The notes below the pieces were generated by a model. The model saw only the letters and a program-made list of their open reading frames with translations, had not been told where the DNA came from and ran no database searches. A DNA stretch of 45,769 nucleotides from Dehalococcoidia bacterium UBA3088 (GTDB lineage: Bacteria > Chloroflexota > Dehalococcoidia > UBA2247 > UBA3088), in contig DFBE01000066.1 in assembly GCA_002367275.1 (NCBI GenBank), positions 1 through 45,769 of the forward strand, read 5' to 3'. Made by a program: the position numbers and the translations under genes. Below, in pieces: positions 1 through 45,769 of this stretch (positions are counted from its first letter, which is position 1; each line of letters begins with the position of its first letter).

Positions 1-576
1 ACTCATGGAGTGCTTAAGCTGGAGGATTTTAAGGGAAGCTGGCTAATTCTCTTTTCCCACCCGGCAGATTTCACTCCCGTATGTACTACCGAGTTTATGG
101 CCTTTGCTGAGATCTACGCTGAGTTGCGAAAGAGAGGTGTGGAGCTTTTAGGCTTGAGCGTTGACAGCGTCTCCTCACACATCGCCTGGACACGTAACGT
201 GGAGGAAAAAATGGGGGTGAAAATACCCTTCCCTATAATCGCCGACCTTGATAAAGAGGTTTCTCTGGCCTATGGCATGATCCATCCCAGTGAGAGTAAG
301 ACGGAGACTGTCAGATGTGTATTCGTAATTGACCCCACCCAGATCATCCGCACCATACTTTATTATCCCCTGACCACGGGCAGAAACATGGATGAGATAA
401 TAAGGATAGTAGATGCTTTGCAAACGACTGATGCCCATCACGTAGCTACTCCCGCCAATTGGAGGCCAGGTGACAAGGTAATCGTGCCCGCGCCTAACAC
501 CCAGGAGATGGCCGAAGAAAGGCTCAAGGAGGAGTATGAGTGTAAGGACTGGTATCTCTGTCTGAAGAAGGTTTAG
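1..576 (+). CDS. Peroxiredoxin, Prx6/archaeal type; 5' end runs off the window
   Basis: Frame 1 is open from nt 1 (T-H-G precedes the track start at 10), so the N-terminus is missing. Peroxidatic-Cys motif [16 protein letters not shown]-terminal CKDWYLC cysteine pair. TAG stop at 574-576. Confidence 0.9.
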
Positions 577-597
577 TCTCAGAGTAGGAGGTGTATT

Positions 598-816
598 ATG
601 GGGTGCATTAGCCCTGATGGTAAGCCAACAGAATCGGGCAGAAAAATGTTAGCTGCCCTGCAAAAGGGGATGAGGTCTCCTGAAGATATAGTCAGGGAAG
701 CGGGCCTTCCTCTGTTTCGGGTGAGAAGTGGTCTCAGGGATATTGTGGGAGCGGGTCTGGCTGAGCAGAAGGGCGAGAGTTATGATATCACCACTAAGGG
801 GCTTGAACTCCTCTAA
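598..816 (+). CDS. Small hypothetical protein (72 aa), possibly winged-helix-like
   Basis: ATG preceded by AGGAGGTG. Located 21 nt after the peroxiredoxin stop. Helix-rich sequence with no recognisable catalytic motif. Confidence 0.55.
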   Translation: MGCISPDGKPTESGRKMLAALQKGMRSPEDIVREAGLPLFRVRSGLRDIVGAGLAEQKGESYDITTKGLELL

Positions 817-873
817 TTGGCAATTAAAGACCATTCCAGGGAAAAAATGTAATAAATAAAAGGAGGTAATAAG

Positions 874-1365
874 ATGCTAGGTGAGAAAATGTTGAATGCG
901 CTGAATAAACAGGTCAACAATGAGATGTATTCTGCCTATCTATATATGTCCATGTCTGCCTACAGTACATATATCGGGCTGAAAGGATTTGCTAACTGGT
1001 TTATGGTTCAGTATCAAGAGGAGATGGTACACGCCATGAAAATCTACGACTACATCAATAGCCAAGATGGGCAGGTAAAGCTTATGGCTATTGCACAACC
1101 GCCAACAGAATTTGCATCGCCCCTGGATATGTTTGGGAAGACCCTGGAGCATGAGAAGTTTATCACAAAGTGTATCAATGATCTGGTTGACCTTGCCATG
1201 GAGGAAAAGGACCATGCTACCAATATCTTCCTTCAATGGTTTGTTACTGAGCAGATCGAAGAGGAGGCCAACGACAATGAAGTCATATCCAAGTTTAAAC
1301 TGGTGGGGGAAAGTGGCAATGCCTTGCTTATGATTGATAAAGAGCTGGCAGCAAGGCAAAAGTGA
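874..1365 (+). CDS. ftn: Ferritin (non-heme, bacterial Ftn type)
   Basis: AGGAGG Shine-Dalgarno upstream. LNKQVNNEMYSAYLYMSMSAY...QEEMVHAMKIYDY matches the ferritin ferroxidase-centre helices (E, ExxH). Confidence 0.9.
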   Translation: MLGEKMLNALNKQVNNEMYSAYLYMSMSAYSTYIGLKGFANWFMVQYQEEMVHAMKIYDYINSQDGQVKLMAIAQPPTEFASPLDMFGKTLEHEKFITKCINDLVDLAMEEKDHATNIFLQWFVTEQIEEEANDNEVISKFKLVGESGNALLMIDKELAARQK

Positions 1366-1485
1366 ATGAGGAGAAAATGATAGCAGCAGATTTAAGGAAA
1401 CTGTGGCTTTGGGAGTCAAGGGCAATGAAATATAAGAGGTCGAATTTAGCAGTAAATCTGCAACAAATGACCGGGAGGTGAAAAT

Positions 1486-1767
1486 ATGTTATCGAAAATA
1501 CCCATAGGCCTTGAGAAAGTAGAAAAGGGAAACCTGGACAAAGAGATATTAAGGGTTGGAATAATAGCTGAGTTAGACGCTATAAACCTTTATGAGCAGA
1601 TGGCAGCTATGACTGAGAGTGAAAATATTAGAAAAGTTCTCCTGGATATAGCCAAAGAAGAAAAGGCACATGTGGGGGAATTTCAGGCTCTACTGTTGAA
1701 AGAAGATAGGGAGCAAGAAAAAGAGTTGGAGGAGGGCAGAAAGGAAGCCGAAGAGTTGACCAGATAA
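1486..1767 (+). CDS. Two-helix half-ferritin (EncFtn-like / small rubrerythrin-family protein)
   Basis: 93 aa. AELDAINLYEQ (Glu ligand) plus AKEEKAHVGEF (ExxH) gives one half of a diiron site. GGGAGGTG Shine-Dalgarno upstream. Confidence 0.7.
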   Translation: MLSKIPIGLEKVEKGNLDKEILRVGIIAELDAINLYEQMAAMTESENIRKVLLDIAKEEKAHVGEFQALLLKEDREQEKELEEGRKEAEELTR

Positions 1768-1782
1768 AGAAACGAGGGTCAG

Positions 1783-3408
1783 ATGAAAGGATTTAAGATA
1801 TCACAGGTTATTGTTGGCCTATTGCTTGCCACTACAGTAGTCTTCGGATTTTCCGGGGGCCAGATATCTGCGGTAGATTTATTAACCACACCAGACGATC
1901 ACCATCACGGTGATAATTATGAAAGCTCCCATCATAACCAGGCAACTGAAAAGGAAGGAGGTAATATCACTATGGACGAGAAAGAAAAATACTTGACCAC
2001 CAACCAGGGTGCCCCCATAGATGATAACCAGAGCTCCCTCACGGCTGGTGAAAGAGGGCCGACTCTTCTTGAGGACTACCAATTCATAGAGAAACTGGCT
2101 CATTTCGATCGTGAACGAACTCCAGAGCGGGTGGTGCATGCCCGGGGAACAGGCGCCTACGGCTACTTTGAAGCCTACGGCAATGTCGGTCAATATACCT
2201 GTGCAAAATTCCTCCAGGAGAAGGGTAAGCACACCCCGGTATTTGTGAGAGTTTCTACAGTTATTCACTCCAAGGGATCGCCCGAAACGGCACGCGACCC
2301 CCGAGGGTTTGCGGTCAAGTTATATACCGAGGAAGGTAACTACGATATAGTAGGTAACAACCTGCCCATTTTCTTCATCAGAGACGCCATCAAATTCCCC
2401 GATGTTATCCACTCGTTAAAGCCTGACCCGGTGACCAATATACAGGATCCGAATAGATACTGGGACTTCTTCTCCCACACCCCAGAGGCTACTAACATGA
2501 TAACCTATGTGTGGTCGGACCTGGGTATACCCAAAAATTACCGACACATGAACGGGTTTGGCGTTAACACCTTTGTGTGGGTCAACGCCGAGGGCAAGAG
2601 AACTTACATCAAGTACCACTGGATTTCAAAGCAGGGGGTGGAAAGCTTAACCCGTAAGGAGGCAGGGGAAGTGAGCGGCAATGATCCTCAGCACGCCACC
2701 CGGGATCTGTATAATGCCATCGCCAGAGGTGATTATCCAGAGTGGGAATTCTGTGTGCAACTGATGGATCCCCAAAAGGAATCAGAACTGGACTTCGACC
2801 CTCTGGATGATACCAAGATCTGGCCTGAGGATGAGTTTCCTCTTTTGCCCATAGGCAAGATGGTGTTAAACCGCAATCCAGAGAACTTCTTCGCCGAGGT
2901 GGAGCAGGCTGCATTTGCTCCCGCGGTCATGGTGCCAGGGATTGAGCCTTCAGCGGATAAAATGCTACAAGGACGTATGTTTGCCTATCCCGATACGCAA
3001 CGCCATCGCATCGGGCCCAATTACTTAGACATCCCCATCAACCGACCCAAGGTAGAGGTTAACAACAATCAAAGCGACGGCTACATGACCATGAGCAATC
3101 CATCTGGCTCCATCAACTACGAACCCAGCAGTCTGCCTGGTGCATTGAAGGAAGCCCCACCCTATCCCAAATCTAAGGCACATATCGAGGGGCAAACCGG
3201 ACGGGCGAAGATCACTAAGACCAATGACTTTGAACAAGCGGGGGAACTTTACCGGAGCATGTCCAAGACCGAGCAGGATCGTCTGATAGATAATCTGGTC
3301 TTTGACTTAAAGGATGTGGATAGGCCTATCCAGGAGCAGATGGTTTCTTACTTCTCGAAGGCAGATAGAGAGTATGGGAGGCGTGTGGCCCAAGGCCTGG
3401 GCATATAA
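1783..3408 (+). CDS. kat: Monofunctional heme catalase with N-terminal signal/TM segment and His-rich linker
   Basis: FDRERTPERVVHARGTGAYGYFE (distal His) and RMFAYPDTQRHRIGPNY (proximal Tyr). N-terminus MKGFKISQVIVGLLLATTVVFGFSGGQISA followed by PDDHHHGDNYESSHHNQ. Confidence 0.92.
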   Translation: MKGFKISQVIVGLLLATTVVFGFSGGQISAVDLLTTPDDHHHGDNYESSHHNQATEKEGGNITMDEKEKYLTTNQGAPIDDNQSSLTAGERGPTLLEDYQFIEKLAHFDRERTPERVVHARGTGAYGYFEAYGNVGQYTCAKFLQEKGKHTPVFVRVSTVIHSKGSPETARDPRGFAVKLYTEEGNYDIVGNNLPIFFIRDAIKFPDVIHSLKPDPVTNIQDPNRYWDFFSHTPEATNMITYVWSDLGIPKNYRHMNGFGVNTFVWVNAEGKRTYIKYHWISKQGVESLTRKEAGEVSGNDPQHATRDLYNAIARGDYPEWEFCVQLMDPQKESELDFDPLDDTKIWPEDEFPLLPIGKMVLNRNPENFFAEVEQAAFAPAVMVPGIEPSADKMLQGRMFAYPDTQRHRIGPNYLDIPINRPKVEVNNNQSDGYMTMSNPSGSINYEPSSLPGALKEAPPYPKSKAHIEGQTGRAKITKTNDFEQAGELYRSMSKTEQDRLIDNLVFDLKDVDRPIQEQMVSYFSKADREYGRRVAQGLGI

Positions 3409-3437
3409 TTACCAGGCTAATTGATGCGAAAGGAGAT

Positions 3438-4418
3438 ATGATGAAGAAACCTGGAAAGATGTGGAAGCTGACAACAGCCATCCTGACCGCTGGTTTAGTA
3501 GTCGTAGCTCTTCCCTCAGTTCCTTTGCAAAGTCAGTCTCTAAAAGATTGTCCCTGCCCTTCGGGAGAAGGGGAAGTAAAGTGGGTATCCACACATTGGC
3601 TCCTAAACCATCTAGAGGACACCAACATTATAATCATCGATGCTCAGCCCACAATCTGGGATTACACCAGTAAACACATACCGGGAGCGATTTACTTGAA
3701 TGAGAATATCTTCCGCTTTCATAAGGGCCTAAGCCCCTCATCCTATATACCTGCCCAAGCTGTTGAGCCCATCTTTCAGGCCATGGGCCTCGACCCTGAG
3801 GTTCCAGCGGTGGTCTACACGGGTAAGGGGGCTCATTCGGGCAAGGGTGATGGCCTGGAGCAAACTCATGTAGCTTATTGCCTTGCCAGATACGGGCATA
3901 ACCATGTCTATGTCCTGGATGGGGGGTTTGAAAAGTGGATCACTGAAGGGAAACCGGTAACACAGGTATATGCCCAAACTAAAAGTTCCCATTTCAAGGT
4001 CGAAAACAGGATAACAGAGTATGCTATCTCCATGGAAGAAGTAAAGAGGCTAAAGGCTAACCCGGATGTTGTGCTTATTGATGCCCGGCCTGCCTCCGTT
4101 TATCAGGGCCAGGGACCCTGGAGCAAACCAGGGCATATACCCGGGGCGGTGAATTTACCCTGGAAGACTCTGATGGATGAAGATAATCCCCGTCTGCTAA
4201 AGCCAGAGGCAGAGATAAAATCTATTCTGAGGGAGCATAGAGTTACACCGGATAAGGCCATCATCTGCTCCTGTGGTACCAGTCGCGAGGCCACCGCGGA
4301 GTTTATTCTTCTCAAGTGGTATCTTGGTTACCCCGATGTTTTGCTGTATGAGGGATCCTTCACTGAGTGGAGCGCCTATCCGGAAAACCCCACAGTGACT
4401 GGACCGAATCCCTGGTAG
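3438..4418 (+). CDS. Tandem-rhodanese sulfurtransferase with predicted signal peptide
   Basis: Two rhodanese homology domains; the second carries the active-site loop CSCGTSR. N-terminus KKPGKMWKLTTAILTAGLVVVALPSVP is hydrophobic and signal-like. Confidence 0.85.
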   Translation: MMKKPGKMWKLTTAILTAGLVVVALPSVPLQSQSLKDCPCPSGEGEVKWVSTHWLLNHLEDTNIIIIDAQPTIWDYTSKHIPGAIYLNENIFRFHKGLSPSSYIPAQAVEPIFQAMGLDPEVPAVVYTGKGAHSGKGDGLEQTHVAYCLARYGHNHVYVLDGGFEKWITEGKPVTQVYAQTKSSHFKVENRITEYAISMEEVKRLKANPDVVLIDARPASVYQGQGPWSKPGHIPGAVNLPWKTLMDEDNPRLLKPEAEIKSILREHRVTPDKAIICSCGTSREATAEFILLKWYLGYPDVLLYEGSFTEWSAYPENPTVTGPNPW

Positions 4419-4433
4419 AATAAGGAGGCGAGC

Positions 4434-5042
4434 ATGTGGGAATGCGCTGTATGTCATCATGTTGAGCTAGGCATAGAGGCTCCGTCTAAATGCCCAGTTT
4501 GTGATGCTCCCCAAGAGAAATTCATACCGTATGAGAGTAAACTAATTAAAGGGACCAAGACTTTACAGAATTTAAAAGCTGGCTTCATCGGGGAAGCTCA
4601 AGCCCACCAGAGAAACTTAGCCTTTGCTATGAAGGCAGAAGAGGAGGAACTGCCTCAGATAGCTAAATTATTCCGTGCTATAGCCGAAGCTGAGGCAGTT
4701 CATGCCTTCAATCACCTCAGGTTTTTGGGTGTGGTGAAAGATACCCAGAGCAACCTTGAAACTGCTTTTGAGAGGGAAACCATGGCCGAGGTTAAGATGT
4801 ATCCCCAGTTTATAAAGGAAGCTGAAGAAGAGGGTAATCCTGGTGTAGCTTTGACCTTTAGCCGGGCTCGAGACGTAGAGCGTGAGCATGCTCGTCTGTA
4901 TAAGAGAGCCTTAGATCACCTGATAGCGGAAAGGGAGACCACTTACTATATTTGCAGTGTTTGCGGGTATGTCTCTGACGGCATTCTTCCTGATGAATGC
5001 CCTATATGTGGGGCAAGTAAGGATAAGTTCAGGAAGATTTAG
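4434..5042 (+). CDS. rbr: Rubrerythrin with rubredoxin-like CxxC pairs at both termini
   Basis: N-terminal CAVC...CPVC. Central ferritin-like four-helix region (EAQAHQRN, EAEAVHAF, EREHARLY). C-terminal CSVCGY...CPICGA. Confidence 0.88.
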   Translation: MWECAVCHHVELGIEAPSKCPVCDAPQEKFIPYESKLIKGTKTLQNLKAGFIGEAQAHQRNLAFAMKAEEEELPQIAKLFRAIAEAEAVHAFNHLRFLGVVKDTQSNLETAFERETMAEVKMYPQFIKEAEEEGNPGVALTFSRARDVEREHARLYKRALDHLIAERETTYYICSVCGYVSDGILPDECPICGASKDKFRKI

Positions 5043-5283
5043 CTTTTAGAGAGCAAGCCAGAATTAAAAAGGAGACAGGTAAGGGTTAGCGCCGATACTA
5101 CCGCTTTCATTAGAAAAGCGCTGTGATATCCTATTCTGGGAATGTTATGTTGGGGCTTAGCGTATAGTCCAGGTTTATTTGATAGCCTGCGAAAATCTAC
5201 TTAGATAACCTGAAGTGTAGAAAGAGAATAAGTCAGTTATCCTATTATTAGGTAATTGGTTGGTATGTTGTGAGGAGTGAAAA

Positions 5284-6087
5284 ATGTTAGAAGATAAGCC
5301 TGGAAACCCCAAAGATGTTAAAAAGCGATTTGATGAGATCTCAAGAACCTATGACGAGATGGGAGAGACGTTTGAGAGCAAGCTGGGGCAACGCTTACGC
5401 TCAGAACTGATAGAGGAACATCTACCTAAGGGTGTGAATGCAAAGGTCTTAGATGCCGGTGGGGGAACAGGTAGGACAACACTACCTCTGGCCAAAATGG
5501 GATATCACGTAACATTATGCGATATATCACCTGGCATGCTCGATGTTGCGAGGGAGAAATTAAGCAAACAAAGATTATTAGATAAGGTAGAGGTCAAAGA
5601 GGCCGATATTGCTTCCCTTCCATTTGCAGACGAGACCTTCGATTTTATCATCTGCCTAGCTGGCCCCCTTTCGCTCGCTGATTCCTTAAAGGCAGCCAAG
5701 GAACTAGTCCGAGTAATGGAAAAGGAGGGAAAAATCATTGTTGATGCTTTCGGCCGTTACCAGGCTGGAATGCGTGAACTTAGCAAGCACCCAGAGGTAG
5801 CATTAAAATTGGTCAAGTTTGAATTGAACCATGGTTATGATGTTCACGGTGACTGGGGTAGAGTATTTGGCCCTGAAGAACTAAAAGGGCTGTTTGAAAG
5901 AAATGGAGTAAGAGTTATTGGGGTGTACGGCAGGTTTACGGAAATACTCCCAGAAGAGATTCGGGAGGCAAAGCAATGGGACGAGGAGCTATTCTCCAAG
6001 GTTTTTGAGATGATGATGCATTTGGCTAAGGAACCATCAATCATTGGAATGGCGGAGGATTTAATCCTGGTGGGAGAGAAAATATAG
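5284..6087 (+). CDS. Class I SAM-dependent methyltransferase
   Basis: Motif I VLDAGGGTGRTT followed by an acidic loop (CDISPGML). Confidence 0.8.
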   Translation: MLEDKPGNPKDVKKRFDEISRTYDEMGETFESKLGQRLRSELIEEHLPKGVNAKVLDAGGGTGRTTLPLAKMGYHVTLCDISPGMLDVAREKLSKQRLLDKVEVKEADIASLPFADETFDFIICLAGPLSLADSLKAAKELVRVMEKEGKIIVDAFGRYQAGMRELSKHPEVALKLVKFELNHGYDVHGDWGRVFGPEELKGLFERNGVRVIGVYGRFTEILPEEIREAKQWDEELFSKVFEMMMHLAKEPSIIGMAEDLILVGEKI

Positions 6088-6145
6088 TAGTTAAAAGGCA
6101 GGAAATGAGGTAAAACATCATAAACAGGAAGGGAGGTTAAAGTTT

Positions 6146-7849
6146 ATGAATGGCGACACGTCAAAGATGGATGTCGAAGATGAGAAGAGAATACTCATAG
6201 TTGGAGGTGTGGCGGGTGGTGCAACTTGTGCTGCTCGGGCACGCCGGCTTTCGGAAAAGGCAGAGGTAATCATCTTTGAGCGTGGCCCCTATGTTTCATT
6301 TGCCAACTGCGGCCTGCCGTACTATGTTGGTGATGTCATTACTGAAGAGGAAAACCTTCTGGTTGCCACCGCTGAGTTATTCAAGGAGAGATTCAATATC
6401 GATGTCAGGACCGAAAGCAATGTTCTATCTATCGATAGGGAAAGAAATGAGATTAAAGTGAAGGATCTGAAAACCGCTTCCGTGTACCATGAAAGATATG
6501 ATGCTCTGGTACTTTCTCCAGGAGCAGCACCTATTCGGCCTCCACTTCCTGGTGTAAATCTTCCCGGTATTTTTGCTCTCCGGACAATTCCAGATAGCCG
6601 CCAGATCAGGGAATGGATTATCCAGAGAAATGTGAAAAATGCCATCATCGTCGGGGGCGGTTTCATCGGGTTGGAAATGGCCGAGAATCTGGTAAAACGT
6701 GGTATCTCAATAGCAATAGTTGAAATGCAAGCACAGGTGATGCCATCATTTGACCCAGAGATGGCCGCACCAATCCATGACCATCTAACTGCTCATGGCG
6801 TATCCCTTCACCTTGGTGATCCTGTGGCAGGGTTCGAACAAAACACCGATGGGACAATTTCTGTCAGTACTAAATCGGGTAATGCGTATACCGCGGACCT
6901 GGTTATCTTGGCCATTGGTATTCGCCCAGAAACTACTCTGGCTAGGGAGGCCGGACTGGAGATTGGAGCCCGTGGTGGCATACGGGTGGACGATCAAATG
7001 CGTACCGGTGATGAGCGAATCTGGGCAGTTGGCGATGCCGTCGAGGTGCGAGATTTCATTACTGGCAAATGGATTAATATTCCACTGGCTGGCCCTGCCC
7101 ATCGGCAAGGAAGAATTGCCGCGGGAGCTATTCTGGGGCGTGATGTCAGGTTTCGTGGCGTTCAAGCTACAGCAGTCTGTAGTGTATTTGGTATGACCAT
7201 TGCCTCAACTGGCGCCAGTGAAAAAACGCTGAAACAGGTTTATGCTGCCGACCAACCTGTGCATTACGGGAAGATATATCTATACCCGGGTCATCATGTT
7301 GAGTACTACCCCGGCGCAGAACCCATTGCTTTGAAGTTAATCTTTTCTACTAAAGACGGAAAAGTTCTGGGTGCTCAAGCAGTAGGTATGGAGGGAGTGG
7401 ATAAGCGTATTGATGTCATCGCTCAAGCTATTCAACGGAATTCAACCGTTTTCGACCTCGAAGAAGCTGAACTCTGCTATGCGCCGCAGTTTGGCGCAGC
7501 TAAGGATCCAGTAAACGTTGCCGGGATGATAGCAGCCAATGCCCTGCGGGGTGATGCTCCAATCGCCCATTGGGAGGATCTTGCTGAAACAGATGCCCTG
7601 ATTGTTGATGTCCGAAGCGCTGCCGATTTTGAAGCTGGTCATATAGAGGGAGCACTGAACATTCCCCTTGCCGAACTTCGTACGCGGATGACTGAGCTTC
7701 CACATGATCGCAAGATATGGGTCTACTGCAGGGTAGGACAGAGGTCATATTATGCTACCCGTGCGCTACGCCTGAATGGATTCAACACTCAAAATCTTTC
7801 CGGTGGTTTTCAAACCTACCAAAGTATGAGGCAGTTCATATCTCAGTAG
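6146..7849 (+). CDS. CoA-disulfide reductase / NADH-dependent persulfide reductase with C-terminal rhodanese domain (CoADR-RHD/Npsr type)
   Basis: GGVAGGATCA FAD fold. Redox Cys in SFANCGLPYY. Second dinucleotide fold VGGGFIGLE. C-terminal rhodanese with YCRVGQRS loop. Confidence 0.88.
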   Translation: MNGDTSKMDVEDEKRILIVGGVAGGATCAARARRLSEKAEVIIFERGPYVSFANCGLPYYVGDVITEEENLLVATAELFKERFNIDVRTESNVLSIDRERNEIKVKDLKTASVYHERYDALVLSPGAAPIRPPLPGVNLPGIFALRTIPDSRQIREWIIQRNVKNAIIVGGGFIGLEMAENLVKRGISIAIVEMQAQVMPSFDPEMAAPIHDHLTAHGVSLHLGDPVAGFEQNTDGTISVSTKSGNAYTADLVILAIGIRPETTLAREAGLEIGARGGIRVDDQMRTGDERIWAVGDAVEVRDFITGKWINIPLAGPAHRQGRIAAGAILGRDVRFRGVQATAVCSVFGMTIASTGASEKTLKQVYAADQPVHYGKIYLYPGHHVEYYPGAEPIALKLIFSTKDGKVLGAQAVGMEGVDKRIDVIAQAIQRNSTVFDLEEAELCYAPQFGAAKDPVNVAGMIAANALRGDAPIAHWEDLAETDALIVDVRSAADFEAGHIEGALNIPLAELRTRMTELPHDRKIWVYCRVGQRSYYATRALRLNGFNTQNLSGGFQTYQSMRQFISQ

Positions 7850-7924
7850 AGTTGCCATCGATATATAATATGGGGATGACAATTCCCTAGGAGATGCCAA
7901 AGAAAGGGCTTATTAAATAGGGAT

Positions 7925-8596
7925 ATGGCTGTCCAGGTAGAGTTTCTGGAGTCTATTCCTTACTTTTCAGGATTGAGCCTTGACGCGCTGGATTCAGTCA
8001 GGGAGCTCATCTTTGAGAGAACGTCCGAAAGGGATGAGTTGATCGTACTCGAGGGTGAGTCGGCTGAGGCATTATATTTCGTCATCTCCGGAGCGGTGAA
8101 GATGTTCAAGACTTCTGTTGAGGGAAAAGAGCAGATTCTGAGCATTGTGCGCCCAGGGGAGTCCTTCAACGATATCTCTGTTTTCGATGGTGGGCCGAAT
8201 CCGGCTAGCGTCCAGGCCATGGGACCAGCCGTCCTTTACGGGATAAGAAGGAATGATCTGGAGGTTATCCTCCGGGATCACCCCCAGGTAGCCCTGAATG
8301 TAATTCAAGTTCTGTCCCAGAAGATGCGACATCTGATGTCCCTGGTCGAAGATCTATCTTTCAGGCACGTTACGGGCAGGATAGCCAAGATACTCTTGGG
8401 GCACGCTGGTAATGGAACAGGCCCCCAACCGCGGCTCACACAACAGGAGATGGCAGCTATGGCAGGCACTGTCCGGGAGGTAGTCGGCAGGTCACTTAAA
8501 GCCTTAGAAGAAGAAGGAGCCATCAGGTTGGATCGCCACCGCATTGTAATTACCGACAAGAAAGCTCTTAAAAACATGGTGGAGGCATATTCTTGA
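7925..8596 (+). CDS. Crp/Fnr-family transcriptional regulator
   Basis: cNMP-binding beta-barrel region (LIVLEGESAEALYFVISGAVKMFK) and C-terminal HTH (TQQEMAAMAGTVREVVGRSLKALEEEG). No N-terminal Fnr-type Cys cluster. Confidence 0.88.
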   Translation: MAVQVEFLESIPYFSGLSLDALDSVRELIFERTSERDELIVLEGESAEALYFVISGAVKMFKTSVEGKEQILSIVRPGESFNDISVFDGGPNPASVQAMGPAVLYGIRRNDLEVILRDHPQVALNVIQVLSQKMRHLMSLVEDLSFRHVTGRIAKILLGHAGNGTGPQPRLTQQEMAAMAGTVREVVGRSLKALEEEGAIRLDRHRIVITDKKALKNMVEAYS

Positions 8597-8645
8597 GACA
8601 AAGGTCGCAGACAGACAGTCAACTCCCATCTTAATATGATTACGG

Positions 8646-8867
8646 ATGGAGGCTAATAGAGTGGTGGAAATGCCGGTTGTAGACCAGGAAAAGTGTAATG
8701 GATGCGGACTATGTATCAACGTTTGCCATTGTAACGCCCTGGTGCTGGTTAACAACGTCATAACTGTCATCGAAACGGAGGAGTGTGAGTGGTGCACTCA
8801 GTGCGAAGCTGTCTGTCCCACCGGGGCCATAAGCTGCCCCTTTGAGATAGTTATCGAAGAACACTAA
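8646..8867 (+). CDS. 2x[4Fe-4S] ferredoxin
   Basis: CNGCGLCINVC and CEWCTQCEAVCP motifs. The true start may be the internal ATG at 8670 (MPVVDQEKC). Confidence 0.85.
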   Translation: MEANRVVEMPVVDQEKCNGCGLCINVCHCNALVLVNNVITVIETEECEWCTQCEAVCPTGAISCPFEIVIEEH

Positions 8868-8970
8868 AGGCAGCATTTTCCTTTCCCTGCATCCCCAATG
8901 AGATAAAAGTCACATACAAGGATTATCTTTTTACCTAAAATAAGCTTGATTAGGAGAAGCGGAGGTAGCT

Positions 8971-9420
8971 ATGTATAGGTCTAACAGGAGATGGAAAGAG
9001 AAGGACGAGCTTTTTAGCCCCGCGTGGCTTGAGGAGCTTTTTAGCCTGCAGCCAGATGGTGAGCAAAGTCCCAAGCTGGATCCCCCCCTGCCTGAGGAAA
9101 CAAAGGACCCACAGCAGGAATACTGTGACCTTGTGCAAAGGACCCAGACCGATTTCATCAACTACAAGCATCGTGTGGAGCGGGAGAGGGAAGAACAGAC
9201 AAAGTTTGCCCACCGGGAACTCATCCTGAAGCTTCTTCCTGTTCTGGATGACTTGGAGCGTGCCCTGGGAGACATACCCAGAGAGGTGGCCGACGACAAT
9301 TGGGTGAAAGGCGTAAGTTTAATCCAGCGGAAATTGACAGCCATTCTGGAGGAAGAGGGTGTAAACAGGATCGATGCCCAAGGGGTGGAGGTCACACTGA
9401 AGGGTCGGAAGGCACGGTAG
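8971..9420 (+). CDS. grpE: GrpE nucleotide-exchange factor, C-terminally truncated
   Basis: Long-helix and four-helix-bundle region recognisable (DFINYKHRVEREREE...LLPVLDDLERAL...WVKGVSLIQRKL). The ORF ends right after RIDAQG, where the beta-domain (FDPxxHEA...) should begin. The next gene starts 35 nt later. Confidence 0.7.
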   Translation: MYRSNRRWKEKDELFSPAWLEELFSLQPDGEQSPKLDPPLPEETKDPQQEYCDLVQRTQTDFINYKHRVEREREEQTKFAHRELILKLLPVLDDLERALGDIPREVADDNWVKGVSLIQRKLTAILEEEGVNRIDAQGVEVTLKGRKAR

Positions 9421-9454
9421 AAGGCGAATTCCGGGAGGTATAAGAGCGGTAACC

Positions 9455-10432
9455 ATGGAATACAAGGACTATTATAAGACCATGGGCGTGGATAAGAACG
9501 CCACTCAAGAGGAAATAAAGAAGGCCTATCGTCGGATGGCACGGCAGTACCATCCTGATGTCAACCCGGGTAACAAGGAGACTGAAGCCAGGTTCAAAGA
9601 AATAAATGAGGCCTACGAGGTTCTGGGCAATGCCGAGAAACGCCAGAAGTATGACCAACTCGGAGCTAACTGGGAGCGATATGATGAGTGGCAGCAGGCC
9701 GGTGGTAAACCCCAAAACCAACCCTTTAATGGGAGCCAGTTTTGGTTCCGGCCTAATGGAAGCCGGGAGGCTCACTATCGAACCATGACCGAGGAAGAAA
9801 TGCAAGACCTCTTCGGACCGTCCGGTGGCTTTTCCGACCTCTTCTATACCTTCTTTGGCGCTCCCCAGAGCGAGGCTCGCAGGCAATATCGCCTCCTGCC
9901 TCAGAAAGGTGTGGATATGGAACAGGCGGTGGAGATAGCGCTGGAGGAGGCTTTTAACGGTACCGCCAGGATCATCGATATGAGCAATGGCAATGGTGCC
10001 ACCAAAACTATCGAGGCTAAAATTCCCCCGGGGGTGGAGGATGGATCGCGGGTCAGGCTCACCGGTCAGGGAGGATCGGGCATCGGGGGAGGTCCGGCAG
10101 GTGACCTTTACCTGGTCACAAAGGTTAAATCACATCCCATGTTTGAGCGAAAAGGGGATGATCTCTACGCCCAAATTTCGGTGCCACTGACGGTAGCAGT
10201 TTTGGGGGGCGAGGTTGACGTGCCTACCCTGAATAGCAGAGTGAAACTCAATATTCCGCCGGAGACGCAGAACGGAAAGGTCATCCGCCTTCGGGGTAAA
10301 GGCATGCCCAAGATTAAGCATCCCGAGAGCAAAGGACATTTATATGTCGAAGCCAAGGTGGTCCTGCCACAGAGGCTTTCAGATAGGGAGCGTGAGATAT
10401 TTCAGGAATTGGCTAAACTGAGGAAAAATTAG
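9455..10432 (+). CDS. DnaJ-class co-chaperone without zinc finger (CbpA-like, type II)
   Basis: J-domain DYYKTMGV...YHPDVN...KEINEAYEVLGNAEKRQKYDQ. No CxxCxGxG repeats. C-terminal substrate-binding beta domains are present. Confidence 0.88.
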   Translation: MEYKDYYKTMGVDKNATQEEIKKAYRRMARQYHPDVNPGNKETEARFKEINEAYEVLGNAEKRQKYDQLGANWERYDEWQQAGGKPQNQPFNGSQFWFRPNGSREAHYRTMTEEEMQDLFGPSGGFSDLFYTFFGAPQSEARRQYRLLPQKGVDMEQAVEIALEEAFNGTARIIDMSNGNGATKTIEAKIPPGVEDGSRVRLTGQGGSGIGGGPAGDLYLVTKVKSHPMFERKGDDLYAQISVPLTVAVLGGEVDVPTLNSRVKLNIPPETQNGKVIRLRGKGMPKIKHPESKGHLYVEAKVVLPQRLSDREREIFQELAKLRKN

Positions 10433-10481
10433 CATGTAGGCAGGCTTTACCCTTGCCCAAAACTAAACAAAGGAGTGTGAA

Positions 10482-11003
10482 ATGAAGGTTGAGGTCTATA
10501 CCACACCAACTTGCGGCTATTGCCACCAGGCCAAGAGATTTCTCTCTGAACGGGGAGTAAATTTTACTGAGCATGATGTCTCCCGTGATAGGGAAGCAGG
10601 CGAGGAAATGGTTCGTCGGACAGGGCAGATGGGTGTGCCGGTCATCATCATTGATGGTGAGGTAGTGGTGGGATTTGACCGCCCAGGGCTGGAGAGCCTG
10701 CTTGCCAAAAACGGTAGTGGGCAACATCCCCGCTTGGGGGTGAAGGTAGCTGATGCTAGCAAGGTAGCTCAGAAGTTTGGCCTTGCTCCAGTGTTCGGAG
10801 CGCTGGTGGGTAAGGTTGGATCTTCATCTCTAGGAGAGAAAGCAGGTCTCCGGCAAGGCGACATTATCACTGAGGTCAACTTACGGCCCATTCACAATGC
10901 AGAGGACCTGGAAAATGCCCTCTCAGCACTAACCGTGGGCAGCCGAGTGGTGATAATCTTCCTTAGAGGACAAGAGACCTTGAAATCCGAGATTGTCGCT
11001 TAG
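10482..11003 (+). CDS. Glutaredoxin-like (CGYC) protein fused to a PDZ domain
   Basis: N-terminal VEVYTTPTCGYCHQAKRFL...GVPVIIIDGEVVVGF (glutaredoxin/NrdH fold). C-terminal GEKAGLRQGDIITEVNLRPIHNAEDL (PDZ signature). Confidence 0.8.
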   Translation: MKVEVYTTPTCGYCHQAKRFLSERGVNFTEHDVSRDREAGEEMVRRTGQMGVPVIIIDGEVVVGFDRPGLESLLAKNGSGQHPRLGVKVADASKVAQKFGLAPVFGALVGKVGSSSLGEKAGLRQGDIITEVNLRPIHNAEDLENALSALTVGSRVVIIFLRGQETLKSEIVA

Positions 11004-11533
11004 CATATGGCCTAGAAAGAGCATATTCAGCCAGCAGAAGCATTGAGAGTTGAGTCATGCCAACCGCTACCCCCACAAGAGAGGTAACTTGTCTCTACCT
11101 GACCCCACAGAGCCAGGCGAGACTTCAGGGGCCGTTGACTGAGGCCCCAGCTTCTCCAAATCTTGTCTGGAGAGGCATTTTGCAGGAGGTTAATCCTGAC
11201 GCTGAGGATTTTACAGACTCAACGATTCCTGAGTCCAACCCTATATCTTCAGTTATTAAAGAGCAAAACTGTTTTCTCCCGAAGGAGTGCCTTAGCTCTA
11301 TTAGAAGTATACCACAAAAGGAGGCAATGGCGCATTCCTTCACCAGCACAAGGCTGGTGGTACCCTGCGCCCAATTTAATGGAAAAAGGGGGAATGCATT
11401 TGGCTAGCAAACGCATTGAGAGTAAAATCGAAGAAATGATTTCTAACATTGACCGTGTTCCGATGTATGACGAATTAGCAGATCAAGTACCGATAGAGTT
11501 GAGCAGTAGCAAAAAACCGGAGGTCAGATCCAG

Positions 11534-12379
11534 ATGAGAATACCTTGCAGTGCGGATGAAGTGCGAAGGCTCAGTCCTGAAGAGATGAGGGCTATCTTAG
11601 ACACAGATAAGCAGGGCGATTACATTCTTCTAGATGTGAGGCAGCCTGAGGAGTACGAAGCAGGATACATTCCCGGAGCTATACTTATTCCGCTGGGGGA
11701 ATTGGAGGCCAGGCAAGAAGAACTGGATCAGAGTAAGAAGATCATCGCTTACTGCCGCTCCGGGCATAGAAGCATGGCAGCAGCCATGACCTTGTGTGGT
11801 CTGGGATTCAAAGATATCCACCATCTTGAAGGTGGTATTATTAACTGGCACTATGAGACTATTCCTGGAATGCCTGAAGAGAGGCCTGAGTTAATTGCCA
11901 GGACAACTGATGTAAGGGATATTCTCATGCTGGCCATAAAACTGGAGAAGGATTCCTGGGATTTTTATATGGCAGCAAAAGACAAAGCTAGTCTACCCAG
12001 GGTTAGGGAAACGCTTCAGATGCTGGCTGATGTCGAAGATGACCATATGCAAAGGCTGTATGAGTGTACTGCCAATCTGGTCGGTGAGAAGGCACTTCCA
12101 CCTTTGGAGAAGCTTAAGCTAGAACTCAGGGTGGAACATATGGAAGGTGGCATCGAGATTAGCCCTGCCCTGGCCAAAGTGGAGGAATTCGCCGGTGAGA
12201 TGGAGGCGTTGGAGATAGCGTTGGAAAGGGAATTCATGTCGTATGACTTCTACAAGCGGTCATCAATGTTGGTGGGTAACCCGAATGTCAAAACCCTCCT
12301 TTATGAGTTAGCCCTGGAAGAACGGAATCATGCCGATACTCTGCTTAAGCGAGTGTCAGAAATTGTTCAGAAACGATAA
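11534..12379 (+). CDS. Rhodanese domain fused to a diiron ferritin-like (rubrerythrin-type) domain
   Basis: LLDVRQPEEYEAGYIPGA...YCRSGHRS rhodanese loop. This is followed by two helix pairs with E...ExxH (KLEKDS...VEDDHMQ; LEREF...EERNHAD). Confidence 0.8.
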   Translation: MRIPCSADEVRRLSPEEMRAILDTDKQGDYILLDVRQPEEYEAGYIPGAILIPLGELEARQEELDQSKKIIAYCRSGHRSMAAAMTLCGLGFKDIHHLEGGIINWHYETIPGMPEERPELIARTTDVRDILMLAIKLEKDSWDFYMAAKDKASLPRVRETLQMLADVEDDHMQRLYECTANLVGEKALPPLEKLKLELRVEHMEGGIEISPALAKVEEFAGEMEALEIALEREFMSYDFYKRSSMLVGNPNVKTLLYELALEERNHADTLLKRVSEIVQKR

Positions 12380-12398
12380 CTGAGAAGGGAGGATTCGG

Positions 12399-13769
12399 GT
12401 GATTTTTGAGCGCATAAAATCAGAGGGAATAGCCCACAATTCTTACTTAATCGGGTCGGAGAACGATGCTGCTGTGATCGACCCGCGGCGCGATTGCCAG
12501 ATTTACGTCGACCTGGCACAGCAGAAGGGCTTGAAAATTAAGTATATCTTCGAGACCCACCGTAATGAAGACTATGTCATAGGCTCCATAGAACTGAACC
12601 ATATAACCGGAGCCGAGATATACCACGGGCCTGGGCTGGACTGGAAGTACGGTAACACGTTGAAAGACGGACGGGAATTCCGGATCGGCAATCTCAGGTT
12701 AACTGCTATCCATACCCCAGGACACACCGGTGAGAGCATGTCCTATGCTGTAGCCGATCTCTCCTCAGGTGAAGTTACAGTAATGGCATTTACCGGGGAT
12801 GCGCTATTCGTGGGTGATGTTGGGCGAACTGATTTTTATGGTCCCCAGGAGACGCCCAGGTTGGCCTCAAATCTGTATGACAGCATCTTCCATAAGCTCC
12901 TTCCCCTGGGGGATGGGGTTATTCTGTGTCCAGCCCATGGTGCAGGCTCGGTATGTGGCATGAACATTGCCGACCGAGATGAAAGTACCCTGGGCATAGA
13001 AAGGGCGCAAAATCCGATGCTCCAGAAGAGTAGAGAGGAGTTTATACAATACAAGGTGGCTGAAGAGTTAGAAAGGGCTCCTTACTTTCGCCAGATGGAG
13101 AAGTATAATCTGGAAGGCCCTCCCCTCCTGAAGCATCTGCCTATTCCAGCTCCGCTCACTCCTAGCGAGTTCAGTAAGGAGATGGAGCGGGGGACGGTGG
13201 TCGTTGATACCAATCTGCCGGCCGCCTTTGGTGGTGCCCACATCAAATGTTCCTACAGCGTTTGGCTGGAAGGATTACCTGTTTTCGCGGGGTGGGTATT
13301 ATCTTACGATAAGCCCATCCTACTGGTGTTAGAGGACCAGTCTCATCTGGAAAAGGCCGTCCGATACCTGATCCGTGCTGGCTACGATCAGATTTCGGGC
13401 TACCTCAAAGACGGCATGGAGAGCTGGTACAATGCTGGACTTCCTACTGAGCACCTGCAACTTTTGACGGTGCAGGAGTTAAAATCCAGAGTGGATCACG
13501 GCGATGAATTGACTATATTGGATGATAGAGGGCAGGATGAGTGGAATGAAGGACACATAAAAGGTGCTAAGCATATATATGTGGGACATCTTAAGGAGAG
13601 AATGACTGAAATTCCCCAGGACAAACCAGTAGCATTAGTCTGCAATGTGGGGCATCGCGCCAGCCTTGGTGCCAGCATTCTGCTCCGAGAAGGCTGCCAG
13701 GAGGTATACAATGTCTTGGGAAGTATGACAGCCTGGGAGTCTGCTGGTTATCCTATCTCCACTGAATAG
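12399..13769 (+). CDS. Metallo-beta-lactamase-fold protein with two C-terminal rhodanese domains (CstB-like persulfide dioxygenase-sulfurtransferase architecture)
   Basis: GTG start with GGGAGG Shine-Dalgarno. HTPGHTGES, GDALFVGDVGRTDF and CPAHGAGSVCG are MBL motifs. The middle rhodanese-like domain has no Cys loop. The terminal rhodanese carries VCNVGHRA. Confidence 0.82.
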   Translation: MIFERIKSEGIAHNSYLIGSENDAAVIDPRRDCQIYVDLAQQKGLKIKYIFETHRNEDYVIGSIELNHITGAEIYHGPGLDWKYGNTLKDGREFRIGNLRLTAIHTPGHTGESMSYAVADLSSGEVTVMAFTGDALFVGDVGRTDFYGPQETPRLASNLYDSIFHKLLPLGDGVILCPAHGAGSVCGMNIADRDESTLGIERAQNPMLQKSREEFIQYKVAEELERAPYFRQMEKYNLEGPPLLKHLPIPAPLTPSEFSKEMERGTVVVDTNLPAAFGGAHIKCSYSVWLEGLPVFAGWVLSYDKPILLVLEDQSHLEKAVRYLIRAGYDQISGYLKDGMESWYNAGLPTEHLQLLTVQELKSRVDHGDELTILDDRGQDEWNEGHIKGAKHIYVGHLKERMTEIPQDKPVALVCNVGHRASLGASILLREGCQEVYNVLGSMTAWESAGYPISTE

Positions 13770-13950
13770 CAAGCTACGGAGATAAAAGTGTTGTTATAAC
13801 CAAGTGCTCTTCGTACAAGATCATCAAATGGCCTTACAGGAGAGCCAGCCTGCAAGGAAGGTTTCAAGCAACCCGATTGCTGTAGGGTAGCTGAGGTTTA
13901 TAAAGTGTGATCGCTGGTAGCCAGGTTTAGCCAGCGATAGGAGGTGCTAA

Positions 13951-15480
13951 ATGGGGTTAAATTTCAACCTGATGGTGGGGGGTGAAGCGGGGCAAGGAGT
14001 ACAATCGATAGGCTTTATCCTGGCCAAAGCTTTTACCCGAGGAGGTTTTCATGTCTTTGCTGATCAAGATTATGAGTCTAGGGTAAGAGGTGGCCACAAC
14101 TTCTTTAGGGTCCGCATCAGCAACAGCAAGTTAGAGGCCATTTCCGAGTCAGTTGATATTTTGCTTGCACTAAATCAAGAAAGCGTAGATCTTCATCGTG
14201 GGAGATTGGCCCGGGAAGGGATGATGGTCTTTGATCAAGGGAGGGTTAAAGATATCAGCGGCGACAATTTCTTTGCTGTGCCCATGGCGGATCTGGCTGA
14301 GGAAAAGGTTGGTAATAAGCTGATGGCTAACACAGTCGCCCTGGGTGTGGTCTTGAGGTTAGTGGGCTATGATTTTAAAATCGCTGCCGATGTCTTGCGA
14401 GAGCAGTTTGGCGCTGTTGGAGCAGGCGAGGATAATGTCAGGGCGGCAGCGGCGGGCTATGAATACGCCACGAGCAACCTTAAGGGAAGCTTGGGGTGGA
14501 GCCTTAACCCCATAGATAGCAGAAAAAGAATGCTGATAAATGGCAACGAGGCTATAGCTTTAGGAGCTGTGGCTGCCGGGTGCACGTTCATGGCTGCCTA
14601 CCCTATGACTCCCTCCACATCTATAATGGAATACATGGCGGACAAGTCCAGGGAGACAGGCTTGGTGGTCATACAACCCGAGGATGAGATCGCAGCCATA
14701 AATATGGTGATCGGAGCTGCCTTTGCCGGAGCACGAGCCATGACTGCTACCTCAGGAGGCGGATTCTGTCTCATGGTGGAGGGGTTAGGGTTAGCCGGCA
14801 TGACAGAGACACCCATTGTGGTGGTAGTTGGGCAGCGTCCTGGCCCGGCTATTGGTCTACCCACAAGGACAGAGCAGAGTGATCTTCAGTTTGCTATTTA
14901 TGCCTCCCACGGAGAGTTTCCGCGAGCTGTTTTGGCCCCGGCCAATATTGAACATGCCTTCTGGCTAACGGTTAAGGCTTTCAACCTTGCCGAGAAATAT
15001 CAGTTACCTGTCATACTGCTAACTGACCAGCATCTGGCCAGCTCTTATTCTACAGTGGACAGATTTGACCTCTCGAGGGTGAGCATCGATAGAGGGCTAC
15101 TAGTTTCGGAGAAGGACATAGTAAGTATAGGGAAATATCGGAGACATCAGATAACACCATCGGGCATATCCCCCAGGTCTCTGCCTCTTCAGGGGAATGT
15201 TTTAGTGGTAACCGATGCTGATGAACACAATGAGGAGGGACACCTCATCGAGGATGCATCTACCCGAACTCGAATGATGTTGAAACGCTTACACAAAGTA
15301 GAGGGGTTGCAAGCTGAGATCAACCCGCCCCGAATCTACGGGCCGCACAGGGCAGAGACTGCTCTTATGGGATGGGGCAGCACCTACGGAGCGCTGAAAG
15401 AGGCAGTGGATATCTTTACAGGGCGAGGGCTTGGATGTAAACCTCCTACACCTGAGCGAAATCTGGCCCTTTCCGGCTAA
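13951..15480 (+). CDS. korA: 2-oxoacid:ferredoxin oxidoreductase alpha subunit (gamma-alpha fused), main part; reading frame broken near 15415
   Basis: GGEAGQGVQSIG...DYESRVRGGHNF (gamma domain). YPMTPST and GFCLMVEGLGLAGMTETPIVV (alpha domain). The last ~20 residues of this ORF look non-native. Confidence 0.85.
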   Translation: MGLNFNLMVGGEAGQGVQSIGFILAKAFTRGGFHVFADQDYESRVRGGHNFFRVRISNSKLEAISESVDILLALNQESVDLHRGRLAREGMMVFDQGRVKDISGDNFFAVPMADLAEEKVGNKLMANTVALGVVLRLVGYDFKIAADVLREQFGAVGAGEDNVRAAAAGYEYATSNLKGSLGWSLNPIDSRKRMLINGNEAIALGAVAAGCTFMAAYPMTPSTSIMEYMADKSRETGLVVIQPEDEIAAINMVIGAAFAGARAMTATSGGGFCLMVEGLGLAGMTETPIVVVVGQRPGPAIGLPTRTEQSDLQFAIYASHGEFPRAVLAPANIEHAFWLTVKAFNLAEKYQLPVILLTDQHLASSYSTVDRFDLSRVSIDRGLLVSEKDIVSIGKYRRHQITPSGISPRSLPLQGNVLVVTDADEHNEEGHLIEDASTRTRMMLKRLHKVEGLQAEINPPRIYGPHRAETALMGWGSTYGALKEAVDIFTGRGLGCKPPTPERNLALSG

Positions 15481-15667
15481 GACAGTATGCGCCCTGCTTG
15501 ATGGGGTTAAGCAGAGCTTTGTGGTAGAGAATAATGCTACTGGGCAGCTAGCTCGTCTCATTCAGTCAGAGACAGGAAGGAGAGTTACGGGGAATATTCT
15601 AAAATTTGATGGGCGACCTTTCACCCCTGCTCTCATCATTGAAGAGTTTAAAAGAGAGGTGAGTTGA
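15431..15667 (+). CDS. korA: C-terminal fragment of the same korA gene, in the +1 frame
   Basis: LDVNLLHLSEIWPFP...FVVENNATGQLARLI...KFDGRPF is the canonical KorA C-terminal domain. It is contiguous with the upstream ORF if one T of the TTT run at 15415-15417 is removed. Confidence 0.8.
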   Translation: MDVNLLHLSEIWPFPAKTVCALLDGVKQSFVVENNATGQLARLIQSETGRRVTGNILKFDGRPFTPALIIEEFKREVS

Positions 15668-16521
15668 TCATGGTAAATATGGATGACTATACTGGAGGTA
15701 AACCAGCTTGGTGTCCGGGATGCGGCAATTTTGGTATTCTGGCTGCACTTAAGCAGGCTCTGGTTATACTCAATATCGAGCCGCGTCAGGTGTTAATGGT
15801 CTCTGGTATTGGACAGGCGGGCAAACTGCCCCACTATACCAAGGGTAACGTGCTTAACGTCCTTCACGGTCGGGCACTCCCGGCAGCCATTGGGGCTAAC
15901 ATGGTTAATCCTGAGCTTATAGTAATTGCAGTTGGTGGTGATGGCGATGGGTATGCAGAGGGCGGAAATCACTTTCTCAACGCTGCACGGCGCAACCACG
16001 ACATCACCTATCTAGTACACGACAATCAGATCTACAGTCTGACTAAGGGTCAAGCATCCCCCACCAGCGATTTTGGCTTTGTTAGCAAGACCACGCCTCA
16101 AGGAGCAGATATGCCGCTAAATCCGATTGCTTTGACTATAGCTGCTGGAGGTACTTTTGTTGCCCGAGGTTTTGCTGGAGACATACATCATCTAGCACAG
16201 CTTATCGTGCAGGGTATTCGACATCGCGGATTTGCCTTAATTGATGTGCTCCAGCCCTGTGTTTCCTTCAACCGTAAAAATACCTACGACTGGTATAGAG
16301 AAAGGGTATACAAACTGGAAGATGAAAAATATGACCCCGCAAACAGGCTGACTGCCTTTGAAAAAGCCCAAGAGTGGGGAGATAGGATACCTATTGGGGT
16401 GGTATATAATGAGGAAAGGATCACATATGAGGAAAGGATTCCTGCCTTGAGAGAAGGTCCTTTAGCCTGGCGTAAGCTTGACCCACTGAAAGCAGAAAGG
16501 TTGCTAGATGAGTTTACGTAA
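15664..16521 (+). CDS. korB: 2-oxoacid:ferredoxin oxidoreductase beta subunit (TPP-binding)
   Basis: WCPGCGNFGIL and GGDGDGYAEGGNHF TPP motif. The ATG at 15670 is a likely alternative start. Confidence 0.9.
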   Translation: MIMVNMDDYTGGKPAWCPGCGNFGILAALKQALVILNIEPRQVLMVSGIGQAGKLPHYTKGNVLNVLHGRALPAAIGANMVNPELIVIAVGGDGDGYAEGGNHFLNAARRNHDITYLVHDNQIYSLTKGQASPTSDFGFVSKTTPQGADMPLNPIALTIAAGGTFVARGFAGDIHHLAQLIVQGIRHRGFALIDVLQPCVSFNRKNTYDWYRERVYKLEDEKYDPANRLTAFEKAQEWGDRIPIGVVYNEERITYEERIPALREGPLAWRKLDPLKAERLLDEFT

Positions 16522-16535
16522 CCGGAGGTGATAGG

Positions 16536-17060
16536 ATGAGCTTAACTGGAAAACGGATTGTCATTCTGGTGGAAGAGGACTTCGAGGACTCTGAGCTTAC
16601 TGAACCAATGAGGGCAACGAAAGAGGCGGGAGCAGAAGTGGTTGTCGTGGGTAGTGGCTCAAAGAATACCTACCGGGGCAAAAAGAGGAAGGCAAAGGTT
16701 AGCGCCGATACCACTGCTAATAAGGTTGAGGCCGATAGTTTTGATGCTGTCATAATCCCCGGTGGATATGCTCCAGATAAAATGCGCCTTCACCAGAGCA
16801 TGGTAGACTTAGTTAAGAAGGCACATGATCAGGGTAAGGTTGTGGCTGCCATTTGCCATGGGCCCCAGCTTCTTATCTCGGCAAATATGGTGAGAGGTCG
16901 CAGGGTTACTTCCTGGGCTTCAGTAGCGGTGGACCTTAAGAATGCTGGTGCTATCTGGATTGATAAGCCAGTGATAAGAGATGGGAACCTTATCACGTCG
17001 CGAAAACCAGCTGACCTGGACGAATTTAACCAGGAGATAATCAAAGCTCTCGGCGGCTAG
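16536..17060 (+). CDS. DJ-1/PfpI family protein (type 1 glutamine amidotransferase-like)
   Basis: Nucleophile elbow AAICHGPQLL and VIIPGGYAP. GGAGGTG Shine-Dalgarno. Confidence 0.88.
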   Translation: MSLTGKRIVILVEEDFEDSELTEPMRATKEAGAEVVVVGSGSKNTYRGKKRKAKVSADTTANKVEADSFDAVIIPGGYAPDKMRLHQSMVDLVKKAHDQGKVVAAICHGPQLLISANMVRGRRVTSWASVAVDLKNAGAIWIDKPVIRDGNLITSRKPADLDEFNQEIIKALGG

Positions 17061-17140
17061 AAGGGTAATCTCAAATGAGGTCAGTAAGTCACGTGTAGTT
17101 TACCCTTAATGTTAAACCAATAGTTTGTGGGGGGCATAGA

Positions 17141-17455
17141 ATGAAGGAAAGTTTTAAGGCTACCCTCGAGGTAAATAATGTATCCGTCGAGCTTAATCCT
17201 TTCGTTGAGGAGTTCCTGGCCCGGACGGTGATCGGTGCTGCTTCCTCACTGAGGGGGGCGGGTAACATCGAGAGCCTGGAGTTTTATCTGGAGCAGGGTA
17301 ATGTCAGAGTCATCGTCAATGGTAATGAACTCCCCCTTACTCCCTTCCCCAACGACATTATTGCCAACACTTTGGTTGGCTTGATCTCTTCGCTGAAAGG
17401 GGTAGATAAAGTAGAGAGTTTCAAAGTTAGCGTCCGCGTAAGTTCTCCTCTCTGA
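17141..17455 (+). CDS. Hypothetical protein (104 aa) with internal two-fold repeat
   Basis: [21 protein letters not shown] and [21 protein letters not shown] are clearly related halves. No family recognised. Confidence 0.5.
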
Positions 17456-17468
17456 TTATAACCATCTT

Positions 17469-19490
17469 ATGCCTAACCGACTGATAAACGAGAGCAGTCC
17501 CTATCTGTTACAGCACGCACATAACCCTGTGGATTGGTATCCCTGGGGTGATGAAGCGCTAGAACGCGCCCGGAAGGAGGACAAACCTATCTTTCTGAGT
17601 ATAGGCTATTCTGCCTGCCATTGGTGCCACGTCATGGAAAGGGAATGCTTCCAAGATGTCACTATTGCCCATCTCATGAATGAGCACTTTATGTGCATTA
17701 AGGTGGACCGCGAGGAACGCCCCGACATAGACCATATATATATGGAAGCCGTACAGGCCATGACCGCCAGCGGTGGCTGGCCGTTGACTGTATTTCTCAC
17801 TCCTGAAGGGAAGCCCTTCCACGGTGGCACTTACTTCCCACCTGAAGATAGATATAACATGCCTGGTTTACCCCGAGTCATCAAAGCTGTCACCGAAGCA
17901 TACTATCATCACCGCAATGATATTGAGCAGGCAGCTAAGCAGATAGTGACGGCGTTGACTTCAAATACCAAGATCGATGCCATTGGAGAGCTGTTAGTAG
18001 CCGACATTCTTAAGCAAGCTTATGAGGGTTTGAACCGGAAATTCGACAAGGAAAACGGTGGATTTGGCACGACACCTAAATTTCCCCAGCCGATGACGCT
18101 CGAGTTTGTTTTGAGATACTTCCACTGCAGTCAAAATGCAGATGCTCTAAAAATGGCAGACTTAACCCTGGAGAAGATGGCTAAGGGCGGAATCTATGAC
18201 CAAATAGGTGGCGGCTTTCATCGTTACGCTACGGATAGACACTGGCTAGTGCCTCATTTTGAAAAGATGTTATATGATAATGCACTACTCAGCCAGGTTT
18301 ATCTGCATGCTTACTTAGTCACAGGCAAGACGTTATTCCGCTCCATTGTCGAGGAAACTCTGGACTATGTACTCAGAGAAATGACTGACCCGCAGGGCGG
18401 TTTTTATAGCACTCAGGATGCCGATAGTGAAGGAATGGAGGGTAAATATTATTTGTGGATGCCTTGGGAAATTACTGAGGTAGTGGGTGAGAAGCCCGGT
18501 CAGCTAGTCAATGATTATTTTGGAGTTACCACCAGGGGTAATTTTAATGGTCGAAATATCCTCCATGTCGTTGATGATTATCGTGAGGAAACGTTAAGTC
18601 TCATAGGAAGGGCTAAGTTATCTTTGCTAAGGAGGCGGGAACACAGAGTCAAACCAGGTCGTGACGAGAAAGTATTAGCTTCATGGAATGGACTTATGTT
18701 AGTTAGTCTGGCTGAGGCAGCTTGCGCACTTGACCGCCAGGATTATTTAGCTACCGCCATAGCCAATGGTTCATTTTTACTAAATTCAATGATTACTGAT
18801 GGATATCTCAAGCATACATACAAGGATGGCAAGACTAATATAGATGGCTATCTTCAGGACTATGCCTTAGTTATTGATGGACTTTTGGCCCTGCACCAGG
18901 CTACCTTTGCCGGAGAGTGGTTGAGGCAAGCTATCAGGTTGAGTGAAGTCATGATTGAACAATTTTGGAACGAGGCTACGGGCACATTATACGATGTAAG
19001 CCGAAGCCATCAAGATTTGTTTGTCCGCCCCAAGAACATGCTCGATGGGGCACTGCCGTCAGGTGCTTCAGCTGCTACCCTGACTCTACTCAGATTAGCC
19101 AGGCTAATCGACAATGAACGCTTTGAACAAATAGCAGTGTGTTCGCTTCAGTCAGTACGAGAGTCTATGGTTCAACAACCCCTTGGCTTCAATAACTGGC
19201 TTTGTGCCCTGGACTTCTACCTATCCCAACCGGAAGAAATCGTCATCATAGGTGCCAGACACAAGCCGGCAACCTTAGAGCTATTACGTACCCTATGCAC
19301 TACATGGCTACCCAATAAAGTAGTAGCCGCTTATGATCCCAATGACCCTACTGCAGTATCAGGGTTGAAACTAATTGAGAATAGACAAATGATTAACAAC
19401 CAGCCTACAGTCTATGTATGTCGGCAACATATCTGTCAAACACCAGTTACCGACCCGTCCTCACTCGGTGTCCAACTAACCCATGTTTGA
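17469..19490 (+). CDS. Thioredoxin-domain protein YyaL/DUF255 with (alpha/alpha)6 barrel
   Basis: [48 protein letters not shown] is the hallmark N-terminus of this family. 673 aa. Confidence 0.88.
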
Positions 19491-19570
19491 CAATTGGGGT
19501 ACCAGTCCAGCTTTGAGCAGGGCTTTATCCAAAGCTAGCATACTAGGAAGATGGACACTGCAAGCAGCAC

Positions 19571-20330
19571 GTGGTGGTCAACCTGGGGTGCAAAGACCTT
19601 CTGGCTCCTCACCTGGACAGCCTGGTACGTTTGTTGGGAGGTGGAAGGAATGACAGCGGTTGGATCAGAGCCAGCCAGGTGAACCCCCATGAGGCAACGT
19701 GTTGGTGCCCGGTGCTGGCAGTGAGGGCTCTATGGCAGGAGCTAGGGTTGGATGATATTCTGGATGGCTGTGAAGGACAGAAGCGGACACAGCGCATACC
19801 CCTGGCAGACCGAGCTTTTGTTCTGGCCGCCGGTCGGCTGTGCTGTCCAAGTAGTGGGCATGGGTTGGCTAGAGAGAGACTATGTATGTGATCGCCAGGG
19901 GAGGCGTTGGTTACCCCGGTGGGAGCAGCGTGATAGAGTGCAACGGGAGGGGATCTACTAGATCATCAATAAGGCAGTGGGTCCGATGAGCAAGAGTGCC
20001 CGGCAAAAACCGGAGGAGGGGAGGAAGCACCTAAGGCGCCGGAGAAGATCGGGGCGGCGGCAGATCGAATTCTCTCCTCTCACCATGGTCAACGCTACTA
20101 TGAACATCCCAACCTGGGTGAGGAGAAGGCCTATGAAGACAAATACCTGATCCAGACAGAGGAGCAAAGGCTCACACCGGTAGAAGCAGTGGAAGCTTAC
20201 AAGGAACTGAGTGAAGTAGAGAGGACCTTTCGCTGCCTAAAGGATGTCATCAAGATGCATCCTATCTACCACCGTAGCAATCGTAACACAATAGACAAAA
20301 TCCAGCAGCCAGATGGATGACTACTGCTTT
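19571..20330 (+). pseudogene. IS1634/IS4-family transposase remnant; multiple frameshifts and the DDE core deleted
   Basis: N-terminal-like ALWQELGLDDILD...PLADRAFVLAAGRLC is in one frame. C-terminal-like KYLIQTEEQRLTPVEAVEAYKELSEVERTFRCLKDVIKMHPIYHR is in another. Only ~0.8 kb remains of an expected ~1.6 kb. Confidence 0.65.
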
Positions 20331-20353
20331 GCTACCTGGAAAGTAAAGTAAGC

Positions 20354-20653
20354 TTACCTTAAATGTATAGTTGCGCGGGTCCTCCCAAAACCTGAAATTA
20401 AGGAAACTTCAAGAGAGGAAGCCAAGGGATTAAAAAACCAATTCTCACGCTTACCATTGTTTGCCTTTCTTGCTCCATTACGCAGCACCTCAAGAGCTCC
20501 TTCCCTGGCCATTCTCGCCCATCGATAGAATTGGGTATGGGCAATCTGATGGCGTCGACATACCTCACTTACCGTAGCTCCTGATTGTCTCCCATTCACC
20601 ACTATCTTCAGTTTCTGCTCAGCACTCATGCGTCTACCTTGATTTCCCTCCAT
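20354..20653 (-). pseudogene. IS3-family transposase orfA (HTH) remnant
   Basis: MSAEQKLKIV...SGATVSEVCRRHQIAHTQFYRWAR is the IS3 OrfA helix-turn-helix. The sequence degenerates afterwards and there is no orfB. Confidence 0.65.
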
Positions 20654-20784
20654 GTTGTTCCCCCCTTTGCCTGGTTATTTATTATACTTTCACCAGGGGG
20701 TGTATCATTTTTTCTCAAAGCTAGTTGTCCGACTTCCATTGAAGCACAACACAAAACATCTAATTTTAAAGCATTAGGGCTTCT

Positions 20785-21034
20785 TTGGTCCTGCTTGTCG
20801 ATCCCGCTGGCGGGAATCGAAGCCTGTGGTCAAAGGAAGAGGGCGCTGCTTACATCAACCAGGGGATTACTGGATCAGCTAGTGGCAGCTACCGTTTCTC
20901 ATACTCTGAGAAGCACGCTGGAGATGCTGGGCAGGCTGGGTCTCCTCATCGTTGATGAACTGGGTTACATGCCCATAGACACTCAGAAAGGCGACCTCTC
21001 CTTCCAACGGTCCCAACCATCGCATCCAGGATAA
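20785..21034 (+). pseudogene. IS21-family IstB helper ATPase fragment
   Basis: LAGIEACGQRKRALLTSTRGLLDQL...LGLLIVDELGYMPIDTQKGDLSFQ matches the IstB region around Walker B. No Walker A, no C-terminus and no istA. Confidence 0.6.
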
Positions 21035-21229
21035 GCTAGAAAGTGTAAAGAAAAGAGATTGAACAAACGAGCTTAGTGTGATATCCTATATCCCAGTTTC
21101 TGGTTCTGGGTGGGTCACTTTTGGAGTAACTTTTGTGGAGAATTTAGATGAGGTGAAACAAGTGATAGCTACTACCTGGAGTGAACTCTCCAGGAGGATA
21201 AGCTATGCCAAGGGCTGGTCTGAATAGCT

Positions 21230-22093
21230 GTGAGAATGAAAGAGTCTGATTTACTCCAAAATGAGAGGATAGAATATTCCCTGAGGCCTCATCCACTATC
21301 CTTCTTTGGAAGGTATCTGATAGCAGCATTAGTCTTTGTTTGGTCAATCCTCGCTTACTATTTTCTCAAATGGACCGGTACTTATGATCTCTTTCCTGAA
21401 GATTTTGAGCAAATGTCCCTTTACCTTTGGACGTGGACAGGTGGAATTCTTGCTCTAGGCGTGATAATCGGTGTCCTCACCATAGAATGGAAGTACTCCC
21501 TCTATTATCTTGTCCTACTGCTTGTTGGCTGGATAATTATGCTGCGTTGGCAGATATTAGACCTTCGCTTTGTTTTCGCCTATTCATTCCTTGGCACGCT
21601 AATAGGAATAGTCTCAACCGAGATGGTCAGAAGGAGTCACCAGTTCTTCCTGACCAACCGAAGGTTGTTGCTCCAGGGAGGGATATTCAACAAATTTGAA
21701 AGGGCTATATCCCATGATAACATCACTGATGTATCTGGCCGGCAATCGCTTATGGGAAGGGCTTTTAAATATGGCTCTCTCACTCCGATAACCGCATCTG
21801 GATTTGGCCTTGGTGCTGACCAGTCTGGTGCAGGTGGAGCAGTTGGTCCAAGTTCGAGGGTTGCTGGAATTCCTGTGCTGCGAAGGTTCTCGTATTTCTT
21901 TGGTGGAGGGAGGTCAAGACAAACACCCCGGACAAGATCCTACTACGAACTTTTCGGTGTCCACCCGTATGCTGAAGTGAGGAAGACATTCCTTGAAAAG
22001 GTCCGGGAATTTTCCAGGAGTTCTCAGGTCGAAAAGCAGGTGGAGATCCAGGAGCAGATCCTTGAAGAGCTCAGGAAGAGGGCCAATAAGTAA
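21230..22093 (+). CDS. Membrane protein with bacterial PH (bPH_2/YdbS-like) domain
   Basis: About four hydrophobic segments, then FFLTNRRLLLQGGIFNKFERAISHDNITDVSGRQSLMGRAFKYGSL. The ATG at 21236 is an alternative start. Confidence 0.7.
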   Translation: MRMKESDLLQNERIEYSLRPHPLSFFGRYLIAALVFVWSILAYYFLKWTGTYDLFPEDFEQMSLYLWTWTGGILALGVIIGVLTIEWKYSLYYLVLLLVGWIIMLRWQILDLRFVFAYSFLGTLIGIVSTEMVRRSHQFFLTNRRLLLQGGIFNKFERAISHDNITDVSGRQSLMGRAFKYGSLTPITASGFGLGADQSGAGGAVGPSSRVAGIPVLRRFSYFFGGGRSRQTPRTRSYYELFGVHPYAEVRKTFLEKVREFSRSSQVEKQVEIQEQILEELRKRANK

Positions 22094-22544
22094 ATGAGAG
22101 ACACTCAAAGGAGCAGCCTTTTCTCTCTGCTAAAACCGTCGACTAAGGCCACTTTTTGGCTTGAGTTCAAGAGATTGAGCTCGGGAAACTCGAGTTCTTA
22201 ACATGCTTTTCCCCTGTCGCGGTGATAGGCAGGGAACAAGTCCCTTCCCTCCCCACTCTTCGAGGGCTACCTTTCTTCCTTTCCCTCGATGGTGGTATCC
22301 TTTTCATGGTGTAAGATTCTCCTTTCCGAGCTTTTAGGCCCTACTTATTTCCGGAAGTATCTTACACCAATCCACTTTTACACTAAACCTGAAAGTGCGC
22401 CAAGACAAAGCCTCATTCATCCAGGGGGTGAGATTCCCTCCCTGCGTAGTTTCGTAGTCTAATCAAAGTAACCATTTTTAGGAGTTCACTCCTGTGCACT
22501 GCTCCCAAACCAGGAGGTTTAGGCAGTAGTAATCTTTCCAGTTC

Positions 22545-24257
22545 TTGAGTGAGAAAATGAACTGGTGTAGACTAATTTTGAGAGGGGAGGTGGAGATGCA
22601 TGAGGACGAGATAGCAATTCAGCAAGCTACCCAGAGTACGGGGGCAGACACAAATTTGCAGAGCATAGCAGATTGCATAGAAGACGAGCTTCTGATCATT
22701 GATAGAGGATACCATATCAGGTTTGTTAACTCAGCCATGCAGCGAAGATTGCCACAAAGCTATGTACCTGTGGGAAAGCGCTGTTACAAGGTCTTCGAGG
22801 GCAGGGATAATCCATGCAACTCCCCCATATGGGAGTGCCCTCTTACGAAGGTACTCCAAAACGGTAGCCCAGCGACCATCGTTCACCCAGACCACCCTGC
22901 CGGTGCAGGCGGTGCTTCCAGTAGGTATATCAAAATCACCATGTACCCGCTCAGGGATAGCCACGGCGATATCAATGCCTTTGTTGAGTTAAGAAGGGAT
23001 GTCAGCGCAGAAAGGGAACTGGAAAGGCAAATTCTAAGGCGCCATCACCACCTCTATGCTTTGAGCCGCATTTCAGGTGCTGTGAGTGGGCTGCGGGATC
23101 TAGACACCATCCTGGATGTCTCCCTTGGCGCTGTGCTGGAGATTTTCGACAGCACAGTAGGAGGAGTTCTGCTCTTTGATGAAGCAAATCAGCGCCTACG
23201 CTACCGGGCGTATCGCGGTCTGCCTGCCAAACATGTGGAACGGATGCAGATGGGCCCAGGAGAAGGAGTAGCAGGAAGGGTAGCTCAAACTGGGGAACCC
23301 ATTATAGTGGAGGATATTTCTAAGGACCCCCGGGCGGCTTACCCGGACCTAGCGAGCACAGAAGGTCTTAAGGGGTTTGCCAGTATTCCCCTGAAAGCAA
23401 AGGAAAAGGTTGTGGGCGTGATGAATATTGCTATCCATTCACCAGGACAATTTGGCACCTACGATTTGTATCTCCTGAACTCCATTGGCTACCAGGTAGG
23501 CACTGCAGTTGAGCAGGCAAGGCTATACCAAAGGCTAGAAAGGGCAGATAAAAGGCATCAGACACTTCTCCAACATGCTCTGACTGCTCAAGAGGAGGAA
23601 CGAAGGAGAATTGCCCGGGAGCTACATGATGAGACGAGTCAGGCAATTACCAGCCTGACTCTAAACCTCCAGGCTACTATAGCCACAGCGGAAATGAAAG
23701 GCGTTGTTGATGCAGAGTTAATGGACAGGATTAAAAAGACGCAATCTCTGGCGGTTCATGCCGGCAATGAGATAGTAAGGATTATGAAGGAACTGCGCCC
23801 TACCTTGCTGGATGAGCTCGGATTGGCTACGGCAATCAATCGGTATGCTAAGGATAGCCTTGAACCCCGAGGGATTAATATATCTATGGAATTTAGAGGC
23901 ATGGATGAGCGCCTACCATCAGATCTTGAACTAATGCTTTTCCGTGTCGCCCAGGGGGCGATAGGCAACATCCTGGAACACTCAAAGGCGAAAAATGCCT
24001 CTATCACACTGGAGTGCAATGCCCGTGAGTGTGTATTACACATTGAGGATGATGGTAAAGGTTTCGCTGTCAGTAAGATTACAAAGGTGGATCGTAGCGG
24101 CCGGGGCGCAGGCTTATTCACCATGAAAGAGAGGGTGAATCTGATAGGTGGCGCCTGTAGTGTTAAGTCCCAGCCAGGGAAGGGGACAAAAGTGGTGGTG
24201 GAAGTTCCACTGGTAGGAAACACGCTAGATGCAGAAGACAACCGTGCTGATAGTTGA
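22545..24257 (+). CDS. Cytoplasmic sensor histidine kinase: PAS - GAF - HisKA_3 - HATPase_c
   Basis: EEERRRIARELHDETSQ (HisKA_3 H-box) and GRGAGLFTMKERV / GKGTKV (G-boxes). GAF region GEGVAGRVAQTGEPIIVEDI. No TM segments. The likely true start is the ATG at 22596 (GGAGGTGGAG upstream). Confidence 0.88.
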   Translation: MSEKMNWCRLILRGEVEMHEDEIAIQQATQSTGADTNLQSIADCIEDELLIIDRGYHIRFVNSAMQRRLPQSYVPVGKRCYKVFEGRDNPCNSPIWECPLTKVLQNGSPATIVHPDHPAGAGGASSRYIKITMYPLRDSHGDINAFVELRRDVSAERELERQILRRHHHLYALSRISGAVSGLRDLDTILDVSLGAVLEIFDSTVGGVLLFDEANQRLRYRAYRGLPAKHVERMQMGPGEGVAGRVAQTGEPIIVEDISKDPRAAYPDLASTEGLKGFASIPLKAKEKVVGVMNIAIHSPGQFGTYDLYLLNSIGYQVGTAVEQARLYQRLERADKRHQTLLQHALTAQEEERRRIARELHDETSQAITSLTLNLQATIATAEMKGVVDAELMDRIKKTQSLAVHAGNEIVRIMKELRPTLLDELGLATAINRYAKDSLEPRGINISMEFRGMDERLPSDLELMLFRVAQGAIGNILEHSKAKNASITLECNARECVLHIEDDGKGFAVSKITKVDRSGRGAGLFTMKERVNLIGGACSVKSQPGKGTKVVVEVPLVGNTLDAEDNRADS

Positions 24258-24882
24258 TGACCACACTCTGATACGGGACGGGATCCGTGCTCTGCTGGAG
24301 TCAGTGGCAGACATAAAAGTGGTGGGTGAGGCAGTAAATGGAAAGGAAGCCCTGGACAAGGTAAAAGAGCTTATACCGCAGGTAGTGCTTATGGACCTGG
24401 CGATGCCCATCATGGGCGGACTGGAGGCAACGCGTCGAATACGTAGAGAATTCCCAGAAACAAAGATACTGGCACTAACCCAGTATGATGATAGGGAGTA
24501 TATCATCCCTATTATCGAGGCGGGGGCCCGTGGTTTCATCAGTAAGATGGCGGCATTTTCGGAGCTTGCTTCAGCTATTCAGGCTGTATCCCAGGGAGAT
24601 TCCTTTCTATCTCCCTCAGCGGCAGCAGCCCTGGTTGAGGAGTGTCAACAGAAGTCCACTGTAGAAGGGGAAAGGGATTCTTACCAGCAGTTGACCAATA
24701 GGGAGAGGGAGGTGCTTAAGCTGGTTACTGAAGGATATACTGCTAAGGAAATAGCCAGTATGCTGGTAATCAGTCTGAGAACAGCGGAGGCATACAAAAC
24801 TAGCTTGATGAGAAAGCTGAACATTCGTAACAAGGCCGATCTCATCAGATTCGCCATACGGAAGGGTGTCATAACCCTGTAA
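24229..24882 (+). CDS. NarL/FixJ-type response regulator (REC + LuxR HTH)
   Basis: VLIVDDH...VVLMDLAMP...LALTQ...FISK receiver. C-terminal LTNREREVLKLVTEGYTAKEIA HTH. Overlaps the kinase stop by 29 nt. Confidence 0.92.
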   Translation: MQKTTVLIVDDHTLIRDGIRALLESVADIKVVGEAVNGKEALDKVKELIPQVVLMDLAMPIMGGLEATRRIRREFPETKILALTQYDDREYIIPIIEAGARGFISKMAAFSELASAIQAVSQGDSFLSPSAAAALVEECQQKSTVEGERDSYQQLTNREREVLKLVTEGYTAKEIASMLVISLRTAEAYKTSLMRKLNIRNKADLIRFAIRKGVITL

Positions 24883-25063
24883 CGGTATAAGTAAAAACTC
24901 CTCATTTATTACCAAAATCTCCTTCCTCGACCCTGAGGTTTTCACGTTCCAAAATAGGGGTTAATTCTGTCAAAATTGCTGAGTAAAACCCACCCTTATC
25001 CTTGGGGATTCCCTCTTTTGCCTGGCTCAGGGGCATGTTAGCCTATAATCAAATGGTTTCTGT

Positions 25064-27202
25064 TTGGGAGGGGGTCTAATGTATTCAGTTTCAATGTATG
25101 AAACCAAGGATTACCCAACCGATCGAGGAGAGAAAATTTCTTTTGACCGCAGTCTTATACCGCCCTGCCAGGCTGCCTGCCCTCTACACATGGAAATCAG
25201 AGAGTATGTTGATTTGATTGCTCAGGGGAAGGTGATGGAGGCATTACGGGTTATAAGAAACGACAACCCCTTTCCCTCCATCTGTGCTCATGTCTGTACT
25301 CATCCTTGTGAGAATGCCTGCCGGCGCAGCCAGGTAGATAAACCTATCGCTATCCGGGCGTTGAAGAGGTTTGCTGTGGAATTCGGTGGAGATAGGATGG
25401 TTCAGGGCGAAGCTGAGACTATGCGTAGTGAAAGGGTTGCCATAGTAGGCTCCGGTCCGGCAGGGCTGGCCTGCGCCTATTATCTAAGAAAACTCGGCTA
25501 CCCAGTGACCATCTTCGAAGCCCATTCAGAACTGGGAGGTATGTTGCGAGTGGGTATCCCTCAATACCGCCTTCCCCGAGAGGTACTCGATACTGAAGTT
25601 CAAAGACTAATCCAGATGGGAGTTGAAATCAGGAGGAATACACGGGTGGTGTCCCTGGATCTGCTATTCGGGATGGGTTATAAGGTCATCTTTTTAACCC
25701 TGGGTGCTCATCAGGGCCTCAGAATGGGGGTAGAGGGAGAGGAGAGCCCGGGGGTAGTGGATGGAGCAACTTTTCTCCGCGAAGTGAACCTGGGACTTAA
25801 GCCATCTCTTGGGGAGAAAGCTGCTGTGGTGGGAGGAGGAAATGTAGCTATTGATGCCGCTCGTACTGCTCTCAGGTTAGGGACGAAAAGGGTGGTCATT
25901 CTATATCGGCGTAGTCGAGCAGAAATGCCCGCCGATCCCACAGAAGTGGAGCAAGCCCTGGAGGAAGGGGTGGAGGTCCAGTTTCTGGTGACACCGACTA
26001 AAATTAAACGGGCAAATGGACACTTAAGCGTAACCTGCATGCGGATGGAGCTTGGCGATCCAGATGCCGGAGGTAGGCGTCGACCAGTTCCCATCAAGGA
26101 CAGCGAGTTCGATGAAGAATTCGATACTCTGGTTACCGCCATCGGGCAGGCCCCCCAGATCCCCGAGGATTTCCATCTTCGTATGGGCAGAGGTAGCACT
26201 GTTCAGGTTGACCCGGCTACGCTTACTACTAATCGGGCGGGAGTCTTTGCTGGAGGGGATGCCGTCACTGGGCCGGCCACCGTAGTTGAGGCTTTAGCCG
26301 CAGGCAGGCAAGCAGCCCTCCGCATTGATGATTACCTTCAGCATAGATACCCGTTGGCCAACAAAGAAGTGAGGGAAGGTTTGGCTGGTGACCTCCTCCC
26401 CAAAACCTTAGACATGGTAAAGAAAACCAGCCGGCTTGAGCCGCAGGTTCTTCCCCCTGAAGCAAGAGGAAAGAACTTTGAGCCAGTGGAGCTGGTCTAC
26501 AACTGGGAAGCTGCCATCAATGAAGCAAGGAGGTGCCTCCGCTGTGGCATGGGTGCTGAAATTCTGTTCCAGGACAAGTGTGCTACCTGTCTTACCTGCC
26601 TCAGGGTCTGCCCCTATAATGTACCCTACCTGGATGAAGGTGGCGTAATCCAGATACCCGCTGATCAGTGTCAGGCTTGTGGCATATGCGTTACCCAATG
26701 CCCGGCGGGAGCGATAGTTTTGCGTAAGCCGTATGACCGACGACATGTAGCTAGTGAGCTAGACCATGCTCTCAGGTCGGCAGCAGAATCCAAGTTCAAG
26801 CCCTTCATTATCGGCTTTTGTTGCCAGTATGGACTGTTTGGCACCGGGGCCCTGGCAAGCCTCTGGAGGAGAGCTAAGGCTGGCATCTGGATAGTGCCTG
26901 TTCTTTGTGTCGCCAAGGTGGAGGCAGAGCACATATTACGTGCCTTTGAGATGGGAGCGGAGGGTGTTTTCATTGCCGGGTGTGGGGAGCAGTGTGCCAG
27001 AGAGAAGACTGCTTTCTGGGTATCGCAGCAAGTGGAGAAGGTAAGGAAGGTGCTGGTTCAGCTTGGCCTCGCATCAGAGCGTGTACAGATGTTTAATCTA
27101 TATGCCGGGGATGAAGACCCCGCTCATGCTCTGGATGAGTTTACCGAGAAAATAGGTGGGCTCTATCTGGCTTCAGTAATAAAGCAGGAGGTGAAAAGTT
27201 GA
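25064..27202 (+). CDS. GltD/NfnB-like NAD(P)H flavoprotein fused to a 2x[4Fe-4S] ferredoxin domain and a C-terminal MvhD/FlpD domain
   Basis: CQAACPLHMEIREY...ICAHVCTHPCENACRR, VAIVGSGPAGLACAYYL and VVGGGNVAIDAAR. CLRCGMG...CATCLTCLRVCP and CQACGICVTQCP (about nt 26530-26725). FIIGFCCQYG...VLCVAKVEAEHILRAFEMGAEGVFIAGCGEQC (about nt 26800-27200). Probable start is the ATG at 25079 (GGGAGGGGG upstream). Confidence 0.85.
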   Translation: MGGGLMYSVSMYETKDYPTDRGEKISFDRSLIPPCQAACPLHMEIREYVDLIAQGKVMEALRVIRNDNPFPSICAHVCTHPCENACRRSQVDKPIAIRALKRFAVEFGGDRMVQGEAETMRSERVAIVGSGPAGLACAYYLRKLGYPVTIFEAHSELGGMLRVGIPQYRLPREVLDTEVQRLIQMGVEIRRNTRVVSLDLLFGMGYKVIFLTLGAHQGLRMGVEGEESPGVVDGATFLREVNLGLKPSLGEKAAVVGGGNVAIDAARTALRLGTKRVVILYRRSRAEMPADPTEVEQALEEGVEVQFLVTPTKIKRANGHLSVTCMRMELGDPDAGGRRRPVPIKDSEFDEEFDTLVTAIGQAPQIPEDFHLRMGRGSTVQVDPATLTTNRAGVFAGGDAVTGPATVVEALAAGRQAALRIDDYLQHRYPLANKEVREGLAGDLLPKTLDMVKKTSRLEPQVLPPEARGKNFEPVELVYNWEAAINEARRCLRCGMGAEILFQDKCATCLTCLRVCPYNVPYLDEGGVIQIPADQCQACGICVTQCPAGAIVLRKPYDRRHVASELDHALRSAAESKFKPFIIGFCCQYGLFGTGALASLWRRAKAGIWIVPVLCVAKVEAEHILRAFEMGAEGVFIAGCGEQCAREKTAFWVSQQVEKVRKVLVQLGLASERVQMFNLYAGDEDPAHALDEFTEKIGGLYLASVIKQEVKS

Positions 27203-27882
27203 TAGTCGCGCAGCAGAAGCCCCTGGAGGAAATAAGGCGGCTCATTGCGCCTTATGAGAAAATATTGATTCTGGGCTGTGGCACTTGTGTGACGGTGTGT
27301 GGTGCTGGTGGTGAGCGTGAGGTCTCTTTCCTTCATGGCGCATTGCGAGTTGCCCAGGTGAAGGGTGGAGATGGGGTTCATGCCTTTTTGGAGTATACCG
27401 TAAAAAGGCAATGTGATCGTGAATTCCTGGATCCACTTGGTGATAGGGTGAGTGAGGTAGACGCCATTCTTTCCCTGGGCTGCGGCGTTGGGGTGCAGGT
27501 CGTGGCCGAGCGTTTCCCGGATGTACCTGCTCTGCCCGGTGTTAATACATCCTTCATGGGTGCAACTGAGCAAGGGGGAGTCTGGGATGAACGATGTGCT
27601 GCCTGCGGTGACTGCAGACTGGCTGAGACGGCGGGTATTTGCCCTATCACCAGATGTACTAAGGGGATACTCAACGGCCCCTGCGCTGGCACTAAGAACG
27701 GTAAGTGTGAGGCAAACAAGGATATAGACTGTGCCTGGGTCCTGATCTACAAACGCCTGGAGAGTCTGGGGCAACTGGATAAAATACGTCGATACTATCC
27801 TCCCCGGAACTTCCGGACGATCCCCCGGCCAAGAAGGTTGGCAGGCATAACTAGCATTGACCTGGGAGGAAGCAATGGCTAA
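27199..27882 (+). CDS. metV: MetV, Cys-rich small subunit of acetogen-type methylene-THF reductase (MTHFR_C domain)
   Basis: TTG start 6 nt after AGGAGGTG, overlapping the upstream TGA. ILILGCGTCVTVCGAGG and CAACGDCRLAETAGICPITRCTKGILNGPCAGTKNGKCE. Confidence 0.85.
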   Translation: MIVAQQKPLEEIRRLIAPYEKILILGCGTCVTVCGAGGEREVSFLHGALRVAQVKGGDGVHAFLEYTVKRQCDREFLDPLGDRVSEVDAILSLGCGVGVQVVAERFPDVPALPGVNTSFMGATEQGGVWDERCAACGDCRLAETAGICPITRCTKGILNGPCAGTKNGKCEANKDIDCAWVLIYKRLESLGQLDKIRRYYPPRNFRTIPRPRRLAGITSIDLGGSNG

Positions 27883-28777
27883 TTCGCTGTTTGAGGAAAA
27901 GCTTTATTCCGATAAGTTCCTGGTGACATCAGAGGTTGGACCTCCCAAGGGGATGGATGTTGCGGACATGGTCCACCATATAGATCTGCTCAAGGATAAG
28001 GTTGACGCCATCAATATTACTGACCATCAAAGCTCAGTGATGCGTTTCCCCTCCCTGGGGGGGTGTCTATTGGTGAAGGAACGTGGTGGTGAGCCTATCT
28101 TTCAAGTAACTTGCCGCGACCGTAATCGTCTGGCCATCCAGGCGGACCTTCTTCTGGCCTGTTCCCGGGGCATCCAGAATGTGCTTTGCCTCACCGGTGA
28201 TTCCATTGATGTTGGGGATCATAAGGAGGCAAAGCCGGTATTTGACCTGGACTCGGTGCAACTGCTGAGAACAATTAAGACGATGGAATCGGGGAAGGAT
28301 CTGGGAGGTAGCGATTTTAAGGGTTCACCGAAATTTTGCGTGGGTGCCTCGGTCCATCCAGAGGCAGACTTCATTGAGCCGCAGCTCATCAAGTTTGAAA
28401 AGAAAGTTGCTGCCGGGGCGCAGTTTTTCCAAACCCAGGGCATATTCGGCTTAGAAAGCCTTCGCCGGTTCATGCAGTATGCCTCCCAGTTCGAGGTTAA
28501 GATACTGGCGGGCATTATAGTCCTGTCCTCAGCCAGGATGGCTCAGTATATGAATGATAATGTCCCGGGAATAATTGTTCCTCAACCCATTATTGATGAG
28601 CTATCCAGTGCAGGGAAGGGTAAGGGACTTCAAAAGGGAATGGAGATTGCTGCCAGGTTGGTAAGGACGATAAAGGAGGAGAACCTATGTCATGGAGTTC
28701 ACATTATGGCGGTGGGTAATGAAGGGATCGTACCCGATATCCTGGAGATGGCTCAGATAGTCGGCGCAGCTCCCTGA
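27875..28777 (+). CDS. metF: Methylenetetrahydrofolate reductase, acetogen-type MetF
   Basis: FLVTSEVGPPKG...INITDHQSSVMR...TCRDRNRLAIQADLL...CLTGD. ATG at 27875 (GGGAGGAAG upstream) overlaps the metV stop by 8 nt. The track ORF starts at 27857 (TTG). Confidence 0.9.
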   Translation: MANSLFEEKLYSDKFLVTSEVGPPKGMDVADMVHHIDLLKDKVDAINITDHQSSVMRFPSLGGCLLVKERGGEPIFQVTCRDRNRLAIQADLLLACSRGIQNVLCLTGDSIDVGDHKEAKPVFDLDSVQLLRTIKTMESGKDLGGSDFKGSPKFCVGASVHPEADFIEPQLIKFEKKVAAGAQFFQTQGIFGLESLRRFMQYASQFEVKILAGIIVLSSARMAQYMNDNVPGIIVPQPIIDELSSAGKGKGLQKGMEIAARLVRTIKEENLCHGVHIMAVGNEGIVPDILEMAQIVGAAP

Positions 28778-28840
28778 TCTGGCATCCCGATAAAGCATGG
28801 TCACAGGTCGACTGAATCTAAGGTAAGGAGGAAAAGGTAA

Positions 28841-29641
28841 ATGGGAAACAAGGAAAAGATCCTGATCATAGATGATGAACCCGATTTTGTGGAGGCCTTC
28901 CGGATGACTCTGGAGGCTAAATTCTATCGGGTGATATCTACCACTAGCAAGGCCCAGGCCCAGGAAAGGATAAGAGGAGAGCCTCTCGATATCATTGTTC
29001 TGGGCACAATAGCCCCCGCGGGGGAAGCATTCTCCCTGCATCGGTGGCTAAAACAGCATCCCAAGTTTAAAGATATACCGCTCCTGGTGGTAGATGCACG
29101 GCCTCAGGAACGGTCGGTTAAGGGGTGGAGGAGGTTCGAGGGGATGCGGCTGGAGTCTGAGGACTATGTAAGTAAGCCCATCGAACCAGCTTCATTAGTG
29201 CCCCGTATCCGAAGCCTGCTGGAAGAGGCAACAAAGCATATAAAAGTACTGGTTACAGATGACCATACCATGGTCAGGGATGGGATATGTGCTGTTCTCA
29301 TGCTGCAAAAGGAGATGGAGGTAGTGGGCGAGGCCACCAATGGGAAGGAAGCATTGGAGAAGGTGCTACGGCTTATTCCCGACGTGGTGTTAATGGATAT
29401 AGTCATGCCCGTGATGGGTGGGTTAGAGGCAACAAAGCAAATAGCCAGGCAACAACCCCAGACCAGGGTTTTGATCTTAACCCAATATGATGAGGAAGAG
29501 AACATGCTGGTTGCCAAGCAAGTGGGAGCCTACGGCTTTATACCCAAGAAGGCAGCCACTTCACAGCTTATAGACGGCATAAGGTCTGTATACGGAGGGA
29601 TGTACTTTCCGGCGTCTTTTGCGGAGATGGTTTCAAGCTAA
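28841..29641 (+). CDS. Output-less double receiver protein (pseudo-REC + REC)
   Basis: REC1 has Gly at the phospho-acceptor position (PLDIIVLGTIAP). REC2 is canonical (VVLMDIVMP, ILTQ, IPKK) and closely resembles the receiver of the NarL-type regulator at 24229. No HTH. Confidence 0.85.
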   Translation: MGNKEKILIIDDEPDFVEAFRMTLEAKFYRVISTTSKAQAQERIRGEPLDIIVLGTIAPAGEAFSLHRWLKQHPKFKDIPLLVVDARPQERSVKGWRRFEGMRLESEDYVSKPIEPASLVPRIRSLLEEATKHIKVLVTDDHTMVRDGICAVLMLQKEMEVVGEATNGKEALEKVLRLIPDVVLMDIVMPVMGGLEATKQIARQQPQTRVLILTQYDEEENMLVAKQVGAYGFIPKKAATSQLIDGIRSVYGGMYFPASFAEMVSS

Positions 29642-30220
29642 GCTGAAGAGGTTGCAAGGTCTGACTCCTCGGCTTGCCCATTATTGTGGTCGATGTTCCA
29701 CCGGAAAATCAGCTGATCAAGGGAGGAGGAGGAATGAAGGGCTACAGCTTGTTGCTGTTCCTTCAGATTCAATCAAACTATCTCCTTTCTCATACGATGA
29801 CGTTTTCACTGAACTATTAAGTGGTGTCATTATCATAGAACTACCACAAGGAGACTTGACAGTAAACCTTATACTAAGTTGACACGCAGGTCTCCCACTA
29901 TGGATCTGCCATTATAGTTTGGCGATCGTCATATCCAAAAAAGCTAGCCCAAAGCTGTCTTTTCCCCCGGGATATCAAACATGCGCTGGCTTGAAGAAGA
30001 GTATTTGACTACCGTATCATTCATCATAAGGAAAGTGGTTTGTGAGCGAGGAAGCTGGAAAATAAATTCCTCGGTTCGCTGCTGGAGGGTGAGGATAGGA
30101 GTCGAAAATAAGCCTGGTTCAAGGTCGTGGAAGAGGTTATGGAAAATTAGTTGGCGGGGAGATAATGCCTCCGGTGGGTGACAGGGCTAAGGGACTATAA
30201 GCGCGAGTGGAAAAGCAAAT

Positions 30221-30901
30221 ATGGAGAAGCTAGGTTTGATGAAGAAAAGGATGACTGTTGAGAGAATACCAGGGTTTATGGCTTCTATTTACGAGAAGGC
30301 CACCAGAATGGTGATAGAGAGCTACTATAGCCAGGTGGCTGAGGAGGTAGTGTCAAGGCTGAAAGCAGGTGTCATTCTGGATCTGGGTACCGGGCCGGGA
30401 TATCTTCCTATCGAGATAGTTAAGAGATCCCCGTCTGTCAGGGTCGATGGCATTGACTTGACTCGCAAGCTTATAAATATGGCGCAAGAAAATGCCGTGA
30501 GAGCTGGTGTTGCTGACAGGCTGCATTTTGAAGTTGGGAGTGCAGCAAAGCTGCGATTTGAGGATAGCTCCTATGACATGGTGATCAGCACTGGCATGTT
30601 GCACATGTTAAAAGATCCTATTAAGGTGCTAAGAGAATGTTACCGGGTACTCAAATCAGGTGGGGAAGCATGGATATATGACCCAGCTAAGGTTTCATCT
30701 CAAATAGATATAGTGAAATGGAAGGCTTCGCTTACCTTTGGAGAGAGGTTTGTGTATAGGCTCTTCAGTCTGCCTGGATTGTTTAAACCATTGCATGCTT
30801 ATAATCGGGAGCAAGTTACTGAAATGATTGCCGCTACCGATTTTAAGGAGTATTGGGTTGAAGAGGGAGATAATGAGATAAAAATCAAATTGAGGAAATA
30901 G
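30221..30901 (+). CDS. Class I SAM-dependent methyltransferase
   Basis: ILDLGTGPGYLP motif I and DMVISTGMLHML motif. Confidence 0.8.
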   Translation: MEKLGLMKKRMTVERIPGFMASIYEKATRMVIESYYSQVAEEVVSRLKAGVILDLGTGPGYLPIEIVKRSPSVRVDGIDLTRKLINMAQENAVRAGVADRLHFEVGSAAKLRFEDSSYDMVISTGMLHMLKDPIKVLRECYRVLKSGGEAWIYDPAKVSSQIDIVKWKASLTFGERFVYRLFSLPGLFKPLHAYNREQVTEMIAATDFKEYWVEEGDNEIKIKLRK

Positions 30902-30920
30902 TTTGATATGACATCTCTAT

Positions 30921-31394
30921 CTACTTAAATCTTCTCTCTTCTATTTCCCTTATCTTATTCATTGAATTTTCTAACCAGGAGGCTTCTTCCCCTGGCCAGC
31001 CTTGAGCGAGTTCTGTCTTAAGCCAGACATCAACCATCTCTCCGGCCATTTGAGGAGCAACGATGAATTCCCCCATGGTGAGTATATTGCTGTTGTTTAT
31101 TGCTCTTGATTTCTGGGCAGCGTAGGCACTCTCGCAAACGCTTGCATAGACACCTTTAGTCTTATTGGCGATGATGGCCATTCCCATTCCCGTACCACAG
31201 ACCAATATGCCCCTATCGAATTGTCCATTGGCTACCTTTTCTGCCATTTTACTGGCCACATCGTAATAGGGTTCGGAGGAATGTGGTGATAAAACCCCGA
31301 TGTCGTCGCAATCTCTCTTGTGCTCGGCAAGATGTTTTTTAATGCACTCCTTCAAATGGTAACCATAGGCGTCAGAACCTACTCCTAGTTTCAT
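30921..31394 (-). CDS. rpiB: RpiB/LacA/LacB-family sugar-phosphate isomerase
   Basis: ILVCGTGMGMAIIANKTKGVYA. 157 aa. GGAAGGAG Shine-Dalgarno. Confidence 0.88.
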   Translation of the reverse strand: MKLGVGSDAYGYHLKECIKKHLAEHKRDCDDIGVLSPHSSEPYYDVASKMAEKVANGQFDRGILVCGTGMGMAIIANKTKGVYASVCESAYAAQKSRAINNSNILTMGEFIVAPQMAGEMVDVWLKTELAQGWPGEEASWLENSMNKIREIEERRFK

Positions 31395-31504
31395 AAAGCT
31401 TGTCTCCTTCCATCCAGTCTATCCAGATTTCCTTATGAAGTTTTGAGATTTTCCTTCCACCACCTTTCACTTTACTTAAAGCTATATACTTTCGCTGAAT
31501 TTCT

Positions 31505-32623
31505 TCATTTTCGCTCTTTAAACGCTATACCCATTGAATCTGCTGCCTTTATCGAGTCAAATACTGATTCAGGGGTAACCGGGAAGGTATAGCCATGGAT
31601 AAACTCTGCCGGATCTGTTGTTCTCTTAGCCACTTCCATTAATTCCTCATCGGTTATATCAGCTAAGTTCATATCAGCCAGAGTATATGGCAATCCTACA
31701 TTGTCACAAAAATTGATCACTTCATATAGATCCTTCTCTGGTTGACCTTCTAAGATCAATTGCACAACCGTCCCAAAGGCTACTACCTCCCCGTGATATA
31801 ATTTATGCTTCTGCCCTAAAATTGTAAAACCATCGTAAATAGAGTGGGCTGCAGCCGTGCCAGTGTTTTCAACAGCAACGCTGCTCAGTAATGTGTTGGC
31901 CTCTACAATTTCCTCTAAGGCAGGAGTGCTAACACCTTCCTCACAGGATCTTCTGGCCTCTACGCCACACTTGAGCAAGGTATCGTAGCATAACTTTGCC
32001 AGCGTTAAGGCAGCCATTGTAATATGGCCTGGTCTGGAACCTCCACAGGTTAGATCCTTTGCATAGGCTGAAGCACGGGCGTTTGACTCCCACCATGTTG
32101 CCAGGGCATCACCCATTCCTGATATTAACAGCCTCACGGGGCTTCTGGCGATAACATTTGTATCCACTGCTATTAAGTCAGGGTTTGTTGAATAAAATTG
32201 GTATCCCTTGAATACGTGGTCGGGTGTATACATCACTGAGACTGCAGTACATGCTGCATCCGACGAGGCAACTGTAGGTACAATGATAGTTTTAGCCCTC
32301 AATTTATGGGCTACTGCCTTTGCAGTATCCAGTGCCTTGCCCCCACCAACTCCGATCACTATATCAGCTTTTTCATCATTGCCTATGTTGGCCAGTCTAC
32401 TGACTTCTTCATACGAGCACTCTCGACCAAAATTATGGTCTATGATTGTCTCTATATTCGTTTCTGCCAGGCTTTTCATCATAGCTTCCTCGGTTGCCTT
32501 TAAGCCGCTGGGACTTCCCAAAATTAAAGCTTTCTTCCCATAAGTAGTAACGTATTTACCTATTTTATTGATCACGCCGGGCCCCTGTATATACCTTCCA
32601 GGGAAAGTTATGCGTTTTATCAT
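31505..32623 (-). CDS. gldA: Glycerol dehydrogenase (iron-containing ADH family)
   Basis: VIGVGGGKALDTAKAVA, VPTVASSDA and the HSIYDG...LYHGEVVAFG metal-binding region. Confidence 0.88.
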   Translation of the reverse strand: MIKRITFPGRYIQGPGVINKIGKYVTTYGKKALILGSPSGLKATEEAMMKSLAETNIETIIDHNFGRECSYEEVSRLANIGNDEKADIVIGVGGGKALDTAKAVAHKLRAKTIIVPTVASSDAACTAVSVMYTPDHVFKGYQFYSTNPDLIAVDTNVIARSPVRLLISGMGDALATWWESNARASAYAKDLTCGGSRPGHITMAALTLAKLCYDTLLKCGVEARRSCEEGVSTPALEEIVEANTLLSSVAVENTGTAAAHSIYDGFTILGQKHKLYHGEVVAFGTVVQLILEGQPEKDLYEVINFCDNVGLPYTLADMNLADITDEELMEVAKRTTDPAEFIHGYTFPVTPESVFDSIKAADSMGIAFKERK

Positions 32624-32767
32624 TTAAATGCCTTCCTCATTAAATATTCTCAGCTATATATGCTCAGTATCGGCTTCCTCCACTAGACTCACCACAAGCA
32701 GGACAAGTGATTTCCATACTCACCTCCTATGGTGAGGGTAAGAATTTTCTCGGCTGGTTGAACATCT

Positions 32768-33541
32768 CTAGTTTTCATCAATCACTACCCTCTCGTCATG
32801 GGTGTAGATGTTCATCCTCTTCCCTCTAACAAAGCCGATGAGGGTTATGTCCAAATCGTTGGCCAATCTCACACCTAAGTTGGTGGGGGCGGATTTGGAA
32901 ACAAGCAGAGGAATATTCCTTTTGGCCACCTTGAGCAATATCTCTGAGGAGACCCTTCCACTGGTGATTATTAAACGGTTGTCTGTTGGTATGTCCTCCA
33001 AAAGGCACTCCCCGAATACCTTGTCGATGGCATTATGTCTTCCAATGTCTTCGCTGAAAATCAGGAGGCTATCTGCCTCACACAGGGCAGCGCTGTGAAC
33101 GCCGCCTGTAGTTTTGAAAACCTCGGAGCGCTGCACGAAATTCTCCATCAATGAGAAAATCTGAGAGGATGATAACTTCATTGGAGACTCTACGCTCACC
33201 CTTTGGACTCCGGAAAGGGCGGTGCACTCCCTTCCTCCACCGGAAGCGAGGAGCGGTTTAGAAAGGACATTTACTTCTCTCTCGGTTTCCACTCGCGCCA
33301 CACCTGTTTCTCTATCCAGCTTTATTTCCCTGATTTCGTCCTTGCTCTTTATCAAATCCTCAGACCAGAGGTAGCCCACGGTTAAATACTCCAGCTTTGT
33401 CGGGGAGCAAAGGAGCGTTACCACTTCTTGATGGTTAAGGATGATGGTAAGGGGAAGCTCGGTAACGACGACATCCTCGATCTCATTCCTGCCCTGTTCA
33501 GTAAATTGCAGTATAGTAATCCTCTCTATCTCTTCTCTCAT
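32768..33541 (-). CDS. fdhD: Formate dehydrogenase accessory sulfurtransferase FdhD
   Basis: TGGVHSAALC...DIGRHNAIDKV...SGRVSSEILLKVAKRNIPLLVSKSAPT. Confidence 0.9.
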   Translation of the reverse strand: MREEIERITILQFTEQGRNEIEDVVVTELPLTIILNHQEVVTLLCSPTKLEYLTVGYLWSEDLIKSKDEIREIKLDRETGVARVETEREVNVLSKPLLASGGGRECTALSGVQRVSVESPMKLSSSQIFSLMENFVQRSEVFKTTGGVHSAALCEADSLLIFSEDIGRHNAIDKVFGECLLEDIPTDNRLIITSGRVSSEILLKVAKRNIPLLVSKSAPTNLGVRLANDLDITLIGFVRGKRMNIYTHDERVVIDEN

Positions 33542-33554
33542 TGTTACCCTTCAG

Positions 33555-33644
33555 TCACTTTTCTATCATCCCGCCACCTATCACTCTATCGCCATCATAG
33601 AAGACTACTGTCTGTCCCGGGGCAATTGTCGGCAAACTGGACCC
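33555..33644 (-). pseudogene. mnmA: C-terminal remnant of tRNA 2-thiouridylase mnmA
   Basis: The minus-strand frame reads ...PTIAPGQTVVFYDGDRVIGGGMIEK-stop, the characteristic MnmA C-terminus. Upstream sequence up to about 33790 shows only frameshifted, weak similarity. Only ~280 nt separate fdhD and prfB. Confidence 0.55.
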
Positions 33645-33838
33645 TTATCATCTGAGCCACTCTCTCTAGATTGTTGAAAAGCAATAGCCTAAAGCTAAGG
33701 CCATTACTGATACTGCTCCTGGGTAGGTGAACAAGGTCTTGTCGCCGAATTCCTCTCTCAAAATCAGGATAGTCCCCCAGCTAGTAACTGGCCCAGCCTT
33801 GCTCCCTTTTGGTGAAGGAAAAGGGGGGGGAAGAAGTC

Positions 33839-34913
33839 TTAGAGACGGCTTGTGAGGTAGGCCTGTATGAGATCATCCAGTTCGCCATCCAGAACTCCTC
33901 CCGCATTCCTTATCTCTTTACCGGTGCGGTGGTCCTTCACCATCTTATAGGGCTGCAGGACATAACTTCTTATCTGGCTGCCAAAAGCGATAGGCATCTT
34001 CTGTCCTCTATACTGGGCTGCCTCTTTCTCTTTTCTCCTGAGTTCGAGGCTCAGGATCCGGGATTTCAGGATACGAAGTGCACTCTCCTTATTCTGATAT
34101 TGGGAACGCTCGCTCTGGCATACTGCTGAAATCCCTGTAGGAAGGTAGATCATGCGCACTGCGGAGCAGGTTTTCTGCATATGCTGACCCCCAGGTCCGC
34201 TGGATTTGAAAGTCTCTACCTTGAGATCCTTCTCTTCAATTCTCACCTCCACATCTTCTACTTGAGGTATAACCTCTATTGAGGCAAAAGAAGTATGGCG
34301 AGCATGATCAGCATCAAAGGGAGAGATACGAACCAGACGGTGAACTCCCTCCTCTCCTTTAAGGTATCCATAGACATATCTTCCTTTAACCTCGAATGTG
34401 ACGCTCTTTATCCCTACTTCCTCTCCAGGGAGTAGATTTACAACCTCCACTTTATATCCCTTTCTCTCGCAAAAGCGAAGGTACATCCGGAAAAGCATGT
34501 GGGCGAAATCGCAAGCCTCTACTCCTCCTGCCCCGGAGTGGATGGAGACGATGGCATCCCGTATATCATGCTTTCCATTCAAGAGAAGCTCGAAGGAAAT
34601 TCTACCCAGCTTTCGGGAAATATCCTCTATCTCAGATAGTATCTCACTGCTGAGTAAGCCGTCCTCTTCTCCCAAGGGTAAAAGCTCTTCCACGTCTTCT
34701 GCTCTTTGCTTCAGTTCCTCCCAGGTTCTTATCTCCTCCCTTATTCCCTCCATTTCGCGCATAATGCTCCTTGTTTTCTCCTTATCATGCCATAGGTAAG
34801 AGGAAGAGACCTCCTTTTCTAACTCTGAAAGCCTTCTTTTTCTACCCTCAAGGTCAAAGATGCTCCATTATCTCGTATATTCTGCGCTTGAGACTTAGTA
34901 CCCTTTCTTCCAT
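33839..34913 (-). CDS. prfB: Peptide chain release factor 2, requiring a programmed +1 frameshift
   Basis: ORF0 is MEERVLSLKRRIYEIMEHL, then CTT TGA C at 34853-34859. The +1 frame continues DLEGRKRRLSELEKE... into the track ORF (33839..34762). SPF and GGQ motifs are present. Confidence 0.93.
34853..34866 (-). promoter_or_regulatory. prfB +1 frameshift site (GGAG cat CTT TGA C)
   Basis: Canonical CUU UGA C slippery/stop context with an SD-like GGAG 3 nt upstream on the minus strand. Confidence 0.85.
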
Positions 34914-35060
34914 TTTCCTCTCCTTTATCCAATTCTAACATGTTCCTGGTCATGTCGAATCATCTGACTGGCTCTCCACATCTCACCTTCTGGGCTTTCT
35001 GAGAGCGGGTAAACTGAACCTAGACGATGTGCATTCCACCCCAAGCCTTAGGGGTGAAGT

Positions 35061-36230
35061 CTACCTTTTGACCATCAACCTCTTGACCGCTCTATCCAGC
35101 CCCTCCAGAGTGAGCTCAAACATAGGGAAGAGCCTCTGGATCATCATCACCGTGGGATGGTGCCAGTAGTAAGGGTCCTCAGGGTTTAGCCACACCGCAT
35201 GGGTGAAATGCTCTGATATCTGCCTTAACCTTTCTATACCCGGGGTCTCATTTCTTTCGTAGTAGTAGATGGCTCCATATCTTTCTACCAGCTCCTCAGT
35301 AGCCATCCTGGCATCCCCCACCAGTATGGTCTTATAGTCGAGCTCCAGATTTCTCAGGACATAGTCTGTGCCCACTTCATCGCCTGCCTCTATATCACGG
35401 TAGAGGTTGTCGTATACACAATTGTGGAAGCAGAAATATTTAAAGTCTTTGAAGTGAGCGCTGGCGTTTAAGGCGGAGAAAAGCTGGCTACACAACCGGG
35501 CAAAGGGGGTCATTGAACCACCTACATCCATCACCAGGAGCACCTTCACAGTATTTTTCCGGTTTCGCCTCCATTTGAAGTCTATCTCCCCGGCATTTTT
35601 AGCTGTGGCATCGATGGTTTCCTCAACATCCAGTTCATCCTCCGGGCCAGTGCGGCTCAACTGTCTCAGTCTTCTCAGAGCCATCTTCATTGAACGGACA
35701 TCCAGGGTCAAATCACTACGGTAGTTACGGAATCTCCTCTCCGAAGCTATCTGAATGGCATGCCTGCCTCCAGGATCACCTCCTACCCTGATGCCTGCTG
35801 GGTGGTATCCTGAGTGTCCAAAGGGAGAAGTGCCCCCCCGGCCAATCCAGTGGTTTCCTCCATCATGCTGCTCTTTCTGCTCCTTGAGCCTCTTCTCAAA
35901 CTCCCGGAGGAGTTCATCGAGATCCATCCTATCCATAAGCTTTCTCTCTTCATCAGTGAGGGTGGTTCGGTCAGGTGAACCCTGAAGCCACTCCAGGACC
36001 TGCTCCAGGATCTCTGCCGGGGTTTCAATCCCCTTGAAATACTCCTGAAAGGCAACATCATACTGGTCATAGTATCCTTCACTCTTGACCAATATGGCCC
36101 TCGCCAGGTAATAGAATTCATCCATGTCGGTGATGTACCCCCTGGATAAAGACTCCATGAGAACCATCCACTCAGTAATGGAAACGGGTACCTTTCTTTT
36201 CTTTAAGAGGTAGAAAAAGTCAGTGAACAT
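35061..36230 (-). CDS. VWA-domain protein, CoxE-like partner of a MoxR ATPase
   Basis: N-terminus MFTDFFYLLKKRKVPVSITEW is typical of CoxE-like proteins. C-terminal VWA with VLLVMDVGGSM MIDAS-like motif. Confidence 0.8.
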   Translation of the reverse strand: MFTDFFYLLKKRKVPVSITEWMVLMESLSRGYITDMDEFYYLARAILVKSEGYYDQYDVAFQEYFKGIETPAEILEQVLEWLQGSPDRTTLTDEERKLMDRMDLDELLREFEKRLKEQKEQHDGGNHWIGRGGTSPFGHSGYHPAGIRVGGDPGGRHAIQIASERRFRNYRSDLTLDVRSMKMALRRLRQLSRTGPEDELDVEETIDATAKNAGEIDFKWRRNRKNTVKVLLVMDVGGSMTPFARLCSQLFSALNASAHFKDFKYFCFHNCVYDNLYRDIEAGDEVGTDYVLRNLELDYKTILVGDARMATEELVERYGAIYYYERNETPGIERLRQISEHFTHAVWLNPEDPYYWHHPTVMMIQRLFPMFELTLEGLDRAVKRLMVKR

Positions 36231-36236
36231 TGATTA

Positions 36237-37082
36237 TCAGATCCTTGCCCGGGACCATCCTCTTCGCCGGTTCGTAAAATAATCATAGTCGATCTCCTTC
36301 TTGAGCAGGGTGCCCGCGAAGGGAACCTCTGAGGCTATCCTCGCTGGAGGTATCCCTCCCAGGGTGAGGGCCTGGATCCAGTCTATAAGCTCACTGGTGG
36401 AAGGCTTCTTTCTGAACTCCTCTACCCCTCTAAGGGCGTAAAAGGCCTTCAAAGCCTCCCTTAGAAGGTTATCCTGGATATGGGGAAAATGCACTCTGAC
36501 GATCTCTTCCATGAGCTTAGGGTCGGGAAAATCGATGTAGTGAAAGATGCAGCGCCGGAGGAAAGCATCGGGAAGTTCCTTCTCGGCATTGCTGGTGATG
36601 ATAACTATGGGTCTGTATCGGGCGGCAATGGTTTCATTGGTTTCAGGGATATAGAAGCTCATCTCGTCCAGCTCATTTAAGAGGTCATTGGGAAACTCAA
36701 TGTCTGCCTTATCTATCTCATCGATCAGAAGCACTACTTGCTCTTCGGATACGAAAGCCTGCCCCAGTTTCCCCAGTTTTATATACTGTTTGATGTCGGA
36801 GACGTCTCTATCCCCAAAGCGGCTATCGTTTAAACGCTGTACGGTATCGTATATATACAGCCCTTCCTGGGCCTTGGTGGTCGACTTTATGTTCCATATT
36901 ATGATTCTCTTATCTAACCCTTGGGCAATGCTATGGGCTAGCAGGGTCTTCCCTGTTCCCGGTTCTCCCCTCACCAGAAGAGGCCTTTTCAGGGCTATGG
37001 TCACATTGACCGCGTTTTTGAGGGCAAGCGAAATAACATAGTCCTCTGATCCTCTGAACTGATCAAAGCTGGTATCGGACAT
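36237..37082 (-). CDS. MoxR-like AAA+ ATPase
   Basis: Walker A GEPGTGKT, Walker B VVLLIDEIDKA, and LPDAFLRRC sensor region. Its stop is 6 nt from the VWA gene start. Confidence 0.88.
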   Translation of the reverse strand: MSDTSFDQFRGSEDYVISLALKNAVNVTIALKRPLLVRGEPGTGKTLLAHSIAQGLDKRIIIWNIKSTTKAQEGLYIYDTVQRLNDSRFGDRDVSDIKQYIKLGKLGQAFVSEEQVVLLIDEIDKADIEFPNDLLNELDEMSFYIPETNETIAARYRPIVIITSNAEKELPDAFLRRCIFHYIDFPDPKLMEEIVRVHFPHIQDNLLREALKAFYALRGVEEFRKKPSTSELIDWIQALTLGGIPPARIASEVPFAGTLLKKEIDYDYFTNRRRGWSRARI

Positions 37083-37173
37083 ATCCTGGTTAAGTATATC
37101 TACAAGGTGAGTTGAAAATCAATAGCAAAATTTCCCTTACACCTTTGCTCTGCCGCGGTTTTAGGTCTTGTCC

Positions 37174-37668
37174 TCAGTGAGAGCCATACCGGTCGTAGAA
37201 AGTGATACTGCCTAAATCCTTCCTTCCAACCTTTGGAGATTCGTCAGGATAACCTATGGAAATAACCGAGAGCACCATCTTCTCCTCAGGGATTCCTAAT
37301 ATGTGTTTTACCTTCCCGTCATGGGGTGCAATCCAGCAGCTCCCCAGCCCCAGGAAATGTGAGGCGAGGAGGATGTTCTGTGTTGCCGTAGCACCATCCT
37401 CCGGGGGATGAGTGGAACGCTCAGGATCCACCAGTACAACAATTCCCAGAGGAGCCTGGTGGAGGAACCTGCCATAAGGAAGAACTTCGGCCACCTTCCT
37501 CTTCAGTTCCTCATTTCTTAGAACGATGAATTCCCAGGGTTGAGAGTTGTGGGCTGAGGGGGCCCATATTGCTGCCTCCAGGATCTTATCCACTTTCTCC
37601 TGAGGAACAGGATCCTCTCTATATTTCCTGATGCTCCTTCTACCTTTGATTGCCTCCAGGACGTCCAT
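37174..37668 (-). CDS. Nitroreductase-family flavoprotein
   Basis: MDVLEAIKGRRSIRKY...APSAHNSQPWEF. The ATG at 37668 is preceded by GGAAGGAGG. The track ORF extends to a TTG at 37695. Confidence 0.85.
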   Translation of the reverse strand: MDVLEAIKGRRSIRKYREDPVPQEKVDKILEAAIWAPSAHNSQPWEFIVLRNEELKRKVAEVLPYGRFLHQAPLGIVVLVDPERSTHPPEDGATATQNILLASHFLGLGSCWIAPHDGKVKHILGIPEEKMVLSVISIGYPDESPKVGRKDLGSITFYDRYGSH

Positions 37669-37707
37669 TAGACCTCCTTCCTGCCCTGATAGCAAAGCTC
37701 CAGAGGC

Positions 37708-38817
37708 TTAATGTACCCTCTTTTCCTGCCACTCATAAAGCATGTCCATAAACCCTGGAGGAGGGATATCTTCCCTGATTCTGGTAAGTGTTATCGCTTC
37801 TTGAGGGCAGTGAGAGGCACAAAGCCCACAGCCGATACACCTTTCCTCCAGCACCTTTATTTCGTCATCTGACATATCAGCCTCATGCCCCAGATGGTGG
37901 TATAAAGCGCTCATGGGGCATATTTTAATACACGCCTCGCATTTATTGCATTTTTCTTTATCGATGGAGGGGGCAAAATTGGACTTCACAAAGGCACGAG
38001 GGTTGTGTAGCTCCAGCAGGCCCTTAAGGATGCCACAACAACAGGTACAGCAGTTGCATATAAATAGCCTCTCCTCTTGTGAGTTTGAAGTCATGTGGAC
38101 CAATCCCTTTTTCTCGCATTGAGTAAGTATTTCCAGAGCCTTATCCTTATCTATCTGTCTGAATAATCCCTGGTCCACCAGGGAGTCGGAAAATCCGTGG
38201 GAGAGTACATCAGCACCTGAATCCAGGAAAAAGCAGGTTTCTAAAGGATTATCGCAGCGCTTAAGCAGGGTACGGCACATACAATTGCCCACAAATATCC
38301 TGTTCGCCTCTGAGAGAAGGTTACCTGTTCTTTCGAAGGGAATTACCTTGGAGCGAGGGTCAATCGATCTCTCGATGGGTATCACCCTGGCCCAGGGAGA
38401 CTTTGATGCCCCTATCTCGTGGCCGATAACGGGGTATACTGAGTCATAAACTTGGGCTATCATCGAAAGTAGACCCTCCTCCCCCCTTTTGGCTGCCCCC
38501 ATGATGAAGAACTCCGCAGCACCCGGCACCAGAGGAGGGAAGGCATAGCTTCCTTCCTCCTTGAAGAAGGCCACTAACCCCATTTGTGAAGTGCGTTCAA
38601 GGACAGAGGTTACAAAGGAAACATCCAGACCTGTACTCTTAGCTATCTCTGAAGGTTTCTTCCGGGGAGAAAGTAATTCTAGCTCTGCGAGCACTCTTGC
38701 CTCCTCTAAGGGAATGACTAGCTTCAGCAAATCCTTGCCCATCTGAGGGAGGCGAAGAGGAGCCCAGAACTTCTTCCTTATTTTCTCATATACTTCTTCA
38801 GTTTCATCTTGCGCCAT
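37708..38817 (-). CDS. Fe-S protein: N-terminal winged-helix-like region, CC-rich motif and 2x[4Fe-4S] ferredoxin domain
   Basis: CNCCTCCCG cluster. CNKCEACIKICP and CIGCGLCASHCP ferredoxin motifs. Additional CMCR...C...C cysteines. AAGGAGG Shine-Dalgarno. Confidence 0.75.
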   Translation of the reverse strand: MAQDETEEVYEKIRKKFWAPLRLPQMGKDLLKLVIPLEEARVLAELELLSPRKKPSEIAKSTGLDVSFVTSVLERTSQMGLVAFFKEEGSYAFPPLVPGAAEFFIMGAAKRGEEGLLSMIAQVYDSVYPVIGHEIGASKSPWARVIPIERSIDPRSKVIPFERTGNLLSEANRIFVGNCMCRTLLKRCDNPLETCFFLDSGADVLSHGFSDSLVDQGLFRQIDKDKALEILTQCEKKGLVHMTSNSQEERLFICNCCTCCCGILKGLLELHNPRAFVKSNFAPSIDKEKCNKCEACIKICPMSALYHHLGHEADMSDDEIKVLEERCIGCGLCASHCPQEAITLTRIREDIPPPGFMDMLYEWQEKRVH

Positions 38818-38927
38818 GATACCTCCTTTGCTACAGCTATTATAGATCTTTTGCTCTTAGCTGATAAAGCTTATTGTCTCAGCTGAGTCTGTAACAATTT
38901 GGTCGGTGGATAGAGGCGCCCCATCAT

Positions 38928-39041
38928 GTCATTGCGAGGGGCAAAGCCCCAAAGCAATCTCGGCAGGGAGGGAAAACGATAATGAGATTGCGGAGCAAGA
39001 GTTTATCCTGAGCTGACAGAAGACGAAGGGCTCGCAATGAC
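38928..39041. repeat. Nested palindromic intergenic element
   Basis: Perfect 11-bp inverted repeat GTCATTGCGAG (38928-38938) / CTCGCAATGAC (39031-39041). Inner 8-bp pair GCAATCTC (38954-38961) / GAGATTGC (38984-38991). Local hairpin ATTGC-GGGGC-aaa-GCCCC-GCAAT (38931-38958). Confidence 0.7.
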
Positions 39042-39164
39042 CCAAGACCTTTCAAGGTTCACCGACAAAAATGATACAGTAACGTCTCAACTGACAAGAG
39101 AACTTCTACACAGGGGATCAGTGTCAGTATATTCCCCACAGGAGGAAAATCTTCTTTGCTTATA

Positions 39165-39767
39165 TTATGGACAAGGAAGGCCATCATATCTCTTTTTATA
39201 GTATTCCTGCCTTGAATCCTGGAGGAATGTTCGATAGGAAGATGAGTTAATGGGGGGTGTAGTCATGATTATGGCATCCTCCAGGTTGTCGGTGTAGTAG
39301 TGACGACGGATCCCCGCCTCTCCAAACCCATATTTCCGATACAGAGATTGAGCAGCAAGATTGGAGGCACGAACCTCCAGGGTAACCACATCTACCGGAA
39401 GGCTCATGGCATATTCGATTATTGACATGAGTAGAAGCTCACCGATTCCCCTGCGTTGTAGCCTTTGGCGCACGGCGATGGCCGAAAGATGAGCCTCATC
39501 CAGCAGGATCCAAATGCCCGCATAGCCGCCGATGTAAATACTGTAGCGAGTGGAGGATGAAAACCGCTTTAGCCAGGAAAATAGGCCCTGCCCCTTTCTA
39601 TCCTCACTGAGGTCACTATTCACCTCAGCCACAAAGTATACTGAAGACCTGTTTTCCAGCTCTCTATGGAAGGAAACATAGGGTTGGTCGGCGAAAGCCT
39701 CACGGTCGATTTCTGTTGCCTGAGGTATGTCCTCCTTCATCATGCGGCGAACAGTATAGTCCATCAT
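39165..39767 (-). CDS. rimI: Ribosomal-protein-alanine N-acetyltransferase (GNAT)
   Basis: VRRMMKEDIPQATEIDREAF...RRGIGELLL acetyl-CoA motif. The start abuts the holA stop. Confidence 0.8.
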   Translation of the reverse strand: MMDYTVRRMMKEDIPQATEIDREAFADQPYVSFHRELENRSSVYFVAEVNSDLSEDRKGQGLFSWLKRFSSSTRYSIYIGGYAGIWILLDEAHLSAIAVRQRLQRRGIGELLLMSIIEYAMSLPVDVVTLEVRASNLAAQSLYRKYGFGEAGIRRHYYTDNLEDAIIMTTPPINSSSYRTFLQDSRQEYYKKRYDGLPCP

Positions 39768-40691
39768 CTAAGCTCTCATCATAAGCTCAGCCAGGAGAAT
39801 ATCCAGGGTCAGCCTGGGTGGGCCTCCAGTCTTGATACGCAGATCAGCCTCAGCCAACTTACCATAGGCTGAAGTTAACTCAAGGCAGGACTGATTTTCT
39901 GCCTGGGACAGGATCTTACTCAGGGCATAGCCTTGAACACCCAGGATATCGCACATATTTGCAGGGGGCAAGCCCTGGTCCATAAGCTCCTTTGCCTGAA
40001 TGAGCAAACGAAATTGACGGCAGAGCATGGAGAGGATGTAGGGCGGAGTAGCCCCGGAGAGCAAAAGATAGTGAAGAGCCCCCAGAGCTTTACCCAGATG
40101 TCCCTCCAGTATTGAGTCCACCAGGGAGAATATGCTTTCCTTTAAGGATAGTGATGTAAGCTTTATCACATCCTCTTTATCAATTCTTCGGCCATGAGCA
40201 TAGAGTGAAAGCTTGGCTATCTCACTGGAGAGCATCCCCAGGTCGTCGGGTGTGAATTCACACAGGATATCGACTGCATCAGAGGATATGTTTCCTCCCT
40301 CCTTCTCCACCTGCGATAGTATCCATCGCCGGAGCTTTTCTCCTCGGGGAGGGGTAAACCTCTTGACATGAGCCTGAGGGCAGAGGTTTAAGGGAAACCT
40401 ACTTTCCTCATCCAATATTATAACAAAGGTGGTCGGAGGTAGATTCTGGGCCAGGTGGGAGAACTTCTTCCGGGTAGATGGCGAATTGAGCACATTTAAA
40501 GTTCCCTCCAGGATGATTACCCTTCGGGGTGAGAGGAAGGGTAGGGAAAGGAAAGCAGCCTCAAACTCTCCCAAACTGACCTTTTTTCCATCCAGGAAGA
40601 TGATGTCTGCCTCTAATACCCCCTCCCGAAGGCTCCGGACCTCCTGTTGCATGGAAAAGCGGTCCTTGCCCTGGAATATAAATAGTGGCAT
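39768..40691 (-). CDS. holA: DNA polymerase III delta subunit
   Basis: Size and overall pattern (IFQGKDRF...; LSLYAHGRRIDKEDV; C-terminal helical domain). Conserved synteny with rimI is common. Confidence 0.75.
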   Translation of the reverse strand: MPLFIFQGKDRFSMQQEVRSLREGVLEADIIFLDGKKVSLGEFEAAFLSLPFLSPRRVIILEGTLNVLNSPSTRKKFSHLAQNLPPTTFVIILDEESRFPLNLCPQAHVKRFTPPRGEKLRRWILSQVEKEGGNISSDAVDILCEFTPDDLGMLSSEIAKLSLYAHGRRIDKEDVIKLTSLSLKESIFSLVDSILEGHLGKALGALHYLLLSGATPPYILSMLCRQFRLLIQAKELMDQGLPPANMCDILGVQGYALSKILSQAENQSCLELTSAYGKLAEADLRIKTGGPPRLTLDILLAELMMRA

Positions 40692-40753
40692 TTTTTCCGT
40701 TTAGAGTTAGAATTTAACAGTAGTATTGTAGCAAAACAAAGGAGGAAAATGTA

Positions 40754-41116
40754 ATGGGGAGTTTCTCTCTCAAAGGGAATATCGGATTTTATCTCTCTCT
40801 GGTAGGGGGTGCCATCCTCTTCTTTTTCGGGGTTATGTATGCGTCAAATCCAGTCGGCATATTAGAAAGCCTGGAGGAACAGGGCACCGATATCAGCGAT
40901 ATGACTGAGGAATCCATAAGGCAAATGGGCATGATAGGGGCAGTATGCGGGATAGCCACTCTGGGGGGAGGGCTACTTGCCCATTACAAAGAAGATAAGC
41001 TAAAGATGGGAGGCATAATGGCCATCGCCGGGTCGGCCATTGCTCTCCTATTTACAATGAATATTCTAGCCATAGTGGGCATAGTGGGGGGAGGCTTAAT
41101 CCTGGCTCGAAAGTAG
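40754..41116 (+). CDS. Small Gly-rich integral membrane protein, hypothetical
   Basis: About four hydrophobic segments. AGGAGGAAAATG region upstream. The 3' end overlaps the convergent gene by 21 nt. Confidence 0.55.
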   Translation: MGSFSLKGNIGFYLSLVGGAILFFFGVMYASNPVGILESLEEQGTDISDMTEESIRQMGMIGAVCGIATLGGGLLAHYKEDKLKMGGIMAIAGSAIALLFTMNILAIVGIVGGGLILARK

Positions 41117-42112
41117 GGCTTTCTTAAGCCGGGCATAGGTCTCATCCAACGCCTCTGACACCACCTTGGTGGAGGAGAGAATGGGCATATAGTTAGTATC
41201 TCCCTCCCAACGGGGGACGATGTGGGTGTGCAGATGACCTTCCACTCCCGCCCCGGCTACTCTACCCAAATTTACCCCCAGATTGAACCCTTGAGGAGAA
41301 AGGGCTGCTTTGATGACCTTCATTGCCTGAACTATCATATCCAGATGCTCTTCCCTCTCAGCTTTATCCAGCTCTTCTACATTTCCCACATGCCTTAGGG
41401 GAGCCACCATCAAATGGCCAGTGTTGTAGGGATAGGCGTTGAGCAAGCAAAAGTTAGTCTTTCCCCGTAGAAGGACATAGTTTTTTCCATCGTGAGCTTC
41501 TTGAGCCACCCGACACAAGAAGCAGCCCTCTTCCCGGGGAGAGAGGATATATTCCACTCTCCAGGGAGCCCAAAGGAAGGAGATCTTAGGTGGTGTGGGG
41601 ATATTCTGGGTATAGTACTTTATACGACAGCCAAACTCCACCCTCTCCAGCGTCTCATAAGCCTCCTCAAAGTCTTGACCTCCGCAGACGATCCCATGCC
41701 CCTTTATCAGACAGCCCTTGCTTTTCTTAAGGGCCCAAGCGGCATGACGGGCTAGCTCAGACGATCCTTCTTTCCCTTGGATTATGGGGGTAATTTCACC
41801 TTCAATATCTACCCCACCTTCATACATCGAGGAACAAACAATGGAGAAAGGAGGGTGAGCATGTATAATTGCCTGATAAGAAGTATTCTGATAGATCTCC
41901 CGGTGCATTTTGAGCTCAGAGGAAGCTTCCTTATCCATCTCATGCTTTCCGGATATAGGAAGAGCCATTATCTTTCCGGTGAGGTCATCCAATCTTGTCC
42001 CTGTTTTGGTAATAAATAGCTCATCACCCACCCTCTTACTGATGTTGCCAAAGGTGGCATGGGTAAACTCTTTTTCCACCACCTTCCTTCCGTAGTGGAT
42101 AATCTCATCCAT
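41096..42112 (-). CDS. Class II aldolase/adducin-family domain fused to a HIT-family (Ap4A phosphorylase-like) domain
   Basis: N-terminal half: THATFGNIS...IHAHPPF...IKGHGIVC. C-terminal half: WAPWRVEYI...CFLC...LLNAYPYNTGHLMVAP...GHLHTHIVPRWEGDTNYMP. The ATG at 42112 lies 2 nt after the HAD stop. The track ORF extends to 42181. Confidence 0.8.
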   Translation of the reverse strand: MDEIIHYGRKVVEKEFTHATFGNISKRVGDELFITKTGTRLDDLTGKIMALPISGKHEMDKEASSELKMHREIYQNTSYQAIIHAHPPFSIVCSSMYEGGVDIEGEITPIIQGKEGSSELARHAAWALKKSKGCLIKGHGIVCGGQDFEEAYETLERVEFGCRIKYYTQNIPTPPKISFLWAPWRVEYILSPREEGCFLCRVAQEAHDGKNYVLLRGKTNFCLLNAYPYNTGHLMVAPLRHVGNVEELDKAEREEHLDMIVQAMKVIKAALSPQGFNLGVNLGRVAGAGVEGHLHTHIVPRWEGDTNYMPILSSTKVVSEALDETYARLKKALLSSQD

Positions 42113-42737
42113 CAAGCTTTCCCTCAAGTTCCTCAAGGCTATGAAGGACAAATTCCCCTTCTTTAGCTCCTGTCCGGTCAAGGAAATAACATCTGATGCC
42201 TAAGTTCCGGGGGACATGAAAATCGAATTCAAGGTGATCCCCAATATGGATAAGTTCTTCGGGGTGAAGCTTAAGCCTCCTTAATATCTGGGTGTAAAAA
42301 GAACCTTCTTTTTTCACTATCCCGAAATCAGAAGGGGCAGAAAAGATGAAGGAGAAGTAGTTCCGTAGTTTATCCTGTTTCAGCTCAATTTCAATAAATT
42401 CTCTGGTCGCATTGGAGGCCAGGATAAGGTTGAATTTCTGCTTAAGGCGAGGGATTATCTCATAAACATCGGGGTAGAACTCTACCATGGGCTCATACTG
42501 GGATAGAAGTTTTTTCCATTCCCCGTTTAAGCCAAAACGGCGACACCAGTACTTGATGTCATACCATTCTACCCTTCCCTCACCTACCTTCTGGTACTCT
42601 TGCTCTACATAGCTTTGGGCCCTGGATATTTCTATACCGTATCGCTTCGCATAAATCCTGGGCATTCCCTCATGCCACACCTTATGGCTGAATTCAGAGC
42701 AAACCAGCGTTCCATCCAGGTCAAAGGAAATAATCAT
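42105..42737 (-). CDS. HAD-superfamily hydrolase
   Basis: MIISFDLDGTL (DxDxT motif I) and IHIGDHLEFD (motif IV). Confidence 0.82.
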   Translation of the reverse strand: MIISFDLDGTLVCSEFSHKVWHEGMPRIYAKRYGIEISRAQSYVEQEYQKVGEGRVEWYDIKYWCRRFGLNGEWKKLLSQYEPMVEFYPDVYEIIPRLKQKFNLILASNATREFIEIELKQDKLRNYFSFIFSAPSDFGIVKKEGSFYTQILRRLKLHPEELIHIGDHLEFDFHVPRNLGIRCYFLDRTGAKEGEFVLHSLEELEGKLDG

Positions 42738-43261
42738 TTGAGGCTAAGAATGGATATATTACGGTTAGTGTAGATGCATACGTCGGAGGCAATCTCCATG
42801 GATATGCGGGCGATATCCACCGCCCCCAGCTCGGAGTAGCCCAGAAGGGCCTTAGCTGCTGCCTGGGCATACCCTGCCCCGGAGCCAATGGCTATGGCAT
42901 CCCCATCAGGCTCGACCACCTCGCCTTCACCGGAGATGACTAACATATCGTCTGTGCTGGCCACGATGATCCAGGCCTCCAGGTGGCGAAGTATCCTATC
43001 GCTTCTCCATTCCTTCACCAGCTCCACGGCTGCCCGCCTCAACTTTCCCCCATTTTTCTCCACATAGTTTTCAAATTTATCAAACAGGGTGAGAGCATCT
43101 CCCACCGCTCCAGCAAACCCACAGATCACCTTCCCATTATACAGGGAACGCAGCTTGGAAGCCTTATGCTTCAGGACAGTATCCCCCATGGTTATCTGGC
43201 CATCGCCAGCTATGGCCACCTCTCCATTTCTTCTCACCGCAATTATGGTTGTTCCAGTCAA
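42734..43261 (-). CDS. hslV: HslV (ATP-dependent protease, proteasome-like subunit)
   Basis: TTIIAVRRNGEVAIAGDGQIT...GFAGAVGDALTL...GSGAGYAQAAA. TTG start after GAGGTAGGG. Confidence 0.88.
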   Translation of the reverse strand: MTGTTIIAVRRNGEVAIAGDGQITMGDTVLKHKASKLRSLYNGKVICGFAGAVGDALTLFDKFENYVEKNGGKLRRAAVELVKEWRSDRILRHLEAWIIVASTDDMLVISGEGEVVEPDGDAIAIGSGAGYAQAAAKALLGYSELGAVDIARISMEIASDVCIYTNRNISILSLK

Positions 43262-43328
43262 ATTCGCCCTACCTCGGAGATAAGAATAATAAGTCTATCT
43301 CCAAATTTTACCATATTTAACATCAGGG

Positions 43329-44171
43329 CTACTTAGGAAGGTGCTCTCGGTACATTGTCTCAAGATCTGATAGCTCCTCCACGGGTGTGGGTATCACCCG
43401 AGAGTCGTTTTCCATAATCTTTCGGGCAAGCTCTCTGAATATCTCTGCCTCCCTGGAATCGGGGGCGTACTCCAGTACCGCCTTTCCTTTTATCTCACAG
43501 GCTTGAATTGTGGGAGTACGGGGGACAAGCTCAATGAATTTACTCCCCAACCTTTGGGCAAACGCAGGTAGAACTTCCCTTTCCAGCCTTTCATCTCCAC
43601 CGCTATTGCCTATTACCCCCGAAAGCCCGGTATCTCCCCTCTTAGCCAGGCGCTGAATGGCTTTGGCAATGTTGTTGGCCGCATAGATGCTCATAAAGCC
43701 TCCTGAGCAGATAAGATAGATCTCCCGGGCAAATCCGTGACGGATGGGTTGAGCAAATCCACCGCAGACTACATCCCCCAGAACATCGTAGATGGCAATA
43801 TCTATACCATAAGTTTCAAAGGCCTTAAGGTCAGTAAGTATCTGAAGCGCAGTCAGCACTCCCCTCCCCGCACAGCCAATACCTGGTTCTGGACCCCCTG
43901 ATTCCACACAGCAAACCCCATTAGGGGCTTCAAATATGATGTCCGGAAGTGCGATGGCATATTCATCCTTACCCATCCGGAGCTTCTCCCGAAGTGTCTC
44001 CAGGACAGTGGTGATGAGTCGACCCCCGGCTAAAATCCGGGTGGAATCTCTCTTGGGGTCACATCCTACCTGCATCACTTTTAGTCCCCTCTCTTTTAAA
44101 GCCATGGATAGGTTTGAGGCAATGGTGCTTTTCCCTATTCCTCCTTTACCATATATAGCTATTTGTCTCAT
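43329..44171 (-). CDS. Nitrogenase iron protein-like ATPase (NifH/BchL/CfbC family)
   Basis: IAIYGKGGIGKST P-loop. CVESGGPEPGIGCAGRG and DVLGDVVCGGFAQP carry both [4Fe-4S] Cys ligands. ATG at 44171 follows GAGGTGGTGA, 1 nt after the upstream stop. The track ORF extends to 44228. Confidence 0.88.
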   Translation of the reverse strand: MRQIAIYGKGGIGKSTIASNLSMALKERGLKVMQVGCDPKRDSTRILAGGRLITTVLETLREKLRMGKDEYAIALPDIIFEAPNGVCCVESGGPEPGIGCAGRGVLTALQILTDLKAFETYGIDIAIYDVLGDVVCGGFAQPIRHGFAREIYLICSGGFMSIYAANNIAKAIQRLAKRGDTGLSGVIGNSGGDERLEREVLPAFAQRLGSKFIELVPRTPTIQACEIKGKAVLEYAPDSREAEIFRELARKIMENDSRVIPTPVEELSDLETMYREHLPK

Positions 44172-44172
44172 C

Positions 44173-45538
44173 TCACCACCTCGCCTTATATCTTCTTTCT
44201 TTGGAACGCCATCTGTCATTGAAGTCATTCTGGATAAGCTCCAGAAGGTTCAACATCCCGCCGTAGCCAAAATACTCCCGGTTCACCAGCCTGAACTGCC
44301 GCATCGGGCTTACAATTTCGAAGATGAGCGGTATTCCCAGCCCCTCAATAGCGTGCCTTTCCACATTACTTCCAAAGACCGCCTCTGGCCTTACTTCCTC
44401 CAGGCCCTCTCTTACCTTGTACACGTCGGCATTATATACTATCTTAGAACTGAGGCCGAGATCCTTTACTTCCCTTTCTAATATCTCCCGGGCATAGTTT
44501 TGAGAGGATCTAAGATAAATAAGCTCAGGGGTCATCTCTAGCTCCTCGAAGAGAAAGCGAACCAGGGGAATTCCGATAGTGGCATCAGAAACAACAGCCG
44601 CCGGCATCCGGTAGAGGAGACGCACCTCCAGCGACTCTCCGGTGATTCCCCATCCTTTGCACCGAAAGAGTATCCGCCACCATTCTTTCCCCCTCAGATA
44701 TGAGCCTTTGAGCCGCCTCCTGGGCATCAAATCTTTTCCCCAGCTCTGAGATCCAGCATCTGGTATTGGTCATCCCGATGGGTAGAGGAACTCCCTGGCA
44801 GACCTGCTCCACGTCAAATTCAGAGGAAAGCCAATCTGCCGCTTTCTTCCCCGCATCATGGGATAGAAGAAGGGAGGTTTCGGCGGAGGATATCTTTTCA
44901 AACTCACTGAGGGATGTCTTATGGGTGAGAGTAGCCACAACCTGAACCCCCAGCTTATGTAAGATTTGCTTCACCCAGGCCAGGTCACCCATCCAGGTAG
45001 GGTTGGCATTGGCGTGGGGGGCGATGAGGCAAACCGATCGGGGAACCTTCTTCTGACCACCCCGAGAAAGCTCTCTTAACATCGTATCCAGGGCGATATC
45101 TATGCCATCATATTGCGAGCCTTTATATCCCGCACATTCGATGGGGATGACCCTGAAGGGAACCTCAGTTTCTACATCCTGGCAAATACCCACAGTATCA
45201 TCCCCCACGATCTCTGGTCCACAGGCGGTGAGGACAAACAGAGCCTGGATGGGAAGTTCCTTTGCCTCCAGGATGGTGCGAGCTAAAAGCTCCTCTCCAC
45301 CGTGGACGATCTCATCCTCGCATAGCTTGGTACACAGCGTCTCGGTCCGAGTCCAATCAGCCTCCTGCTAGGGGAAGGCACCGTCAACAAGGTAGGCACA
45401 ACCCTGAGGAGCATGAGAAAGGACACCGCAATTCTCCACTCCCAGGACGGTCAGGGCCGCACCATGCAGAGCACAGCGAAGGTAAGGGTCAAAACACTTT
45501 TCGCCTTTCAGAACCTCTGATGTTATCTTAATCCCCAT
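44173..45538 (-). pseudogene. Nitrogenase component-1-like (NifD/NifE/NflD-type) gene, interrupted by an in-frame TAG (45368-45370) and a frameshift (within 44585-44730)
   Basis: Three track ORFs (45368..45562, 44585..45208, 44173..44730) join into one ~455-aa protein. HAPQGCAYL, FVLTACGPEIVGDD and IPIECAGYKG resemble the three P-cluster-type Cys motifs of NifD. The first two segments share a frame and are separated only by TAG. Confidence 0.75.
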
Positions 45539-45610
45539 TTTGGCTCCTCCTGCCTTTCTCATCCCGATGGTAAACTCTTTTCACTTTAAAACCCCTTCAT
45601 CTTTACAATT

Positions 45611-45769
45611 TTAAGCCAAATAGGTATCTGGCTCCTCCAGGTTCATCTTAAGCTCATTCAAAAATTCGATCGGCGTATTTGCCATCATCGCTCGGTGGTC
45701 AAAGAGGAGGGCTACGTTCATCATCTTTCTTACTACAACTTGCTCATCTTTGAAGTACTCCCCATTGTC
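45611..45769 (-). CDS. C-terminal end of a 2-oxoacid dehydrogenase E2-type acyltransferase-family protein (partial; continues off window)
   Basis: Minus-strand frame reads ...VVVRKMMNVALLFDHRAMMANTPIEFLNELKMNLEEPDTYLA-stop. The pattern resembles the E2 catalytic-domain terminus (DHR...F...L...LE.P). Only 52 codons are visible. Confidence 0.5.
   Translation of the reverse strand, partial: DNGEYFKDEQVVVRKMMNVALLFDHRAMMANTPIEFLNELKMNLEEPDTYLA

Follow-up and report, generated by a model that had tools for sequence, protein, structure and literature searches.

A GltD-type flavoprotein fused to ferredoxin and MvhD domains as a candidate NAD(P)H entry subunit for the MetVF methylene-THF reductase

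The window analyzed here is a 45,769-nucleotide (45.8-kb) stretch of DNA from Dehalococcoidia bacterium UBA3088. Three overlapping open reading frames on its forward strand (25079–28777) encode, in this order, a fusion flavoprotein, MetV and MetF (Table 1). The fusion gene and metV overlap by 4 nt (gTTGAta), with AGGAGGTG upstream of the metV TTG, and metV and metF overlap by 8 nt (ATGGCTAA), with GGGAGGA upstream of the metF ATG; both overlaps bear out the translational coupling proposed in a preliminary description of this locus. That description also opened the first gene, of about 707 codons, at position 25064. The gene and its length stand, but the TTG at 25064 is the start of the mechanical 712-aa reading frame and the true start is likely the ATG at 25079, four bases 3' of GGGAGGGGG. 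The resulting 707-aa product is identical to the gene call on an independent assembly.

Table 1. Position and content of the fusion-metV-metF operon and its flanking regulators in the 45.8-kb window.
Feature	Position	Strand	Content
PAS-GAF-HisKA_3 sensor kinase and LuxR-type response regulator	22545..24882	+	Part of the six-gene block of the close clade
Fusion gene, 707 aa	25079..27202	+	GltD/NfnB/StnC-like NAD(P)H-FAD module, 2x[4Fe-4S] ferredoxin domain and MvhD domain
Fer4_20-type Cys-rich region	25160..25384	+	C30, C34, C69, C73, C77, E78, C81 (Pfam and invariant columns)
Pyr_redox_2 region, two dinucleotide folds	25433..26305	+	FAD: GSGPAG 124-129; NAD(P)H: GGGNVA...LYRRSRAEMPAD, YRR 276-278
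Permuted segment, residues 458-489	26450..26545	+	Ends in RCLRC; equivalent to the NfnB N-terminus (4ylf_B residues 11-42)
2x[4Fe-4S] ferredoxin domain	26579..26704	+	Two CxxCxxCxxxCP motifs: CATCLTCLRVCP (501-512) and CQACGICVTQCP (531-542)
MvhD/FlpD domain	26807..27157	+	Putative [2Fe-2S] ligands C582, C610, C635, C639
metV, 227 aa, 13 Cys	27199..27882	+	TTG start overlaps the fusion stop codon (TGA)
metF, 300 aa	27875..28777	+	MTHFR TIM-barrel subunit; ATG overlaps the metV stop
Response regulator, two receiver domains	28841..29641	+	Directly 3' of metF; kept in the close clade

Searches with the Fer4_20, Pyr_redox_2, 4Fe-4S, FlpD, MTHFR_C and MTHFR models all returned matches, and the Pfam and profile results agree with the domains that the preliminary description had assigned to the fusion, MetV and MetF. 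Within the fusion (Pfam coordinates follow the 712-aa frame), Fer4_20 matched residues 33–107 (5e-21), Pyr_redox_2 residues 124–414 (1e-30), a 4Fe-4S dicluster model residues 503–551 and FlpD/MvhD the C-terminal residues 582–698 (1.4e-20). MetV matched DUF5981/MTHFR_C (PF12225, 2.4e-35), and MetF matched MTHFR (PF02219, 5.9e-34) over profile positions 3–286 of 287 as well as MTHFR structures in the PDB. The pair has the composition of a MetVF-type MTHFR core, a TIM-barrel MetF with a Cys-rich MetV encoded directly upstream. The domain and motif matches of the three genes are far beyond chance. Acetogen-type MetF and MetV are without a nucleotide site of their own (PMC8760232).

The Cys-rich region at the N-terminus of the fusion probably supplies ligands to its two GltD-type [4Fe-4S] clusters, and the permuted segment, placed in the same order in StnC and NfnABC, adds two further cluster cysteines (C486 and C489). 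All eight cysteines of the ferredoxin domain are invariant in the homologue alignment. In the MvhD domain the cysteines lie in FCC (580–582), LC (610) and GCGEQC (634–639); the four putative [2Fe-2S] ligands listed in Table 1 are invariant among 45 homologues with identity down to 33%, and the MvhD cysteines align with those of the solved MvhD chains 5odc_D, 9sfi_K and 8rvu_F. The structural model was of no more than moderate quality (pLDDT 69.6).

Close relatives of the fusion (69–81% identical) belong to Chloroflexota metagenome genomes, where a block of six genes encodes a sensor kinase, a LuxR-type regulator, the fusion, MetV, MetF and a double-receiver regulator. The fusion-metV-metF order is kept in all of the informative close-clade loci (8/8), and the genes beyond the block vary. 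Distant fusions (33–43% identical) have readable context at 11 loci, and metV and metF adjoin at 7 of them; these seven fusions are 35–42% identical, and four of the seven loci lie within CODH/ACS or folD clusters. The fusion adjoins MetV/MetF in two Planctomycetes (L020 and L092) and in an Anaerolineae (L095), and L020 has the same 4-nt stop/start overlap between fusion and metV as the window. On an archaeal-looking contig (L093) the fusion adjoins a fused MetV-MetF and CdhC/D, in L094 and L096 fusion and MetV/MetF sit inside acs clusters, and in L099 they follow FolE-FolD. The compact fusion-metV-metF arrangement is conserved from Chloroflexi to Planctomycetes and archaea. The preliminary description counted a lack of linkage to metVF in other genomes against its reading, and this applies in part: a Bacillota/Dethiobacteria clade (Bacillota and allies) and one other lineage (L100) carry the same fusion without metVF, so the fusion can work by itself or with partners encoded elsewhere. 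Overall, the cross-phylum gene neighborhood strongly supports the suggestion that the fusion would be a subunit dedicated to feeding electrons from NAD(P)H into MetVF.

The list of four characterized MTHFR types given in the preliminary description holds (PMC8760232), and its placement of the present architecture outside the biochemically described types agrees with our literature search, which found no paper describing or characterizing a fusion-MetVF arrangement. The type IV system of Moorella thermoacetica (MetFV-HdrCBA-MvhD) and the window operon both contain MetF, MetV and MvhD (Mock et al. 2014; PMC9430772, PMC8760232). In both, a GltD-type FAD/NAD(P)H domain would be the point of nucleotide entry, and a 2x[4Fe-4S] ferredoxin domain stands directly before MvhD, giving the common order ...Fd-MvhD-MetV-MetF. 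The Moorella HdrA, which includes a GltD NAD(P)H domain, oxidizes NADH, and MvhD binds MetF in pull-downs from S. ovata (PMC9430772). Each of the three parts of the fusion has a match in Moorella-like loci (L012, L028, L040 and L048), where an HdrA of 1474–1511 aa (in two pieces in L012) contains a GltD insert, ends in a ferredoxin domain and is followed by MvhD, MetV and MetF. Unlike the Moorella type, the window lacks HdrB, HdrC and the thioredoxin-reductase-like cores of HdrA, where the putative bifurcating FAD resides, and it joins GltD, ferredoxin and MvhD parts in one 707-aa polypeptide instead of an HdrA of ~1480 aa with a separate MvhD. HdrA models match only the C-terminal ferredoxin and MvhD part of the fusion. 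Because the Moorella HdrA itself contains the GltD domain, the fusion is a trimmed subset of type IV parts, and the window operon is a Moorella-type system by descent, minus the HdrA cores and HdrBC. The earlier proposal that the fusion replaces HdrABC and MvhD therefore needs to be narrowed, since HdrABC is replaced but MvhD is retained and the GltD module is already present in the Moorella HdrA.

The type III enzyme of Acetobacterium woodii (RnfC2-MetV-MetF) likewise combines a MetVF core with one flavo-iron-sulfur subunit bearing a pyridine-nucleotide site, three subunits in all, and is non-bifurcating (Bertsch et al. 2015; PMC8760232). However, its input module is RnfC/NuoF-like with FMN and unrelated to the GltD/NfnB-like FAD and MvhD of the window, and neither the operon nor the rest of the window encodes an RnfC or Complex1_51K domain. 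In sequence and fold the fusion was matched best by StnC (8oh5_C) and NfnABC (9bov_A, 9n5u_A), with E-values of 1e-109 to 1e-119. Like the fusion, they have the Cys segment in its permuted position, carry the YRR(T/S)xxEMPA motif and lack an arginine where NfnB has Arg333. StnC and NfnABC continue into NuoG/FdhF-like domains and are transhydrogenases with HydBC-like subunits, whereas the fusion continues into ferredoxin and MvhD domains beside MetVF. NfnB, the large subunit of NfnAB (4ylf_B, 5jca_L), has in common with the fusion the Fer4_20 and Pyr_redox_2 fold, two [4Fe-4S] clusters, the CE motif (C77-E78) and an Arg201 equivalent; the fusion differs in having no NfnA partner, Asp at the Arg333 position, a moved N-terminal segment and the added ferredoxin and MvhD domains. 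HdrA2 of Methanosarcina acetivorans, an HdrA with fused MvhD, has the same C-terminal ferredoxin and MvhD arrangement, and residues 502–697 of the 712-aa frame match positions 575–768 of 777 in its profile (NF040770, 1.4e-30); the N-terminal catalytic core of the fusion is GltD-type, not HdrA-type.

With respect to the electron donor, the solved structures closest to the nucleotide module come from the NADP(H)-binding modules of NfnABC (9bov_A), StnC (8oh5_C) and 9n5u_A, and 118 of 120 close homologues carry YRR; in a sister variant with the same operon context CLE takes its place. On the basis of the YRR motif and these relatives, NADPH is a likelier donor than NADH. This assignment is soft, as the HdrA-GltD proteins of Moorella-like loci have YRR too, and the donor of the Moorella enzyme is NADH.

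On balance, the operon most likely encodes the three subunits of a single soluble NAD(P)H (probably NADPH):methylene-THF oxidoreductase that does not bifurcate, with the fusion as its pyridine-nucleotide entry subunit. In the GltD/StnC-like module, the FAD would take up a hydride from NAD(P)H, more likely NADPH, and would simply convert two-electron into one-electron transfer, as the flavins of StnC, GltD and DPD do, with no bifurcation. Single electrons would then move through the two [4Fe-4S] clusters of the module and the two clusters of the ferredoxin domain to the MvhD [2Fe-2S] cluster, and from there through the Fe-S clusters of MetV to the MetF flavin, where methylene-THF would be reduced to methyl-THF, possibly in a reversible manner. 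The domains, the conserved cysteines, the structure of the operon and its synteny are direct observations; we infer complex formation, this electron path, the nucleotide preference and the absence of bifurcation. Such an enzyme would be a functional analogue of RnfC2-MetVF from A. woodii.

The preliminary description suggested that the enzyme might be electron-bifurcating. In a compact bifurcating or confurcating MTHFR, NADPH would reduce the NfnB-like FAD, one electron would follow a high-potential branch to MetVF and the other would reach ferredoxin by a low-potential [4Fe-4S] branch. Bifurcating NfnB (4ylf_B, 5jca_L) is a homologue of the GltD module, the two kinds of Fe-S exit (the 4Fe-4S chain and the MvhD 2Fe-2S cluster) could make two branches, a bifurcating MTHFR is a long-standing proposal for acetogens (PMC8760232, PMC5861303), and NuoE/NuoF-like bifurcation-type modules adjoin MetVF in some relatives (L094, L022). 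The equivalent of NfnB Arg201, R164, is invariant, but StnC keeps it too, so it does not discriminate bifurcating from non-bifurcating proteins. Two marks of bifurcating NfnB are an arginine close to the FAD (Arg333 in PfNfnI-B) and an N-terminus that extends ahead of the first pair of cysteines (PMC12221290). In the fusion, Asp286 (EMPA-D286) aligns with this arginine (EMTA-R333, 5jca_L), a position held by E, E and N in the non-bifurcating StnC/NfnABC modules; the N-terminal segment is relocated, as it is in StnC; and no nfnA (PyrK-like) gene was found in the 45.8-kb window, including directly upstream of the fusion, where the gene encodes the LuxR-type response regulator (Pfam). These sequence features disfavor NfnB-type bifurcation. 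Additionally, the homologous FAD of StnC is a non-bifurcating NADPH entry point (PMC10482914), and methylene-THF reduction by NADPH is already exergonic uncoupled. Bifurcation thus seems unlikely here; if real, this would be the smallest known bifurcating or confurcating methylene-THF reductase, sending one branch through MvhD and MetV to methylene-THF and a [4Fe-4S] branch to ferredoxin, and energy would be conserved at the most exergonic reaction of the Wood-Ljungdahl pathway, in a system whose simplicity would allow reconstitution.

MvhD usually docks to HdrA or to a hydrogenase, and a partner of the fusion MvhD may be encoded beyond the 45.8-kb window. The fusion could be an adaptor only, whose MvhD docks MetVF to HdrBC, an Mvh-type hydrogenase or a membrane complex encoded elsewhere, with a donor other than NAD(P)H alone. 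Methanogen MvhD links hydrogenase to HdrA (PMC5861303), type I Acetothermia carry metVF-hdrA-mvhD apart from hdrBC and mvhAG (PMC9586279), and S. ovata MvhD is largely membrane-associated (PMC9430772). However, neither the window nor the sequence flanking the conserved block of relatives contains hdrB/C, hydrogenase or rnf genes, and the fusion has a complete FAD/NAD(P)H site itself, which leaves this role quite unlikely. We regard as about equally unlikely a co-regulated, stand-alone ferredoxin:NAD(P)+ oxidoreductase (Fnor-like) that provides a ferredoxin-dependent MetVF with reduced ferredoxin, or draws it off, with no physical complex. Stand-alone NfnB-like proteins do act as Fnor enzymes (PMC12221290), type II MetVF takes reduced ferredoxin in vitro (PMC8760232), and the fusion is found alone in Bacillota, but the 4-nt overlap with metV in the window and L020 and the cross-phylum adjacency are typical of subunits of one complex, and MvhD directly before MetV mirrors the Moorella order.

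Several family names were considered for the fusion and set aside. As HdrA2 (NF040770), the whole protein scores 106 bits against a family cut-off of 1100; as the glutamate synthase small subunit GltD, it falls below the cut-offs of TIGR01317, TIGR01318 and TIGR01316, and no GltB is encoded in the window. The FdhB of M. thermoacetica is a GltD-like NADP-binding Fe-S protein (PMC5736913), but a beta subunit of NADP-dependent formate dehydrogenase was rejected as the fusion has no FdhA (molybdopterin subunit) for a neighbor, either in the window or at any of the 18 fusion loci whose flanks could be read. Finally, many family members, including MetVF-linked ones, carry the JGI label 'formate dehydrogenase beta subunit' (NADP-dependent, a K15022-type name), which on the MetVF-linked genes looks like annotation carry-over.

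ORF calling recovered the three-gene region of the preliminary description on the + strand, but the start of the first gene needs correcting from 25064, the mechanical TTG start, to ATG 25079, the likely start. This ATG lies four bases 3' of GGGAGGGGG and gives a 707-aa product, the same gene as called on an independent ENA assembly with the same sequence. The TTG start of metV, preceded by AGGAGGTG, overlaps the TGA of the fusion gene, and an 8-nt overlap joins the metF ATG to the metV stop. A promoter and terminator scan gave no signal exceeding shuffle expectation. Short conserved stretches, e.g. AAAATTC...GTAAAAC, were observed in the upstream intergenic region.

The domains proposed for an HMM check (Fer4_20, Pyr_redox_2, 4Fe-4S, FlpD, MTHFR_C and MTHFR) were all matched in Pfam, with MetV matching DUF5981/MTHFR_C (2e-35) and MetF matching MTHFR (6e-34). 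NCBIfam assigned the N-terminal 550 residues of the fusion to GltD-like 'NAD(P)-binding protein' models and residues 502-697 to the HdrA2 tail made up of Fd and MvhD. Both CxxCxxCxxxCP motifs, like the MvhD cysteines, were located where they had been described. C582, C610, C635 and C639 match cysteine positions in MvhD chains of known structure and are invariant in 45 homologues with identity down to 33%. The FAD fold carries a GSGPAG motif and the NAD(P)H fold GGGNVA...LYRRSRAEMPA. Residues 458-489, ending RCLRC, align with residues 11-42 of the NfnB chain 4ylf_B, ending RCLQC; StnC and NfnABC likewise have this N-terminal segment of NfnB moved behind the flavin and nucleotide domains. With the relocated segment present, the fusion has putative ligands for two GltD-type [4Fe-4S] clusters (C30, C34, C69, C73, C77/E78, C81, C486, C489), as well as for a pair of [4Fe-4S] clusters of the ferredoxin type and a single MvhD [2Fe-2S] cluster. 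The best solved relative of residues 27-542 was Caldicellulosiruptor NfnABC (9bov_A, 3e-119), other top matches being Thermococcus NfnABC (9n5u_A) and Sporomusa StnC (8oh5_C, 6e-109); these GltD-like NADP(H) modules outscored NfnB (4ylf_B, 5jca_L), GltD and DPD. An AlphaFold2 monomer of moderate quality (pLDDT 69.6, with Fe-S cluster regions <50) was used for fold search only.

Location of the features and loci discussed. Domain positions in the fusion (Pfam) follow 712-aa ORF numbering; L-numbers are loci of relatives
Feature	Location	Details
Fusion gene	window 25079-27202 (+)	707 aa
metV	window 27199-27882 (+)	227 aa
metF	window 27875-28777 (+)	300 aa
Kinase and LuxR-type response regulator	window 22545-24882	PAS-GAF-HisKA_3 sensor
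Double-receiver regulator	window 28841-29641	
Fer4_20	fusion residues 33-107	E 5e-21
Pyr_redox_2	fusion residues 124-414	E 1e-30
4Fe-4S dicluster	fusion residues 503-551	
FlpD/MvhD	fusion residues 582-698	E 1e-20
L020, distant fusion		Planctomycetes; fusion/metV 4-nt overlap
L092, distant fusion		'Ca. Tripitaka', Planctomycetota; FTCD and urocanase genes alongside fusion and MetV/MetF
L093, distant fusion	4199-5830 (MetV-MetF)	Archaeal-looking contig; single 543-aa MetV-MetF protein divergent from the GltD-Fd-MvhD gene; CdhC/CdhD alongside
L094, distant fusion	5001-11693	Metagenome contig, acs cluster; CODH-AcsB-CdhD-fusion-MetV-MetF-NuoE-like-AcsE-NuoF-like
L095, distant fusion		Anaerolineae; fusion-MetV-MetF
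L096, distant fusion	1-3304 (AcsB/CdhC gene)	Actinomycetota-like; AcsB-CdhD-fusion-MetV-MetF-ThyX...AcsE
L099, distant fusion		Nitrospiraceae/Acidobacteriota-like; FolE-FolD-fusion-MetV-MetF
L015, no metVF		Bacillota/Dethiobacteria; downstream dnaG alone on contig
L098, no metVF	7001-9079	Bacillota/Dethiobacteria; fusion between ppdK and dnaG-rpoD
L097, no metVF	7001-9106	Cultured Natranaerofaba carboxydovora; near flavodoxin genes
L100, no metVF	5001-7118	One further lineage
L088, sister variant	5001-7121	69-72% identical
L002, second MTHFR-family gene	1-245	296 aa; ~10 kb upstream of block
L022, MetV-MetF preceded by NuoE-like/NuoF-like (FMN)/GltD-like fusion	4779-9504	Dehalococcoidales; fusion of 1040 aa, immediately 5' of MetV-MetF, no MvhD
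Oxidative-stress and sulfur-transfer run	window 1783-13769	Catalase, rubrerythrins, several rhodanese-domain proteins, CoA-disulfide-reductase-like flavoprotein with rhodanese domain, Crp-family regulator
Pyruvate:ferredoxin oxidoreductase-type enzyme	window 13951-16521	POR family
HTH_Tnp_1 fragment	window 20354-20653 (-)	99 aa, transposase-type; between thioredoxin-domain gene and conserved block
FdhD/NarQ-family gene	window 32768-33541 (-)	Formate dehydrogenase maturation; 4 kb 3' of metF
NifH-family ATPase and nitrogenase-component-1-type protein	window 43329-45208 (-)	Window edge

Four types of MTHFR have been distinguished in the literature, namely MetF alone, MetVF, RnfC2-MetVF and MetVF-HdrCBA-MvhD (PMC8760232). 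The last is the Moorella type, for which NADH oxidation at 190 U/mg was reported, and in S. ovata MetF was pulled down by MvhD (PMC9430772). Among the relatives, Moorella-like HdrA proteins of 1474-1511 aa were encoded in a Bacillota, a Bacteroidota and an Anaerolineae locus (L028, L040, L048), and a delta proteobacterium (L012) had this HdrA split into two proteins. At these Moorella-like loci, HdrA is followed by a separate MvhD (29-33% identical), MetV and MetF; the GltD insert of HdrA shares 38-45% identity with fusion residues 10-511, and its C-terminal Fd domain 31-44% with the ferredoxin region, at most residues 483-605. Since all three parts find a match, the fusion is a single chain that combines GltD, C-terminal Fd and MvhD from a Moorella-type system. 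Unlike the Moorella type, the operon is without the HdrA TrxR-like cores and HdrBC, both of which were absent from the entire 45.8-kb window.

No paper describing or characterising a GltD-Fd-MvhD protein with MetVF was found in the literature; one genomics paper draws a 'gltD' without comment in Actinobacteria Wood-Ljungdahl clusters (PMC7325909). The novelty proposed in the preliminary description is real, but a new module replacing Hdr is too strong a wording for parts that come from the Moorella-type system. What is new is the arrangement of known input parts on a MetVF reductase, which is widespread and whose function is predicted.

Approximately 8000 database homologues of the fusion were retrieved. 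The best 120 of these were full-length, 76-81% identical and carried an identical Pfam set and, where named, came from Chloroflexota or Dehalococcoidia metagenome genomes. Clustering at 50% reduced this close clade to a single representative, with the next relatives at most 46% identical. A single-protein scan of metagenome contigs gave 7 loci; a family-alignment scan of genome contigs, with degenerate patterns that were too general, yielded Moorella-like, NuoF-GltD and Planctomycetes loci and no close relative among the matches listed. The order kinase, LuxR regulator, fusion, metV, metF, double-receiver regulator was kept at five close loci (L001, L002, L003, L086, L088) and also at L085, on a contig that truncates both kinase and downstream regulator; it was intact to the contig limits at L004 and L089, and L087 ends inside the fusion gene, leaving only upstream genes visible. 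This six-gene block travels together while the genes beyond it vary, which suggests dedicated signal control of the reductase by the co-travelling two-component genes. A second MTHFR-family gene was observed in L002, a relative with 79% identity, so genomes of this kind may carry two MetF paralogues.

Of the distant full-length fusions (33-43% identical), seven adjoin MetV/MetF, and four loci have the fusion without metVF. A rough neighbour-joining tree groups the unlinked fusions together, and the linked ones span the remainder. The co-occurrence that had been proposed for survey thus holds across the close clade and the seven distant loci but not at the other four, so that metVF linkage is the rule, yet not universal. 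Several distant loci had further features. The L093 contig carries, besides CdhC/D, archaeosine TGT and archaemetzincin. In L094, a NuoE-like [2Fe-2S] protein follows MetF and, after AcsE, a NuoF-like FMN protein; these could join the reductase in a larger HydBC/Stn-like assembly. The AcsB/CdhC gene upstream of the L096 fusion contains an intein bearing a LAGLIDADG endonuclease domain.

The conserved adjacency to metVF at close and distant loci upholds the main proposal of the preliminary description, that the fusion is an NAD(P)H-linked donor for MetVF. The fusion, MetV and MetF would then quite likely form a heterotrimeric NAD(P)H:methylene-THF oxidoreductase working by simple transfer. A hydride from NAD(P)H would reduce the FAD of the fusion, one-electron steps would lead through the four [4Fe-4S] clusters to the MvhD [2Fe-2S] cluster, and electrons would continue to MetV and the MetF flavin.

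NfnB-style bifurcation by fusion-MetVF, the optional reading of the preliminary description, appears unlikely beside simple transfer. Bifurcating NfnB is distinguished from non-bifurcating relatives by an N-terminal extension, by Arg333 (PfNfnI-B numbering) and by an nfnA gene lying upstream (PMC12221290). In the fusion, Asp286 aligns with the Arg333 position, the N-terminal segment is permuted, and no nfnA was found in the window; the Arg333 position holds Arg in T. maritima NfnB, Glu in StnC and 9bov_A, and Asn in 9n5u_A. Although R164, the Arg201 equivalent, is conserved in the fusion family, it is no discriminator since StnC has it too, and the homologous FAD of StnC was shown to be non-bifurcating (PMC10482914). 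What likelihood is left over from these two readings is shared by two others, an external partner that docks via MvhD and a fusion that acts on its own as an Fnor.

NADPH is tentatively favoured as the nucleotide because the closest modules of known structure are NADP(H)-binding and the beta-2 strand ends in a conserved YRR (118 of the best 120 homologues). This preference is soft, since YRR is found too in the HdrA-GltD proteins at Moorella-like loci, for which reason the motif was rejected as proof of NADPH specificity, and since CLE replaces it in most of the distant fusions and in a sister variant with identical operon context (protein P0121 and locus L088). An acidic residue at the end of the beta-2 strand is a classical NAD-preferring signature, and CLE versus YRR may mark NADH-using and NADPH-using versions of one enzyme. 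In the homologue alignment A1, the sister variant has CLES for YRRS, followed by a different stretch of ~70 residues.

Other identities were rejected: models of the glutamate synthase small subunit scored below their cut-offs and GltB was missing, NfnAB would require NfnA and has Arg where the fusion has Asp at the Arg333 position, HdrA matched in the C-terminal part only, and a formate dehydrogenase beta subunit found no FdhA adjoining the fusion. The database names 'formate dehydrogenase beta subunit', 'hydrogenase iron-sulfur subunit' and 'FAD-dependent oxidoreductase' are mislabels of the fusion.

The electron donor and energy conservation of MetVF-type MTHFR pose a problem of long standing for acetogen bioenergetics (PMC8760232, PMC9430772), and the Moorella six-subunit complex resists full assay, with no physiological NADH-to-methylene-THF activity and its second acceptor unknown. 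Apart from MetVF, the operon studied here has just the modules of that complex for NAD(P)H entry, Fd and MvhD, and recurs, often inside acs clusters, in Chloroflexota, Planctomycetota, Nitrospiraceae/Acidobacteriota-like and Actinomycetota-like genomes and on an archaeal-looking contig. It is therefore probably a fifth architectural type of MTHFR, useful for pathway reconstruction in uncultured lineages, and a minimal system of three proteins that allows direct tests of the MvhD-to-MetV connector role and of whether bifurcation occurs. The earlier statement that metV in Chloroflexi is confined to marine subphylum I (PMC5736913) is no longer supported by the present data.

The fusion is also a clear case of the GltD NAD(P)H module being reused as a building block, and GltD modules evidently serve these lineages as plug-in ports for NAD(P)H. 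At L009 such modules adjoin an FdhA. The L022 arrangement, whose fusion resembles Stn/NfnABC-type bifurcating enzymes in composition, would be another MTHFR architecture, so far without characterisation; the same GltD-MetV(-MetF) arrangement was seen at L021 and L024 by tblastn only, and MetF of L021 and L022 is 67-68% identical to that of the window.

Elsewhere in the window, the oxidative-stress run is unexpected beside strictly anaerobic-type enzymes such as the POR-family enzyme. No formate dehydrogenase catalytic subunit was found in the window despite the FdhD/NarQ-family gene. The stretch around the HTH_Tnp_1 fragment has scant other coding signal, and the nitrogenase-component-1-type gene may run past the window end.

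Follow-up and report, generated by a model that had tools for sequence, protein, structure and literature searches.

A nitrogenase-like gene pair in a Chloroflexota genome as the probable remnant of an nflDKH operon

Near one end of the 45,769-nt (45.8-kb) stretch of genomic DNA analysed here, referred to below as the window, a gene for a NifH-type protein lies directly downstream of sequence related to the catalytic subunits of nitrogenase. In the sequence-only reading the two were taken for a two-gene set, a NifH-type reductase with a single NifD/E-type subunit, and were assigned to an uncharacterised Group IV reductase, if it was functional at all. The questions raised by this locus are whether it encodes a working nitrogenase-like (NFL) enzyme, to which family it belongs, and how it came to have its present form.

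The NifH-type gene and the disrupted gene upstream of it

The downstream gene, nflH (43329..44171, minus strand; stop codon TAG at 43329-43331), is intact and encodes a NifH-type ATPase/[4Fe-4S] reductase. Its 280-aa product starts at an ATG at 44171 and begins MRQIAIYGKGGIGKS; the open reading frame can be extended to 44228, and in the contigs retrieved from public sources it was called as 299 aa. The Pfam model Fer4_NifH (PF00142) matched the product with 321 bits (E 9e-96) over profile positions 1-264 of 271, and the P-loop GKGGIGKS, Switch I (CDPKRDST), Switch II, CVESGGPEPGIGCAGRG and DVLGDVVCGGFAQP can be read directly from the translation. Both cluster-ligand cysteines, at the positions of Cys97 and Cys132 of NifH, are present, and these motifs are conserved in the family alignment; the protein is a member of the NifH/BchL/CfbC-type Fe proteins, as the sequence-only reading had proposed from its P-loop and two cysteine motifs. 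It is 96.8% identical to the H protein of an intact sister operon (locus L001), retains every nucleotide-binding and cluster motif, and does not vary in sequence among the retrieved contigs of the window lineage. A promoter and terminator scan of 42600-45769 gave no signal above shuffled expectation, and a promoter of its own for nflH was not evident in that scan.

The upstream gene, which we term nflK (44173..45538, minus strand), ends with a TGA at 44173-44175, one base from the nflH start codon, in agreement with the spacing reported earlier. It was then regarded as a reading frame, but gene callers report in its place three ORF fragments in two frames, of 56/64, 202 and 144 aa. Two lesions separate them: an in-frame TAG nonsense codon (45368..45370, minus strand) and a TTT run with one extra T (44665..44667, minus strand), a +1 frameshift which is the sole intragenic indel relative to L001. 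The position of the TAG is occupied by TGG in L001, one transition away; close relatives have Trp there and some methanogens Ser. At the frameshift the two frames, ...GERMVADTL and RCKGWGITGESL..., meet exactly on homologue sequence. Of two candidate start codons, at 45562 and 45538, the latter has the better Shine-Dalgarno sequence, so that the start first given for the pair, 45562, is retained as a candidate but is not the better one.

Once repaired (~454 codons), the 454-aa translation matched Oxidored_nitro (PF00148) with 257 bits, covering positions 1-397 of the 399 in the profile, a full-length match that holds only after both the TAG and the frameshift have been repaired; in this repaired form the product belongs to the nitrogenase component-1 type oxidoreductases. 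Three cysteine motifs (HAPQGC, LTACGPEIVGDD and IECAGYKG), previously noted as resembling those of the P-cluster, do fall, in the alignment with AnfK, on its three P-cluster cysteine positions, and cysteines equivalent to beta-Cys70, 95 and 153 are retained. In a search of 5.8 billion proteins the nearest intact relative was P0001 (457 aa), 93% identical to the repaired translation; other homologues are found in Dehalococcoidia/Chloroflexota MAGs (78-83% identity) and in hundreds of methanogen proteins (~62%). Full-length alignments were obtained with beta-type subunits only (AnfK, VnfK, BchB). On the basis of these alignments and of gene order in the relatives described below, the gene is that of the K-position subunit, the second of the two in the catalytic component, and not of the single D/E-type subunit suggested earlier; by the state of its reading frame it is dead at this locus. 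An assignment to D or K from structure was dropped, as the AlphaFold model of K was poor (low confidence, pLDDT 62) and Foldseek matched alpha and beta chains equally, all matches being NifDK, VnfDK, AnfDK, MarDK, NifEN or BchNB chains with TM scores of about 0.55-0.62.

Intact relatives and family placement

The sister locus L001 encodes two Oxidored_nitro proteins of 468 and 457 aa followed by a NifH protein of 279 aa, hslV and a HAD hydrolase gene. The same D-K-H order was found in L002-L007, six contigs of a Dehalococcoidia/Chloroflexota MAG lineage, in Methanocella paludicola and Methanosarcina, and in nine further Chloroflexota MAGs. Seven of these nine also carry an intact nifB-like gene (open frames of 276-333 codons with a CNIQCNFC motif), the contigs of the other two (L017 and L018) ending before its position. 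The nifB-like gene of the L003/L007 lineage is frameshifted, and its CX3CX2C motif no longer has the first Cys (KYNIQCNFC); the L003 copy scores 169 bits on the NifB model. In L001 the gene is absent. Typical sizes in the relatives are ~470 aa for nflD (NifD/NifE-like) and ~455 aa for nflK. Their NflD is of the alpha type, with 162 bits for NifE, 137 for the nitrogenase alpha-subunit model, 116 for Clostridium pasteurianum NifD and 107 for MarD; it keeps the alpha-Cys62, 88 and 275 positions and has Ser at alpha-154, and both subunits contain several additional invariant cysteines. Since in every intact relative H is preceded by two paralogous component-1 genes, a "single D" arrangement is not what these proteins derive from: judged by comparison of these loci, the full ancestral unit is most simply read as nflD-nflK-nflH, with a nifB-like gene added in most Chloroflexota, and the two-gene H/D-type set of the sequence-only reading does not hold.

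Across the Chloroflexota loci, conserved neighbours are limited to D, K, H and B. Differing methyltransferases are found near the methanogen loci, and a gene resembling the C-terminal domain of squalene-hopene cyclase lies near L015/L016; a substrate clue from conserved neighbours was sought and dropped, as the neighbours vary among loci.

Methanogens are known to hold further nitrogenase-like proteins without an assigned function, and earlier work noted a variety of NifEN-like pairs in which the ligand set is partial (PMC3464626). A 2026 review (PMC13474568) equates Group IV-A with Nfa, IV-B with CfbCD, IV-C with Mar and IV-F with Isr, and lists Groups IV-D, IV-E and VI as uncharacterised. 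No curated NCBIfam family was reached by the repaired nflK, for which the best of the following models was BchB (116 bits; NifE 95, CfbD 27). A true nitrogenase (Nif/Vnf/Anf) was rejected with 338 bits for nifH against a cut-off of 394, 45-116 bits for nifD/nifK against 427-654, and no nifEN or nifB in the window. DPOR/COR (Group V) fell equally short, both for the reductase (BchL 212 vs 345, BchX 177 vs 331) and for component 1 (BchB 116 vs 490, BchN 46 vs 420, BchZ 28 vs 529). For CfbCD, the repaired nflK scored 26.8 bits on the CfbD model (TIGR03282, cut-off 268.4) and the H protein 336 on that of CfbC (NF033200, cut-off 402). Taken with the relatives, these scores place the window family in an uncharacterised Group IV NFL clade, as far as profile and alignment comparisons can assign it. 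The superfamily and group proposed before are thereby upheld, whereas the architecture then attached to them is not.

The closest counterparts are the NFL sets of methanogens (Methanocella paludicola SANAE, Methanosarcina) and of Chloroflexota, which are of the same family (K, D and H are 62-73% identical), have the D-K-H order of the window's ancestor, and share with the window their invariant cysteines and, at the C terminus, the RWRSKERRYKARW motif; unlike them, the window copy has no nflD, and its nflK is a pseudogene. Among characterised systems, MarBHDK (Group IV-C; PDB 9FMG, 9D9U) is like the window family in its H2 + D2K2 plan and its NifB-type radical SAM gene, and also in its cysteines at P-cluster positions, the relatives' D having a Cys at the NifD Cys275 position; a Mar chain also gave the best Foldseek E-value for the low-confidence K model. 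On the other hand, identity to the Rhodospirillum rubrum MarD/MarK chains is ~20-22% (70-107 bits), which at the level of pairwise comparison argues against orthology; the gene order is BHDK in Mar and DKHB here, and D has Ser at the alpha-Cys154 position. No sulfur-salvage genes were found near the locus, and Mar appears to be a distant relative only. The Mar, Isr and Nfa "BHDK" sets do resemble the ancestral nflDKH plus nifB-like unit, but the radical SAM (NifB-like) gene that such sets require is absent from both the window and L001.

CfbCD shares with the window a NifH-type reductase, and differs in that CfbD is a single homomeric subunit while the ancestral core of the window family would have had two paralogous ones; component-1 proteins of the family score 27-42 bits on the CfbD model, against a cut-off of 268. 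NifEN/NifDK are alike in their P-cluster-type cysteines and in that NifE is the best curated model for the relatives' D, yet the scores lie far under the equivalog cut-offs of 427-874 bits, nifEN is absent, and in the NifD alignment of the relatives' D the alpha-His442 region is unaligned.

The upstream junction, the missing partners and the reproducibility of the lesions

The window and the sister locus were compared by blastn, in which L001:2669-5936 aligned with 45523-42265 of the window at 94.5% identity, with nflH, hslV and HAD in synteny and no alignment upstream. A global DNA alignment with L001:1-2700 had been uninformative, as nflK was misaligned onto the paralogous nflD. Similarity to the sister locus thus breaks at 45523..45524, eight codons into nflK, and nflD is absent upstream. 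On the far side of the breakpoint lies a leader with a Shine-Dalgarno sequence (45547..45593, minus strand), a copy of the leader of the neighbouring E2-like ORF: its 47 nt match, at 95.7%, the region upstream of a 210-aa E2-like ORF in L025. The start of the nflK fragment is now driven by this duplicated leader. Beyond it, the 3' tail of a stand-alone ORF for a 2-oxoacid_dh (E2 catalytic) domain (Pfam 2-oxoacid_dh) occupies 45611..45769 on the minus strand. Similarity to E2 within the window ends at 45751; L026-L028 diverge at the same point, their contigs ending 80-250 nt beyond, and the whole 210-aa ORF is present in L025, L029 and L032. This tail, together with HslV, the HAD hydrolase and an Aldolase_II+HIT fusion, makes up the flanks just as they were first described.

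With NflD as the tblastn query, the sole match in the 45.8-kb window was the paralogous nflK; no nflD or NifB-like sequence was found in the window or in the 3 kb further upstream on L025, where a K- or B-type partner had been suggested as worth looking for beyond 45769. Pfam scans of the window's other sizeable ORFs likewise revealed no further Oxidored_nitro or NifB-like sequence, which bears out the earlier remark that no nitrogenase-type partner genes are visible. Relatives of NflD with >88% identity came from small JGI contigs only; none came from NCBI, ENA or Logan, where the window lineage is represented. The locus therefore lacks a full set of catalytic subunits plus reductase in intact frames, and the reservation attached to its function in the sequence-only reading was justified, with nflK dead and nflD absent.

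Both lesions and the junction recur outside this assembly. The 64-aa nflK fragment is carried by at least 11 contigs from about seven samples (exact-protein look-up), and exact look-ups also returned the 56/64-aa and 144-aa fragments from several public sources. Eight of the 11 contigs were retrieved; they stem from JGI, ENA and Logan assemblies, and about seven samples and at least three assembly pipelines are represented. All eight have the same architecture (E2 tail, 64/202/144-aa fragments, H, hslV, HAD, aldolase-HIT). Their identity to the window is 99.9-100%, without a single difference across 43329-45562, and three of them extend 1-3 kb through the upstream E2 junction. As the same junction, stop and frameshift are present on contigs of about seven samples put together by several assemblers, the TAG, the extra T and the junction are not sequencing or assembly errors. 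The sequence-only reading had also allowed that the gene might prove to be a dead pseudogene in all related genomes; it is dead in every contig of the window lineage, but intact in the 94.5% sister and in more distant relatives.

The age of the decay and the competing explanations

Relative to L001, dN/dS was 0.17 for nflK, 0.12 for nflH, 0.055 for hslV and 0.24 for HAD. When changes were polarised with an outgroup, synonymous/nonsynonymous counts for nflK were 16/12 in the window lineage and 21/13 in the L001 lineage, and those for nflH 10/6 and 10/3, respectively, the difference between 6 and 3 not being significant. Neither the pairwise nor the polarised counts indicated relaxed selection on nflK or nflH. 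For nflK this means that inactivation was recent relative to the ~5% divergence; the counts date the decay and do not support it. The dN/dS of nflK is not raised, and by itself would fit a functional gene; its inactivation rests on the lesions and the missing partner.

All in all, we consider it very probable that the locus is what remains of an nflDKH(B) operon that has eroded recently, in an uncultured member of the Chloroflexota probably related to Dehalococcoidia, and that nflH is the sole survivor. The RF2 protein of the window has its best named matches, at no more than 56-57% identity, in Chloroflexota and Dehalococcoidia MAGs, which makes the host a deep Chloroflexota lineage that has been sampled poorly. 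By homology, the ancestral enzyme would have had a homodimeric H2 reductase, its two subunits bridged by a [4Fe-4S] cluster, that hydrolysed MgATP and passed electrons to a D2K2 core; in this core a P-cluster-like site would have lain where D and K meet, and D would probably have carried a large cluster derived from NifB. A rearrangement may then have removed nflD and set the E2-like ORF with its duplicated leader against codon 8 of nflK, while the TGG to TAG change and the 1-nt insertion could have been acquired afterwards or have already been carried; downstream of nflH the window lineage has no nifB-like gene. In the absence of D and K, nflH would have no cognate electron acceptor at this locus, and the enzyme would be non-functional there. 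We infer that the direction of change was loss, and that nflH is a relic that has not yet decayed. Intact copies of nflD, nflK or nifB could lie elsewhere in the genome, MAGs being incomplete and the view taken here being that of the window locus. A protein-guided scan of genome contigs yielded relatives of at most 82% identity, and two exact-pattern scans of metagenome contigs, one spanning the junction and the other within a conserved part of nflK, gave no match. nflH shows no relaxed selection and all its motifs are intact, which runs against the relic reading, and "relic" rather than "retained" is our interpretation.

The main alternative explanation for these features is that nflH has been kept by selection after the death of nflK and the loss of nflD and now serves another acceptor, either another component-1-like protein or cluster maturation or insertion, as NifH does for NifEN and the P-cluster. 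The gene is indeed fully intact, close to the H of the intact operon, equipped with its catalytic motifs and unchanged in all contigs of its lineage, where 10 synonymous changes stand beside 6 nonsynonymous ones. Since pseudogenisation was recent, however, an intact nflH is expected by chance and is uninformative about selection; no partner lies within 45.8 kb, no promoter of its own is evident, and the nonsynonymous changes number 6 against 3 in the sister, if not significantly so. We regard such retention as unlikely, and the same holds for the specific role it would imply, that of an ATP-driven protein acting by itself on an unrelated acceptor, as a low-potential reductase or as a factor for cluster insertion. 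A sequencing or assembly artefact, with nflK truly intact and nflD missing through a chimeric join, would account for a frameshift in a short homopolymer (TTT) and for the several contigs that end near the upstream junction. It is made highly improbable by the identical TAG, extra T and E2 junction in all eight retrieved contigs (of 11), by the three that span the junction, and by the stop-creating substitution, which is atypical of assembly error.

Full-length NflK might also be restored by recoding, with the TAG decoded as pyrrolysine or read through and a programmed +1 slip on CUU-U, to give a two-component enzyme with H. The extra T does produce CTT T, which bears a superficial resemblance to the slip site of prfB, and a genuine programmed frameshift of the prfB kind occurs in the window at about 34859. 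This slip site, though, has no stop codon after it, the sister lineage has neither the TAG nor the extra T, the relatives' Trp codon is the TGG from which the TAG is one transition removed, and the D partner would still be missing; as TAG is used as an ordinary stop more often here than either other codon (17 of the window's 41 genes) and also closes nflH, recoding is not credible and its probability is minute. Least probable of all, to the point of being negligible, is that the locus encodes a true single-subunit H/D reductase, of the CfbCD type or another. The window does have one component-1-type gene beside H, and that H scores almost alike on the CfbC and NifH models (336 and 338 bits); the CfbC score is nevertheless under its cut-off, CfbD reaches 27 of 268 bits, the window gene is disrupted, and the intact relatives all have two paralogous component-1 genes. 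The CfbCD-like reading had in fact already been refuted by the relatives' architecture and the HMM scores.

If the locus is the eroded remnant we favour, a nifH-like gene next to an Oxidored_nitro match in a MAG may be counted as "nitrogenase-like", or as potential for diazotrophy, even though nothing but a dead remnant is present. The relatives in which the genes are intact (L001-type, other Chloroflexota and methanogens) belong to a large uncharacterised NFL clade, which is a better target for biochemistry than the window itself. Set side by side, close Chloroflexota lineages form a natural decay series, from DKHB intact, through B dead and B absent, to D absent, K dead and H alone; this suggests that the NifB-like maturase is lost first and the Fe protein last.

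Divergence and decay of the NFL cluster among relatives

In the identity matrices, in which locus L003 of a Dehalococcoidia MAG lineage was compared with the Chloroflexota relative L013 and with the sister locus L001, the nitrogenase-like (NFL) cluster of L003 was found to have two different nearest neighbors. Its D and K genes are closest to those of L001 (88% and 82%, respectively), and its H gene and nifB-like relic are closest to those of L013 (85% and 89%). By these identities the L003 cluster is a mosaic, and the pattern is suggestive of intra-operon recombination among Chloroflexota lineages.

The nifB-like gene located downstream of nflH in this lineage (L003:4993-5604; L007:5965-6832) is a pseudogene. 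A Tyr replaces the first Cys of the radical SAM motif CX3CX2C, and a frameshift lies past about residue 200; an identical 203-aa product was called on five of the six contigs of the lineage. The nflD, nflK, and nflH genes beside this dead gene are still intact. In two other Dehalococcoidia MAGs, nflH and the nifB-like gene are separated by an additional gene whose product resembles the C-terminal domain of squalene-hopene cyclase (L015:12144-13280; L016:12179-13234).

The NflH proteins of the window (43329-44171, minus strand) and of L001 carry a Gly at about residue 187, in the 'G(V/I)ICNS' motif, a position occupied by Cys in all other aligned members. This substitution is older than the split between the window and L001 lineages.

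The E2 junction and mobile-element relics

Comparison of the contigs belonging to the window's own lineage revealed two variants upstream of the nflK remnant within the population. Three contigs (L025, L029, and L032) carry a whole, 210-aa stand-alone ORF of the E2 catalytic domain; in the window variant, similarity to E2 is cut at position 45751 by unrelated sequence (window 45751-45769; L026:1-250, L027, and L028). The L026-L028 contigs end 80-250 nt past this position, and the cut similarity together with these nearby contig ends is suggestive of a repeat or a mobile element.

Relics of mobile elements are found within about 1.7 kb elsewhere in the window (about 19500-21230, plus strand). 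The sole ORF of at least 120 aa in this region is a truncated, IstB_IS21-like fragment (20585-21034); the region also contains sequence similar to the C-terminus of a transposase (...YKELSEVERTFRCLKDVIKMHPIYHR), with a stop at its end.

Other genes in the window

A gene fusing Aldolase_II to a HIT / ATP adenylyltransferase-like domain (41096-42181, minus strand) showed no evidence of a tie to the NFL genes. The top NCBIfam match of its Aldolase_II part is PRK08660 'aldolase' (156 bits), as compared to just 42-63 for the MtnB models. The fusion gene shares 77 nt with the HAD hydrolase gene in an overlap, and its position beside hslV is kept in every contig of the window lineage.

Genes for oxidative-stress defense and sulfur transfer are densely clustered at positions 1-17060, including peroxiredoxin, ferritin, catalase, rubrerythrin, several rhodanese-domain proteins, a CoA-disulfide-reductase-like Pyr_redox+rhodanese fusion, glutaredoxin-PDZ, and DJ-1/PfpI. 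The presence of catalase is unexpected in a presumed anaerobe that formerly carried an oxygen-sensitive NFL enzyme.

The listed ORF of prfB (release factor 2; 33839-34907, minus strand) lacks its N-terminus because of a programmed +1 frameshift of the canonical type, with the slip site at about 34859: ORF0 (MEERVLSLKRRIYEIMEHL) is followed by CTT TGA C and then by the +1 frame, DLEGRKRRL....
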